Positions 1 to 64,000 of a DNA stretch of 64,000 nucleotides are shown in pieces. The DNA is from Lepidodermella squamata (taxonomy: Eukaryota > Animalia > Gastrotricha). The stretch spans positions 186,001 through 250,000 of the forward strand of contig JBLDXI010000015.1 of NCBI GenBank assembly GCA_047495785.1, given 5' to 3'. The position numbers and the translations under genes are program-made. The number at the start of each line of letters is the position of its first letter. The stretch's first letter is position 1. Below the pieces are notes generated by a model. That model was not told the origin of the DNA and did no database searches. It was given only the letters and a program-made list of their open reading frames with translations.

Positions 1-357
1 GCAAGTGAGTACTTTCAATCTGGTTTGTAATGACACATGATTCCTACTGCACATGAATTTATTCATCGCACCAAATACGCTGCCAGCCTTTGAAATTCTA
101 TAATTTAATTCTTCGTCAATGCGACCGTCGCTGGTTATAATGCTACCTAAGTATTTGAATTTGGAAACCTTTTCCAGTTTCGATCCGCGCAGCTCTAGTT
201 CATAATTTCTTACTGCCGCATCGTCCCTGGAAATGATCATGTATTGAGTTTTTGCCACGTTAATTTTCAATCCTAATTCTTCGCATGCCATGTCAAAAAT
301 TTCTAGAAGGCGCTTAATTTCGTCATGGTTCATGCCTAGGAGAGTTCCATCATCGGA
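1..357 (-). mobile_element. 5'-truncated non-LTR retrotransposon (RTE/L2-like) reverse transcriptase fragment, continuing beyond the left edge
   Basis: Minus-strand translation SDDGTLLGMNHDEIKRLLEIFDMACEELGLKINVAKTQYM...VSKFKYLGSIITSDGRIDEELNYRISKAGSVF matches the LINE RT C-terminal motifs (ADD, GLxINxxKT, FKYLGS, EExxxRIxKA). Confidence 0.88.
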
Positions 358-840
358 GTTCCATCCAATCATGATCATTTTATTTTATAAAAAACGATGG
401 TCTGCAGGTAGCGCATAGGCCCTGTTGCCCGAAGACACAGAATGAATATCTAGTTTTTGTTTACAACAATAGCAGAATTAGGAAAAAAACCACAAAGGTT
501 AGGTAGATCTAGCTATATGACTTTATTTTCGACAAAACCGGATTTCATGGAGTTCAAAAGATCAGGAAAAAATATATAAAAAAATAAAATTTCAGGATAT
601 AAGGGCCGATTTCAGGTGGCTAAGAAAACTTTTGGAATTTTTCACATCATCTGAAATTTATAAAAAAAATGTTTGGCCAAAGCTGGAACATTTTTTCCAG
701 ATTTCCGTAACTAAAAACAGGGTTTAAAAATCTCGGTGAGCCCCCCTCGATGACTTATCAGGCGTTTTCAAAAACAATGACCCAATCGCGATTTTCGATT
801 TCATCCTTCACATTCACCGAATCTAAGCCCGAGATTTTGC

Positions 841-2560
841 TCACCTTTCGTACCAAATTTTCATAAAATTCAGCAAATACGCCTCGGCCATCAACAATTT
901 TAAAGTCGGCCGTTCCGCATCGCTGAATTCGCTGCTTCTGGCCGTAAACGCATCGCCATCGACTGCCAGCTCCGGAAACTCAGTCGGCCAACACGCCAGG
1001 GTCAACTCCGCGTTTTTAATCCGAGTGAAAAGTTCTTCCAATTTCAACCCATTCGAACTTGTGATTTCAGCTAATAACCTCAAAATAGTCTTCATTTCAC
1101 CGGCGAATTGCGACAAAGCCCCGGCTGATGCGAAAACGTTGAGTTCTTTAAACATGAAAGTAACCCGATCTTGCGGGGCGGTAATCACTTTTGAACTCGA
1201 TAAAATCGCACGCGATAACGTGTAGCGATTCGACGAAGTCGGAATAGGCTGTAACGGGCTTTGATTTTCCGCATCTTGCTGCTCGGCTTCACTCGATTTC
1301 GACCACAAATCAATATAACAACGCCATAATTGGAAGAAAATCGTCATATTCCCGTTTGTCGAACACTGCTCCATGGCTAAAAACCAAATTTTAGCCGAAT
1401 TCGACTTGTCAACTGATGCGTAAATATCTCGCAAAATTTTCGGGACAAATGGGAATCGAGCTCTTCGATTCATTTCGTCCGCATTGCCGGAAATTGTTGA
1501 CGACGTTATCCAATTAACAGATAATAAGAAAGCCTGTTGCAAAAACGGAGCTTGCCTCGTTGTACCAAATAACTTATGAAGAGACCAGAGCAAGGATAAA
1601 CTATGCGAATCTAGCCCAACTATGGTGGGCGGTCCTTTCGATTGAAGTTTCGAAACAAAAAGCGATACAACCTTTGAGAAGGCCGATTTTTTCGGCAGTA
1701 ATTCTTCGAGATAGGCTGAAATACTCCCAGTGGCTTGTTGGCCGTTTGAAACAATTTGATCAACAAAATGGCCGGCGAAAGTTAACGAAGCAGCAGTTGC
1801 TGATAGTTCGTATAGCAGCGATTTCTGCTTTTGGCTTCCATCTTCACTAGCTGCCAAGTTTTTCGTCAATAAATTGTCGTAAGCAATTATATTCAGTATG
1901 CAATCGATCGCGTTAGATAGCGAGTTTTCAACTAGGGTTTGATCGGATTTTGACGTTGATGTTCTTTCGACGAGGCGAAGAGCTCGGTATAACGAGCATT
2001 TCGCAACAGTTGCGAGTGAAATCGAGTCGTAACCGTTGGAATTTGTTGCGCCGAAATCAGCTGTGACTAATTTGATGAAGCTACCAAGAGATCGAAGGAA
2101 TGATTCAAGGCCAGAGAAACCTTGACTGGCAGATGAGAATAATTCATGAATTGCGATGTTTTTGATTGATTTAGCGAGATCAGCGAGCTTTTTGAAAGAC
2201 TTTGAACTTCTGTCTCGGTCTTCGTCGAAAGCTGTGACGATGTAAGAACCGAGGAGGACTGGTATGATAACGCCGTTCAGTGACGGTGATCCCGGCTTTG
2301 GTGTTTTCAGCAACTCAGGGCCTAGTTCGGTAACTGCAGCTTCTGCGAAGGTTACAACGCTATTAACCAGCGATGCGATATCGCAAGATGAAGCATTGAC
2401 TAGAACATGACTGGGCCGAAGATTTTGCTTGTCGTATTGAAAGGTGAATTCGGTGGTGCAGTTGTAGAAAAATGCTTGAGCTGCACGTGGACTAGGGTTT
2501 TTCCTGCAAATTCGACTTCGCAAATCGTCTAGTCCAGCAACTGGCATTAGTAATAACAAC
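841..2560 (-). CDS. Large uninterrupted terminal exon (~573 codons) of an unidentified Leu/Ser-rich, probably alpha-helical protein; upstream part disrupted
   Basis: The 579-aa ORF is preceded by an acceptor (ttctatag at 2561-2568). No motif recognised. Upstream coding-like sequence (2907-2635) carries in-frame TGA stops. Confidence 0.6.
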
Positions 2561-2634
2561 CTATAGAATATTAGCTTCAAAATTAAGAAGCATTATAAGA
2601 GAGCGACTCGGATACACAGCACAGTTCACAATCT

Positions 2635-3810
2635 TCAATCTGCCAGTCGCAATTTCAAGGTTCTCGAAAATGTCTCGAAATCAGTAGTGCGTTTCCGCAG
2701 TTCTAAATAGCCATCCGTGTCACGGAGCTGCCGCTTCGTAACAAATAACAAAGTTACTAAGGACCAGTCAATCGACGCCACAGTGATCCACACATGCATA
2801 TTTCAACGATAGCTAAGCTGCAAAACCTCGTTTTTTGACTCAAGTTGTCGGATCAGAACTTTGGCGTCTTTCCAAGTAGGTGAGCTTGCAATGAACGTTT
2901 CAAGGGCCTAGATGAGTGAAATGTGTTTAATTGATCCAGCTGAAGCTTCTATTACCTTGAATTTGTCTATCTGCCTAAATATTAGCCTGATTTCCGACGG
3001 TAAGCTGCAGCAGATGGCAGCGACTTCACGGCGTGCGAAACCAGGAGGACGTGCTAGGCCGTAAGGTATTCCGGGATAGCCCCAATGTATAGTATACATC
3101 GTGTATAGCGCGCACTTGTATACTATACAACCGTATGCTATACAGCGTGTATACGATACATGTATACTATACAACCATGGAGTGCGCACTAGGTGCTTGT
3201 ATACCATACATGTATACTATACAAGTTGCAACTTCTTGAGCGCGCTTCTATGCAATCTACACGCACTCTTCACAAGAAACAGCTTTTTAAAGCTCCTGAA
3301 GTTAACTGTTTTCGAGCCAATCAAATAATTACTCTTCTAGACATGTCCCTCATTCCACAGTCTGGCCACAATTCAATTTGGCTGTAAAATGTATACCTAA
3401 TTTTCCGGAAGCTGAATGCTGAACGCTTGTTCATAGAGCCTAGAGCAACTACCGATTTAGCTAAATTCTAATGTTAAGCAGGGGGTCATACTTCTACCAA
3501 CTTGATCTGCATTTTAGGTTTGAAAACGGCCGTATTTTTGGTGTACTTGTATGGTATACAAGTGCGCGCACGCATCCGCAGCTTGTATAGTATACATGTA
3601 TAGTATACACGCTGTATAGCATACGGTTGTATAGTATACATGTATAGTATACACGCTGTATAGCATACGGTTGTATAGTATACAAGTGCGCGCTATACAC
3701 GATGTATACTATACATTGGGGCTATCCCGGAATACCTTACGGCCGTGCTAGCCTGCGTCGACGAGGCCCTACTTTTGAGCGCGCTTTTTCAAACTTGCCA
3801 TTGACATCAA
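2635..3810 (-). pseudogene. Degraded 5' portion of the 841-2560 gene
   Basis: Coding-like frame REVAAICCSLPSEIRLIFRQIDKFK, a short GT-AG intron, then ALETFIASSPTW...SYR*NMHVW...RLAD*. TGA stops at 2803-2805 and 2635-2637. A MITE is inserted at 3057-3744. Confidence 0.45.
3057..3744. mobile_element. Non-autonomous DNA transposon (MITE), 688 bp, ~100-bp TIRs, 6-bp TSD GTGCTA
   Basis: TIR GGCCGTAAGGTATTCCGGGATAGCCCCAATGTATAGTATACATCG... at 3057 with its reverse complement ending at 3744. GTGCTA occurs at 3051-3056 and 3745-3750. Confidence 0.93.
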
Positions 3811-4542
3811 ATAATGCTTAACTATAGTAATATTTTTAATAACGTTATTCACCTGTGCTGTAATTATTTATTAATTCCTAGCAACAAGCGGCCCACGTGA
3901 CGGAATTGCGGTCTATCCGGTTCGCAGAAGTGTGACCTAAACAAGTTAGTGCTCCCACTAATCATAGCCAATTACATATTTTCTTGGCTTATCATCAGTT
4001 AATTCGCATTCCAAGCAACTATTGAGATCTTATACTCAATTCTGTCCAATGACATTTTCACTTCGCTATTCTCCAAAGCCTTGGTTTCGTTTTCACCTCA
4101 ATTACGATCGCGAATTTTTGGTTCCTTCTTACCCAGAAGCACTCAAGTTTTCACTATAGGGCGCCGCTATTCAAAAATTCACAAGATCGTGACTCTAGCA
4201 ACTGTTCTGTTTTACTATATACATGAGGTTTCCACGCCTGGTCCATACGCGTGGTACCTAAATGGCTAAGTATTCCAATGACTCAGCGAAACTTGAAACA
4301 CCGCTTTAGCGCGTTGGTCACAAAAAACTGGGTCAGAGAAAAAAGTGAGATAGGACAGATATATTTGCCAGGCGTGGATCATGTTCTATACTATTCTTTT
4401 ATACTATTCGGCCATTTATGGTCTTTGTGGATAGCTGACATTCAATAGCCTCCTCATTGGAGCCTCGGAACACATGTTGATTAGCTGTGGTTATTTCTAT
4501 TTAGGATGAGGTAGTAAACAATGTTAGATTAAGTTGCATGTA

Positions 4543-7500
4543 ATGGAAAAATACATCGGCATCCCAGATTCTCACACTCGTCAGTGCAGCGCACTAGCTT
4601 TCAACACTCACAAACGTGAGATCGTCGCTGGCTATGAAGACGGCACAATCAAAGGCTTCGACATGGACAGCGGCAGCTCATCGCAGACCCAGTTGAACGC
4701 TCACAACGGCATGGTCAACTGTCTGCTCTATTGGCAAGAATCGAAACTCATGCTTTCAGCTGGCAATGACGGCGTTATTGCGGCATGGCTGCCTAGCGGC
4801 TCATGTTACGGCAAAATTAGGGTAATACATCGTTGAAAGAAATTGATTCAGCGTATTACTACTGTCAATTATTTTAGCTATACAAAGCAATATACAGTTT
4901 GGCTGTGAACCCTAGGAAGAAGCATCTTTTAGTTGGCCTATCTAACTCAATGAGGATTTACGAATTGGAAGAAGGTATGCCATGATCTGAATCTCATGCC
5001 AAATCTTCAAATGCGGAGAATTTACTCTTCACAGTCTCAGTTAAAACTGGCAGAAAAGCCATAAGCCAAGGTTTCAGAATACCGAGTGTTGATTCTTGTT
5101 TTTCTGTTTGCTTGAAGCTATTTCGCTTTCATGGAAAGGTTATTTTTGCTGTTTGTTAGCTTGTTTTGCGATTTTTAGAGTGTCATAGCTCTATTTTTAG
5201 CTTGATAGTTGTTCATTTTTTGCCACCACTAATTCTTAAATTACTCTATAGGTGAGGATAACAAGTTTGTGAAACAGCCAGCGATTTGGGAAGTTCGAGA
5301 TCACGAAGATATCGTAAAATGCATTTGCTGCTACGAAGGTCGCGTCTACACGGCCGGGTTCGATGGAAATATCTGCGTTTACGAATCAACAATCGTCACT
5401 ACCACGAAAGCCCCATCAAATCAAAGCAATGCAATGTCTACGAATCGATTCAGCATGAAATCCGGGCGTAAAAGTGCTCGAAATCGTACTCCGTCGCCGA
5501 AAAGCTCTAGTAATAATTCGTTCATCAGAGCCCCGCCTCTGGAAAGAATCGACAAGAAACGAGCTCATGATGCTGGTATCGTGTCTATGCAGGTGTTGCG
5601 CGATGCCGAGGCAAATGTTTGGGTGTTCACTGGATCTTTCGATAAATCGCTGAAGGTGTGGAATCGCGATTGCAAGCTAGTGCATCAAATCGTCGGCTTC
5701 GTCGGACCTGTCTCTGGCATATCTTACGTCAATAAAACGCGCAGTCTATGGGCTGTTTCCGGGTCGAGCCAAGTCAGCGTTTACGAGCCAAAATCTGGCG
5801 ACAATGTGAGCGATATTTGTGGGATTTTTTTCACAAAAATAAAAAATCAGGCCATTTTGAAAATAATTGATTTCACAGCATCGATTGAGAAAAAACTTCG
5901 GATTTTATTTTGCTATTTCATCATTAAATTTTCAAAAAATAGAATTTCGAATCCTTTTAAAATTCTCATTTTTTATTTGAAATTTTCAAAAATTTCCAGA
6001 TTTCGGAATACGTGAGTGCGGCGACCCGGGCGGGTGAAGACGGCGATGATACGGAATTTTCTGCCTTGCACCTGATGACGTCGAGCCCAGAGCACGGCTG
6101 CGTGTACGCCTCAACCTACGACAAGGGCATCGTCGGCTGGAAGTACAACCCCGACGGCTGTTTGACGTCGATCCGAAGCCGGCTGCCCCTAGAAGCGATT
6201 ACATTCACCCGGAAAACACCCATCCTGATCTTTACTGGGGACCAGCGTGGTTCGATCACGAAATGGGAACGCATGGAAATTAACCAGTATTTGTACACGA
6301 AGGAGGAGCTGCGAGTCGCCGAGCGGGAGCGGAAGGACAAAACGAGGCAGAGGCCCGGCGCCGAAATAGCAGCGTCAGTTGCGCAGACAGAAGCAGCCCT
6401 AGCCGCGAAGCCAGCGTCGGAGGGTTCAACGTCGAATTCAAGGGCGAACTCGAAGCGCGGATCGCGGGCGAATACGTCGCATAGCAACCATCGGGCGAAG
6501 ACGGCTGCCTCGAGGCGGTCGGCTGCAAATGCGGACAACAAGTCGGATGCTGAGTATAGTGGCGATGAAAAAGCTGAGCCGGTTGCGCCGCAGCAGCAGA
6601 AACCGGCGAAGGACCGCCAGGCGTCGGCGCACTTGCCGAAAAATGCTATCACGGATTTGGTCTACATTGAAGATCTCGATTTTATCGTCGCAGCATCGGA
6701 GGATAAATTCATCTGTAAGACCTTGAAAATTTGAAATTGGACCATTTTTCTGATTAATTGCACAAATAAAATCTTGAATCGCAGCTCTTGCGCAAAATCT
6801 TATGAAGTTTTTCCTTTGAATTGGACCAAGCATCCGAAACCGGGAAAATATAAAAATTTTAAAATTTTGAAATTTTAGTTTCCTCGAAAATTTGCAATTT
6901 TGAGATTTTTTCCATTTCAGATGTCTGGGGCTTTGATCCCGATGCGTGTCGAGCTTTGGCCGATTTGCAGCGCCAGGCTGCGAAGCGTGACCAGAGCGAG
7001 ATGGAACAGAGGTCATTCAAGCGATTCCTCGATTTCATCCAAGTTTCAGACAAAGAAACCAAGGTAATGAAAAATAGATTTCTCGAAGATCCGAGCTTTA
7101 TTTTTGATTAATTAATTAATAGTCGGTGGATGTTCCGGAGACAGTGGCGAATGCCGAGTCGATGGGCGTGACGAACCGTGTCGCCGGCTTCACGTGCCTC
7201 GCCATTCTCGCTGAACACGTCGATTGCGTCACCTCACTGGCCATCATCCCGAGTTCAGACGGCTTCGGTAGTACCTACATGGTAAATTTCAATGTTTAAA
7301 ATATTTTTAAATTAAAATTTTTAAAAATGAAATTTTTTCAAAATTCTTCGAGTACATTAATGTAAAAAGTATCGATTTTGATGATAATTTTTCGTGAAAA
7401 TTATTTTTCAAATTTTGTGAAGGCTTGTTGAGAGCTCGTAAGTTTGAGAAGCATGCTACTGGGCAAAATTGATCGCATGAGAAAAATCAACTAATTTTAT

Positions 7501-9438
7501 TTTATTTTTTTGATTATTTTTTTCGATCGAGGTGTTGTAACTCTATTTGTCAATTATTGTCATCTTTCAGCTGTCGGGCGGCTGGGATCGAACAATCTGC
7601 ATCTGGAACCTCGAGCAATTCATGTGAGTCAAATTAGTTTCGATTTCAGCCCTCTTTTTTCTTCCCCTTTAATGTCATTCTACCGAATTATTTAATTTTT
7701 CTTCATTCGATCCCTTTTCGTTATTTACATTTAAATATCTGACCTTTATTGAAAACAAGTGAGTGTATTGGCAAGCTCAAGTAAGTTCCTGCCGGCATTA
7801 TTTTACGTCTGTCATTGTCGTTGTCTGTGGAGAGATGTCGATATCATAAATTTGTGATTTTTCGTGTCATGTTTTCATCACCATCATTTTTCAGACCAAT
7901 ATAAATATTATATTTTGTGCGTCAAATTTTAGACTCCTGCAAACCGAACCTATGGCGAATGTCGATAACGAGTTTCAGCGATCTGGCGGCGTGCAGTGCG
8001 ATGGCGTCATTACTTCTCTCGAATACTGCTCTAAATTGTAAATTTCCATCACAAAATATTTTCCCTAATGTTACCTATCGCATAATTCTTCAGAATTTAA
8101 ATCGAAATAACTGGATTTATTTACGCTTTAAATTTTCATTTTACAAAAAATTAGGAAATTTTACAAAAAATGGGTAAATTTTGAAATTTGAAATTTTTTC
8201 ACATTTTTAGTGAATTGATGAAATAAAAAAATACTGGTGAAAAATTTGTTAAAATTGAATTATTGAAAAAAATCAAATTTTGAAACTTTTTCTTTCAAAA
8301 ACTTGAATTATTTTTTCCAAAAATTCAAATTTTTATACAATTTTCAGGATTTTCATTTTATTCCTCCTGATTTTCATGTAAATATCTACTTTGTAGGAAG
8401 CAATTCGCCTATGCTGCGTCTGACGGCAACGCGTACGTGCATGAATTTTCGCTGAAAGCCCGCGGCATGAAGCTGGCGTACGCGCTCGTCGGCCACACGG
8501 CCGAAGTGACGTGCGTGCGGTGGAATTTCGCCAACGACAAGTGGGTGACAAGTTCCGAAGATGGCAACGTCAAAATCTGGGACACAACCGGCGCGTGCGT
8601 GCAGAATTTGTACTGCTCAGAGCCGGTTACAACGCTGTGCATCGACCAGATCAACGGCTGCATTGTAGCAGGCGTCGATAAAACCATTCGAGTCTACGAA
8701 GTTCTCGAGTATAAACTCGTTCAGACAAATGCCGGGCATACAGATCAGGTAAAAAAATTCGAAAACAAATTCTAGGAAAATTATAATCAAGAAAAAAATT
8801 GATCGAATTCGAAAATTATTATTTTCAATTTTTTAATATTTTGATCAGAAATTTGGAAATCGAAAAATTTGTCCCACAAGTTGTGCGAATATTTTTCCAA
8901 AATTGTCTATTATCTACCGGGAGCATCTCCCATATTGCTTCGGCGAAATAACAAATTTACCGTAGAAACCCGGAAAACCCAATCGTTCGGTAATTTTCGG
9001 TATTTCACCCTGTTTACCCCAAATTTCGCACGTCATACATTCTCATGGAATTTTTAATTTTTCTAATGGGACACTTTTTAATTTTTTAATTGATTGGAGT
9101 TTATAACTTTGAAAAAATTGATTTTTTCAATTTAGATTCGATCGATAATTCATCTGCCGGAGCCGCGAAATCAATACGTGTCTTGCGGCTGGGACCGAAC
9201 TCTGCGTATCTGGAACACGGTTCGGTTATCGAACCGAAAGCGGGAGATGATAGCTGCCGCGTTAGCTGGAAATAGCGCGGAAGGGGGCACCAACAGCGAA
9301 GAACCAGCTGTGGCACCCAACGAGCAGGGCACCCAGCCGAATGAGGAGGGCGCGCGCGAGCAGAAATCGCTGGAGAACGACGCAGCGGATGTCAAATCGG
9401 ACGGCGAAGCTCAGATATCAGCTGCTATGACAGAATGA
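4543..9438 (+). CDS. WD40-repeat protein, ~919 aa, 10 exons, with low-complexity Ser/Ala/Arg inserts
   Basis: Exons 4543-4821, 4878-4974, 5252-5805, 6000-6714, 6921-7063, 7123-7281, 7571-7623, 7933-8037, 8397-8748, 9136-9438. All introns are GT-AG and phases are consistent. Multiple GH...WD/WN repeats, e.g. GHTAEVTCVRWN...SSEDGNVKIWD. Confidence 0.9.
8880..9030 (-). repeat. Dispersed repeat, inverted copy of the family at ~40826-41060 and ~57439-57640
   Basis: Shares the reverse complement of the core ...aaaattaccga...gttttccgggtt(t)ctccggtaaatttt...; boundaries approximate. Confidence 0.6.
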
Positions 9439-10789
9439 ACTTTGGATGACTATTTATCGTTTTTCGAACTCTAAACGTATGACATACTCATGACGTTCCA
9501 ATACTATTTTTGGTAGCCAATTTTTAGCCAATTACCTATTTGATTTCGCTTATTTTGTACAAAAAAAAGTAAAGCCTGTGCTGATGTTCGAAACTGGTCT
9601 CATTACTGTCGGTTATCAAAAAATTAGCCCTTACATGGCGGAATGATTTATCTGCGGGCGGAAAAATAGTTGACGGCAGGGGTTTTGGGGGCGTAGATCA
9701 CGATTTTGAAACCCGTTTGTTTCTATCTATCACCGTTAAGCCTGTGCGAATACTGGTTGAATTCGCCCTATTCGCCTAGCTGATTGCAAGTGATTGTTCG
9801 AGTAGCTCAATTTTTGAATCAGCTGCTTTCAAGGTTGGATTTCCTGATTGTAAATTGCTCCCTATCCGTTCCCCCCACTGACAACAAAACGGCAACACTC
9901 AGTTTGTAAAAAATCAGTTTACAAAACTCAGTATTCAGCTTTTCCAGTTACCAATTTTTGAAATTCTTGTAGTCTTGATGATCGAAAATTCATCAAATAA
10001 TTGAAATTTCCGTACACTGTACAAGTCGAAGTTCCAAAATATATTGTGCATACAAATTCCGTAAATTTCGCGCACAAAACGACAAAAATCGGTGATTTTG
10101 TGTGAAATCGCGCCAGTTCGCTCAACTTAGTGTGCGCGCACGCGTTTACACCGGTGTTCGCCCTCGTTCGCTCCCTGAGCGAAAAAGTTGCCCCGCTTCG
10201 CTCCGCGCGCGCGGTTACACGACGAGGGGCCAACGAGAGCGGGAGCCAAGTAGAGCGAACGAGAGCGAGAATGCTCGTGTAAACGCGCCTATTATCCGGA
10301 TTTGATGATTTTTGACGCCGGATAATAACCATATGACATGACCGGATGACATCGGTAGACATCGGTGGATATTCGTGGTCCTTTGGGCCTCTATTCCGGC
10401 CTGCGGTTGCGCCTCGGGCCTGCATAGCTAGCCTTCAGGCCGAAAAACCCGATGCCCGATGCCTCGCCTGCCACTCACGTGCACGCGCGCTCGAGTGCGC
10501 GACTCTCAACGACTGAAAGGCAAACAAACAATACTTCGGCCACTGATAACGCAAACCGAAGTTTAACTTGAGTGTGCGGAAGTTTGCTAGCCGCCGCCCG
10601 ACGCCTTTGTGAAAGTACTTCAACGAACAGCCTTTAGCTTATCGACATGCGATAACGCATCATCGCCAGGAGTTGACAGGTGACGAACAGTTTATACTAG
10701 CAGCTCTAACCTTCCGCAGCGACTTATCATGAACCAGGAACGCCAATTTTATCGGGGCTGTCCATAAACATACCTTATCGCCTGAAAAA

Positions 10790-10790
<1 letters not shown>

Positions 10791-10826
<36 letters not shown>
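10791..10826. repeat. (AAT)n microsatellite
   Basis: About 12 perfect AAT units. Confidence 0.95.
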
Positions 10827-10827
<1 letters not shown>

Positions 10828-11707
10828 GTTTTATTTAGTCCTCCTCTCGATTAAGCATCTATACCGTAAAAACGGTTTTGAGGAGGGCGAAGGCAGGCGA
10901 AAGATGGAAATCACCCAACCCCACAGTTCACGCTGAAAGTGAAACCCGAGCTTATAACTTTTTTGGGTGACCCCAAATTTCGCAAAAATGGGCTGCTATT
11001 AGAGAGTGGGCTTCCATTGAAGGGTAGGCTTATTTACGCCGCTCTCTTATTTACTTTGTCTCGGAGGCGACCTTGCGCGCGGCCTCCGAGTCGCTCCTGC
11101 ACTTGCTTAGGCTGCTCCATAGACCAGCAGACCTTACGTTAAGTAATAACCCGGGCTACTATTTGAGAGTGGGCTTATGTATCTTGGGTCGTCATTTAGC
11201 TGAGCTACTGAGAGTGGCTGGGCTTATATTTGAGGCGATACGGTAGTTTAATATGTTTAATTTTATGTCTATGGGCTGTCTTTGCCTTTGGCGTTCAGCT
11301 ATTAAAATGAGACGTGGCAAGCGATTTTCGCCCTATCCCCATCTTCAGAGTCGTTTGAAAAGGCATCATCCTTATTGCACAACACTCAATCTTCTGAATG
11401 ACTGCGAAGATAGAGATAGAGAAGATAGATTCAAATGACACTTTGACACCTGACAAACGGTTGAGAATGGTCGAATTTCCTCACAGTCGCGTCCCACGGC
11501 CCAAGATTACTAGATTTTCACCAATTAGGTCACACTAATCTCACTAATAATTATTTGCTGGAAAATTTTGGATTTTAGACTAATTTTAGACTTGGTAACT
11601 TTTCGCTGACGTTTTAAACTCACCACATTCAGTTTTTCTCTTGAATCTCGCTGAATTTTTCTCATTACGTTTTCATGTTGTCTTGCTATCATTATTTAGT
11701 CATTTAG

Positions 11708-14505
11708 TACGCGGCGATTCGCAGTTCTATTCAGCCCTCTGCCGCGACTTCATCATGGCATTCACTGACAAGCGATCTGAAACACGACCGACAATCGATC
11801 ACATATTCCGATTCGGCGAGCCAAGCAACGAGGAAGCCATTAAGGTAATATAATTTAATTCAATTGTACCATATAACCAAGCTATTATAATTGAATTGAG
11901 GCTGTAACATGTCACTTTGACTTTATCCGCAGTAATTAAAATAGTATTATGTTGACAATTATTGATATCCTGCTCCAAGTCAAGCCTCTACCTCTGAGCT
12001 TATTTCCCGAGTCCTATGTTTATAACAAAAAAATATATTTCCGATTGGCAGATTTTGGAATGGAATTCCGCCTTGGGCATAGCCACCATCGTGGCATCAC
12101 ACCGGTCGTGCGCAATTGTCACGTTGAAAGCCCGATTCCGGTCATGGGTTATAGACTCATAGACATAACAGAAGAGTTAGAACCGGCCATGGTAGATTCG
12201 CATCAATGCGCTCTCATACCATAGTTCTCACTGGTGTCAATTCCGCCATGGCTTGCCAAACCATGTCATACGTGAGTGCGCATTGACGCGATTCTACCAT
12301 GGCCGGTTCTAACTCTTCTGTTATGTCAATGAGTCTATAACCCATGACCGGAAAAAACATTTCGCAGATGGAATCGAACCATCGTGCTTCTAGATAGCAT
12401 AGACAACACTGTAACAGATAGGACACCAACGATCTTTCCATAGTGAATTATTCGAGCTGAATTTGCAAAGAGTGCGGCACGCGACCACTTTTTATGCCAC
12501 CCAACGCCCTATCCGCCCATTATATTTTTAATTAATTTCAAAAATTAAAAACTCCACGTGGACCTTTTTCGAAAATTTTGATTTTCTGCTCATAAATACT
12601 AGAAGCGGCCTTCTATCTAATGATACCAGGTACACCTGGTGGTCCCTTATGGATAATTTTCTAAAATTCGCCAAAATGGGTTATATTTGGTGATTTTGGG
12701 CAAAATTGCCACTCTTCTGCCACGGTTGGCTCTTTCGGAAAAATTTTGAAAATTTTGAAAAAATTAGTTTATCCATATTGAGAAATTTCTCTATCCGATG
12801 ATATACAATTTGTCGGGTAAATAATTTATTTCGATTTTCCGATTTTTTCTTAGCTGGAAAAAGCATTATTTGCCAACATATTTCTGAATAAAAGAACGCT
12901 GTGAGGGAATTCAAAGTCCAATATGCACGGCCTGAAAAAATCGGAAAATCGAAATAAATGATTTACCCGACAAATTTTATATCATCGGATAGAGAAATTT
13001 CTCAATATGGATAAACTAATTTTTTCAAAATTTTCAAAATTTTTCCGAAAGAGCCAACCGTGGCAGAAGAGTGGCAATTTTGCCCAAATTGTTGTAAACC
13101 ATTTTTTTGTTGGTTGTTGTCGGGTTGGTAAACCACCAACCCGACCCCACGACCACACCCTGCAAAAAATAGTTGAACTTTGACACAGCAAATCGAGCCT
13201 AAAATGATATAAAATATTTTTGCGTTTTGTTTGCAGGAATTGGTGAGATGCGCTCTTGAAAATGATGCAACGGGAATGTCCAAACTGCTGATGCGCCGCA
13301 ACCAATTGGGCCTGGATACTAATGGAAAATATTGGGAAGGGGAATACAGTTGGGAAAGCAATGCAACCGCACTTCATGCTGCAGCATCCAAAGGCCATGT
13401 TGGAATTGTTGAACTGCTGGCGGGAGAATTCCAAGCCGATGTGGAGGCCGATAAGGATGGCAAGACGGCAATGCACTACGCCGCCTCGAATGGCTATGCT
13501 GACGTCGTGAAACTGCTGGCGGGCACGTTCAACGCCAGAGTTAACGCAGCAGATAGGAGCGGCTCCACGCCATTGCACATGGCCTCCGAGAGTGGCTATG
13601 TTGACGTGGTGGAACTGCTGGCGGGCACGCTCAATGCGGACGTCAACGCGGAAAATAAGTATGGCTACACGCCATTGCACTTGGCCGCCTGCAATGGAAA
13701 AGCTGACGTGGTGGAACTGCTGGCGGGCACGTTCAATGCCGATGTCAACACGGCGAATGTGGAAGGCATAACGCCGTTAAACAGTGCCGCCGCGAATGGC
13801 AAAGCTGACGTCGTGGAATTGCTGGCGGGCAAGTTCAATGCTGATGTTCACGCGGCGGATGAGGAAGGCATGACGCCGTTACACAGTGCCGCTATGCTTG
13901 GCGAAGCTGAAGTCGTGGAACTGCTGGCGGGCACGTTCAATGCCGATGTCAACACGGCGAATGTGGAAGGTGACACGCCATTGCACTCGGTCGCCTATTG
14001 GGGCAATGCTGCCATCGTGCAACTGCTGGCGGGCAAGTTTAAAGCCAATGTTAACGCGGCTGATGAGAATGGCAGCACGCCATTGCACGATGCCGCCTCG
14101 AAAGGCAAACATGACGTCGTGAAACTGCTGGCGGAAAAGTTCAAAGCCAATGTTAACGCGGCAACTAAGAGTGGCAAGACGCCATTGCACTTGGCCGCCT
14201 TAAATGGCAAAGCTGACATCGTGGAACTGCTAGCGAGCGAAGCCGACGTCAACGCGGCAGATAATGAATGTTATTCGCCACTGATGAGAGCTGCCTATTG
14301 TACACAACCTGAAGTTGTTGATCTTCTTGTCAATAAATTCAAAGCCAATGTGAACCTGAAGAACAAGAATGGACAAACTGCACTGGATTTGGCTGAAAAC
14401 CCTAGTTGTGAATCTGATAAGAATTCTGATAAACAACGGCAAATTGTCCGAATCCTTTCAGGAGTTCTTGCTATTCATGAAAACCGCAAACGAAAACTTT
14501 GCTGA
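11708..14505 (+). CDS. Ankyrin-repeat protein, paralogue 1 (~11 ANK repeats), preceded only by a remnant of the kinase C-terminal exon
   Basis: Exon 11708-11844 (FYSALCRDFIMAFTDKRSETRPTIDHIF...NEEAIK, donor gtaata) splices in phase 0 to exon 13237-14505 (acceptor ttgcag, ELVRCALEND...). It has 34-aa TPLHxAA repeats and an in-frame ATG at 11755. Confidence 0.8.
12136..12353. mobile_element. Small fold-back MITE with ~85-bp inverted arms
   Basis: ttccggtcatgggttatagactcatagacataacagaagagttagaaccggccatggtag... is mirrored at 12268-12353. Confidence 0.8.
12695..13088. repeat. Near-perfect ~155-bp inverted repeat (fold-back element) in the intron of ANK paralogue 1
   Basis: 12695-12848 is the reverse complement of 12935-13088. 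Confidence 0.88.
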
Positions 14506-17315
14506 GTAGCAAGGCACATCGACAGACACAAATTAACCATAACTCAACGCGATTCAATTACTTCATCTCACTATACTGTTATGATCAATTAGTATTGCGA
14601 ATCGATTCATATGCTTGATCCACTCAGGCTGGCATACCTATGACTATAAAAACCGAACAAGAAAATAAAATAATCAAGGTGTTATTGTGTTGTTTATCAC
14701 TGTGAAAATATTACGCTTGTGATCGAAGAGTGCACAATTAAGGAGTGGCTTTTACCTTCTAGACTCGGTGTGCTTGAGCAATTGCCTGCCTGTGACAATA
14801 CAAGCCATTATGCTGATCTGAGAAACGCGTGACCTTCCGACCTACTTGCCATGGGCATGTCCCCAATCAACCAAAGGCTATGCCCAGCTAAGTAGGTATC
14901 TTATTCGGTAGCCATCAGCTGTACAACTTTGACTCACTTGGAACTGCGAGGCATTATGATCGAACAGCTGTATTTTGATTTTTACGTGACGATAGGGGCA
15001 GAGTGTACAGTCTCGAAGATATCGTCGTCCCCGAGAAAAAAGTGCTGAAAAGGTCTGAAATACCAGGTTCAAAGATCAATGAAATCATGAGTTGGAAAAG
15101 GCGTGAAAGAAAGAGCATTTAAAGAGCAGCTTACTTTCTGTGAATCCGAGAACCGCAACTGAAATCAATCAAGTTTCACACAGATCGATTTTACGCCGAG
15201 GGGAACATAAGTATTCGACTTGAATCAATTTGACCTTGACTATTTCTGACAGAGATGGATTGCCATTTTTTTACAGGAAGTAATTATACGCATGGCAGGG
15301 AGAGGGAATTTCCAGTGCATATACGGCATCTTAATCGCAGATGAGAATTCCCGTGTGCATTATTTGATATTTGGCCTAGAGCGGCTTTTGCTTGTGTCGC
15401 AACATACCTAATACACCTCAAATATTATTTTAAAATGCAGTTACATCTAAATTTCATGCAAATATGTAAAAGCATCAACGCAATCGGCACGTGGCACATG
15501 GCCAACACGTGTTGTACGCAGTACCAGCGCGTTGATACCTGCACGCTGTTTGCAAGTCGCGGATGGCTGAAAGTTGTCGCAGAATGCCTAATACGCAAAA
15601 GCAACAACGCAGGCAGTTTACCTATATGAGTCATGTTTTATACACAGACTGCTGACTGACTATGCTCTATTGTAGCTGTTGCGAAGCCGATAGCATGCAG
15701 TCGACACGTAGACTCGCAAACATTTGTTATTTATTTTAGCAGCAACAACACCGCACGTCGGCTAATTCCGCATCGGATTTGAACTTGTTCGGTATAATAT
15801 ACTACATACCAGTAGGTATTCTATAGCCGCAATTTAAACTCCAGATTTTTGTTCAATTGCACTCGAGCGTGATTACTCACACTTTAATAACTCGCTTTTC
15901 GGGAAAATTCTTGTTTGCAACATTCGTAGATGCAACACAGCCAGATGTTGCATAAAATCTTTTCCTATCCTATCATCATTATTTCCTCATCATAAAATCC
16001 TATCATTTCTTTACAGTCAATTCTTCAGCACTGATCTCTCTCCTCTTTTGAACACTACAGTAGCGCAGAAAGATTTTGGGCAGGGTAACTTTGGATACTT
16101 TGCGGGTGAACAGCTTTGCGACGCCGAGAAGGACAAGAACACCGGGTTTTATGCATAAACTTGCCCGTGTTTTGTGCTTTCAAATGCCGCAAATCCCAAA
16201 TTGATTAGAGCAATACTTGATTTTTAAGAAATATTTTCTTTTTTTGGGGATGATGGTTTAGGGTCGCCTCAATTTTCTTAACAAAATCGATCATTTAGGG
16301 ACGAAAATTGGTGTGGGTATCCTAAGAGCGTTGCTCTCTCACCCCTCACTTATCGATAGAAATGGAAATGCGACGATTTGCCTGAAGTTCTGGTAAAAAT
16401 TGGCCAATTTCAGACTGTATGTAAATGCGGCTGATGCGGCTGAGCGAAAGTGAATTGTTCTCATTTTTTCTTCGGAAAACTGATGAATTTTTTCGAAATT
16501 TGACCCAAAGTTCAGTATTAAATCCTGAAAACTCACAAGGCCATTCGGCAATCAAGTGAGCGCCCAGAATTGCCCATTTAATTTTTCACTTTAGTCTTCA
16601 ATTGTTTCCATCGCCATCGCCAAAAATCAGGCAGAAGTTGTATGATGAAATTTGTAAATTTCGTTAGAGAATTTCAGCAGCAAAGCGTGAGCATTTAATT
16701 TGGCAACAATTTCCATCAAAATGCTAAAAGCGCACTAGAATTCGAATTAAAAAAAAAAAGATGAATCATCACAGCGTTCGAAAATCAATTTTTCACCCTG
16801 TGGAAAAATCCGATTAATTTCTTCTCAATTATAATGCCTAGAAATTTCTACGTCTTCATCTCACCTGAGCTTAAGGCTCTCACAAACAACACCTCGCAAA
16901 AACTTGGAATTTTTCTCGAGACTATTTCGATGTTGATCTTCTTTAATACCTCGCCCTTAATTGGGATCGTTAAATCCGAAGTTTTCATCGGATATCCTAA
17001 TATTAATATAATCTGTAATTGAAAGATTATTACCAGCATGCAGAAGTCCTAACCTATAAGACAATTCAGCTGAAGTGACTTGTGGGAAACGTTTAATCGG
17101 TCCAATATCGGTTTATAGCAGGTATCGGTTTTTAAAGAAATCATGAATCAATCGATCACTTTGGGACAGCGTTTGTAATCGGCAGTCCCATAGCGTTGAT
17201 TTCTCAGTAGGAAAGTAAAGGTCCAACGATTGGTTTTTATTCAATTTTTATTGTTTATTTCTGTAGTGACTATATTTTCAAACAAACCTTCTTGAAACTT
17301 TGAATATTTGGAAAA

Positions 17316-20016
17316 ATGCGTGTGACTCGCATATTCGCAATTTGCCTCGTCGGCGCCACCGTGATGCTAGCGGCATTCGGATCAGCGGCCGCCGAAGACC
17401 ACGCGGCGGTGCTGGTGCGGCAACGCCGCGGCTTCCTGTCGTCGCTGGACTCGTGGTTCTCGCGCAACATCGAGGAGCCGCTCAAGGACAAGGTGATCAA
17501 CCCGGCGCGGGCGTGGATCGCCGACAAGTGGAACGCCAACAAGGACAAGTCGGTGGCGCAAATGTCGGACGAGGCGCGCGACGCCGCCAAGCAGAAAATC
17601 GACGCCATGCTCGCTCAGATCGACGAGGTAAATACGAGTGGAAAAACTGAAAACTTTAAAAATATCTAAAAAATATGGAGAAAAATATTTATATAGAGAG
17701 TTTATGAATAATTATTGGTAGATGATATGAAAATTTAAAATAATCGAAAAATTTAAGAATCAGATATTCGAAGTTGGAATTTCAAAAAGCAAATGCGGTC
17801 CTATCGATTTTCTATTGCGAATGTTCTCGAGATTACAGATATTATTTTTATTTATTTCAAAAAGTGAAATTTCGGGTCCCCCACAGAGTAGCAGGCTTCA
17901 AATAAAGCACAGAGCAACAAATGGTGCAAACACCAGAGTTGCGTTTTTTATGGTGTCCAGAAAGCTATTGTTCGACGTTGTGATCAATTCTTCGAACACC
18001 TCCGCAACAGAGAAATAACAATCAAGTAATTAGGCTGGAGCTGTCCGAGCTCGAGAGGCAAACAGTTAAGACTAATCACCCTCCAACTTGATTAGATTAA
18101 GCCTTGACAAATCGTGACATGATTGTAATTAATTTACGACATAGCGCCATCTGACCCTCGTTAATTTATGACGACGTGGCATACGGTCACTTTGTAGCTA
18201 AACGTCGTGGGAAAGCCTTTTTTATTTCGTCGGCACGATCCGCGAAAATCGAGAGAAATATTGATTTTTGGAAATTTTTCGAAATTTACCGAAAATTCGC
18301 AATTCAATCAACTGTCAAATGACGATTATTTTGAATCCAAACTTATCAAAAAATCCGTAGTTCAATATTTCTGAATTTAAAGTTTAACGATTGCTTTGAA
18401 AAGCATAAGCTAAGCTATGTGTGTCATCTGGTCTTTATTGTCATAATTAGCCCGCGGACACCATAAAAAACGCAACTCAGATTAAATGGCAACAAATCAC
18501 AGAAGCATTAAAGTGAAATAAAAAACGTGTTTACTCGATTTTTTTGAGTGCGCGCGGACACACGTGTTACGCAATGCGTTGCAAGTCATGCTCGTGTGTG
18601 CATGTCTTTAAAATAGCGCATGAACATGATGATTGCTCATTCGTTTTATTTGATTTATTTGATTATTTGATGGCATTTCAAAACTTCATTCAACTGCTTA
18701 CTGCTATTATTTTGATGGCTAAAATCGTCGCCAACCTGAAAATGTTGCTAGCGATGCTCCTCCGGCCAATCTAGGCCGGGGTCGGCCACCGAAGAATGCT
18801 GGCGCAGTTTCAGAGCAACCAATGAAACGTGGCCGCGGTCGCCGCCGTGAAACCCAACGCAGCTGTTACGAGTCTGAAAAAGCGGCGCGCGCAGAATAAG
18901 ACTATGACGTCCGATTGTGAAATTGTGAAAAACTTTGCCATGTAATTTTGTTACATACCTGGATAGCTTGATCGCTTAAATCTCAATCTCAATCTTAAAT
19001 CTCAATAAAATAAATAAAATCGCAAGCAAATAAAAAATGTTTCATCTGGTTGCGCACCTCAAAAAGTGGTCCTAATTGCTTCGCGAAAATCACTACTTGC
19101 ATGCCACCAACATTAAGCAGCTTTGGTTTAACACGCGGTGTTAATCTAATTAATAACGTTTATTTTACTTTGAAGCCTTTTTTAATTTACATGGAAGCCA
19201 TACTGCTTTGAAGCGTTTAATTTGAAGCCTGCTATTAAATTTTCCCTACTTTGTAGGGGACCCGAAATTTCAAAAATTTAAAAATTCAAAAATTTAAAAA
19301 GGTGAAATTTCAAATTTGAAGGTTGTTTTATAACTCAGAACTTTTTTCTAGGGTCCGCCTGTTACCGGTACTGCAATGTGGAGTAAATTTGGAAGAATAT
19401 TCTGTTTTTAGAATATAAATATAAATTGAAAACATTCAACAAATGCGAAAAATTTGATGATTTTTTCAACTGATAATTTCATTGATCTTTGTTCCTAGTG
19501 GCAAATATTACCGATTTTGGATTTCTCTCGATCGCTTTTTCTCATCCTTGGATGAAATTTGAATTCATTTTGAATTTTTGAAATTTAAATTTTTGTAATT
19601 TTCGAATTTTCGAAATTTTTAAAATTTCACTTTTGGATATTTTCATAATTCTCATTTGATAATTTATTAAAAAAAATTTCCAGTACCTCGGCAATGGAAC
19701 TGTCGACAGCGTGAAGACGAAATCGCGCGAGTCGATGGACAAGCTGGTTGCGTTCGGCAACCGCGTCGGCGCCTACCTGAAGAACAGCTCAGCCGAGTCG
19801 ATCGCCCAGGACGCTAAGAACCAACTCGGCAAGCTGGAATCGCTGTTCAGCGATGCGAAAAAGGCGTACGACGACGCGGCAGCCGGGCGGGCGACGTCGA
19901 CCGTGACCGATGAACAGGCGAAAATTCGCAAGGCCGACAGCGTAGCGGCTGATCTTGAGAAGCTGCGCGACAATTTGAAGGAGAGCCAGAAAGTTCTTAT
20001 CGAAGGCCACGCGTAA
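17316..20016 (+). CDS. Secreted prepro-protein, 214 aa: signal peptide, RQRR convertase site, amphipathic helical mature domain
   Basis: Exons 17316-17627 and 19684-20016 (phase 0, gtaaat...ttccag). Hydrophobic N-terminus MRVTRIFAICLVGATVMLAAFGSAAA, then RQRR|GFLSSLDSWF. A paralogue lies at 21637. Confidence 0.82.
17874..19263. mobile_element. Non-autonomous TIR transposon, ~1.39 kb, probable 8-bp TSD GAAATTTC, intronic
   Basis: Termini GGGTCCCC(C/T)ACA(G/A)AGTAG with a shared subterminal TAGCAGGCTTCAAAT. GAAATTTC occurs at 17866-17873 and 19264-19271; it is palindromic, so it could instead extend the TIR. A nested inverted repeat lies at 17935-17958 / 18456-18478. Confidence 0.78.
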
Positions 20017-20380
20017 TAGAAGAAGTAGGCCGAGCGAAATTTCGATACGAATTTAAGCGGTCATAATCGACGATTGACATGATTTTTACACTAGCATTTT
20101 GAACACCTTTTCATTGTTATAGGCTCTGTTTTCACATCATTTTCATTACTGAGTAAATCACTGTTGTAGTAAAAATGAGAACAAAGAGTATAAGGGAAGT
20201 AATTTTGAAATTCGAGCGTTTCATTGGGCCAAATATTCATCTTGAATTTACCAAAGTTTACCAAAAAAATTGGCAAGCTCACATTTTTGAAATTACCTAA
20301 GCATTTCCAGTCAATTTCAGACAAATTGTTGATTGATGAAAAGATAAAAATAAAATACATAGCGATTTTATATCAGAATA

Positions 20381-20862
20381 CCGTAAAATCCGAAATAAGA
20401 GCGCAGGGGCTTATATTTTCAAAGAAACTGAAAACTGGGGGCTTAATACGGGAGAGGAGCAATTGTAGGCTGTGGTCTTATTTATTCAAATTCTCGAAGA
20501 TTCCAATGTTACAATTTAAATTATCAAACATTTAATAAATTTCTTATTCGTTGAGGTCGATGAAAAAAGATAAAACTGAACATTTTTGGCTCTTCTGTTG
20601 TCGGAAAAAGATGCGAGAAATTATTTATCTACTTACGAGTCGATCAATTTTCTCAATCAAGCAGCGATTTGTTGGTATTCCAAATCCCGAAATTGGAACG
20701 CAATTGAACATTATAAGTCATGTGAGGTATGCTAAGTTTTATTTGCACCCCGCGGGACTATTATAGGCCTGGGGGCTTATTCGTCCAGTCGTCGTAAAAA
20801 CTGGGGGCTTAAATCGGAAGAGGTCTCATTATAGACCAGTGGTCTTATTTAGGATTTTACGG
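20381..20862. mobile_element. Tc1/mariner-type MITE with TA TSD
   Basis: TA|CCGTAAAATCC(G/T)AAATAAGA...TCTTATTTAGGATTTTACGG|TA, with internal GGGGCTTA repeats. Confidence 0.82.
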
Positions 20863-20865
20863 TAT

Positions 20866-21345
20866 CTTTCAGCGGAACCAATTTTGACTGTAGCGGAACC
20901 AAATCCGCATGTTGCGGAACCTTATTTACGATAAGAAAAAGGTCGCTTTTCGAATATTTCCAGGAAATTAATGCAATTCATGAATTCTATGGTGAAGTGT
21001 GCGTCTTAAACAGAATTTCACGCTGGATTCAAAGATAATTTATTTTAAAGTATGACGATCAATCATGACATCCTAAAAAGCTTCGAAAATGGGTTTTAGA
21101 CCCATTGAAAATTCCAAAATTTGGTTCCGCCAGAAGGAAGACCCATTTTATATTGCGAATTTTCTCCAGCTAATTTTTTAACTCAAAATAAATTACAATT
21201 GAATTCACCATGAAATATTATATAAGACGCACTCTTCACCATAGAATTCACAAATTGCATTAATTTCCAGGAAATATTCGAAAACTCATTTTTCTTATCT
21301 AAAATTAGGTTCCGCAACAGGCAAATTTTGTTCCACTAAAAATAT
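20866..21345. repeat. Fold-back element with GCGGAACC/GGTTCCGC motifs (related motifs near 25160, 40420, 58340-58400)
   Basis: 20913-21008 is approximately the reverse complement of 21223-21318. Confidence 0.7.
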
Positions 21346-21636
21346 TCCGTTATTGTTATTGATTTTAGGGATAACTTTTAGGTCCCGATTTTCGATAAAA
21401 AATTCGATTTCAAGTCATCGTTTTCAAAAGCGTAAAAATTAGTGAATACAAGTCGTGTTAGAATCATAACTTCCGGCGCCTGATTCCACTCAACAGCGGT
21501 AGACATTGTAAAAAACGATGCAATGCAAGGCGCCTGCAACATCAGCCCAGCTCAGTATTGTAAATATAAAATCCAATTTTTCAAAATTCTTTTATCAATT
21601 TAAATATCATTTCGTATCATTTTTCTTTATTGAAAA

Positions 21637-22459
21637 ATGCGTTCACCAGTCGAGATCTGTGCCATTTTTTGTTTCGCCCTGTTTTTATGTGGCCTAATTA
21701 ATGCGGCCGCTAATGACCGCCCCATCGGCAATGAGCAAGATGAAGATTTTATCGTCGATTTGGACCGTCGAGGCATTTTAGGCGATATAGGCGATTGGTT
21801 CACGAACAACGTGATTGGCGTTGGTTCACGAACCTGTTGAAAATCACGTCATTGACCCGCTGTCGCGTTGGCTCGGCACACCTTGGCGGGAAAATAAGGC
21901 CAAAACTCTGCCGCAAATTGCCAAGGACGCGAAAATCGACGAATTGATTTCGAAACTCGCCAAGGTAATTTTAGAGCACTTCAAAGTTGTGTTTATAGTA
22001 GTAAATAGCTTTCGAAATTCTTCTCTTATTGATTGATTCAAATTTATTTTTTTAATTTGAGAAATGGTTGAATATCGATAGATGAGTCTGAAAAGTTAAA
22101 CTCTAAATTCTCATTTGATTGCTCTAAAAATGTGATTTTTCAGCTATTGGGCCGCTTTGATGTGCAGAAGTTTTACACATCGACATTTTTTGGAAGAAAG
22201 CTGACAGATTTCACGGCGGATATTGAGAAGTACCTCAGTCATAGTCAAGGAAGCAGAAAATCAGCTGCCGAAAATCATTGAATTCATAGACAAGGCTCAG
22301 GAGATCTACGATGCAGCTAGTACGAAGGCCGAATCCTTGGGCCGAGTTTTCTCGTTCAGCCGTGACATGGCCGATCTAGCGGATCGCGCCATGGCTGATC
22401 TGCAACAACTTCACAAGAAATGAATCGATAGCCGCGAAGCTCTGCTATCAAAAGAATGA
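21637..22459 (+). pseudogene. Pseudogene paralogue of the secreted prepro-protein at 17316
   Basis: Signal peptide followed by LDRR|GILGDIGDWFTNNVI-EPVENHVIDP, which aligns with GFLSSLDSWFSRNIEEPLKDKVINP. Same intron position (21965-22143). Lesions: a 13-nt frameshifting insertion at 21817-21829, a second frameshift near 22238, and a premature TGA at 22421-22423. Confidence 0.82.
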
Positions 22460-22605
22460 TACTTTTACTTAGAGGCAGAACATTTAATTTCGAGTTCGGA
22501 ATGCTTTGATTCTATTATTTTATAATTGGTTGGTTGAATTTTGGACTATAAATAAAACTCGGAATGGCACACGCAACGATACTTACAAGATTTAAATCCG
22601 TGTAT

Positions 22606-23000
22606 CACCGTGAATTTGGGTGACTTTCACAGTGGGGTAACATTGACATAATACCAAAATGGGGTGACTTCAGAATATCAAAAATCGAAGGTGGATAGGT
22701 AAAGACCCCATGAGGGGTACCGCTGGATAGCCCAAGAAAAGGCCAGTCTAGATACGTACCATGCGCATCAATGCAACCTATTTCGGGACAAGAAATTAGG
22801 GGTAAGGTTTGGGTAACATTTTCGGTGGAATAAATTAGGATCATATGCCATTTTCGAAGAAACCGTCCTTCAGGCTATCCAGCGGTACACCACTCATGGT
22901 GTCTTCACCTATTCACCTTCGATTTTTGATATGCTTCACCCCATGTAGGTATTATATGTTAATGTTATCCAACTATGAAAAGTCACCCCAATTTACGGTA
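22606..23000. mobile_element. Fold-back MITE with ~125-bp diverged inverted arms (CCGT...ACGG termini)
   Basis: 22607-22732 (…gtaccgctggatagcc) mirrors 22873-22999 (ggctatccagcggtac…). Confidence 0.75.
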
Positions 23001-23522
23001 GGATGCTAATTAATGGTCTGAAGTTGATGCCAACGGAAAGACCGTCAAATAATATTCCACTCGTTTCCTTCTATTCAGTGCATCAGCTCTTTTTTCGTCA
23101 AATAAATGCTGTCATAGGAGCCTCAAGACTACACGCCAACCGTGTACCGGTCTGCGCATACATATTTAGGAAATTTATCTCGAGAAAAGGTGCGACATTC
23201 GTCCACTGTTTGCGTTCAGATAAGAGAAATAATTTCCGAGGAATAAAAGTTTATCAGCAACACCCACTAGGTCGCAATCGGTGTATCACCGGCAGCTAAC
23301 GAGGCGTGGGCTCATGGCGACCAGGTTCAATGGCTGCTGGAAATAGTTCTTTCCTTCTAGCATTTATTGTTATCTCAGCGCCTCGACATTCTTGACCATG
23401 AAAAAGTGACAGATACCAGCCCGCAACACGGCATCTTATCATAAAACAAAGTTAACTTTCACTCTGGCATTTTTGACGTATTAACATAAGTACAATTTTT
23501 GTTACTTTCGAGCAGAGCCAAA

Positions 23523-26500
23523 ATGTTCAAATCAGCACGCGAGTTCAATACGTGGAAGGTGCTGGGCCGTGGCGGCTTTGCCACGGTCTACTTGTGCCGA
23601 AGGGGTACGACTTATGAGAATTATGTTGTTAAGGAAGTAAACCTCACTCAGTTGGAACGGAATTGCAGCGATGAGAACCAAGCTAGGAAACTTGTTAAAA
23701 TCAGCAGCGACGAGGCAAGTTATAAAGAGATTGATGAAAAAGAGATGAAAACCCGAGATATCACTTGTTTTGCAGCACTCCAAGTTGGAGAAACTGCGTC
23801 ACCCCAACATTGTGCTAATATTCGGTGCATTCAAGGGTAGGCAAGCTTTTTATGCTGACTAGACCTCATTATATGGGTGTATAATCTAGAGCCATACAGC
23901 GGCGATGATGAAGTAAAGCGGGGATGCGAGATGTACTACTTGGTCATGGAGCACTGCGAGGGCGGAGATCTGGACAGTCGAATCGGAACAGGACGCGAAA
24001 AGATCAGCGAGGTGCAGCTGCAATCCTGGGCCAGACAGCTAGCATCGGCGTTGAAGTTCTTGCACGACAACGGCATCGTTCACCGGGATATCAAGCCGAA
24101 AAACATTTTTCTAAGCCATGACAGGCGAGCGGTCAAACTCGGCGATTTTGGCATTGCCAAAGACTTGGACGAGTAAGTTGGCTCTTTTCAGCTACTGCTA
24201 TCGCCGGTGGCTTCATTATTTCGCGGGTTAAACCTTGTTACTATTTTGCGCAGGGCTGCAACGACAAAGTACACGCTGAGTGTAGCTTCTTGGGACTACG
24301 CAGCTCCGGACTACATCGAGAATAACGATTACCAGCGCCCTTGTGACGTGTGGTCGTTTGGCGTGACTCTATTTGAACTGGCAAACTTTGTGAAACCGGT
24401 AAAAAGTTTCCACCTGCATTTCCACTTTGCATGATGATCCTATAATTATTAGTTCTACGGAAAAACGGCGATGGCTGTTTGTCTAAGCATTCAATCGTAA
24501 GTGCATTCAAGTTTTCCATTTAATGCCTGTGGAAAATTAACTCGTCGAGTTAGCGTGCATTGACAATTGACAGCCAAACTAGTCAGCCCACTGAATACAA
24601 TGGCGACCAGGTTTAGCACTAGCCTCAATTGTCAAAGAATATAACTTCGATTCCCTATGGCTCTGCTTCTTTATTCTTCGTTGATGTGCTACACAGCAAT
24701 TAACACTTGTTCGAATTACTAATTAGAATCAGATAGGCGAGGGTCGGGATCTAAGGCAGCCAAAGGTCAAGAATTGGAGCGAACGCGATACAAATATTGA
24801 GGTAATGCGAAGCAATGACACGTCGGCTCGAAAAGACTTTACCTAGGAAATGATTAGGAATAGCTTTTTCGACTGCGGAGTCACTTCGGCATAGAAGGTT
24901 GTAGGTGGCTCAGCCTGGCAAGCCTTTTAGAAGCTGCTCCTGTAAACGTATTGGCATGATTTAAATGATGACGTGATGTTTCGCAGTTAATAATTGCCTC
25001 TCTCGAGTAAAAGCCCCTTCAAATAATTGCCCGAGTTCTTCCTCTGTTTTTCGAGTTCAAAACAAAATACGGTATTTTAAATAAACATATAGGTAAATCA
25101 ATCACGACAAAATAGGGAGTTTCGAAAAGTGATTTCAGGCCACTAGAAAATTCCAAAATTTGGTTCCAATGTTACCAATAAATTTATGGTGAGCGAAACC
25201 TAATTTGCATTGTTTTGCGGAACCGATGGCTATGCAAGGAGTCATTTTTTATTAATTCCAAGAATTTTAGACGAAGCATGAGTTTTGAATTGAGCATTGA
25301 ACAGAGTGTTATGCTGAATTTACTGGTGATTTACTGGTGAAGTTATTTCGGGCCACTAATAGAACAGTGGTTCTCAAACTATTTTCGTTCCCGATTGAAA
25401 ATGAGGGCCGGCTGGCGACCCCTCCGGCCGCATTGCCTCTTGAACCCTCAACCGGCCGCCAGTAATGATAAAACAGGACCTTCCCGGCCGCACGCCTCCA
25501 TAATCAAGATTTGAAGGTTTCGAGTGCGCTTTTAAGCGGAAGATTGGTTATTAAATCAGGGGTTTGGAAGTTAGTTTGCTCGGAAGTGAAAAGGTCCCTA
25601 ACATTCGCCTACACCGGAAAAATTAAGTTGAAGAAGGTTTTAGAGGCTCAGTATTCATTTAGTATTCCGTTTTTCTATTGTTTGTCGTAACGGTTTTTGC
25701 AGCACAAAAAATCGCGTACTCTGCTAGTATAAAGCCTGGGCGTATAGGGCGATTTCGACCGGTTTGAGTACATTTCAATGGCGTCAAAAATTTGGAAAAT
25801 TGATGCACAAATCAATGAGATTTTGCCCGACTTTCAAGAATTCGGCCGACGGTCTGCTCAAGTCAGCGAAATTTTTAATTGAGGAAAATCGAAATTTCAC
25901 ACCCCAGTTTTCCGAGAGAGAAACCCAAAACGTCGCGCAAATTAATGCGAAATGTCGCGCAACACAATTTCAAGTGTCGCGCAAGTGCGCATGTTACGTG
26001 TCGCGGTTTGTTTAATTTCTTTCGAAATTGTCGTATATTCGAATATTCTAATCGAAGCTTTTTCCGAAATAAGAAAATGTCGTTATTATTTTTAGCCATA
26101 ATGACCTCTGTACCTTAATAAAATACAGCGCGCAAATCAGGGCTTTTGATCGAGGCTGGTACGTTTCATCTACCGTACTGCCCAAAAAATTGGCCAGCCT
26201 CAAATAAATGTCAGAGATTATAGGTCATCCGAAAAATAAATTTCGGGCCCGGAATGAATGTCAGGTCAGTGGCGGTGACAATGCGAAAGATCACTAATGA
26301 TTCTGATCATTCTGATTGAACATAATTTCTACTATTGGCACTTATAGCACTTTGATTGCCTATGAAATTCGATAAAACAAGCCTTAATCCTGTTGGACTT
26401 CCACGGCAACACTCTTATGATCACAAAGATACCTGGGCTAACTCCAGCTAATTCAAGCGAAGAATTTCCGCCCTCTATTCGCCGCAGATCTCAATTTTTT

Positions 26501-29500
26501 TAGTGCCCGCATCCGCTTAGATTTTGACCGGATTTCACGTAAAATGCGAGGAAAACAAATTCAATGATGGGGAATCTCTTCGAATAAAAAATTGTCCATC
26601 TTGTCTTTTCGTCGAAAATTTTCGAATACTTTGTACTTGAGAAGTGTGGGTTCAAAATGGCATCTAATAGCAGGACTGAATCGGATCACTGATATCGCAT
26701 GGTTATTAGAAGAAGAAATATGACACGAGTCAACTCGCAAAAAAATATCCGATTCGGGCTTGCTTTCTATTAGAATTTTAAGAAAATCAATGTTAGATCG
26801 AATTGATACATTTGCAACTTATGTGGGATTCGTGGGATTCCAATTTATGAAGGCCTAGAATTTTACCTGGATTTTTTCTGAGAAATTAGAAAACACGATC
26901 TTGATTTTTTTGTTCGCCAAAGAGGACGAATTCAATGCAAGTCTGCTACTACTTGGTATAGCTAAAAGGCTAGCGGCATAAATTATGAATTATGAATTCA
27001 TTACAAGACATTCTTGCGGCATTATTGCTTTCAATAGCTATCAGTGTCACAAGTTAATTATTGAAAAGTTCGCTGACCCGGATGAACACCACGTGTAGGT
27101 GGCTGTATAGGTGGCCTAAGGTTACGTAAAAGGCTTGGGTTAAATCAGCTCTTGATTGGAGATCTATTTTGACTAGCCATCAAGTCTTTTGGAAAATATT
27201 TGTTTTAATCAAATTTACTTTTTTCAACATGAAATTATTTTTTCAATCATCATTCAGAAATTATTATTTGATAGGGAAAATATACTTTCATGATGAAGTT
27301 GTGGATTTTAAGTGTTATGTTTGACCTCGGGTGATAATATTAAATAACAAAGGTGATCATATTAGCAAGTGATTTTTGGCGCGCGATTTTTTTGCGCGTG
27401 CAGAAGACACGTGCTGCGCGGGAAAAATCGCCTTAAATGCCTGAATTGTTTAGGCGAACAAGTGCTACCGACGCGGTACTCTTCGTTGGGATGACACAGC
27501 TGGCCCAGCGTGCGAATTGAAAATCTCCATCGACATTGGAAATTTAGCGGCTATTTAGTGCAGCGCAGCGGCGTAAAACGCGACGGCGGCTTGATCTTGA
27601 AGGGCCCTGACTAATGTCACTTATTTGAATCATTGTCTTCGCAAAAATGAGAATCGTAAAGTTATTCGGACAAATATTTAAAAATTCAATTATTTTTGGC
27701 CAAAAACAAATATTTGTCCGTAACTTTGCAAAATTACAGCTAACTCAATTTTCCATAATTTAATGAACGGGTTCGACAGCAATGAGCTACATTCTTCCTC
27801 CAAATTTTCTGTTATTTTCCCGGACTGGTCATCCTCAAGGGCTTTAATGAGTGTCGATCGCAAAAATTAGCATCGAATATTATCGAATATTGGTTAGTAA
27901 TTAGTTTAGATTCACCTTTTTCCAGAGCCATTTGCCACGGCTTCATTCGCGTTTGCCAATCTATTTTTAGCACGAGCCTGTTGACGCGAATGATGGTCGC
28001 TATTTTTTTGCGTCTTCTTCATCGTCGTATTCCACTTCTTCTTTGGCAATGACATTCATGAATGGATTTTATTGCTTTTGTAGTAAAAAATCTGTAGCAA
28101 AACACTCGACGCGCCACATTTTTAGGCAAATTTATTAGACAAGCATCGAAAAGTAACGCATCGTACAAGTGCAAATTAATATCTTCATTCTTCGTCTTTT
28201 CTGCCTTGAAGTTCCACTTACTAGGAATAAGAAAACGTAAAAAAACCCCTGGGAAAAGATGTAGGTAGCATTAGAAAAATATATCATTTCGAATGAAGGT
28301 TCTTTCAATTTGAAGCCATTTCAAAGCTCATTTTCCTTACGTTATACCGCTTTTGCCTCCCAGAAAACCGGCGCGGCCATTCGACGATTCTCGCGGCTAC
28401 TCGGCCGAATGCCGCGACTTCATCATGTCGCTGCTGGAGAAGCAGAGCAGCAGCCGACCGACCATTGATCAAGTGCTGAATCACGCCTTTCTACGCCGCG
28501 ATATCGTTGACGAAAGCCAACAACAACCAAAACAGTCAGTCGCCCCTGCATCGGTGAAGCCGAACAAAGAGACAGAGGAATCGTCGAGGTCTAAACCGCA
28601 AGAGAAAGTCGAGCAGAAGCCTGCGAGCCCTGTAGAGTTTTCCGAGGCTGTTAAATTTTTCATTTTTAAATTATTTCTAAATAATTCAGGCTGTTGTAAG
28701 TAATCTGCCGAAAAACAAAGACGAAGCTATCAAGGTTGCTCTTTTTCAAACTCAAAATCATTGATATTTCATTTTTCGGTGTGATGATTGAAACAGGAAT
28801 TCGTGCGATGTGCAGTTGAGAATGATGCAGTGAGAATGTCCCAATTGCTGCTACACAAGGACCGATTGGGACTGGATACCAACGGAAAATATTGGGACTA
28901 TGAAGGAACTGCACTTCATGCTGCAGCATTCAAAGGCCATGTTGAAATTGTTGAACTGCTGGCGGGCAAGTTCAAAGCCGACGTCAACGCGGCAGCTAAG
29001 GATGGCTGGACGCCATTGCACTGGGCCGCCCGTAATGGCAAAGCTGACGTCGTGGAACTGCTGGCGGGCAAGTTCAAAGCCGACGTCAACGCGGCAGCTA
29101 AGGATGGCTGGACGCCATTGCACAGGGCCGCCTTAAATCGCAAAGCTGACGTCGTGGAACTGTTGGCGGGAAAGTTCAAAGCCGACGTCAACGCGGCAGC
29201 TAAGGATGGCTCGACGCCATTGCACAGGGCCGCCTTATGGGGCAAAGCTGACGTCGTGGAACTGCTGGCGGGCAAGTTCAAAGCCGACGTCAACGCGGCA
29301 GCTAAGGATGGCGAGACGCCATTGCACATGGCCGCCTGGCATGGCAAAGCCAAAGTCGTGGAACTGTTGGCAGGCACGTTCAAAGCCGACGTCAATGCGG
29401 CAGATGAGGGTGGCCAGACACCACTGATGAGAGCAGCCTTTGGGATAGAACCTGCTGTCGTCGATCTTCTTGTGAATAAATTCAAAGCCAACGCAAACCT

Positions 29501-29621
29501 GAAGAACAAGGCGGGACAAACTGCACTGGATAAGGCTAAAAACCCTTGGAATTCATCTGAGGAGTATAAACAACGACAACGACAAGTAATCGAAATCCTG
29601 ACGAAGGCGATAACCAAGTGA
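23523..29621 (+). CDS. NEK-like Ser/Thr kinase fused to C-terminal ankyrin repeats (paralogue 2, ~626 aa, 8 exons)
   Basis: Exons 23523-23714 (GC-AG intron follows), 23776-23836, 23890-24172, 24254-24398, 24453-24496, 28364-28649, 28690-28734, 28797-29621. Total 1881 nt, phases consistent. Kinase motifs GRGGFA, VVKE, LRHPNIV, LVMEHCEGGDL, HRDIKPKN, DFG, YAAPD, DVWSFG, RPT. Seven ANK repeats. Confidence 0.86.
28900..29460 (+). repeat. Tandem 102-bp coding repeats (34-aa ankyrin units) with near-identical framework
   Basis: The framework gaactgctggcgggcaagttcaaagccgacgtcaacgcggcagctaaggatggc recurs every 102 nt. Confidence 0.95.
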
Positions 29622-30698
29622 AACGGAATTAGCTTGCATTCAATTCATGCATTTCACAGCCGCAGAAAAAGCTGTTTATTAAGACGATGATATCAAATTC
29701 ATCAGAATTTTCGAGTCGACATCTGCGATCGACGCCGGCTGTTCGCCCAATTCGAGCTTCTCGCCCGCAAAAAACAGCTGAGAACAGGGCCTAAATAATT
29801 TTCTCGTTCGAATTTGTGCATCTTACGAAATTTTAGTAGTTAATAGCGTTATAAGTACCGTCAAACCACAGATGGCCGCTTTCAGCCAGCCGCGTCGAGG
29901 GTACGCGGAAACAAATCGGATAGCAAAATGATTGCATATAATAGACGTCGTTTGTTGAATCAGCCGCAGACAAAAGTCGACTGGTTCATCTTCGTTTCGA
30001 GGCCGATTCGACAATTAATTTGGCTGCTGCTCGAGGACAAAAATTCACATCATGCGAGGCACCTTATTGCGAGGAATATTTGCGGGGAAAAATTATGAAT
30101 TCAAATTTGGAAAATGAGAGGATCGATATAAAAATTGAATTTTAGAAAATAAAATAAGCCATAACGGGATGAATGATAAATGATTCGGTTCATAAATTGA
30201 TAGGTAAAAATGAAACCTTTAGTAGTCTTCTAGACGAAATCGACGTGAATTTTACGCGAATTTTCTCTAAAACTCGGATAAGATAACTCGGGGGTTAACA
30301 GCTGGTTGAAAAAATTTATTTTCAAAAATTTCGCTTTCACACGCATTGATTTTTTCCCAGTTATTATACAATGGAATAATTTTAATAGTACAATAATATA
30401 GTGTAAAGACTTTCCAGAAAAAATGAACAAAAAACAGCAAAAATTGGTTCCGTATAATATTTAGACTACATTTGACACGATTTTTGCAAAGTAAAATCGA
30501 CTGATTGAAATAAAATTGACAATGTCGCGCCGTGATTATCGAATAATTTACATCATAAAATTGTCATAAATAATGATAATAATAATAATAATAAAATTCA
30601 CAGTTTTGTTGTTTCCGGAATAATTATACTCGCTCTCTTGTTCTGCATTTCAAATGAGTTCATTGAGCTGCGTTTCAGCGTTGATTTTAGGCCAACTA

Positions 30699-33600
30699 TC
30701 AAGAAGAAGATGACGATGACGACGGCGGTGATGAGGATGGCATCTGGCTGACGAAGTGCTTCACGGCGTGGTAGATGATGTTCTTCAGCTGCAGCTTGTC
30801 CTCCTGGTTGCGGTGCGTCGGCGGCAGGGCGCGGAACTCACGGTCGAGGGCGAGCGCCGCGTCTAACCGCAACGGATTCACAAAATCGAGGGCGATCTTC
30901 ATAAAAAAAAGCGTGAAAATAAATTCGGAAATTTCGAATTTCGAATTTCAAATTCGCAGATTTTGAAACTTTTGGAAATTCTCGGCAATACTTTCAAGAT
31001 CTTCGATTTCAGATTTTTTAATAAGTATTCCAGCATTATTTTGATTTTGCGCAATTCAAATTTGAAAGCATATTTCCCCATCCGCCGGTGTTTCCTCCGC
31101 GCGCGCGCTCCTATTGGCTGGGCCTTGTTGCGCAACAACCAAGATAATTACAGCCCTCGTGCGCGCGCGCACGGACGAGAGCAACGATGACTGCGCCCTG
31201 CGCTGCGAGTCAGCGAATAGCTTTCAAGAAAATAACAAACGCTTGAATTAAGGGAGATTTTGTTGTCCAAAAAATTGATTATCATGTAATTTGTTCTTAT
31301 TTACCCACCCCATTAAATAGAAAATAGAAAATAGTACGCGCGCAAAATTCAAATTTTACCTGATGGCACCTGATGGCACCGATGGCACGAGCTATTTTCG
31401 GTGAATTTGGGGTGATTTCATCAAAATATAGTTTGAAACTCTAACCATTTGATTATTTTCGCGCTAGATCGAATTGTTTGAAAAAGGTTTCTTGCCCTTG
31501 AGAGTTTGTGCGATTGAAAATGTACCGCTCATTACCGGAGCCGCTAACAATGTAAAAAATCCTTAGAATGATCAAAACTCAAGCGCTTCTAAAAATTTAG
31601 AAAACTTGCGATTTCATAAAATATCATGTTGCACCATGGTGGCGCGATTTTATTTTGCCTGCATTGTAAGGCATCATTATTTCTCGCATATCTTCTTGAT
31701 TTGTAATTTGTTGACACTTGGTACTAATTGAAAAATGTACTATCGATGCGCGCACTTTACATGATATACTGGACTTGTTCAATTCTAGCTGACTTGACTT
31801 GTGGTTTTCTAGTGATTTTGCAGCGCGCGCGTAGAAAGCTGCAATTATTTGTTGCGCAATAAATGCGCGCGACGTGCGGTTACGCGTAAATTTAACCAAC
31901 CAATAGGAGCGCGCGCGCGGAGGAAACACCGGCGGATGGGGAAATGTGCAATTTGAAAGCTTTATCGCTTTTTTCGTACTTTGAATCTGGACGTGGAAAT
32001 CGGAAGACCCAATTTTTCCCAGCTCGTTCAAGTTTTTCGTTTTCAATTTTTTAATATTTTTTTTAATTCATAAAATTCACGTGAAAATCGCGATTGATTC
32101 CATTCGCATGTTTGAAATAAGACAAAATTGCAATTTTAAAGAATTTTCCTTTCACTTGTTTTCGAGATTTGGAATGCGAGTGAATGTTGTCAAATTATTC
32201 AAATAAATTTTTTTTAGAATTTCCGCACGATTATTTCTCTCATTTTTTTTACCTTGAAGCAGGAGTTGAAGTTGCGAACTTGATGCGCGAAGCCGGCGCC
32301 AACGAAAATGGCGTCGTGGTGGAACTGCACGATGGTGATGGGCGCGACGTTGTAGGGCGGCTGCGCCAGCTCGGCGAGCATCGCGTCGTCCAGGTACCAC
32401 GTCTGGTCGTGGATCGGCGTCGCCGAGTCGCAGTGGTGCCGCTCGCGCAGGTACGCCTCGATCGCCGGCCGGTCTTCGGGCCGGAATATGTGCCAGATGG
32501 CGGCGGGCAGTTCCTGGCCCAGCACGGCGCGGTCCTTGAACTCGCCGGCCACCAGCGGGCACGTCACGATGTAGTCGCGGATCGCCGTCGCCTGCGCCGC
32601 GCCCAGGTCGCCCTCCAGCGGCTCCACAAGCACCGCCACGTTCACCGCGTCAGACACGTCCTGATTGACAAATTCAGAAAAATATTTGAAAACCTTGAGT
32701 CGAAAATTCAAAAAACCAAAATTTTCCAATTTTTCAAAAATTTCAATTCCAATTTCGATTTCAAAATTTCAAAATTTTAAATTTCTTGTTTATCTGTTTT
32801 ATTTGCTGACCACGTCAGAAACGTCCTATCAATTGAAAAATTGGAAAATATTAAAAACAATTAGGTCGAAAAATGGTAAAATAAACTTTCAAAAATTAAA
32901 ATTAAAATTCGAATTTCCGAAATTTATTCAAATTTCAAACTATCAAAATTCAATATTTCCCGCTCATCTTCGTAATTTTCAATCGTTTCGAATTACTGAA
33001 ATTTCAAAAAAACGTTCGAAAATTGAGAATAAGAAAAATGTCAAACTTTTCAAACCTTTCGAATTTTCAAAATTTAAAATTTTCCAGTTCATCTTTTTTT
33101 AGTTAGGTGTTGTGTCAAAGTAAAAAAATGTCGAGCTTACAAGGTGTAGATGCGTTGTTGCGATTTGCAGATCGCCGGTGCCGTGGGCGAAGTAGCCCTT
33201 GACCATGTCGGGTCGCAGGAAGCTTTCGGGCAGGTGCGTCAGCAGGTTCAACTGGCCGCCGGGCGCGCACAGGTCGGCGAGCGGCAGCGCTTCGATGAAG
33301 CTGCGGTAGTGCAGCGGCAGGACGTCGGCGAGGCACGCGTCCGCCGGGTAGTCGGACAACTTGAATATCCGAGGCTCGTTATTGGCACTGGAATTACTAC
33401 TCGCAATCTAGGAAAGCACAAGATAAAAAATCTAATTTAAATTCATGAAATTTTAAATTTTGAATGAAGAAAGCGCTAAGAAATATTTTGAGAATTTTAG
33501 GAATTGCTTAAAAATTATAATTTCAATTTAAAAATTAAAAAAAATTCATCTCCGATTTTTAAATTTCATATTTCTGAAAATTTCAAAACTTTAGGCTTAA

Positions 33601-35526
33601 TTTGGTTTGTATCTATTACCTCTGCGCTTATCGAAGCTGCTGAAACTGGCGATGTGGGGTGTTGAGCAAGGGCTGTTCTGGCGTCGGCCGAGCGGAACCC
33701 GCGCAGGAACCCGCTCATGGGCGCGTTGTCGATGAGGCGGGCCGTCGCGCGGCAGTCTGTCAACTGCACGCTTTGCTCGCCCAGCGCCGCCATCAGCTGT
33801 TCGAGGCTGAATAGAAACTGCTGGTACGTCGAGACGCGAACTTGCGACACAACGAGCGGTGCATCTTTAGGCAACAGCAAGGTCGAGGCTCCGATTTTTC
33901 CTATAAAAACAGGCATCTTTTAAGAGAATGGCAAGATGAATACCTAAAGATTATTCTTCATACATCATAAAAAGTACTGAAAACTTGAAAATTGGAAAAA
34001 ATTTGAGTAATTTAGTGTGGCGTCAATCCAGCACACGACCAACGAGCCGTGACGTTACATTCATTTTTAGCCCAAAAAGCCGAGCAACAATTCAATTGGG
34101 ACTTGTCAGCTCCAATTTGGATAATAAGAAGCGAAAAAACAGCCGCGTTAGATCACCAAAATTCAGATGACAAGGTCGAAAATTTAGCTGCTGATAGCTG
34201 GATCCAATGAAGATCCTTTGGGCTAATGAAGCACTGATGTTTAGAATTTCCGGGAATTTCAGGACCTCGGAAAAGTATAGTAAAATGAATTTCTCGGACC
34301 AAAGACCACACACAAGGATCACCACAAGGAAAGATATCTCCCCGAAATTCAACAATTTTCAATATTAATTCATTTTCAATGGAAACCAGGTTGATTTTTA
34401 ATTTTTAATTTAAAACATTCCAATCTGCCGAACAAATTTTTTCTATAATTTTCTTCTTAATCAAAATTCATCAACATTTAATTTTTTGAAATTTCAATAG
34501 GTATCGAATCGTGGCGATTGAATGTTTCATGATTTTTTTCTAGATTTTTCTTCGATGTTCATGCCTACCTGGTTTTGCGAATCGATACGACCACCTGGAG
34601 CCGTGTTCGATGAGCTCGAGATTCGCGTCGTCGAACTCGTCGTCGTCATCGCCCGGCCGCGGCTTGCCCAGCCTCGCCACGCGATCGACCAGCGTGCGCA
34701 GACACTCGGTGGGGATGAGCGAGCCGGGCAACAGCGGCCGCGACGCATCGCGACACGCCACGGTCGTCACGCGCGAGTGCGCACCGCCGAGCGCGTGGCA
34801 CTCGCGGCACGCGACGAAGCCGCAGCGGCCGCAGAAGTAGAAAACGTTGAAGAGCGTGGCGCGGCACAGGTCGCACTGCTCCTTGACGCCGTGCTCGCGC
34901 CGCCGCCACGCCAGCTGCGCCCCGCTCGCCTCGATGCGCCGCAGCGTGTCCAGCTCCGATTTCGCGATCTCGAGGAACGGGCCTCGCATGCGCTCGAGCA
35001 CGCGCAGGACAATGCGGTCTTCGTCCTCATCCTGGGCAGCGGACGACGAGTCGATCGACGTGGCCCACTCGCCTCGGTCCAGCGGCGTTATGTCACCCTG
35101 GTCCGTGAAGCCGGCGCACTGCCACAGGGTGAGGTTCGAGGCGACGGCGGCCATGCGCGCGCTCGCCCGCGTCGTCAGTTTGCGGAAGTTGACGAAGCGG
35201 CACTCGTTGAGCTCGTCGTCGTCGTCCTCGCTGCGACTCGCGCAGCCGAGGCATTTCGACAGCGAGGCGGACTGGTAGTAGAAACACGCAACCGACTGCG
35301 TCACGTGGCACGTCGCTGCGCCGCGGTGATGCGTCGCCGACGTCGCGTCATCGTCGCGGGTTCGCGTCGATTTCCGAGGCGAGACTGATGTGGCTGTTGT
35401 GGCTGCGGCTGTTGCTTTGGTGACGCGGCCCTTGTAGACGCCGCCGCCGGATGCTGGCGACGTGCTGTGAGGCGGCGATGAGCTGCTTGCGCTGTTTCGC
35501 CGTTTTTTACTGCTCAATATCGTCAT
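30699..35526 (-). CDS. KDM3: KDM3/JMJD1-family JmjC histone (H3K9) demethylase, ~703 aa, 5 exons
   Basis: Exons 35526-34569, 33900-33620, 33407-33141, 32660-32253, 30896-30699 (2112 nt). Zinc finger CDLCRATLFNVFYFCGRCGFVACREC. JmjC motifs TTHLHLDVSDAVNV, AIWHIF, PIHDQTWYLD, GAGFAHQVRN.SCFK, EFRAL...EDKLQLKNIIYHAVK. Confidence 0.92.
31068..31949. mobile_element. Mutator-like (MULE) MITE, 9-bp TSD AATTTGAAA, in the last KDM3 intron
   Basis: TIR GCA(T/C)ATTTCCCCATCCGCCGGTGTTTCCTCCGCGCGCGCGCTCCTATTGG. AATTTGAAA occurs at 31059-31067 and 31950-31958. Confidence 0.92.
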
Positions 35527-38500
35527 CGAGCATCAACTGAGGAATGTTCTAATTTTTACAAAATATTCCTATAAATCAACAAGCCGAAAATATAAACGAC
35601 GGTGTAAAACGATTGGAAAGACGAAGAGAAAAATCGGAATTATGAAGGTATAAGGGCAAAATTTTGAGAAGCAAAAAATGTTACGGAGGAACCAGAAATA
35701 TTTCAGCAATATTTTGACATTTTCATTTTCTGGATAGATTTACTAGATTACCTGATATCCCGAGCTGGAGAGGAAAGATTGCAGTTTTTGGGGTTCCCGA
35801 GTTGCTGTTCTTGGAAAAATCAGTGATTTGTAAAATCGATACTTTGATTCGATATCGGCTTTTCATGGTTCTCGTAAATTCATATCTCACGGCGCAATAT
35901 ACGCGCAATCGTCACGATCGATCGGGCGATAGTAGAAAAGCAAAATTCTGACGAAAAATTAACCTTAAAAACCATATTTTGGAGAAATTTACAGTTGGAA
36001 ACCTACATAATAAGGTGTCCTGCGGGCACACTCTTGCAAGATTACGAATAAATTATGAAAATTGAAAAAATCTTTAGAAATTTTCCCAATTATTGATTCG
36101 AAATAACTCCTGAAAATTGCCAGTTTCTAAACAGAGAAAAATAATAAAAATTTCCAATAAATTGTTAAACAGTCTGACTAAAAATTTGAAAACCCTCTCC
36201 CCTGAAGTTTCATGAAAAATTCAGGAAATTTCTCTTCGTTTCATCGTAGAAAATGAGTAATATTTTTTGGAACATTTTGAATAGGCGGATAAAAGGTTCA
36301 TCGTTATTAGAAAAATCTAGGTTCCATCATTAGTCCTTAATATGCTCAAATATCTAGAAAATGAGGAAAAAGGGGAGTCAGATATGCCCACATTTTAAGC
36401 CTGTCAAGAAATTTTAACGTAAATGTGAAACATGTGAGTACATCTCAAAACGAGAGCTAGGTGCAAAATTCTGAAAAGACTCCTATAAATGGATCAAAAT
36501 GTAATAATAATAATACAAGACCTCAGCTCAACTCAACGACGGCCGCAGCAGTGAAAAATGCAACAAGTTCAGTGCTAGAATATCAGATTATTAAGGGAGT
36601 GTCTATGATGCGAAAATGCCGAAAAATGAACACGCGCGCTGGCGAAAAAAATAGGATCAAATTTCACTATACAGACCTTAAAACAGGGCCGTGATGTCTA
36701 AAAATGGGAATGATAAATTAGATATTAAAAAAATCCGCACGCGACGACTCGCCAGCAGGTGTCGAAAACATCTGCTGCTGCGGATCAACAATTTACGACC
36801 ACGTAAAAAATTGGTGGCGATGATGTTGACCCACATTAACTTTGCAATAGTAGCGAAAATAGAAAAATACATGTATACATACAAATGGTCCAGCCTAAAC
36901 AAAATGTGCTATAGTGATAAACTATATCGCGCATGTTTGCGATTTATATATATATATATATTTCGTGGGCTGTCCACGTCTCGCGATGCGATAAGCGCGT
37001 CCCCATATACGCTGCGTTTTACTCGCTGTGTTTTTGCCCGCGTCAATGGCCGTCGCCGCTGCCGCGCGTAAACAACGCCGAGTGTCGCGCGTGCTTATTG
37101 ATTTTTTATTTACTAGATTTATCAGCGGCGGGCGAATCGAGGCGCGGCCTCAAGTGCGCGCAATTTTATTATTTAAGCCATTACACGCTTATTACGAGTG
37201 TAAAACGCGGCGACCTATATTACATTATAAAGTATATTAATCAAAATATGCGCGTGATTAATTATCATCATCAGCCAACTATTAGCGAATATCATAAGTT
37301 ACCAATTTTCTAAAAAATTATTCTAAATTGTCTAAAAAAATTCTAGTCCAAAAAATGGTATCATGCGTATAATAAATTTTTGCAGCAGAAAAAATATATT
37401 GCTATCATAATATTATACTGGCGTGTAGTCAGTTGGGCAGTGCAATTAAACAATGGGAGAAATTTCTATTATTTATTCATTATTCTATGCGGAACAGGTG
37501 CCACAAAGTTGCGGCTGAATGTGCACCGAGCATCAGTTGGGTTTGTACTTGATAATTTTGTGGGGAAAAAACAAGACGCGATAACAAAAATCGATAAATG
37601 TGGACACACCGAATTTTTCCGAATTTGCATGCGAAAAGTCTCTCAAAAAAATTGGTGCGCTTAAATATACTGCGGCGCAAATGAACCGCTTGGAAAATAG
37701 GAAAAATAGACAACTACCTCGGCAAAAAATGCTCATTAGTAAATTCATCGAAAATTGCCTTTTGAAGAATGGATCCTCCGCAGCTTGCAAATATTAGGCT
37801 AGGGTTAGGGTTCGTAAAATCACGAAGGCATGGTTTAGAAGAAACTCTATTTGAGCGTAATCCGAATTTATTAGCCAAAAAAGGATGTTGATCATTTTCT
37901 ACCCGGTTTTACCTGGTTTTACCTGGTCCCCGTCCCCGGGCCCGTCAATGGATGCTTTATTGTCCCTTGATTTTCGAATAAAGTCAAAATTTTGCTGTAA
38001 TTTAGTGAAATTCTGAGCCTGAGGCGCTGAGGCGCGCATAAGTTGCGGAGGGAAAAAAATGAAAACATAGGGTGCGTTTCTTTATTCTGTTGAATTTCAT
38101 TTTATTCTTGTTGTTTTTAAGCAAAACATGTGTCGCGTGCCTCTTAACATGTGTAAAACACACCGGCGTTAAAGAAATGTCATGTTTTTTTTCGATTTTA
38201 TGAAAACAAAAAATCAGAAACACGAGTTTAGAAACGCACCCAGTGGCATATGAATTTTCTGAATTTTTCGAAAATTGAGCTTCATCTAATTTCTACCGCA
38301 AAATTTAATTCCGGAATTGACCAGAATGGCCGCGTTATTAAGTTAATTTTAGCGTCTGGATCTTTGATTTGGACATGTAATTCTCGTTAAAATGCTAAAG
38401 AGCAAAGAGCGTTAAAATGTCTTTAATCATAAAAAAATCGGCAAAATGGGCGCATTTAATTGCCCAAAATATCAGTCTAAGAATGAAAAAATTATTTATA

Positions 38501-40027
38501 GCAACTAATTAGAAAAAACTCGCAAATCGACTTGAAAAATGAGTAAAATGGTTCGGTAATGACTGCTGAGTAAGAGTCGTCGGTTGGTGATAAATAATAG
38601 CATGATGACTGTGACAGCAGCTAGTGCCGTAGCGGTACTGTACTTGTGGCGGGTAGAGTATTTAAAAGACGGGGCCAAGCCCTTGCGTCGCAATCATCGG
38701 CGACCCGGCTCTTGATCGCTGTAACCGCAAGCAAGCACAGACTGTTTCGGCATCGCGATTACGGCAACAGTAAAATATAACTGCGAGGCCTAGGTATCAC
38801 ACGTTATCCTGAGCTTGTGAGTAATAGGCCCAAAAGCCATTATTCGCCGCTCGCACAGAAATAGAGAGAATATACGTACACACATGTATATGTCTGCAGG
38901 TAAGTCTAGCAAACAACAACAACAATGCAAAAATACGGTAAATAAAGCGCATAGCCACAGAACGAACACCGATATACGTATATACGCGCCTGTGTATAAA
39001 TAGCGCAACACGTATAACAACGGCTGTGTGTAGCGTGCGATATTATGCTAGTATTAGTATGGAAGCACGAAGCACTGCGCTAGTATTATTAGGCTCTATT
39101 GTTGCCTTGATATCGTCCCAGGTGACACACGTCTATTAGGTACGTACGTCGTTTTTCTCAGCGTTGCGAGCTGACGATGAGCCGCGGCGCATTTGTTTAT
39201 TGTCATAAAAATAGCGGCTCTTGAGGTCGCTAATTAAAACGCGCTAATTAGACCTGAAATAAGGTCATGCGGCATGTCTGACCTACTTCATTCCTTCGAA
39301 TTATTGCGCGTATTCAAAGAGTGAAAGCCGACGCGCGATAAAATAATCGGCGTTTTAGACTAATAAATTAATCTGAAATTACAAAATCTGAGATATAAAA
39401 GCGGAAAATTAAATCAAATGACCGGAGTGCAATTTGAGACTAATTTTAACAAAATTTATTCAGATTTTAACATTTGCGCCTTGACAGGCATAGAAACAAT
39501 AATGTGAGCAAATTTTCCTCCGAATTTTCCACGGCTGATTGATATCACCGTTACGCTGATCATTCATTTATCGATTTTACAAAACTGTGATTTTTTTATA
39601 TTGGGAGTCTCAGAATCCAGATTCGTGATCTGTCCCAAATATCTTAGGGTAACGGGTAACTGGTACCTGTTGGCGTAAATAATGAAGCGTTGGAAGTCAT
39701 AGAGATCTCATATTGCTTAGCCGTGATCTCGAAAAGTAGAAAAAAACGATGGTGCCAATATTTTGACTTTTGATGACACGGCAAAAAATTCTAACAATTT
39801 TTTTCCAATTACGATCAAATTCTGCTCAATTGCCGTTTGTTAATTCGATTTTTACGGATCAAACTGATGGCCAAATCGAAATTTTGTAATATTCAATACA
39901 ATTGATAATGCAATTTGAAAAAATTCAAATTTTTTATTGCGAAACAATTTATTATTTATTTCGTTATTATTTCGTAATCATTTCGTAGCTACATTAATTT
40001 AACGGAATTAATGAAAATTGATAGCCA

Positions 40028-42175
40028 TTAATATTTGCAAAACAGCCGCTTTTCGACCGTGTCGATGCGCATCAGTCCTCCGTAAGGTATGACAATTTGC
40101 GGTTCCGTGTGGCCGAAGTCGACATTCGCAACAATTGGCATGGCCGGGTTGTAGCGTCGCACCATTCCGACGACGGCGGCGTACTGCTGCTGGCGATACG
40201 CGTCGCACTGCGCGTCGCTCAGTGGCCGGTCACGGTCGGCTGCCCGGGCGCGCCCGATCACGAGGCCGCGGCACCGCGACAGAATTCCGCGCTCGCCCAG
40301 CGCCCGAAAAACGCGCTCGACGTAGAAATGCGGGGGAGATTCCTGAAATAACAAAATAAATGATTCGATGCAAATAATAAAAAATCGTATCGCAACCAAT
40401 AAGAACAAGTCCCACTTTTAGCGGAACCGTAACTCGATTTCGAATAATTGATCAGCTAATAAAAATGAGTTTCGAAATTGTAAGAATTCGAGGTCAATGC
40501 GAGGGTTCCAGACCCAAATTTGAGCCCCACTCTTGATTTCGCAACTTGCAACTTTGCGGATTCAATTTTTCAGAACTTTGAAAAATTCTGATTTTTCGTG
40601 CTTCAAGTCTTGACTGGACTCCACAATTTTTAATGACCCCTATCTGGTAAATCTCCACACTGCGTTTACTTACGATATCTTAGGGCCATCTAGAGAAAAA
40701 ATCCACTTTTTCTCTATGATTGGGGCATATCTTGCAGCGTGGCACGAAAATTGAATTCGATCGTCCCACGAAAATTCGAAATAGGAATCAAGCATGTCAC
40801 TTGTTAATAGGAGTAAATAAGCCCGGAGAAATTTGGTCAAACCGGGTAAAATGTCGAAAATTACCGACCCAGTTACTATGTATCGGAGTTTTCCGGGTTT
40901 TCTCCGGTGAATTTTCTATTTCTTAGGTTAAATCCCGGATAGAAGATGGAATTTTCTCTCGGTCGATTTTCTCTCTTCGGTTAATTAGAAAAATTTAGTT
41001 CTATTTCTTGCAAAAAATTGCCAAGGTAAAAATAGTTGCGCAACTTCTGGGACACGTTGTATGTGTTGCCTGAATATCAAATCCCAGGTTTAGGGATAAA
41101 CCAGTATAAAGATGAACAAGGATAGGTAAGTCGAAGTCGCGAAGAATCGATAAAATTTAAAGCCATAGCTCCTAATTTTAGGTATTGCTGGAACCTAATT
41201 GTGCTGAAAATTCCTTTGACCCATTTAAATTTCAAAATTTCAAATTCAAGGCTTCAAATCGAAATATGAAGAGTCAATTATTTCCAAACTCGTTCTTACA
41301 AAAATAAATTGAAGAAATTTTCAAAAAATTCTTCAATTTATATAATAAATGCTCTCTCACATATTATGTCAAAGCTGGGTTCGATTTCTAAGAAAGTTTC
41401 CGCTTGATTGGTCATATATTTCATTTACCTCACTTGTTTCCGTGAAAAGAATAATTTCGTTAAACCGATCCAAGGCCGGAATTTCAACACCATGCCGAAG
41501 AAGTTCATCGATCGACTCAACACATCCGCCCCAGGTAACACCCTCGACAACGGTTCCGTTCGACTGACCCGCGTCACCATCAAACCACAACCATCCCATG
41601 TCGTTGCGTCTCCTCGTACATTTCTTCGTCAAATTGCTCGGATCCGCCCATTCGAGGCCAACTTCGACAAGGTAATCACCGGCGCGTAACTGAACCCAGT
41701 CGGGCGTGTCGTTGAACAGAGCGTGTCGAAGGTATTCAACCGTTAAATCATCCATTTCAACATTCATAGCCAGTTGAGGCATCACGTGGCTACCGTAGTA
41801 ACTCGGCACCCCCAGCAGCCATAGAAAATTCTCGAAATGCGTGTTGTCGCTGTAGCCGAAAAATGGCTTTGGATTTTGCAGGAATGGCTCCTTTGGCAAG
41901 TTTTTGATAAATGTGATTTGGTGGTCGCCGCCGATTGATGCGAAAATAGCTTTGATTTGCGGGTCGACAACTGCTGCGATCAAATCGGCTGATTTCTGCT
42001 GCGGGCTGGCGTCAGTCATGCGTGTCGTTGGGTACTCGACCGGGACGAGGTTGAAGCTATCGCGCAGTCGGGACAGCCCGACTTTGTAGACATGTGGAAA
42101 GTGGCCGGGCGCTCCGAATGACAGGGTGATTACGGCGACTTTATCGCCAGGTTTCAGCTTGGCCAATTTTTGCAT
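40028..42175 (-). CDS. Peptidase S66 (LD-carboxypeptidase/MccF family), 353 aa, 2 exons, bacterial-type
   Basis: Exons 42175-41429 and 40342-40028 (phase 0, gtaaat...tttcag). Motifs LKPGDKVAV, SIGGD, GYSDNT (Ser), GGC, ETSEE (Glu), NVDFGHTEPQ (His). Confidence 0.92.
40826..41060 (+). repeat. Dispersed repeat copy in the S66 intron
   Basis: gagaaatttggtcaaaccggg...ttttccgggttttctccggtgaattttctatttcttaggttaaatc closely matches 57439-57542. Confidence 0.75.
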
Positions 42176-42926
42176 GGTCGAAAAACTGAATGAAAATTGT
42201 GTAGTACTACGGCGATTGATAACAACAAATAAAGCCGCTCGATCTTTATCGCGTGTTTATTTTCAATTATCAGATAAAAACTCAAAGATAAAGCAGAGAC
42301 TTATTATACACTGAATACCGAAATAAGGCATTGAGAATCATCAAAAAATTAGTTAGCAGAAATTCTGATAAATTCTGAAAAATTCCAAGAAAAATAGAGA
42401 AATAAAAGCAAAAAATCAATAAATATTTGTTGGATGTTTTCAATTTTTCTGTTGAAATCGGCGATAAATATATAATTTGTAAAAATAAATTATCATAGTA
42501 ATATAACAATTTAAATTCTATATTTTTTTTCAAAGGTAGCAATAGTTTTTTTACTAATTCATGAGTAGCAGAAGTCAAAAAGCCATGAAATAGTAAAAGC
42601 CATTTTTCACTCAAAATGATTCGAAAAAATCACTTTCTTAAAATTACTTTTTTTCGGTAATGAAAATGTCAGATTTCTCAGAATTCGACGACATTTATTT
42701 TCGAATTTTGAAATTTTAGAAAAGAGATAAGATCAATTATGTGCCCATCTGTCGTTTCGCAAATACGCAATTGTCGTTAGCTCGAATGCACTCACAATAA
42801 AGAAAATGGCGGTTGCTTTAACCTTATTTTTAATGATCATGGAATAAGTTGAATATGCGAGCCTTTCTGAGATATGTATACCGGTAAAGAAGGTTAGACT
42901 GGGTTTTAGAAAACAGTCATAATTCG

Positions 42927-45900
42927 TTAGAAAACCATGATTCGCGAGACTTGAATCGTAGCTGTGCCTTCCTTTTCGACGCTGACGTAGCGTCCACTCA
43001 GCGGAGGCGTACAGTGAAAGGTCAAGGCTTGACCCTGCACCAAAGCCATGCGATTCCCATCTCTCCAGAAATCACAAACCAGGTTCGAACGAATCTGGGC
43101 ACCAGACGCCATGCCGACTCTAATCGTGAGTTGGCAACTGCCTGGGTTCGAATCAACGACCCATGACCCACTTTTCTGCGTGACTACAACAACTTTCCCG
43201 ATTGAACTCGTCACGCCGAGGTCAACCTGAAACCAGCCGGTGACCAACGCAGCTCCGACGTTGTTTTGGCCAGGCGTGGTCAAGGCTCTCAGATCGGACG
43301 AGTTGATCGCCGAGTTGCTGCTCGTCACCACCTTGAAACGCGCCAAATCAGTGCCGTTGTCGTAGAAAGCCGACAGCTGGCACAGTTCCAGCGTGGATCC
43401 AGCATTCACACCAACAAGACTCAGGTACCTACCAGAGATTGCGCCGCTTTGACAGGCGAATTGAACCTTCATGCCCGACTGAATCCTCGGCGTCCATAGG
43501 CACTCGGTTTGATTGCTCGTGTCAGCGGATGTAGTCGGCAGATTATCGCCCAATCGGACAGCGACTCTACCTAACGGCGGCGATATTATCGAGGCGTAGA
43601 CATTGTCAGATCGCGGCGCTGAGCAGCCTTTGAAACCAAACCTGCCGTACGGAGCCACGTTGAAGTCATCAACAATCAAACGAACCGCCATGGTCTGGAA
43701 AGGATATTGCGCGAGATAGGATATAAATGGGCTGGGGTTGCTTGCAGCTGATGGGCCGTCGAAAATGCGAAGTCTCGAGCCATTGTTAGGCCAAACGTAG
43801 CCGGACCAAGTTGAACCATCCAAACTACCCATAAGGTGGTACTTGGTGATCCAAGCTGTTGAGTCAACGCTGCACTGAACACTGACAGCGGTTAGGATTT
43901 TCAGAGATGTGAACGTGACTTGGTAGTAGGGCTGAGGGTCTGTGAGAAGGGGTCGAAAATCGGCCGTGCTCGATATAGTAAAGGTCTGAGGCTCGGTAGC
44001 CGGGTTCTGGCTCGATGAAACCGCCACATTGCTGCCATCATTCAACTCTGCCTCGCAAAAGAAATCTGGGGAGAGCTAGTATGAAATTTCATCTATGGGA
44101 TTATGAGAGGTACCTGGACAACCACGAAGAAGGACCCGCAAACCGACGCCGCCGACCGAAGCCAAAGGATGGATGCGGATGTAACGGGCGAGGATGTAAG
44201 GCCGGATGTAGTTCCAAGCAGGAGTGCCGCTGTCCACATTGCCTTGAAATACCTTCAAAGCATCGAACGCATGTTAGCCTACAGACCGTGCTCCGAGTAC
44301 GGGGGGGGGGGTGTAGGGGGGTAAGGGGTCAAAAAAACCCTGGCCTTTGAAAATTTCTGAAAAACGCGAGGCCCCCCTTTCCCCCTTCCTTCTGTTGATT
44401 AGCAGATTTTGAGCTCAAAATGGCTCGTTTTACCCCCTCAGAGCTGGAGCTAGTCGGATGACTGCCTACAGAAGACAGAAGAGTAAAAACATACTTTAAT
44501 GACACTAGGCCTAGCAAGCTCCATAACCCAGACGAAGTAGTTGTTCGGCGTGCCGTAGCTCATGCGGAAGGTGGTGACGTAGAATCCGGTCGAGTAGTCT
44601 CCCTGGGTCGCAATAGAAGCCACAGTCACTTCCTCGCCGATGTCGAGCAAAAGCGTTGGACTGGCGTCCGAAGCAGCTGGTCGCCAGCAACAAGAAACAG
44701 AGCCATTGGTATTAGCATCGCCCGTCCATTGACTTTGTAGCCGGAACTGATCGAATTTCACGCCGGCAGTTGATGTAAAAACTGAGCTAGGCGATGCTGT
44801 AGCAATGGCCGTCAAGTCTAGCTCGCAAACGTGACCTTGAACTGAAGCGAGATCAAACTTAGATTTGATCTTGATTCAAATTCAACTTACGCGAGAAGGG
44901 AGCCGGTGCTTGAGTGGCGACCTCCATCGCGAGGTACTGATTCAAATAGCCCGGATAAGCGACAAGGCTGCTAAACTCGCCCCGAGCGAATGCCGAAGGG
45001 AGAAGGACATTTCGCATGATTGCAATTCGCTGCAGCGGCATAGGCCTCGCGTCGCCGATGCTGTACGACATCATTCGAACGCCATCTAGAAAGCTCTCCG
45101 TCACCAAGTTGGTACTCGTTCCGTAGCCCATCGTCAACATGTGGTGCTGCCAGGTGTTCAGAAAAGGCGCCGTAGCACTGACGCTGCGAACATTGATCGA
45201 CACTGTGGTTGAAGTTCCGTTGTAGACCTCAATGCGGTACTCGATGGAGTTCGGCGTCGTCAGTTGAATGCCAACCTTGTGGTAGTCTGTACCCTGCTCG
45301 GCCTGGCCAATCAGCGGCATGACGACATTCGTCCCAGTCTCTTTGCTGTAGAAGAACATGCCGAATGTGTACGGCGTGCGATTGGACACGCCGCTGCCGA
45401 ACAGGATGCTCTTGTTGCTTGATACTGTGTAGTAGTAGTTGTTGATTGATGTCGTCTCCAGTGATCCTGTTCCGTCGCCAATATTAGCTATCCACGGGAA
45501 ACTGGTGCCAGCTAAAGAAAAGAGCATGATTGGATTATCAAAATAATGGAAGGCAGCATAGCCGTAGGATTATGTTTAATAAAAATTAGCGAATAATCAG
45601 TTATAGCATTGTTTGGAACAATTATGAAATATACTGAGATAAACTGAGATAAAATCCATCAGGGCTGCAAAACATGCAGAGCTTCCTGCGCAGAAACTCA
45701 AAATATCCCAATTTCCTATGAAATACTTATCCAATATCAAAATTTTGCTGTAAAAATTGATGAAAGATCGATAGTCGCTAATAACCGATAATCAAAGTGG
45801 ATCGGGAGTAGCGCCGTTGAATTCAACGCATAGAATTACCCCTAGATGTAAATTTTGAGCTCGATATACTTAGCCAATCAAAAGTTGTGGTGCTGTAGTT

Positions 45901-48900
45901 TTTGCTTTCGTTTTTTGTGGCAACGCTTATTTGGAACCTTGAAATTAAAAGCATCAAAAGATTGCGGTAAATCGGCGTTTTTGATATAGAAATTCCCTTA
46001 GAAAACCCGGAGATGTGAATTTCGCAGGCTGAATCGAATGGCTTTTGCGGAATTTTTTATCTATATCACGGTTGCAGGGATAATTGTGCCATAAAGCAGT
46101 TTTCGCGTTTTTATTACCTTGTTCAAAAGTGCAGATTTTTCTAGCAGCGCGAGACATGTTCTAGGGTATTTTTTCACGAGGAATCTATTGATGGCCTCGG
46201 TTTTCATGAATCGTTCTTTTGAAAATGTGAATTATCGATTATTGGTATTATCGATTACTGGTATCGATTATTCATAGTATTAAAATAGTTTTCGCCTTAT
46301 TTTTCCAGCAGCTTCCTAGTTTTTCCAAGCATTTTCAAGCAAGTGTTTAAAAATGAGTTTCCCAGCTAAAATTTTCTATTTTTGCCGAAAATTTCCCGCG
46401 CATCCCATGCGCCATTTCTTGCCATTTCTGCATGTTTTGCAGCCCTGAAATCAGTAAGCGAAATGCAGCTCGCTTACTTCCTATTTGACTCGCTGTGACG
46501 ACGTCGCCCTGAGAAGGGTCCAGCCCGGACAAACTTCCATACGAAGAGTCCAGTGGCGAGTGCAGCATCGCTGTCATGTCAACGGTCGAAGTCAGTGGGC
46601 ATCGCTTCGACGAAGCAACCTGGCGCCGGTTGAGAGCCGCCCGGAAAAACATCAAACAGGCTACATTCAACTGCGCCGAACTTCCAACTCTGAAGACGCT
46701 CGTATTCGTCGCCAGACCAGCCGAACACGCCACCTGAATCGGCGAACTTTCCCAACCGTCTAGCGTGACTCGCAGCGTCATGCTAGTGTGCTCGTAGATC
46801 AGTCCGATATAGGCCCAGTGTTTGGCCAGTAATTTTTTCGTAGTCGGGAACACAGTACTGCCAGCTGCGTTATCGCGGCACTTCACACCGATCGCCAATA
46901 GATTGTCGGCGGTGGTCGACAAATAAATGACCGGAGTGTTGGGCAAGTTGAACCAGCCGAGCAAAACGCCGCTAGAAGCTGTCGATTGCAGAACATGAAC
47001 GAGAAGTGTGAATGAGTACTGCAGGTCGAGTATGGTGCCAACTGACGCTTGCAGGTAATCGCTCGTTGTCGGCATGGAGTAGGCCCTGCATATTTCAAAT
47101 TTTTATAGTCAAATCAACATAAAACCGGATATTCTGCATTTCAAAATGTGTGATTCCAGAACCGCATTTTCGTGGTTTTTTACGCCCTCAATCTCTCAAC
47201 TTCCATATGTGTAAACATTTTGCACCGCCTGTTCGAAAGCCTTTGAATCGGTTAGAGATATATCATCGCTTGGGGCGAGTTTCGAGGTGTAAAAATTGCC
47301 CCGCGATTTCATTGCGTACCCAGAGGGTCCTGACAGGTCCTGAATCCGAAAAATGCGGTTTCTCGATCGCCTCAGGTTTTGGGGCAAATTTGTCAGATGA
47401 GTTGCCTCAAATTAAGAAGCTGGTCACATGATTCACCCCAAACGACGGTTGGACATTTTCCCAATAAATGGCTAATCTGACATTCGAAGTAATAGAAACC
47501 CTAATTCAAGATTATTCTGCATGCTATGCACATCTTCAGGCCCGCCTAAGTTTCCTCCACGCGCTCGCTCCTATTGGCTGGCGATTTGTGCGTGCGATTG
47601 CGCAACACGTGTGAGCGCGCGCACAACGCGAGCTAACAAATTCCCGAATTATACCCCAATTTATTTTTAAAATTAAATTCGTCCACGATCATGATAGCAA
47701 ATTTGGACAGAGCAGTAAAAACTGAATATTCTCATCTAAAATTCGTATGGAATGGATTATTTGATATTGAAATTTAATGAATCGTTGGGACTTGCAGAAT
47801 TGCGCGCGCACAAGTTTAAGTCGTGCCTCCACATTCCACATGGTTTTTAGTATTTTAAAACCGCGCGCGGCAGTTACAAAGGGTAACTTTCGAATTTACC
47901 GGCGGTTTTTATATCAAAATGAAATTCATTAAATTTGGAATCGATTGAATATGGGGTTCTCGCTCGAAAAATGTAAAGCGAAAATGTTTTACGTGTGATG
48001 AACATTTGTCGTCTGAATTTTCGTTCACAAGTTACTGCGCGCTCACAAGTTACTACTGCGTGCGCGCATTAATTTGAATGCACGTGAAACATTTTCGCTT
48101 TACATTTTTCGAGCGAGAACCCCATATTCAATCGATTCCAAATTTAATGAATTTCATTTCGATATAAAAACCGCCGGTAAATTCGAAAGTTAGCCTTTAT
48201 CATTCATTGAGCGCGTGGCGGATCTATCAGAGTGCGCGCGTGGAGGAAACTTAGGCGGGCTGTGCGCATGCTATCAATAGAAAAGCGACCAAATTCAGAC
48301 AAATCGAAAAGTGAAATGTTGGAACGCATGAATTTTGAACTGAGACGTCAAATATAAGGCAGCGAAAATATTGTGAAATTTTGTGCTCCTTCAATTAAAA
48401 ACAAAGATCTGCAATGTTTTCAGACATACTAGGTATTTAATATCGGCTACATATTTTTTTTCAAAAACTAATAAATTATTATCTTACGTCGCTGTGTAGC
48501 CGTATATCGAGCCGCACTGCGGGCTTCCAGTTGCGGTCAGACTCGGCCCTGTGCTTAGAACATCATTCAGACTGCAAGCCAGCGGGTAAATGGCTAGAGG
48601 AGGTGGAGCTGGAAAACAAAATCATGATGCTTCACAAGCCTTGTAACCACTGAGTACTAAGGTAAGGGAAAACACGTTTTTAGCGGCATATTTTCTTGTT
48701 AGTGATGAACCATTCGGCCGGTGAAACCCTGTTTAAGAATCATTGCAGCATAAGCCATAAGTTGTGCAACAATTCTCTGATTTGCAACTTTTTGCAGTGA
48801 TGCGGACTTTTTTAGGGTCAGGCTGTTAAAATACTTAAACAGGGGTCCAAGGTTCCTAAAAGGTAAAACGGGGTTCCGAGAGCGTAGTCAATTTTTTCCG

Positions 48901-51900
48901 CATGAAATTGGTTACAGAGAAGTTCAAGGAAGTGCAAAAATCAAAATTTGTAAAATCCATATATACGAATTAACCCTTACCCTATAACCTTAGCCCTGAA
49001 CCCTAACCAAACCCTAAACCTAACCCTAACCCGAGCCCAGACACCTAACCCCAATTTGCAATCATCATTTGGTTAAAAAACACGATTTTATGCAAAGAAA
49101 TATGTACGAAAGGTAATTTGTCATAAATAAATATAAAATCTAGCTCAACTTTAACAAGAACAATTTTGAACGGCGGACACGCATTAGACTACGGGGTATA
49201 GCCGCCAAACACGAACAGATTCAAGTAACTGTTTCTCAACGTTTCATTGACATTCAATTGGCGTTATCGGCGAATATTTCGACTGTTAACTTGTTGACAT
49301 GAATGTTATTAAAATCTTACTCATCCAAGGGCATCCGTAGGCTTGCTCGATCTCTGACTGGTCCAAAGCACGCTTGTAAAACTGAACGCAAGCAATGCGA
49401 CCGCTCCACGAGCCGCGAATCTGGAAAAAGTACTGCTGGCGGAAAGCTTGGGCCGTAACGCAGCTGCTGTGCATGATGGTCCGATCGGACTTGTCGATGA
49501 CGATTCGAGTGGCGCCGCTGCGGCAGTCACTGATTAGCGCGAAAAAGAACCATTGGTCAACTGGGGCGGTCGACGTCGTGTTTGGCCACGGCCACGAGTT
49601 AGTCGCGTCGATGATGTAATCCGCCCGAATTAGGCGTGTGGTATTCATGATCGTCACGCCAAATTTAAACTGCCTGTAAGCGAGAAGGCACTTATCAAAA
49701 GCCTCGAAGCAAGGCCACAGGAAAGACTATACTTCTTAGTGTTTATTCCCCTGACTTACGCGTTGTTAGCTCGATTTCGTATCAAGGCAACATCAGCCGT
49801 CGTACTGTTCGGGTAGTAAACCCATGCCGCGTAAGTCCATCCGTTGTTTCTATCGAGCAGGTTGATATTTGTTGTTCGGACGAAAACAGCTCGATCCGAT
49901 CCTGGCCACTGCAAAGCACCGAGAGAACGGTTATCAATCCCAGCAGCGTAGGTCAAACTCGGCGGAATGATCGCGTGATTGCCATTGCTTGACAAATCAT
50001 CGCCTCCGCGCAGGTAGTCGAACAGCCACAGGCCATCAGGGTTCAGGGTGACTGCACCCGGTAGATAGGGTGTTACAATTTCCACCGATGTTATTGTTTT
50101 ACTAGAGCCGAAATCGATGGTTACGATTGGGGATGCTGAAGCTGCTGGATTGCCAATGATTCTTGCGCAGTTTTGCTGATGTTGTAGTCGAACAACTCGG
50201 GGCTGAGTAATCGAACTCGGACTCGCTAGAGATGAATCAAAGCTGGATGCTGTGACACCTAAATTCGATGCCATGTTGCGTATGTACACGGGAATTGCTG
50301 GGAAGCTCTTACAATTAGGTGATTTTTAACTAATGACTTTCAACTCACATTTACATCCCAAAAGTTCAACGCGGTAGCAAATTGCTGTCGAAAACGATAT
50401 AGGGATCACGTTGAAAAATTGAGCTACAACAGGGTTCGGGAACAAGATTGTCAAGGCCGCTTTTCCATTCGTATTTCCATCGAAGCCTCTGTTTTCAGCC
50501 AAATCGATCCAATTGTCACTAGCTAGGGCTTTGTATTGAAATGCGAACCCGGTTACCCATGCATTCAGCCGTTCGCAGCCTTGAATTTGAACAGCTCGAA
50601 TGATTGTTTGCTTCAACAGGTCGATCGTCAAACTGTTCTGATTACTCATTCCAGCCATGCCCCAGTTGAGCCGAGCGAAAAAGTTGCGAGCCATCGGATA
50701 TTGCGCAGCCAGTTGGCTGTCAGTTATGTCGCCGTTCTCGACGCCCAACGGCTCAAAGCAGTTGGCCATAGGGCAGCCGAGAAACGTTAACATGCCACAG
50801 CGGTAGTACAATGCAGTTCCGTTTTCGATGCTTATGGTCAGTCGGATGTAGCGCATCAGGATAGGCCGGTAAAATTGGAAAGTTGACACGCCAAATGGGG
50901 TTCCATGGAAAAACTAAACGTCAAAAAGAAAGCCGAATGATTTTTTCAAAATCTCAAATCAATTTTTAATTATTCAGAATAAATAAATATTGATACAATT
51001 CAAGAGGAGGTTTTGCACTTTTTGTAATTATTCTTATTACAAAATTAGCCATGTTTTACCACGGTATCAATAGCAGCGGAAATTCTGGCTAAAATACCGC
51101 TGGGAGAAATTTTGGATTATTTTGCCGTGCGAAAAGTTGGGTTTTTTTAGCCGGAAGATTTTCAAAGAAGCTTTGAAATAAGAAACAAGCTCAGTGAACT
51201 TCCGATTAATAATTCCCTTTAGAAAATGTCACGGTCTACCTTTTGTATACCACGACCAGACATCGTAGGCGTGTATGTAACATCATCTAGGCTATATTCA
51301 ACTCGAAACTGTTGGACGCAGTTTGCACCAGGGCACAGGTACTTGAATTGTGATAACCACGCGATTCGCTGCATGTCAATCTTTATCCAACTGCCGACTG
51401 GTGGGCTGTCCGCAAAGCAGCCCCGCAACCCGTGGGTAGAAGTCATCCGGCTGAAGTAAAACGGGTCCTTTGTCAACGTATAACCTGCGAAGGTCCAGGT
51501 CGCAATTGAGCTGTACGAGTAGCCAAGATCGCTTAAATAACTCGTGTCGTAGTCTAGATTTTCGATGGGGCAAGCTGGCGACGGGTCGCTCGCGAATTCT
51601 TTCAAGCATGTCGGTCGCGTCACTTCACGCCTGATCGCGTCGTAATACCAACTCGTCACGCATGAATTGCCATCGCTACACTGGCCCGATCTCGCGAACT
51701 GGCTCTTGCCATTTAGGGCGAATGCAGTATAGCCAGCCGTTTGGACTAACCTAGCGATGTTGGAGCCTTCCGGCGAAATGTTGTACAGAACGCATGTTTT
51801 CGAGCTCGTCTGAAATTGAGCGGCCTGGCAAGTCGAAGTAGCGCCACATGCGACAGCGCACACGGATTCTTCCGTAATTGAAGCGATCGAACTTGTAACA

Positions 51901-52034
51901 AGGTACGAGTTCAAGTTGGCCAGGCCACTAGATATAGTTGGAGCGATGGCGGAATTAGCATATCTCTGAAAGTAGGATCCTCCAATAACGAGACCCCAAC
52001 CCGTCCATAGAAGGATAAATCTAGCGAAAAGCAT
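42927..52034 (-). CDS. Secreted mosaic protein ~1741 aa: signal peptide, PAN/Apple, F5/8-type-C (discoidin) domains, LamG/pentraxin-like domains, C-terminal F-type-lectin-like domains
   Basis: Exons 52034-51240, 50913-50349, 50297-49760, 49673-49321, 48608-48488, 47085-46478, 45511-44891, 44841-44495, 44252-44114, 44065-42927 (5226 nt, phases consistent). Motifs CAVACGATSTCQAAQF...CVLY, PLGVENGDITDSQL, IATQGD, ARYIRIHP, WFQVDLG, FHCTPPLSGRYVSV. Confidence 0.85.
45660..46447. mobile_element. hAT-like MITE (CAGGG termini, degenerate 8-bp TSD)
   Basis: TIR CAGGGCTGCAAAACATGCAGA at both ends. Flanks AAATCCAT and AAATCAGT (6/8 match). Confidence 0.8.
47528..48265. mobile_element. MULE-type MITE, 9-bp TSD GCATGCTAT, related to the 31068 element, with an internal ~115-bp inverted duplication
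   Basis: TIR GCACA...GCCCGCCTAAGTTTCCTCCACGCGC. TSD at 47519-47527 and 48266-48274. 47880-47995 mirrors 48082-48197. Confidence 0.88.
48970..49052. repeat. Degenerate interstitial (CCCTAA)n telomere-like tract
   Basis: taacccttaccctataaccttagccctgaaccctaaccaaaccctaaacctaaccctaaccc. Confidence 0.7.
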
Positions 52035-52875
52035 GTTTTTTCAAGCAGAAAATCTGCTGTATTGTTTGCGAAATTCGAAACAGCAGTATATAGCGTTACC
52101 GCATTGCGAGAATTTAGCATGGTGTTAATGAGCCACAGAGTGAGAGATAAAAATCGAACCCAGCCATGTTTTTCAGCTCACTGCCTCGATGGAGAAGTCA
52201 CACTGATGCAGCAGACAGGCTAGAAATGATCACATCACATATGCGCTGATTAATTATGCAGAAATATCGGCCCAGCAAGCTTTCGCCGAATAATTATGTT
52301 GGAATGATTAGTTCGAACATATTTTTGCTTATTATGTATTAGGATGATCTCCAGTTGAAAGCTGTCTGTCTCACAGGCAAAAAATATACAGCCAACAATT
52401 TTTGAGGCCAACAAATCCTATTCGAAAATCTGAGACTTTTACAAATAAGTTTACAATTTACAATTTTACTGTTTAAACCGGATTCTCTAAACCGGACTGG
52501 CGGTATAAACTGGGCGGATTTTGGGGTCGGAGTTCGGTTTAGGCATGAAAAAGGCCAATTTTGTAGAGGATTTGGAGAAAATGCAGGCGCCTGCCTGGCA
52601 AGAGACACCTCGAAAAATTTTAATTTTCAATCGGCTAATCATCCCGGATCTAGCATCTAGGGTCCACGTAGTTCAATTATTTATATAGAAAGGTATGACT
52701 TCGAAGTTCGCAAAATGTGAAAATCGTGAATTTTACGTTATATTTTCCTGATACTTTCCAAGTCTAAACCGGAAAATTTTGACAACTTTCATTGTATATT
52801 TCGTGGAAACATAACAAGGCTTTATTTACATGGTGAGCAGCGTGGAAAGCAAGCCATAATCGCATATAGAATGTA

Positions 52876-53761
52876 CTAATTTTCGTGAACCATACGCAGC
52901 GAAGGGTTGTAGTTGTAAGCTTCTCGGTGGTACGAAGTTATTGAATCGTCGATGCCGCTGTAGCCGGACGGCGCCACGTGCCGTTTGTCGTAGAATGGAT
53001 TCTCGATGCCGACAAACTTCTTCTTTGGAACCATCTTCATGCCAGCATCCGGCTTTATCCTTACAAACAAAAATGCAGTTTATCAAAGTGGAACTGTAAG
53101 CTAGAAATAAGCCAACAATTTCGCCGTTCATTTCCGGAATGGTAAATGTTTTTTGAAAATATTGTTCTTAAAAAGGAACTGAAAGGATCGTAGAAAGACC
53201 CAGTGAGTGTGTGGTGAGCATCAAGTTCAAAGGTGAAAAGTTCAAGTTCAAACAAGTTCCCGCCAAATTGTTTTTGAGTTTTGGCTTTTCCAAGGTCTGC
53301 GACGTAGAAGGGATGCTAAAATGTTATGCTAACAAAAGTTCTCAGGGTTCATTTTGTTTTCTCTTTCAGCCAGTCATTGCCCCCGTGAGTTTTTATGACT
53401 TTTCAGAGTTTCAGAGTATTGTATTATCTTACTTGAGCTTGTAGCACACCGTCAGAGCGGCGATCCCAGCCAGAACAACGAAACCGACAATGCCGAAAGT
53501 GACGCCTAGAATGAGCGCAAGACCCGACCCGTCGTCATCTGGAGTAGTGCGCGTAGTCATCGTCACGGGGACGGACGTTGTCTCCACCACCACCACCGAT
53601 GAAGAGGTCGATGATGGCATTTCTGGCTCTGTAGTAGTCGAGCTTTGTATTTCCGGACTAGCTGTGGTGGTCTCGATCTCAACTGATGAAGTGTTCTGGC
53701 CTAGAGACTCTGATGACACGGCCAACAGCATGATCATAATGATCTGCACTCTGCTTGACAT
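52876..53761 (-). CDS. Small type-I membrane mucin-like protein (170 aa) with cytoplasmic NPxY motif
   Basis: Exons 53761-53433 and 53059-52876 (513 nt). Signal peptide, Ser/Thr-rich ectodomain, TM LALILGVTFGIVGFVVLAGIAALTVCY, tail with GIENPFYD. Confidence 0.85.
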
Positions 53762-56700
53762 GATTGTTTGTTGGCTGAGAGTGTAATGAAAATGATGATT
53801 GATGAAAGATGATAGTTGCTGCGTTATTATTTCTACTTACACGCCCAAAATAGCTACAAGTTGTGATATCTTATCTACGTTTCGAATAGTCGCGTGCTTG
53901 TGTTGTTTTTACCATACCACTTCATTTGTTTGAAACCTCATCATTATCTCCTGATTTTTTGGCTTTTGGCTCTCAACTCAACCAGAGATATGAGTCATAC
54001 GAGTTCAAGCCTACGTTATTAAATAAAAATGTCACGCCACTGAGAGGACAAGCCAAAACACGATGAGGACAGATTTGACAGATTAATCAATCACGAAAGA
54101 AAAATCAATCGATTTCTATCGTCGATAATCGATAACCGAGACTTTTGGCTCAATATTTTCGCATGATTACGCTGCTTCCGATTTTTCAACATTCAGCTTC
54201 CATCAGGACAGTTTCAAGAGCTCTTCTAAAGCTCATCAAATAGGCCGTGACGGGAAAGATCAATTTCGAGACCTCGCCGACTGAATGACGAGTGGCTAAT
54301 TCCAGAATTTATTGAAAATTTCCGCGTTATAAAAAAATGTTCTTCTTCATAAAGAGATCAAATAATTTTAAATATTTCAGAATTTTCAGAATTCTTTTAG
54401 AACGTTTCAATCGAATTTTGGAATTGAATTTTGAATTTTGAAAAAAGAGAGAATTGAAAATGTCAAGCTATAGTAAATCCGCGTTTGCCGTCAAGTATAT
54501 ATCTGTATATTCGCTACTGTACTATTAAATAGCCGGTGCAATAAATGTCCCACATGATAATATATATAGCCGCCTTTGTTGATCCTTCTACTATATTTTA
54601 TACACTATACGCGATTTTCTTCTCCGCCGTCTTCTTCCTCGCGATGACAATGGCGGCCGCGCGCATTGATGCGCATCGTTTAACAATCACCGCACACACG
54701 TTGGCCAATTTTTTTTCTTACTCTCTCTCATTAGCCGCCCTATTATTTACCTATTTGTTACTACGTGTGCCACATTATTGGATATTATTGCCAAATTCTG
54801 ATTAAATGCACATCTTATAATGACGTCGTTAAAACTATCTCTTGCCTCGGAATAAGCCTGAAATTGAACGCTAGAATTTTGTTCAAATTGCCCAAAACTA
54901 GGTTCAGCCTAAAGCTCTTTAAAATTTTACAGCAAATACAAAAATTCTACATTTTTCTAGAGCTGATACCGTTTCATCGACAAGATAATCAATGTTGAAT
55001 TTCAAACTGAAATCTTAAAAATCTTGAAAAATTCGAAACTCTGGCCTTGATCTGAATTTCTTATTTCTGGTAATTTCTTATTAGAAATATATGTGGAAGT
55101 TCGATAATGTCACTCCTTGAATATTTCACTGAGTTTCGTTTTAGGGATTGGTAGCAATTGGTTCCGTGGCAGATTAAGCTTCCCTCTCATTTTAAATTTT
55201 AAATTTTCGAAATTTCAGAGTTTGGAGTGAAAATCAGTACGCGGTTTGCCATTGCCGTATTCTGCGTATTATCTGTTTTCTAACTACTTGTAGAAATATG
55301 ACGAACTATGATTACCCCCCATTACAGCCTAATAGCGGCCGAACCGCACCGCAAAAGTGGCGGCGGCGGCGGCAGTGCGCAGTCAATTAGCGCGGCACAG
55401 CACCTGCCGCCGGCGAGTGCGCGCCTTGTAATAAACGACCGGTCGCGCGCAATGATACGCCGGGCCGGTTATTACCCCGTTAAAATGTCATCAAGCGCGG
55501 TTATTTCTTGCCCCTATCAAATACAAGAACGAACTAATAGCTGGTAAGAATGAATACTGGAACGAATAGGCACAGGCGCAGTTGCGATTTGTTTTTCGCC
55601 AGGTTTCTCTGGGAACTACAACTATTATAACTCAAAGGAACTTGGATGCCATCACTTACCTGTACCATCAGCCATTTGAAGGCTAATGATCGTTAGATTA
55701 CCCGAATCATCCCAGCAAAAATATCCTGTTATTCTCTTCTTTGCGATTACTCCTAAATTACTCCGTTTTTCTTTGTAGATATTTATCCTAGATTTTTAGC
55801 TATTCAATCTTTATTCTCGAATCATCAGCTAGTTATAAGTTATGGATTCTCTTTTTTGGAAAATTCCCAAATATCAGGTTATCCATTTTAATTTTTATTC
55901 TCTCGTCGTTATGTCTGGATCCAGTACTACTGAATTGAGGTTTACCTATAAATTTTTCGCTTTTTAGCCCATTCGGCTTTCTTTATCGATATTTATGCCC
56001 TAGAATTGCGTTACCCTAATTCCAGCCCCGGTTGTTAAAAAAACGGGGTCTGACTTCCAGACTGATGTTATCAGGAGAAATCAGGGATTTTTATAAAAAT
56101 CGATATCGGCTCTTCAGGCCGAACGATCATTAGGTATAATAGTGACGAAAAATCATCATAAATTTGCATAAATCTGTGTACCGATCCCTAGTTCAAGCCC
56201 CCATCGTCACGTTGAGACAGCGAATTTAAAATAATTAGTTAAAAATCGAAATGCATCCCCGAGGAGTAATGAAATTTGGCTATGCTTTTAAATATTCCCT
56301 GAAAGCAGTTTTTTCCTTATTTTTTTTCCCCAGCCGCGGTTTGAATGAAAGCACGCTTTGATGTTCCGATATCACAGTTAATTTCTGGTGTTTTCCTTTG
56401 ATAATGGTTTCCCGCAGTGTGGATAATGTGCCCGTGTTTCCGAGCCAAAACAAAACGCTGAAATATCACATTATTTAGAGCGTGTTAAACACCGCGATGA
56501 AATATGCGATGAAAACAGATAGTAGTAGTGATGCTGATGATGGGGGCGTGCTGCTGCTCCTCCTTCTCTTAATACTATAAGTAGGCCTGTTAATTATTGA
56601 TAAACACGCTGCTATCGGCTATTACCCTGTAATGATGACCAAAGTACCTAATAATATTTTCGCGCGCGTTATTGCGCACTCGACTGGGCGCACGCGCTCC

Positions 56701-57438
56701 TTGTTATCTGCTATCGCGCGCATCATCATCACCCTAGCCTAGCTTAGCTATAGTTATGTGATGGTATAATGTGCTCGGTTGGTTATATGGTAATAATGCT
56801 CTCCCATTTAATCAACTATGGTACCGCAACGTGGTCCGTGTGTTAACGCGCCTGAAACAACACCGCGAACCACGGACGATCGAGGGTGCGCACAAGGGTG
56901 TTCGCGCTGGCTCCATCACGTTTTCCGGTACTTAACACTAACAACATATTACCATGAATAACGTTATTTGTTACAATTTTTATACCAATTTTCCGAGTGG
57001 CTACAAATTACAAACTATAGCAATGCTTTCGAGCTGTTACTAGGTTATTAACCCGATTTTTAATTTTTTTAAATATTCTCCATATTTTTGGAATATTAGG
57101 TGCTACAATTTTCGAATTTTTGATTTTTTTTTAATTCGCGATTCATTTATTTACATGCAGGAACCTGATATGTTAGATAGGTAAAACCCTCTATCAAAAG
57201 GGTTATGCCTCGTAAAAAGTAAGAATTGAGCTATTTTGGGGGAAAAAAATTGAGATTTTTCATGTCCTGATGCAACCTTCGATTGGACACGGGTTCGATA
57301 TTTTAAGTCGGCGGATATCTACACTTCACACAAAACTCAGAATTCAGAAATTCTCACAATTTCTTACTGAGATTCCGGATAATTGTACACAATATTGCCG
57401 TTCTGAATGCATCTTGTTAATGGGATTAAAAAATTCTG

Positions 57439-57640
57439 AGAAATTCAGTCAAACCGGGCAGAATACCGAAAATTACCAAACCTGTTGCCATCGGGGTTTT
57501 CCGGGTTTACTCCGGTAAATTTTTTATTTCTTAGGTTAAATCGCAGATGTTCTCTCGGTAGGTATAATTCAAAAAAGATTTGTTCGAATTTCCTTAAAAA
57601 AATCGCCAAATCGAAAAAAGCTGCGCAACTGTGACACGCT
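57439..57640 (+). repeat. Dispersed repeat copy (same family as 40826 and 8880)
   Basis: Direct similarity to 40826-41060. Confidence 0.72.
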
Positions 57641-58570
57641 TTTATCTTTCAATTTTTGTTTTCGATTCTTTCGACGCGCTTCGACTTCAATTTACCCATG
57701 ATATGGAATCTCTCGCAATGAACAAAATCTGGCTTCACAATTACAACGTCTAGTGTTCAAGGTTCAGCTTTTTTGTTTTGCTGTGATCAAAAAATGTCCC
57801 CATACAAGCTATGCGCTTATAATGATATGCGATTCCACTGAACTGCGGCTCGTTCTCGCTTTGCTTTTTCGATTCAACCGTGACGAGCAACCGAGAGGTA
57901 GAAAACTATTGCAACCGTCGAAACTGTTATTTAATTTTAATTTTTGTAATTTTCATCATTTTTTTCCTTCTATGCCTTCCGTACCTATTAAAATTATTTT
58001 GGCTGCACGTGCCAAAGATTCTGAAATTTCGGAATTCATGATTCGGTATATTTTTAAGATACATATTTTACGAATCCGGAAAAAGCTTCATTTCCGTTTA
58101 TTTTCATTTTATTTCACCGGATTTGTCAGCATCCTGAATTTTCCGGAATTCTTGAGAATTTTCTAGTCGCCTGAAATCGCTTTTTAGATATTTCATGCGG
58201 ATCAAGATTGGCCACAATAATTGTAGAAAAATCACCAGTAAATTCAGCGCAACATTCTCTATAAGACAGAGTGTTAAATTCAGAATCCATGCTTCGCCTA
58301 AAATTCGTAGAATTATTCAAAAAATGCCATTTCGACTTTGGTTCCGCTACGGCATTTTTCTTTCTGATACAGAAAATTTGGTTCCACTAAAAGATATTCC
58401 GTTTCTCATATCACATTTTTAAAATCTGTGATTTTTTTCTAGGCATGTTAAGATTGAATATAGCCATGCCTCGGCTAGGCTCTTCTGGTCATCCATCCTA
58501 CGTCATCATCTGACCTGGACACTATTTCGCCCATCTCCGCCATTCAACTGTTAAAAATTCCACTAAAAAA

Positions 58571-61500
58571 ATGCTGAAATTCTCGGATTTACTCTGCATC
58601 ACCGCTCTCGTCACGCTTCACTGGTGCGTAGCAACACGAGCCTCGGACGGCCTGTTGGGCACTGTTCTGCCCGAGCAGCCGTCGAACTCACTACTCCTCG
58701 CCGCCACGTCGTCGAATGGCGAGGGCGACCACGGCGGGGCTGCTCCGGCGGGTGAGCAGGTGAACCTGGGCCCTGGGGTGCCGGCGAATTCGCCGCAGAG
58801 GTCGCAGAATCGCAACAAACTGCTCGTTGTTTCGTTCGATGGCTTCCGCCAGTTGTACCTGGCCAACAACCGGTTCATGCCCTGGTTTGCGTACCTTCGA
58901 TCGCAGGGTGTCTACTCCGATCTTATTCAGTCGATTTTTCCGAGCGAGACTTTTCCGAATCACTACGCAATCGTTACAGGCAGATACGCAGAGTAACAAA
59001 TTTTAAGACTATTTCTTTCAACTTTTGCTTAAATTCATAATTTAAATTCAAAATAGGTATCGGAAAATTTAGATTTTTTGTTCAAATTTATCAAATTAAA
59101 TTGAATTTTTGAAAATTTGAAAATTTAAAAAATCTATTTTTCCGATATTGAGTATTTCTATTGAAAATTGAAGTTCGAAAACTCTCATTCATCGATTTAT
59201 TTTTGAATTTTTTGAGATTTTTGAAATCGGTAAAAAATCGAAATTTGATTTTAATTTCAAAATGTTTTCTTGCGATTTTAGGTCTCATGGCATAGTGGCG
59301 AATGACATGTACGACCCGGCGACGGATGGCCATTTTACGATGGAATCAGCCGAGGCGTACTGGTGGAACCAGAGCGAGCCCATCTGGATCACGGCGCGGC
59401 GGCAGGGTGTCCGGACCGCTGTTTCGTACTGGCCAGGTTCAGCGGCTGTGTGGCAGCCGGGCGGTCTTACGGCCGACTACTACCGACCTGTCTACGATGC
59501 CAAAGTAAATGCAATTATATTCAGAAAACTTCGAAATTTGAAAAATGGGAACTTCTAAAACTTCAGTTTCCAGGTTCCAGGTTCAGGTTCCAGCAAAACA
59601 TTCTAGAACTAAATTCTAGAACTAAATTTTCTTGTAATTTGGGTGATAGCGCGGCTTAAGAAACTGGAATTAAGGAACTAGAAACTCAATAATTCCGGGG
59701 GAAAATAATTTTCCGTTTAGAATTCATTATGCTTCCCTATTGCAGGATCAAAGTCCACGTGGTCACGTGGTATGAATAGCTAGTTCTGAGGCGTTGTTTT
59801 TTTTCGTTGCTTCGTCGTTTCGTCGTTTCGTCACTTCGTCATCTTATACAAAAAACTGAAGGAAAGAAAAAAAATGGGGTAAAAGAAGGATTCGAACCCG
59901 GGACCACTGGGTTTTGACGCACAAGGCGAAACCACTGAGCAATAGTGCTGGGTCATGGTAGTCATCCTCGTTCGGTATTTTTATATACTAAACGAACGCT
60001 ACACTTAAGCGTTTTTTGCCGGTTGCAGATAGAAAGCCTCCTATTGTATAGTGGCTCAAATCCATGGTTCTGATCCTTAAGGTTCCGGGTTCAAATCCTC
60101 CTTTTACTCCCTTTTTTTCGTTTCGTAAGTTTTTTTTGTAAAAGATGACGAATTGACGAAACGACGAAACGACGAAGCAACGAAAAAAACAACGCCTCAG
60201 AACTAGCTATTCATACCACGTGACCACGTGGACTTTGATCCTGCAATACGGAAGCATAATGTTCTATAAAGCTTGGGGATTTTATATTGAATTTTTCGTA
60301 AATTGAAACGTTGAAAAATAAGGAAAATTTGGCTTGAATTTAAAGGTTATGATGATTTAAATGCATTTTCAGGTGCCTTATGAAACCCGAATCGACGAAG
60401 TGATACAGCATTTGGCTAAGGACGACGTTCAGCTGGGACTTCTCTACTACAACCGGCCCGATGTCGAGGGTCACTACAATGGCGTCGAATCGCAACAGGT
60501 TAACAACTTCAGTAAACTCTTTCAGTTTAGAAAATCGTTCAGTTTAGAGCAATCTGGATTCGAAACTTTTAGTTGAATATTAAAATTTTTTATTTCAAAC
60601 TATTCATTTTCCAATATTTTCTCGTAATTTTTCGCAAGGATTTTTAGTTTCAGCTGAAATATTTCAGAACACATAGGAACTTATTTATTTTTTCTTTCGA
60701 GGCAATTCGAAGTATAAACATTTTCATTTTTTTCCATTTTTTTCAAGTTTTTCAAATTTCGTTAAATTCCAAGTGAAAAATTATGTAGGTAGCGACAACT
60801 TTGCAACAAGTGGATTGGTACCTGAGTTACATCCTCGAATCGGCGAGGCGAGCCAACCTCGGCCCAGACACCCTCAATTTGATTGTCTGCGCCGACCACG
60901 GCATGGTGAACATCACAACGCAGCTGTACCTCGACTCCTACGTCGATTTGAACCTGATCGAACGCGTGCCGTCCTACGGCGCTGTTACGAACATTCAACC
61001 GAAAGCCGGCCAGCTCGACGCTGTGTTCAAGGCCTTGGAAACAGCCGCTAACGCTTCGAATGGACAATTTAGAGTGTTTAAAAAATCACAGGTAGAAAAT
61101 TCCGAATTTCTTCGATTTTGAACATATCGATAAATTTTACACTTTGACGACAGAGGAGAAACAAAAATTGAAAATTAAATTAAATTGAAAAGCAAAGGAG
61201 AAAAGTGAAAAAACAACATTTTTATTTTCAGAAGTTAGGAATTTAAATTTTTTGAAATTATTAAAGGTCGAGGCTATGTGCACCCCCTAAAAAAGGTACA
61301 ACTAAGTTGCTATGTGTACCCGGTGGGTACAATGAAGTTTCTAAGTGTACCCAGCGGGTGCAACCAAGTTGCTGTGTGCACCCATTTGAGGGTACATTAA
61401 AGTTGCTATGCGTACCCACTTCAGAAATCGTTTGAAAAATATCGAAAACGATCTAAAATTATCAGAAACGATCGTAATTAGCGATTAGGCAATTTTAGAA

Positions 61501-62804
61501 ATAGTTATTGGCAGCGCCGCATATGCCAAACCATGTCAAAGCCCAATGAGAAGTGCATCGAAAAAACAACTCCAACAACTGGCCAGTGCTTTTCGATTTC
61601 CGAACAACTGCAGCTCAAATCCAATAGGCCGCTATTGGAAGATGTTCGAGAGCACGGTGGCATAGCCGAAACTAGCCTCGAACTATTCTGGGTTTGTTCA
61701 GCCACTGTTACTAAGGGATCAAATATCTTATGATAGCGGCCTCTTTTGGATTTGTGCACCGGTTGTTAACATGAAACACTTAGTACTTGGTTTCCGTTAT
61801 TGAAAACCTGACCGAAATCATCGTTCTTCATGATGACCCGGGAGATGTTTTTTTCTACGCAATGAGGCTTGGACAGGGTGGAAGGCTAACGCAGAGATGA
61901 TGATTCCAAATGATTTTTCGAACTCGACTCCCTTCGACTTGCAAATAGGGTGCAAATAGCCACTTCCATTATTAAAATTTCAAAAAACTTGATATCCAAA
62001 TCTAATCGCCTAAATTTGCCTCATTTCGATATTAAAATCAACTCGGAATATTTAAAGGTTGAAATTATAGTGGGGCATTTTTTTAATAATTTTTTCTGAA
62101 TTTCACGAATATGAATTTCAAATTTCCTTCGTGTCCGCTTTTTCACCTAGCCGAGAAAGGTGGTTATATTAAAATGCATTTTTGGAGAATGTCAATTTGA
62201 AAATTTCGAAATTCGAAAGGTGAAAAATGTTGAAATGTAGAGAATGTGAAATTATTTCGAAAATTCTGAACAGCCAGTTTCGTTGTTCTATTCGAGATCA
62301 TATTTTTCAAAATCGAGAATTTTTAAATTTTTTCAAAGAGAAGTTCAATGCCTCCCGGGAAATTTTTTTTTATAAATTTTTTTAAATTTTAAGGTTCCAG
62401 AGGAATTTCACTATTCAAACAACGCGAGAATAATGGACCTGGTGGTGATAAGCGACGTCGGCGTGTACATGTCGCCGAATTCTTCGATGAAGTACAAGAA
62501 AACGGCCTCGCACGGCTACGACCCGAAATTCGCCGTCATGCAGCCGATTTTCTTCGCGCTCGGCCCGGCGTTCAAGCGCAACGGCTACCGCGCGAAACGG
62601 CCGTTCCGCACCAAGGACATTTACGCGATTATGACGCACGTCGTCGGCCTGGCGCCGTTTCCCAACAACGCGTCGCTCGCCGATGTCGCAGACATTTTCT
62701 GCGACAAATCGAGCTCGAATGCCGCGTCGATGCGCTCGGGTGATTTCCGCCGTTCATTGATAGCCTTAGCCACCCTATTATTGTTTCTACCGATGATGAA
62801 CTGA
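58571..62804 (+). CDS. Ectonucleotide pyrophosphatase/phosphodiesterase (ENPP4-7-like), ~494 aa, secreted with probable GPI/C-terminal anchor
   Basis: Exons 58571-58992, 59282-59504, 60373-60498, 60789-61091, 62394-62804 (1485 nt). Motifs LLVVSFDGFR, SETFPNHY (catalytic Thr), HGIVANDMYD, EPIWIT, PDVEGH, ADHGM, SHGYD, and a hydrophobic C-terminus. Confidence 0.93.
59725..60261. mobile_element. Palindromic element whose inverted arms each end internally in a tRNA-like (A-box/B-box) module
   Basis: ~130-bp near-perfect outer inverted repeat. The inner left module (minus strand) has TGCTCAGTGG...GGTTCGAATCC. The inner right module (plus strand) has TGTATAGTGG...GGTTCAAATCC. Confidence 0.82.
61266..61967. 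mobile_element. MULE-type element, 9-bp TSD ATTATTAAA, with subterminal ~31-35-bp tandem palindromic repeats
   Basis: Termini GG....GGCTAT(G/T)TGCACCC. ATTATTAAA occurs at 61257-61265 and 61968-61976. Repeats of gctatgtgYaccc-n-gggtacaaNNaagtt at 61273-61417. Confidence 0.85.
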
Positions 62805-63679
62805 TGTATTTTATAGCCATATCCTATTTTTACTCACTGAGTATACGCAGAATTGGGGGATCGAATTTGGATTGTTCTCGGAAATTTTTGAAGATTTCAC
62901 GTGAATTAACAAATTTTTGAAATTTTGAAGTATCGAGAATTTGAAATTTTTTTAATTTTGTGAATTTTTTTTTGAAATTTTGAAACTCTCAAATCTGCGT
63001 ATAAATTGTTCTGAAAGATGAGAGCGGAAAATCATAATTATTATGTACTTGAAATATTTTTTTCACACTTTTACGCTTTTTGTAGCTCGAATTTGTAATC
63101 ACTTTAGCTTCGACTGCCGAACTTGCTTCTGTAGTTGCCTTTTCCAGATTTTAAATGGTATTTACGTTGCGCTGCACTACGCCTTTTTTGTTATTTTTTG
63201 TTTCTAAGATACATGATTGAAAAGCAGATATTTTCGTGCCTCTTTTTGCGGAATGTTAGTCTCGTTGATTGTTGATGATTGTTGCCGAATGAACTGATTG
63301 ATCGATAAAAATGTTAGTTTATTATTGACGCTGCGGGTAAAAATGAGAGAATAATAAAAGTCGCGCGGTAATTATACAGGATAGCCTCTTCTTGCTGTAT
63401 TGCTGTAAAATGTGTCAAACACAACCTGCTTGAAGGTGTTCCATTACTTATTACTAGAATGTAAAAGCATCCACCACTCAAGATTCAGGGTTTGTTCAGG
63501 AAAATTAACTGCTCAAAATATTCGTCGTTCTCGTTTTATTTCAAAAACATCGCACGACTATTCTGTACAATGTGACAAAAAAAAATGACGAATATTTACA
63601 AGCCATTGACAATCGCATGCCTAGCTTATATAGTCTCGAAAAATTATGTTTCTTACATCATAGTAAAGACACATAGCAA

Positions 63680-64000
63680 TCAAGATATAACACAAGAATT
63701 ACCCCCGAGGATTTTGATTATTTGTCGTTGTTCATCAGAATTCTTCTTAGATGAAGCCCAAGGGTTTTTAGCCCTATCCAGTGCAGTTTGTCCCATATTG
63801 TTCTTCAGGATTGCGTCAGCTTTGAATTTATTCACAAGAAGATCGACGACAGCAGGTTCTATCCCAAAGGCAGCCAACATCAGTGGTGTATCGCCATCCT
63901 CATCTGCCGCGTTGACGTCGGCATTGAACGTGCCCGCCAGCAGTTCCACGACGTCAGCTTTGCCACTCAAGGCGGCCACGTGCAATGGCGTCCTGCCATC
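63680..64000 (-). CDS. Ankyrin-repeat protein, paralogue 3 (C-terminal part only; gene continues past the right edge); ends in CaaX-like CVIS
   Basis: DGRTPLHVAALSGKADVVELLAGTFNADVNAADEDGDTPLMLAAFGIEPAVVDLLVNKFKA...GQTALDRAKNPW...CVIS*, with the same C-cap as paralogues 1 and 2. Confidence 0.9.
   Translation of the reverse strand, partial: DGRTPLHVAALSGKADVVELLAGTFNADVNAADEDGDTPLMLAAFGIEPAVVDLLVNKFKADAILKNNMGQTALDRAKNPWASSKKNSDEQRQIIKILGGNSCVIS

Follow-up and report, generated by a model that had tools for sequence, protein, structure and literature searches.

The locus at positions 23523-29621 of the window, which is the whole stretch of 64,000 nucleotides of Lepidodermella squamata DNA analysed here, raises the question whether separate kinase and ankyrin open reading frames form one fused gene, and whether this gene belongs to an expanded and diversifying family. 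Both were proposed in an earlier sequence-only reading of the same DNA.

Gene structure and splicing of the kinase-ankyrin gene

The focal locus is one real, intact kinase-ankyrin gene of eight exons, with an open frame throughout and introns of the GT/GC-AG type. Its two exon blocks, 23523-24496 and 28364-29621 on the plus strand, form a single open frame across an intron of 3,867 nt, in agreement with the in-frame fusion proposed before, and both micro-exons that had been named are used. The encoded protein consists of an N-terminal Ser/Thr kinase, a linker of about 60 residues and the ankyrin domain. The coordinates are listed in Table 1.

Table 1. Features of the focal gene and of related loci within the window
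Feature	Position	Strand	Content
Exon 1	23523..23714	+	Start codon; GRGGFA as glycine-rich loop; lysine of the VAIK type (VVKEV); beginning of helix C; Pfam Pkinase positions 3-40
Exon 2	23776..23836	+	61 nt; helix-C glutamate, HPNIV motif
Exon 3	23890..24172	+	CEGGDL hinge motif, catalytic loop HRDIKPKN, DFG; Pfam Pkinase positions 72-148
Exon 4	24254..24398	+	Activation segment, APD replacing APE, subdomain IX (DVWSFG); Pfam Pkinase positions 152-193
Exon 5	24453..24496	+	44-nt micro-exon, kinase subdomain X
Intron 5	24497..28363	+	3,867 nt
Exon 6	28364..28631	+	Kinase subdomain XI, then Ser/Pro/Glu/Lys-rich linker; Pfam Pkinase positions 232-263
Exon 7	28690..28734	+	45-nt micro-exon (39 nt in paralogues), linker end
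Exon 8	28797..29621	+	Entire ankyrin domain and stop codon
Exon 8, N-cap	28797-29000	+	
Exon 8, internal repeats	29001-29408	+	Four x 102 nt
Exon 8, last degenerate repeat and C-cap	29409-29618	+	
Upstream paralogue, ankyrin array	13237..14505	+	422-aa open frame, same N-cap/C-cap, no kinase
Upstream paralogue, kinase exon 6 remnant	11716..11808	+	58% identity over 31 aa
Third kinase-ankyrin gene (L001), C-cap 3' end	63707..64000	-	Last 294 nt in the window

The start MFKSAREF is kept among the paralogues, the donor of exon 1 is of the GC type (GAG/GCAAGT), and a contiguous public open reading frame (P0018) matches the spliced exons 1-3 at 49%. Since exon 6 ends at 28631, the protein is 620 residues long and not 626 as given earlier. 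Exon ends at 28646/28649 were rejected since the donor at 28631 (CCT/GTAGAG) is conserved in nine close paralogues. Reading past the corresponding donor meets a TAG in four of the close paralogues (L001, L016, L018 and L020), and an exactly matching contig of run X1 stops at 28631, its 48 further letters corresponding in number to exon 7 (45) plus 3.

The contigs of run X1 are only transcript-like, the library type being a guess. They contain three splice junctions: 24172>24254 (GT..AG), 28734>28797 together with a loose end matching the tail of exon 7, and the exon 2-3 joint of a paralogue, whose exon 2 runs straight into exon 3 (23834>23925). X1 depth covers the exons and is almost nil over intron 5 except for repeat-like stretches, and the focal gene is probably transcribed. 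Of the two junctions proposed as a check of the fusion, 28734>28797 was thus recovered, whereas 24496>28364 is absent from the listed X1 joints and is supported by comparative evidence. Of 19 other intervals between exons 4 and 6, 13 contain a 44-nt exon of the form AG...GTAAGT (once GCAAGT) with a related peptide, located 52-64 nt past exon 4. Intron 5 is swollen by dispersed repeats. The segment 25366-25499 gave more than 300 first-look candidates across the genome, and in several paralogues exons 4 and 6, with this intron between them, are separated by just 163-240 nt.

The missing read joint over intron 5 and the existence of arrays without a kinase (13237-14505 and L011) would fit kinase and array being two separate genes that were wrongly joined. 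We consider this very improbable. A kinase without exons 5 and 6 would miss subdomains X-XI, and exon 6 precedes the ankyrin exon by just 166 nt and is linked to it via exon 7, whose junction is present in X1. In addition, 20 loci show the same order from kinase to ankyrin, and their introns can be as small as about 55 nt.

The kinase domain

The kinase belongs to the eukaryotic protein kinase superfamily (PF00069), with a profile match that is distributed over exons 1, 3, 4 and 6 and spans both lobes (E=4.8e-24 for exon 3 and E=1.4e-8 for exon 4). All catalytic residues are present, namely the VAIK lysine (VVKEV), the helix-C glutamate (DEHSKLEKL), the HRD aspartate and asparagine (HRDIKPKN) and the DFG aspartate. 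As described before, the motifs are retained with a change of APE to APD; the third glycine of the glycine-rich loop is replaced by alanine. Lysine, HRD, asparagine and DFG are intact in the focal gene and in most paralogues, and the kinase is predicted to be active. The median dN/dS of exon 3 is about 0.12 (19 paralogues); the kinase is under purifying selection.

The earlier assignment as NEK-like rather than RIPK/TKL agrees with our comparisons, being an assignment by similarity and not by phylogeny. The best named match of the spliced kinase domain is a Nek1-like protein of 308 aa (33% identity, 146 bits), to which it aligns end to end over 273 columns and without gaps over exons 4-5-6. 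P0018, the closest public homologue, has named matches that are nearly all Nek1/2/3/5/6 or 'NIMA-related'. Among the PDB matches of exon 3, GCN2 comes first (72 bits) and NEK1 second (67 bits). A kinase of the RIPK4/ANKK1 type, i.e., a TKL kinase with ankyrin repeats, was rejected because the best 60 of the 175 PDB matches that the catalytic exon gave include no RIPK and the nearest named relatives are NEKs. Searched singly, exons 1, 4 and 6 matched best to differing groups (AGC, TK/AGC and STE), all of them weakly. The canonical NEK activation segment is GTPxYxSPE; the family carries ASWDYAAPD/E at this site.

The ankyrin domain

Exon 8 matches the ankyrin profiles Ank_2 (E=1.7e-72) and Ank (E=4.3e-49). 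It encodes an N-cap, four near-identical repeats of 34 residues and a C-cap, and the 34-residue unit with TPLH at positions 4-7 identifies it as an ankyrin domain (PF12796/PF00023). Across the internal repeats each of the four residues T-P-L-H is conserved to 92-96%, and TPLM occurs in the last repeat only. Units 1-3 of the focal gene agree at 30-31 of 34 residues. In the AlphaFold model (mean pLDDT 84.8, repeats above 90) every unit forms paired helices. The nearest structures are DARPins, designed ankyrin binders and ankyrin proteins, with an rmsd of 0.8 A and 46% identity for 6ne4_B, and the model thus supports the view that the array is DARPin-like.

Pfam searches of the exons gave kinase and ankyrin matches only, with no NACHT/NB-ARC and no death or ROC domain. 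The linker of 60 residues is of low complexity, and the search for hydrophobic segments was negative (maximum hydropathy over 19 residues 1.2). The product of 620 residues is best explained as a soluble protein with a flexible linker between the kinase and the solenoid.

An expanded family of paralogues

The N-cap is shared by 26 loci in the genome, and the number of internal repeats per array varies from 0 to 9, as expected from the proposal of an expanded family with varying repeat content. At 20 of these loci kinase exons are found on the same strand, 19 times at 1-5 kb upstream and once at 11 kb. The count of three paralogues within the 64 kb is generous, since just the focal gene lies whole within the window. 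The upstream array has 9 matches to the internal-repeat model between its caps and is accompanied by a remnant of kinase exon 6; no other kinase exon was found within 7 kb upstream. The third gene is complete, its remainder being located past the window end.

About 14-15 of the family loci look intact. Around a quarter of the loci are truncated, rearranged or interrupted by stops. Several members are broken or have kinase motifs that have degenerated, so that part of the family is decaying. The focal gene itself is a mosaic of paralogues. The family is best explained as clustered and lineage-specific, within a much larger expansion of NEK-like kinases.

Hypervariable positions of the repeats

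In an analysis of 99 repeats the entropy is highest at unit positions 34, 1, 3, 8, 11 and 12, equivalent to the canonical positions 2, 3, 5, 10, 13 and 14. The model places these six positions in helix 1 and the turn preceding it, on the canonical concave binding face (beta-turn and inner helix). Other exposed positions, e.g., those of the outer helix, are far less variable. The 99 repeats contain 95 distinct six-residue signatures, with 20% aromatic residues at the hypervariable positions compared to 4% in the framework. Within the focal gene 11 of 18 nucleotides in hypervariable codons are variable vs 10 of 84 elsewhere (p=2.9e-5); for L016 the numbers are 12 of 18 and 1 of 84 (p=1.7e-10).

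L016 and L020 have arrays of equal length and were compared position by position. 21 of 30 hypervariable residues differ vs 10 of 140 framework residues. In NG86 counts, which are made on recombining repeats and are not a formal test, the hypervariable pN of this pair (0.45) is about seven times the framework pS (0.064; p=9e-13), and L015, L016 and L018 show a hypervariable pN of 0.36-0.46 beside a framework pS of 0.01-0.02. Whole-unit swaps between paralogues of the same framework could give a nonsynonymous/synonymous contrast without positive selection acting point by point.

Could this hypervariability be non-adaptive, with relaxed exposed positions, gene conversion homogenising the rest and decay by birth and death? 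The broken quarter of the loci and the mosaic structure of the focal gene are in line with this, and synonymous sites within hypervariable codons give no reliable estimate. However, relaxation predicts a dN/dS near 1 and not the values found for L015, L016 and L018, conversion tracts would not bypass the same six codons in every repeat, and the outer helix should not be so much less variable. We regard a non-adaptive origin as improbable. Lower still we rate targeted mutation or templating, such as hypermutation or cassette copying, in place of selection on ordinary mutations. Changes limited to a few codons in otherwise identical 102-nt units would suit such a mechanism, but neither a base-specific bias nor an associated enzyme gene was noticed (no systematic search), and unequal recombination with selection explains the same pattern in fungal NLR repeats (PMC4986451).

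Near-identical repeats that differ at six binding-face positions suggest a rapidly diversifying family of putative binding kinases. The description of the family as expanded and diversifying is supported because 26 loci exist, variability peaks at the binding face and purifying selection acts on the kinase. The outcome named earlier as speaking against it, a small conserved orthologue set whose repeats do not vary, was not found, since the family is expanded, repeat number varies and the binding face is hypervariable.

We consider it fairly probable that the family is a putative repertoire of diversifying binder-kinases, built on a NEK-like kinase and ankyrin arrays. The arrays would evolve by gain and loss of repeats and by homogenisation, through unequal recombination or gene conversion, while six surface positions per repeat would be held different and rich in aromatic residues. 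Each array may represent a germline-encoded binding surface with its own specificity, and could either recruit the kinase to a bound protein or turn the kinase on upon ligand binding. Changing partners may drive the diversification of the repertoire. The role as a cytosolic sensor-kinase family that the earlier reading suggested is conjectural, as would be an immune response to microbes.

Comparison with known kinase-ankyrin and repeat systems

Animal kinase-ankyrin proteins likewise combine both domains in one soluble polypeptide. RIPK4 and ANKK1 belong to the TKL group and DAPK1 to the CAMK group. The kinase comes first in these three, whereas ILK and TNNI3K have the ankyrin repeats first. 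In contrast to the family described here, each of the animal proteins is a single conserved orthologue, its repeats are divergent and not homogenised, and its kinase belongs to another group. Two metagenomic bacterial proteins with a Hanks-type kinase (P0184 and P0197) are collinear with the model over residues 6-593 at 29% identity, again with the kinase ahead of the ankyrin repeats. P0184 differs by its prokaryotic gene neighbourhood and its lack of introns. At this low identity, nothing in the two sequences points to a common origin over an independent fusion.

The sequence-only reading had named RIPK4/ANKK1, but left out DAPK1 and the closest parallel, the Nek-ankyrin proteins of Giardia (PMC3218828). 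In Giardia lamblia 133 of 198 Neks carry ankyrin repeats (1-26 per protein), and deletion of the ankyrin part altered localisation (Manning et al. 2011, PMC3218828). As here, the kinase is N-terminal and of the NEK type, a variable ankyrin array comes after it, and the family is large, clustered and of fast turnover, with pseudogenes. This domain order and variable repeat number, the purifying selection on the kinase and a family without a link to infection in these data would also fit housekeeping kinases, the arrays of which dock NEK-like kinases to endogenous structures such as cytoskeleton, cilia or organelles, so that the diversity would stem from subfunctionalisation towards many self partners and not from non-self recognition. 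We rate this as unlikely, though as a reading to be kept in mind. Near-identical frameworks with nearly as many signatures as repeats and enriched aromatics are unexpected for stable docking to self, and so is the sevenfold excess of hypervariable pN over framework pS for conserved self structures. Moreover, Giardia is a protist and not an animal, its repeats form a divergent subclass ('TALM') and catalytic residues are missing from 71% of its Neks (PMC3218828), whereas here the repeats are consensus-like (TPLH) and homogenised with a hypervariable surface. Membership in the Giardia-type class was rejected on the T-P-L-H conservation of 92-96% and on HRD and DFG, which are kept in most copies.

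The putative repertoire of binder-kinases shares repeat features with fungal NLRs, in which ANK, TPR and WD repeats are highly conserved internally and positive selection acts on positions of the concave face of the ankyrin domain (Dyrka et al. 2014, PMC4986451). Near-identical repeats, variation in repeat number and concerted evolution are common to both, and positions of the inner helix and the beta-hairpin are affected. Repeats of about 85% identity or more, repeat-number variation and binding-face hypervariability, as found here, are those of HIC-type repeats. Fungal NLRs, however, contain a NACHT/NB-ARC NTPase and assorted effectors, whereas here a NOD domain is absent and the kinase is N-terminal to the repeats. 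The designed library ANK-N5C randomises high-entropy positions 2, 3, 5, 10 and 13 of the binding surface (PMC4308713). The natural variable positions match these five, and DARPins have the same consensus framework, capped at both ends (N-cap and C-cap). In contrast to the man-made DARPins with repeats of 33 residues, the arrays described here are natural, consist of 34-residue units with one extra loop residue and are fused to a kinase.

Structure of the kinase-ankyrin gene

The kinase-ankyrin gene comprises eight exons on the plus strand, which join into one stop-free reading frame with a predicted product of 620 residues. The kinase domain begins at about residue 10 and is followed by a Lys-, Ser-, Glu- and Pro-rich linker of approximately 60 residues and by an ankyrin domain of 274 residues, all of which is encoded by the last exon. 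Pfam Pkinase was matched on exons 1, 3, 4 and 6 (profile positions 3-40, 72-148, 152-193 and 232-263), and Pfam ankyrin families on exon 8 (Ank_2, E=1.7e-72). The protein has no stretch hydrophobic enough for a signal peptide or a membrane span (maximum 19-residue hydropathy 1.2).

All introns have an AG acceptor and, except for intron 1, a GT donor. The donor of intron 1 is a strong GC site (GAG/GCAAGT). A shorter exon 1 with a donor at 23636 loses helix C, and the GC donor at 23714 was taken instead. Exon 7 has 45 nt here and 39 nt in nine close paralogues; the 6 additional bases are GTAAGT, a perfect donor-like hexamer within the exon.

Intron 5 owes its length to dispersed repeats. For one element of approximately 135 nt (25366-25499), which may be SINE- or MITE-like, the genome contains over 300 first-look candidates at 76-91% identity. 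A second repeat (approximately 25181-25348) is of lower copy number. Over both stretches, the depth of the DNA run X2 is in the thousands.

Elsewhere in the window, open reading frames at 41369-42172 (-), 42927-44042 (-), 51219-52031 (-) and 5269-6012 (+) match Peptidase_S66 (LD-carboxypeptidase; E=1.4e-17), an F5/8 type C domain, a PAN domain and WD40. A 578-aa open frame at 841-2577 (-) has no Pfam match.

Features of the kinase-ankyrin gene and of related loci (positions in the window unless a contig is named)
Feature	Position	Strand	Remark
Whole gene	23523-29621	+	8 exons
Exon 1	23523-23714	+	
Exon 2	23776-23836	+	
Exon 3	23890-24172	+	
Exon 4	24254-24398	+	
Exon 5	24453-24496	+	
Exon 6	28364-28631	+	
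Exon 7	28690-28734	+	
Exon 8	28797-29621	+	
Four 34-residue internal units	29001-29408	+	in exon 8
Second array in the window	13237-14505	+	open 422-aa ankyrin frame; of the kinase, just 31 residues of exon 6 remain upstream (11716-11808)
Locus L011			array without kinase
Locus L006			exon 6 only
Locus L008			exon 1 only
Locus L007			fragment
Locus L003			rearranged by inversion
Clusters on contig C15	151-167 kb, 197-216 kb, 250-257 kb, plus others		family loci
Cluster on contig C3	288-323 kb		family loci
Contigs C12 and C19			further clustered family loci

Kinase and ankyrin exons form one gene

The kinase and the ankyrin array belong to one fused gene, and four independent lines of evidence (completeness of the kinase, a public open reading frame, paralogues and reads) show that the join is real. 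That two genes were joined wrongly is therefore unlikely.

The spliced kinase was aligned to the Nek1-like protein P0392 over 273 columns (33% identity, 146 bits), free of gaps across the boundaries of exons 4/5 and 5/6. The 44-nt exon and the exon past the 3.87-kb intron thus provide precisely the two subdomains, X and XI, that would otherwise be lacking. Spliced exons 1-3 are 49% identical to P0018, a contiguous public open reading frame from a Logan assembly of another sample, which supports the GC-AG intron and the 61-nt exon. Among the paralogues, a 44-nt exon flanked by AG and GTAAGT (once GCAAGT) was found 52-64 nt past exon 4 in 13 of 19 other intervals between exons 4 and 6, and these exons encode a related peptide, F.G....V..NI[QL]. 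In several paralogues, exons 4 and 6 are just 163-240 nt apart.

Run X1 consists of contigs, and that it is RNA is a guess. The exons of the gene have coverage in it, with near-zero depth across most of the long intron. Its joints include 24172>24254 and 28734>28797 (both GT..AG) as well as an exon 2-to-3 joint bearing the exon-3 start of the paralogue L018. The sequence-only reading had proposed the junctions 24496>28364 and 28734>28797. The latter is thus borne out by reads; the former is absent among the listed X1 joints, so that it rests on kinase completeness and the paralogue comparison.

The same reading had placed the donor of exon 6 at 28646, giving a protein of 626 aa. We place the end of exon 6 at 28631, because an exactly matching X1 contig ends there with 48 more letters (the 45 nt of exon 7 plus 3), the donor CC[GT]/GTA[GA]AG is kept in nine close paralogues, and reading past it meets TAG in four of them (L001, L016, L018 and L020). 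Both 28646 and a GT alternative at 28649 were discarded.

An active-looking NEK-like kinase

The kinase has the VAIK-type lysine (VVKEV), the helix-C glutamate, HRDIKPKN, DFG and APD. These catalytic motifs are kept in most paralogues, and a few copies are degenerate (GFG, DFS, HRDVTPKN with GEFG, or degraded glycine loops). A comparison of 19 exon-3 copies gave a median pN of 0.13 and a pS of 0.61 (dN/dS approximately 0.12), which indicates that the kinase is under purifying selection and that the paralogues are not recent. The kinase thus appears active and constrained.

The sequence-only reading had called the kinase NEK-like, and similarity supports this name. Among solved structures, the catalytic exon matches GCN2 best (72 bits), followed by NEK1 (67 bits); the best 60 of 175 PDB matches include no RIPK. 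Named relatives of P0018 are nearly all NEKs (Nek1-like, Nek2, Nek3, Nek5, Nek6 and 'NIMA-related'), and the spliced domain as a whole has a Nek1-like protein as its top named match. Exons 1, 4 and 6 alone gave weak PDB matches to mutually discordant kinase groups and were left out of the classification. The activation segment, ASWDYAAPD, is unlike the usual NEK motif. In an exhaustive phmmer search, the 93-aa catalytic exon mostly hit multi-kinase proteins and yielded a single useful relative, P0018, which is 59% identical over the part of exon 3 that matched. A feature search of the ESM Atlas returned generic kinase clusters only.

A DARPin-like ankyrin array

The ankyrin domain opens with a family-specific N-cap (EFVRCA..ND...M.QLL...D.LGLD.NGKYW), and the array ends with a degenerate repeat (TPLM) followed by a helical C-cap. 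In a single-sequence AlphaFold model, mean pLDDT is 84.8 (above 90 in the repeats), and each unit forms two helices. The array is DARPin-like: the nearest solved structures of the model are designed ankyrin binders and DARPins, followed by ankyrin-B, and the sequence search concurs. Chain 6ne4_B superposes with an rmsd of 0.8 A over 189 columns at 46% identity.

A clustered family within a large kinase expansion

In the genome (121 Mb in 151 contigs, with the window at 186001-250000 of contig C15), a 50-residue N-cap query found 26 places. At 19 of these, kinase exons are present on the same strand 1-5 kb upstream; at one more, L019 with L025, the distance is 11 kb. The other six are the second array of the window, L011, L006, L008, L007 and L003. 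The family is clustered and varies in repeat number, from 0 to 9 internal units per array, in agreement with the expanded family proposed from the sequence alone. Stops or frameshifts occur in L010, L012, L013, L021 and L022, and approximately 14-15 loci appear intact at the present resolution. The array at 13237-14505 represents a paralogue that lacks the kinase or else a copy in decay.

The catalytic exon gave 526 first-look candidates, and scores were computed for the best 150. Among these, approximately 22 are at least 74% identical; the rest are 44-64% identical, many with the same exon limits. The kinase-ankyrin family is thus one branch of a very large kinase expansion. The protein collections searched with the catalytic exon (93 aa) and the paralogous array (422 aa) contain no member of it; a word-indexed search with the latter found generic ankyrin proteins of at most 46% identity and no family member within the length range searched.

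The 306-aa arrays of L010 (C42:1427752-1437652) and L012 (C85:5856-15756), on a large and a small contig, are 93.8% identical and possibly represent haplotypes or recent duplicates. Their lesions differ: a frameshift plus QRD in exon 3 of one, and an exon 1 stop in the other. Four intronless HSP70 genes have near-equal scores (C2:1536188, C12:1308608, C2:1628354 and C15:4437728), and several kinase matches are equal-scoring pairs across contigs, so that parts of the genome may be duplicated or uncollapsed. The best named matches of an intronless HSP70 are to bilaterians (molluscs, arthropods and tardigrades), none above 78% identity.

Variability is concentrated on the binding face

We compared 99 gap-free internal units from 23 arrays. 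Most framework positions have a Shannon entropy of at most 1.1 bits, and entropy peaks at unit positions 8 (3.56), 11 (3.55), 3 (3.04), 34 (2.72), 12 (2.62) and 1 (2.47). With unit G2 as canonical G4, these are canonical positions 10, 13, 5, 2, 14 and 3. In the AlphaFold model, they occupy the turn before helix 1 and helix 1 itself. The ANK-N5C library of designed ankyrins randomised canonical positions 2, 3, 5, 10 and 13, which are high-entropy positions of natural ankyrins and make up an uninterrupted surface for binding on the beta-turn and helix 1 (PMC4308713). Among the 99 units are 95 distinct six-residue signatures, and the aromatic share is 20% at the hypervariable positions versus 4% in the framework. 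Across the family, it is the canonical binding face that varies most; differing repeat content among paralogues had been noted from the sequence alone.

The same contrast was found within single arrays. Variable nucleotides make up 12/18 in hypervariable codons versus 1/84 elsewhere in the five units of L016 (p=1.7e-10), 11/18 versus 7/84 in L015, and 11/18 versus 10/84 in the kinase-ankyrin gene of the window (p=2.9e-5). In L015, L016 and L018, the nonsynonymous difference at hypervariable codons is 0.36-0.46 versus a framework synonymous difference of 0.01-0.02. The equal-length arrays of L016 (C3) and L020 (C32) were compared position by position: residues differ at 21/30 hypervariable and 10/140 framework positions, with a hypervariable pN of 0.45 versus 0.036 for framework pN and 0.064 for framework pS (p=9e-13; NG86 counts, which are not recombination-aware).

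Framework synonymous divergence is 0.01-0.12 within arrays versus 0.19-0.69 between the kinases of the same genes, which indicates that the repeats are undergoing homogenisation. The family thus evolves in concert. A comparison with L013, L016, L018 and the downstream neighbour L001 shows that the gene is a mosaic, which suggests gene conversion or recombination between paralogues. Exons 1, 2 and 4 are closest to genes on C3 (92-95% nt), exon 3 together with intron 3 to a gene at 160 kb of C15 (95%), and exon 6, intron 6 and both caps to L001 (86-91%). Neutral relaxation together with gene conversion would not be expected to raise nonsynonymous change to many times the synonymous rate nearby, at six codons that are the same in each unit, and we regard it as a very improbable source of the hypervariability. 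However, whole-unit shuffling among paralogues with a shared framework could inflate the contrast between surface and framework.

Possible function and comparison with known systems

The most likely reading is that the ankyrin arrays serve as binding surfaces of differing specificity which would recruit or regulate the kinase. It is conceivable, though rather unlikely, that they are germline 'natural DARPins' wired to NEK-like kinases and act as intracellular receptors for non-self proteins, with pathogen or symbiont effectors or allorecognition cues as candidate ligands. This would be a receptor-kinase class of innate immunity in which ankyrin replaces the LRR and the kinase replaces the NOD module, diversified by repeat shuffling and by selection at six paratope positions. 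The strongest rival to the main reading is docking of NEK kinases onto self structures, as in Giardia (PMC3218828); the extreme contrast between framework and surface makes stable self partners less likely.

Kinase-ankyrin proteins also exist in bacteria. The metagenomic proteins P0184 and P0197 (663-690 aa) carry a kinase followed by ankyrin repeats and are collinear with the protein described here at 29% identity. P0184 (positions 6001-7992 of its DNA stretch, L030) lies among prokaryotic genes (RtcB, archease, MacB/FtsX, Uma2 and PAP_fibrillin). In animals, RIPK4, ANKK1, DAPK1, ILK and TNNI3K are single conserved kinase-ankyrin genes of other kinase groups, and our literature search found no animal NEK-ankyrin family or expansion.

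The closest parallel in mode of evolution is offered by fungal NLRs with highly internally conserved ankyrin repeats, whose concave face is under positive selection and whose repeat number is polymorphic (PMC4986451); the fungal proteins use a NOD module. The Nek-ankyrins of Giardia, unlike the present family, have another repeat type and are mostly catalytically dead (PMC3218828). Kinase-ankyrin fusions are thus known from protists, and internally conserved, surface-hypervariable repeats from fungi; here, both features are combined in one animal family of about two dozen genes. Nature has seemingly reached the design of engineered ankyrin binders, with a fixed framework and few variable contact positions. 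Were the arrays to bind varied ligands, the family would offer a new and tractable model of the diversification of germline-encoded recognition repertoires and a source of natural binding scaffolds linked to a signalling enzyme. In the case of docking to self structures, it would instead represent a second, independent NEK-ankyrin radiation, which bears on the question why this combination recurs.
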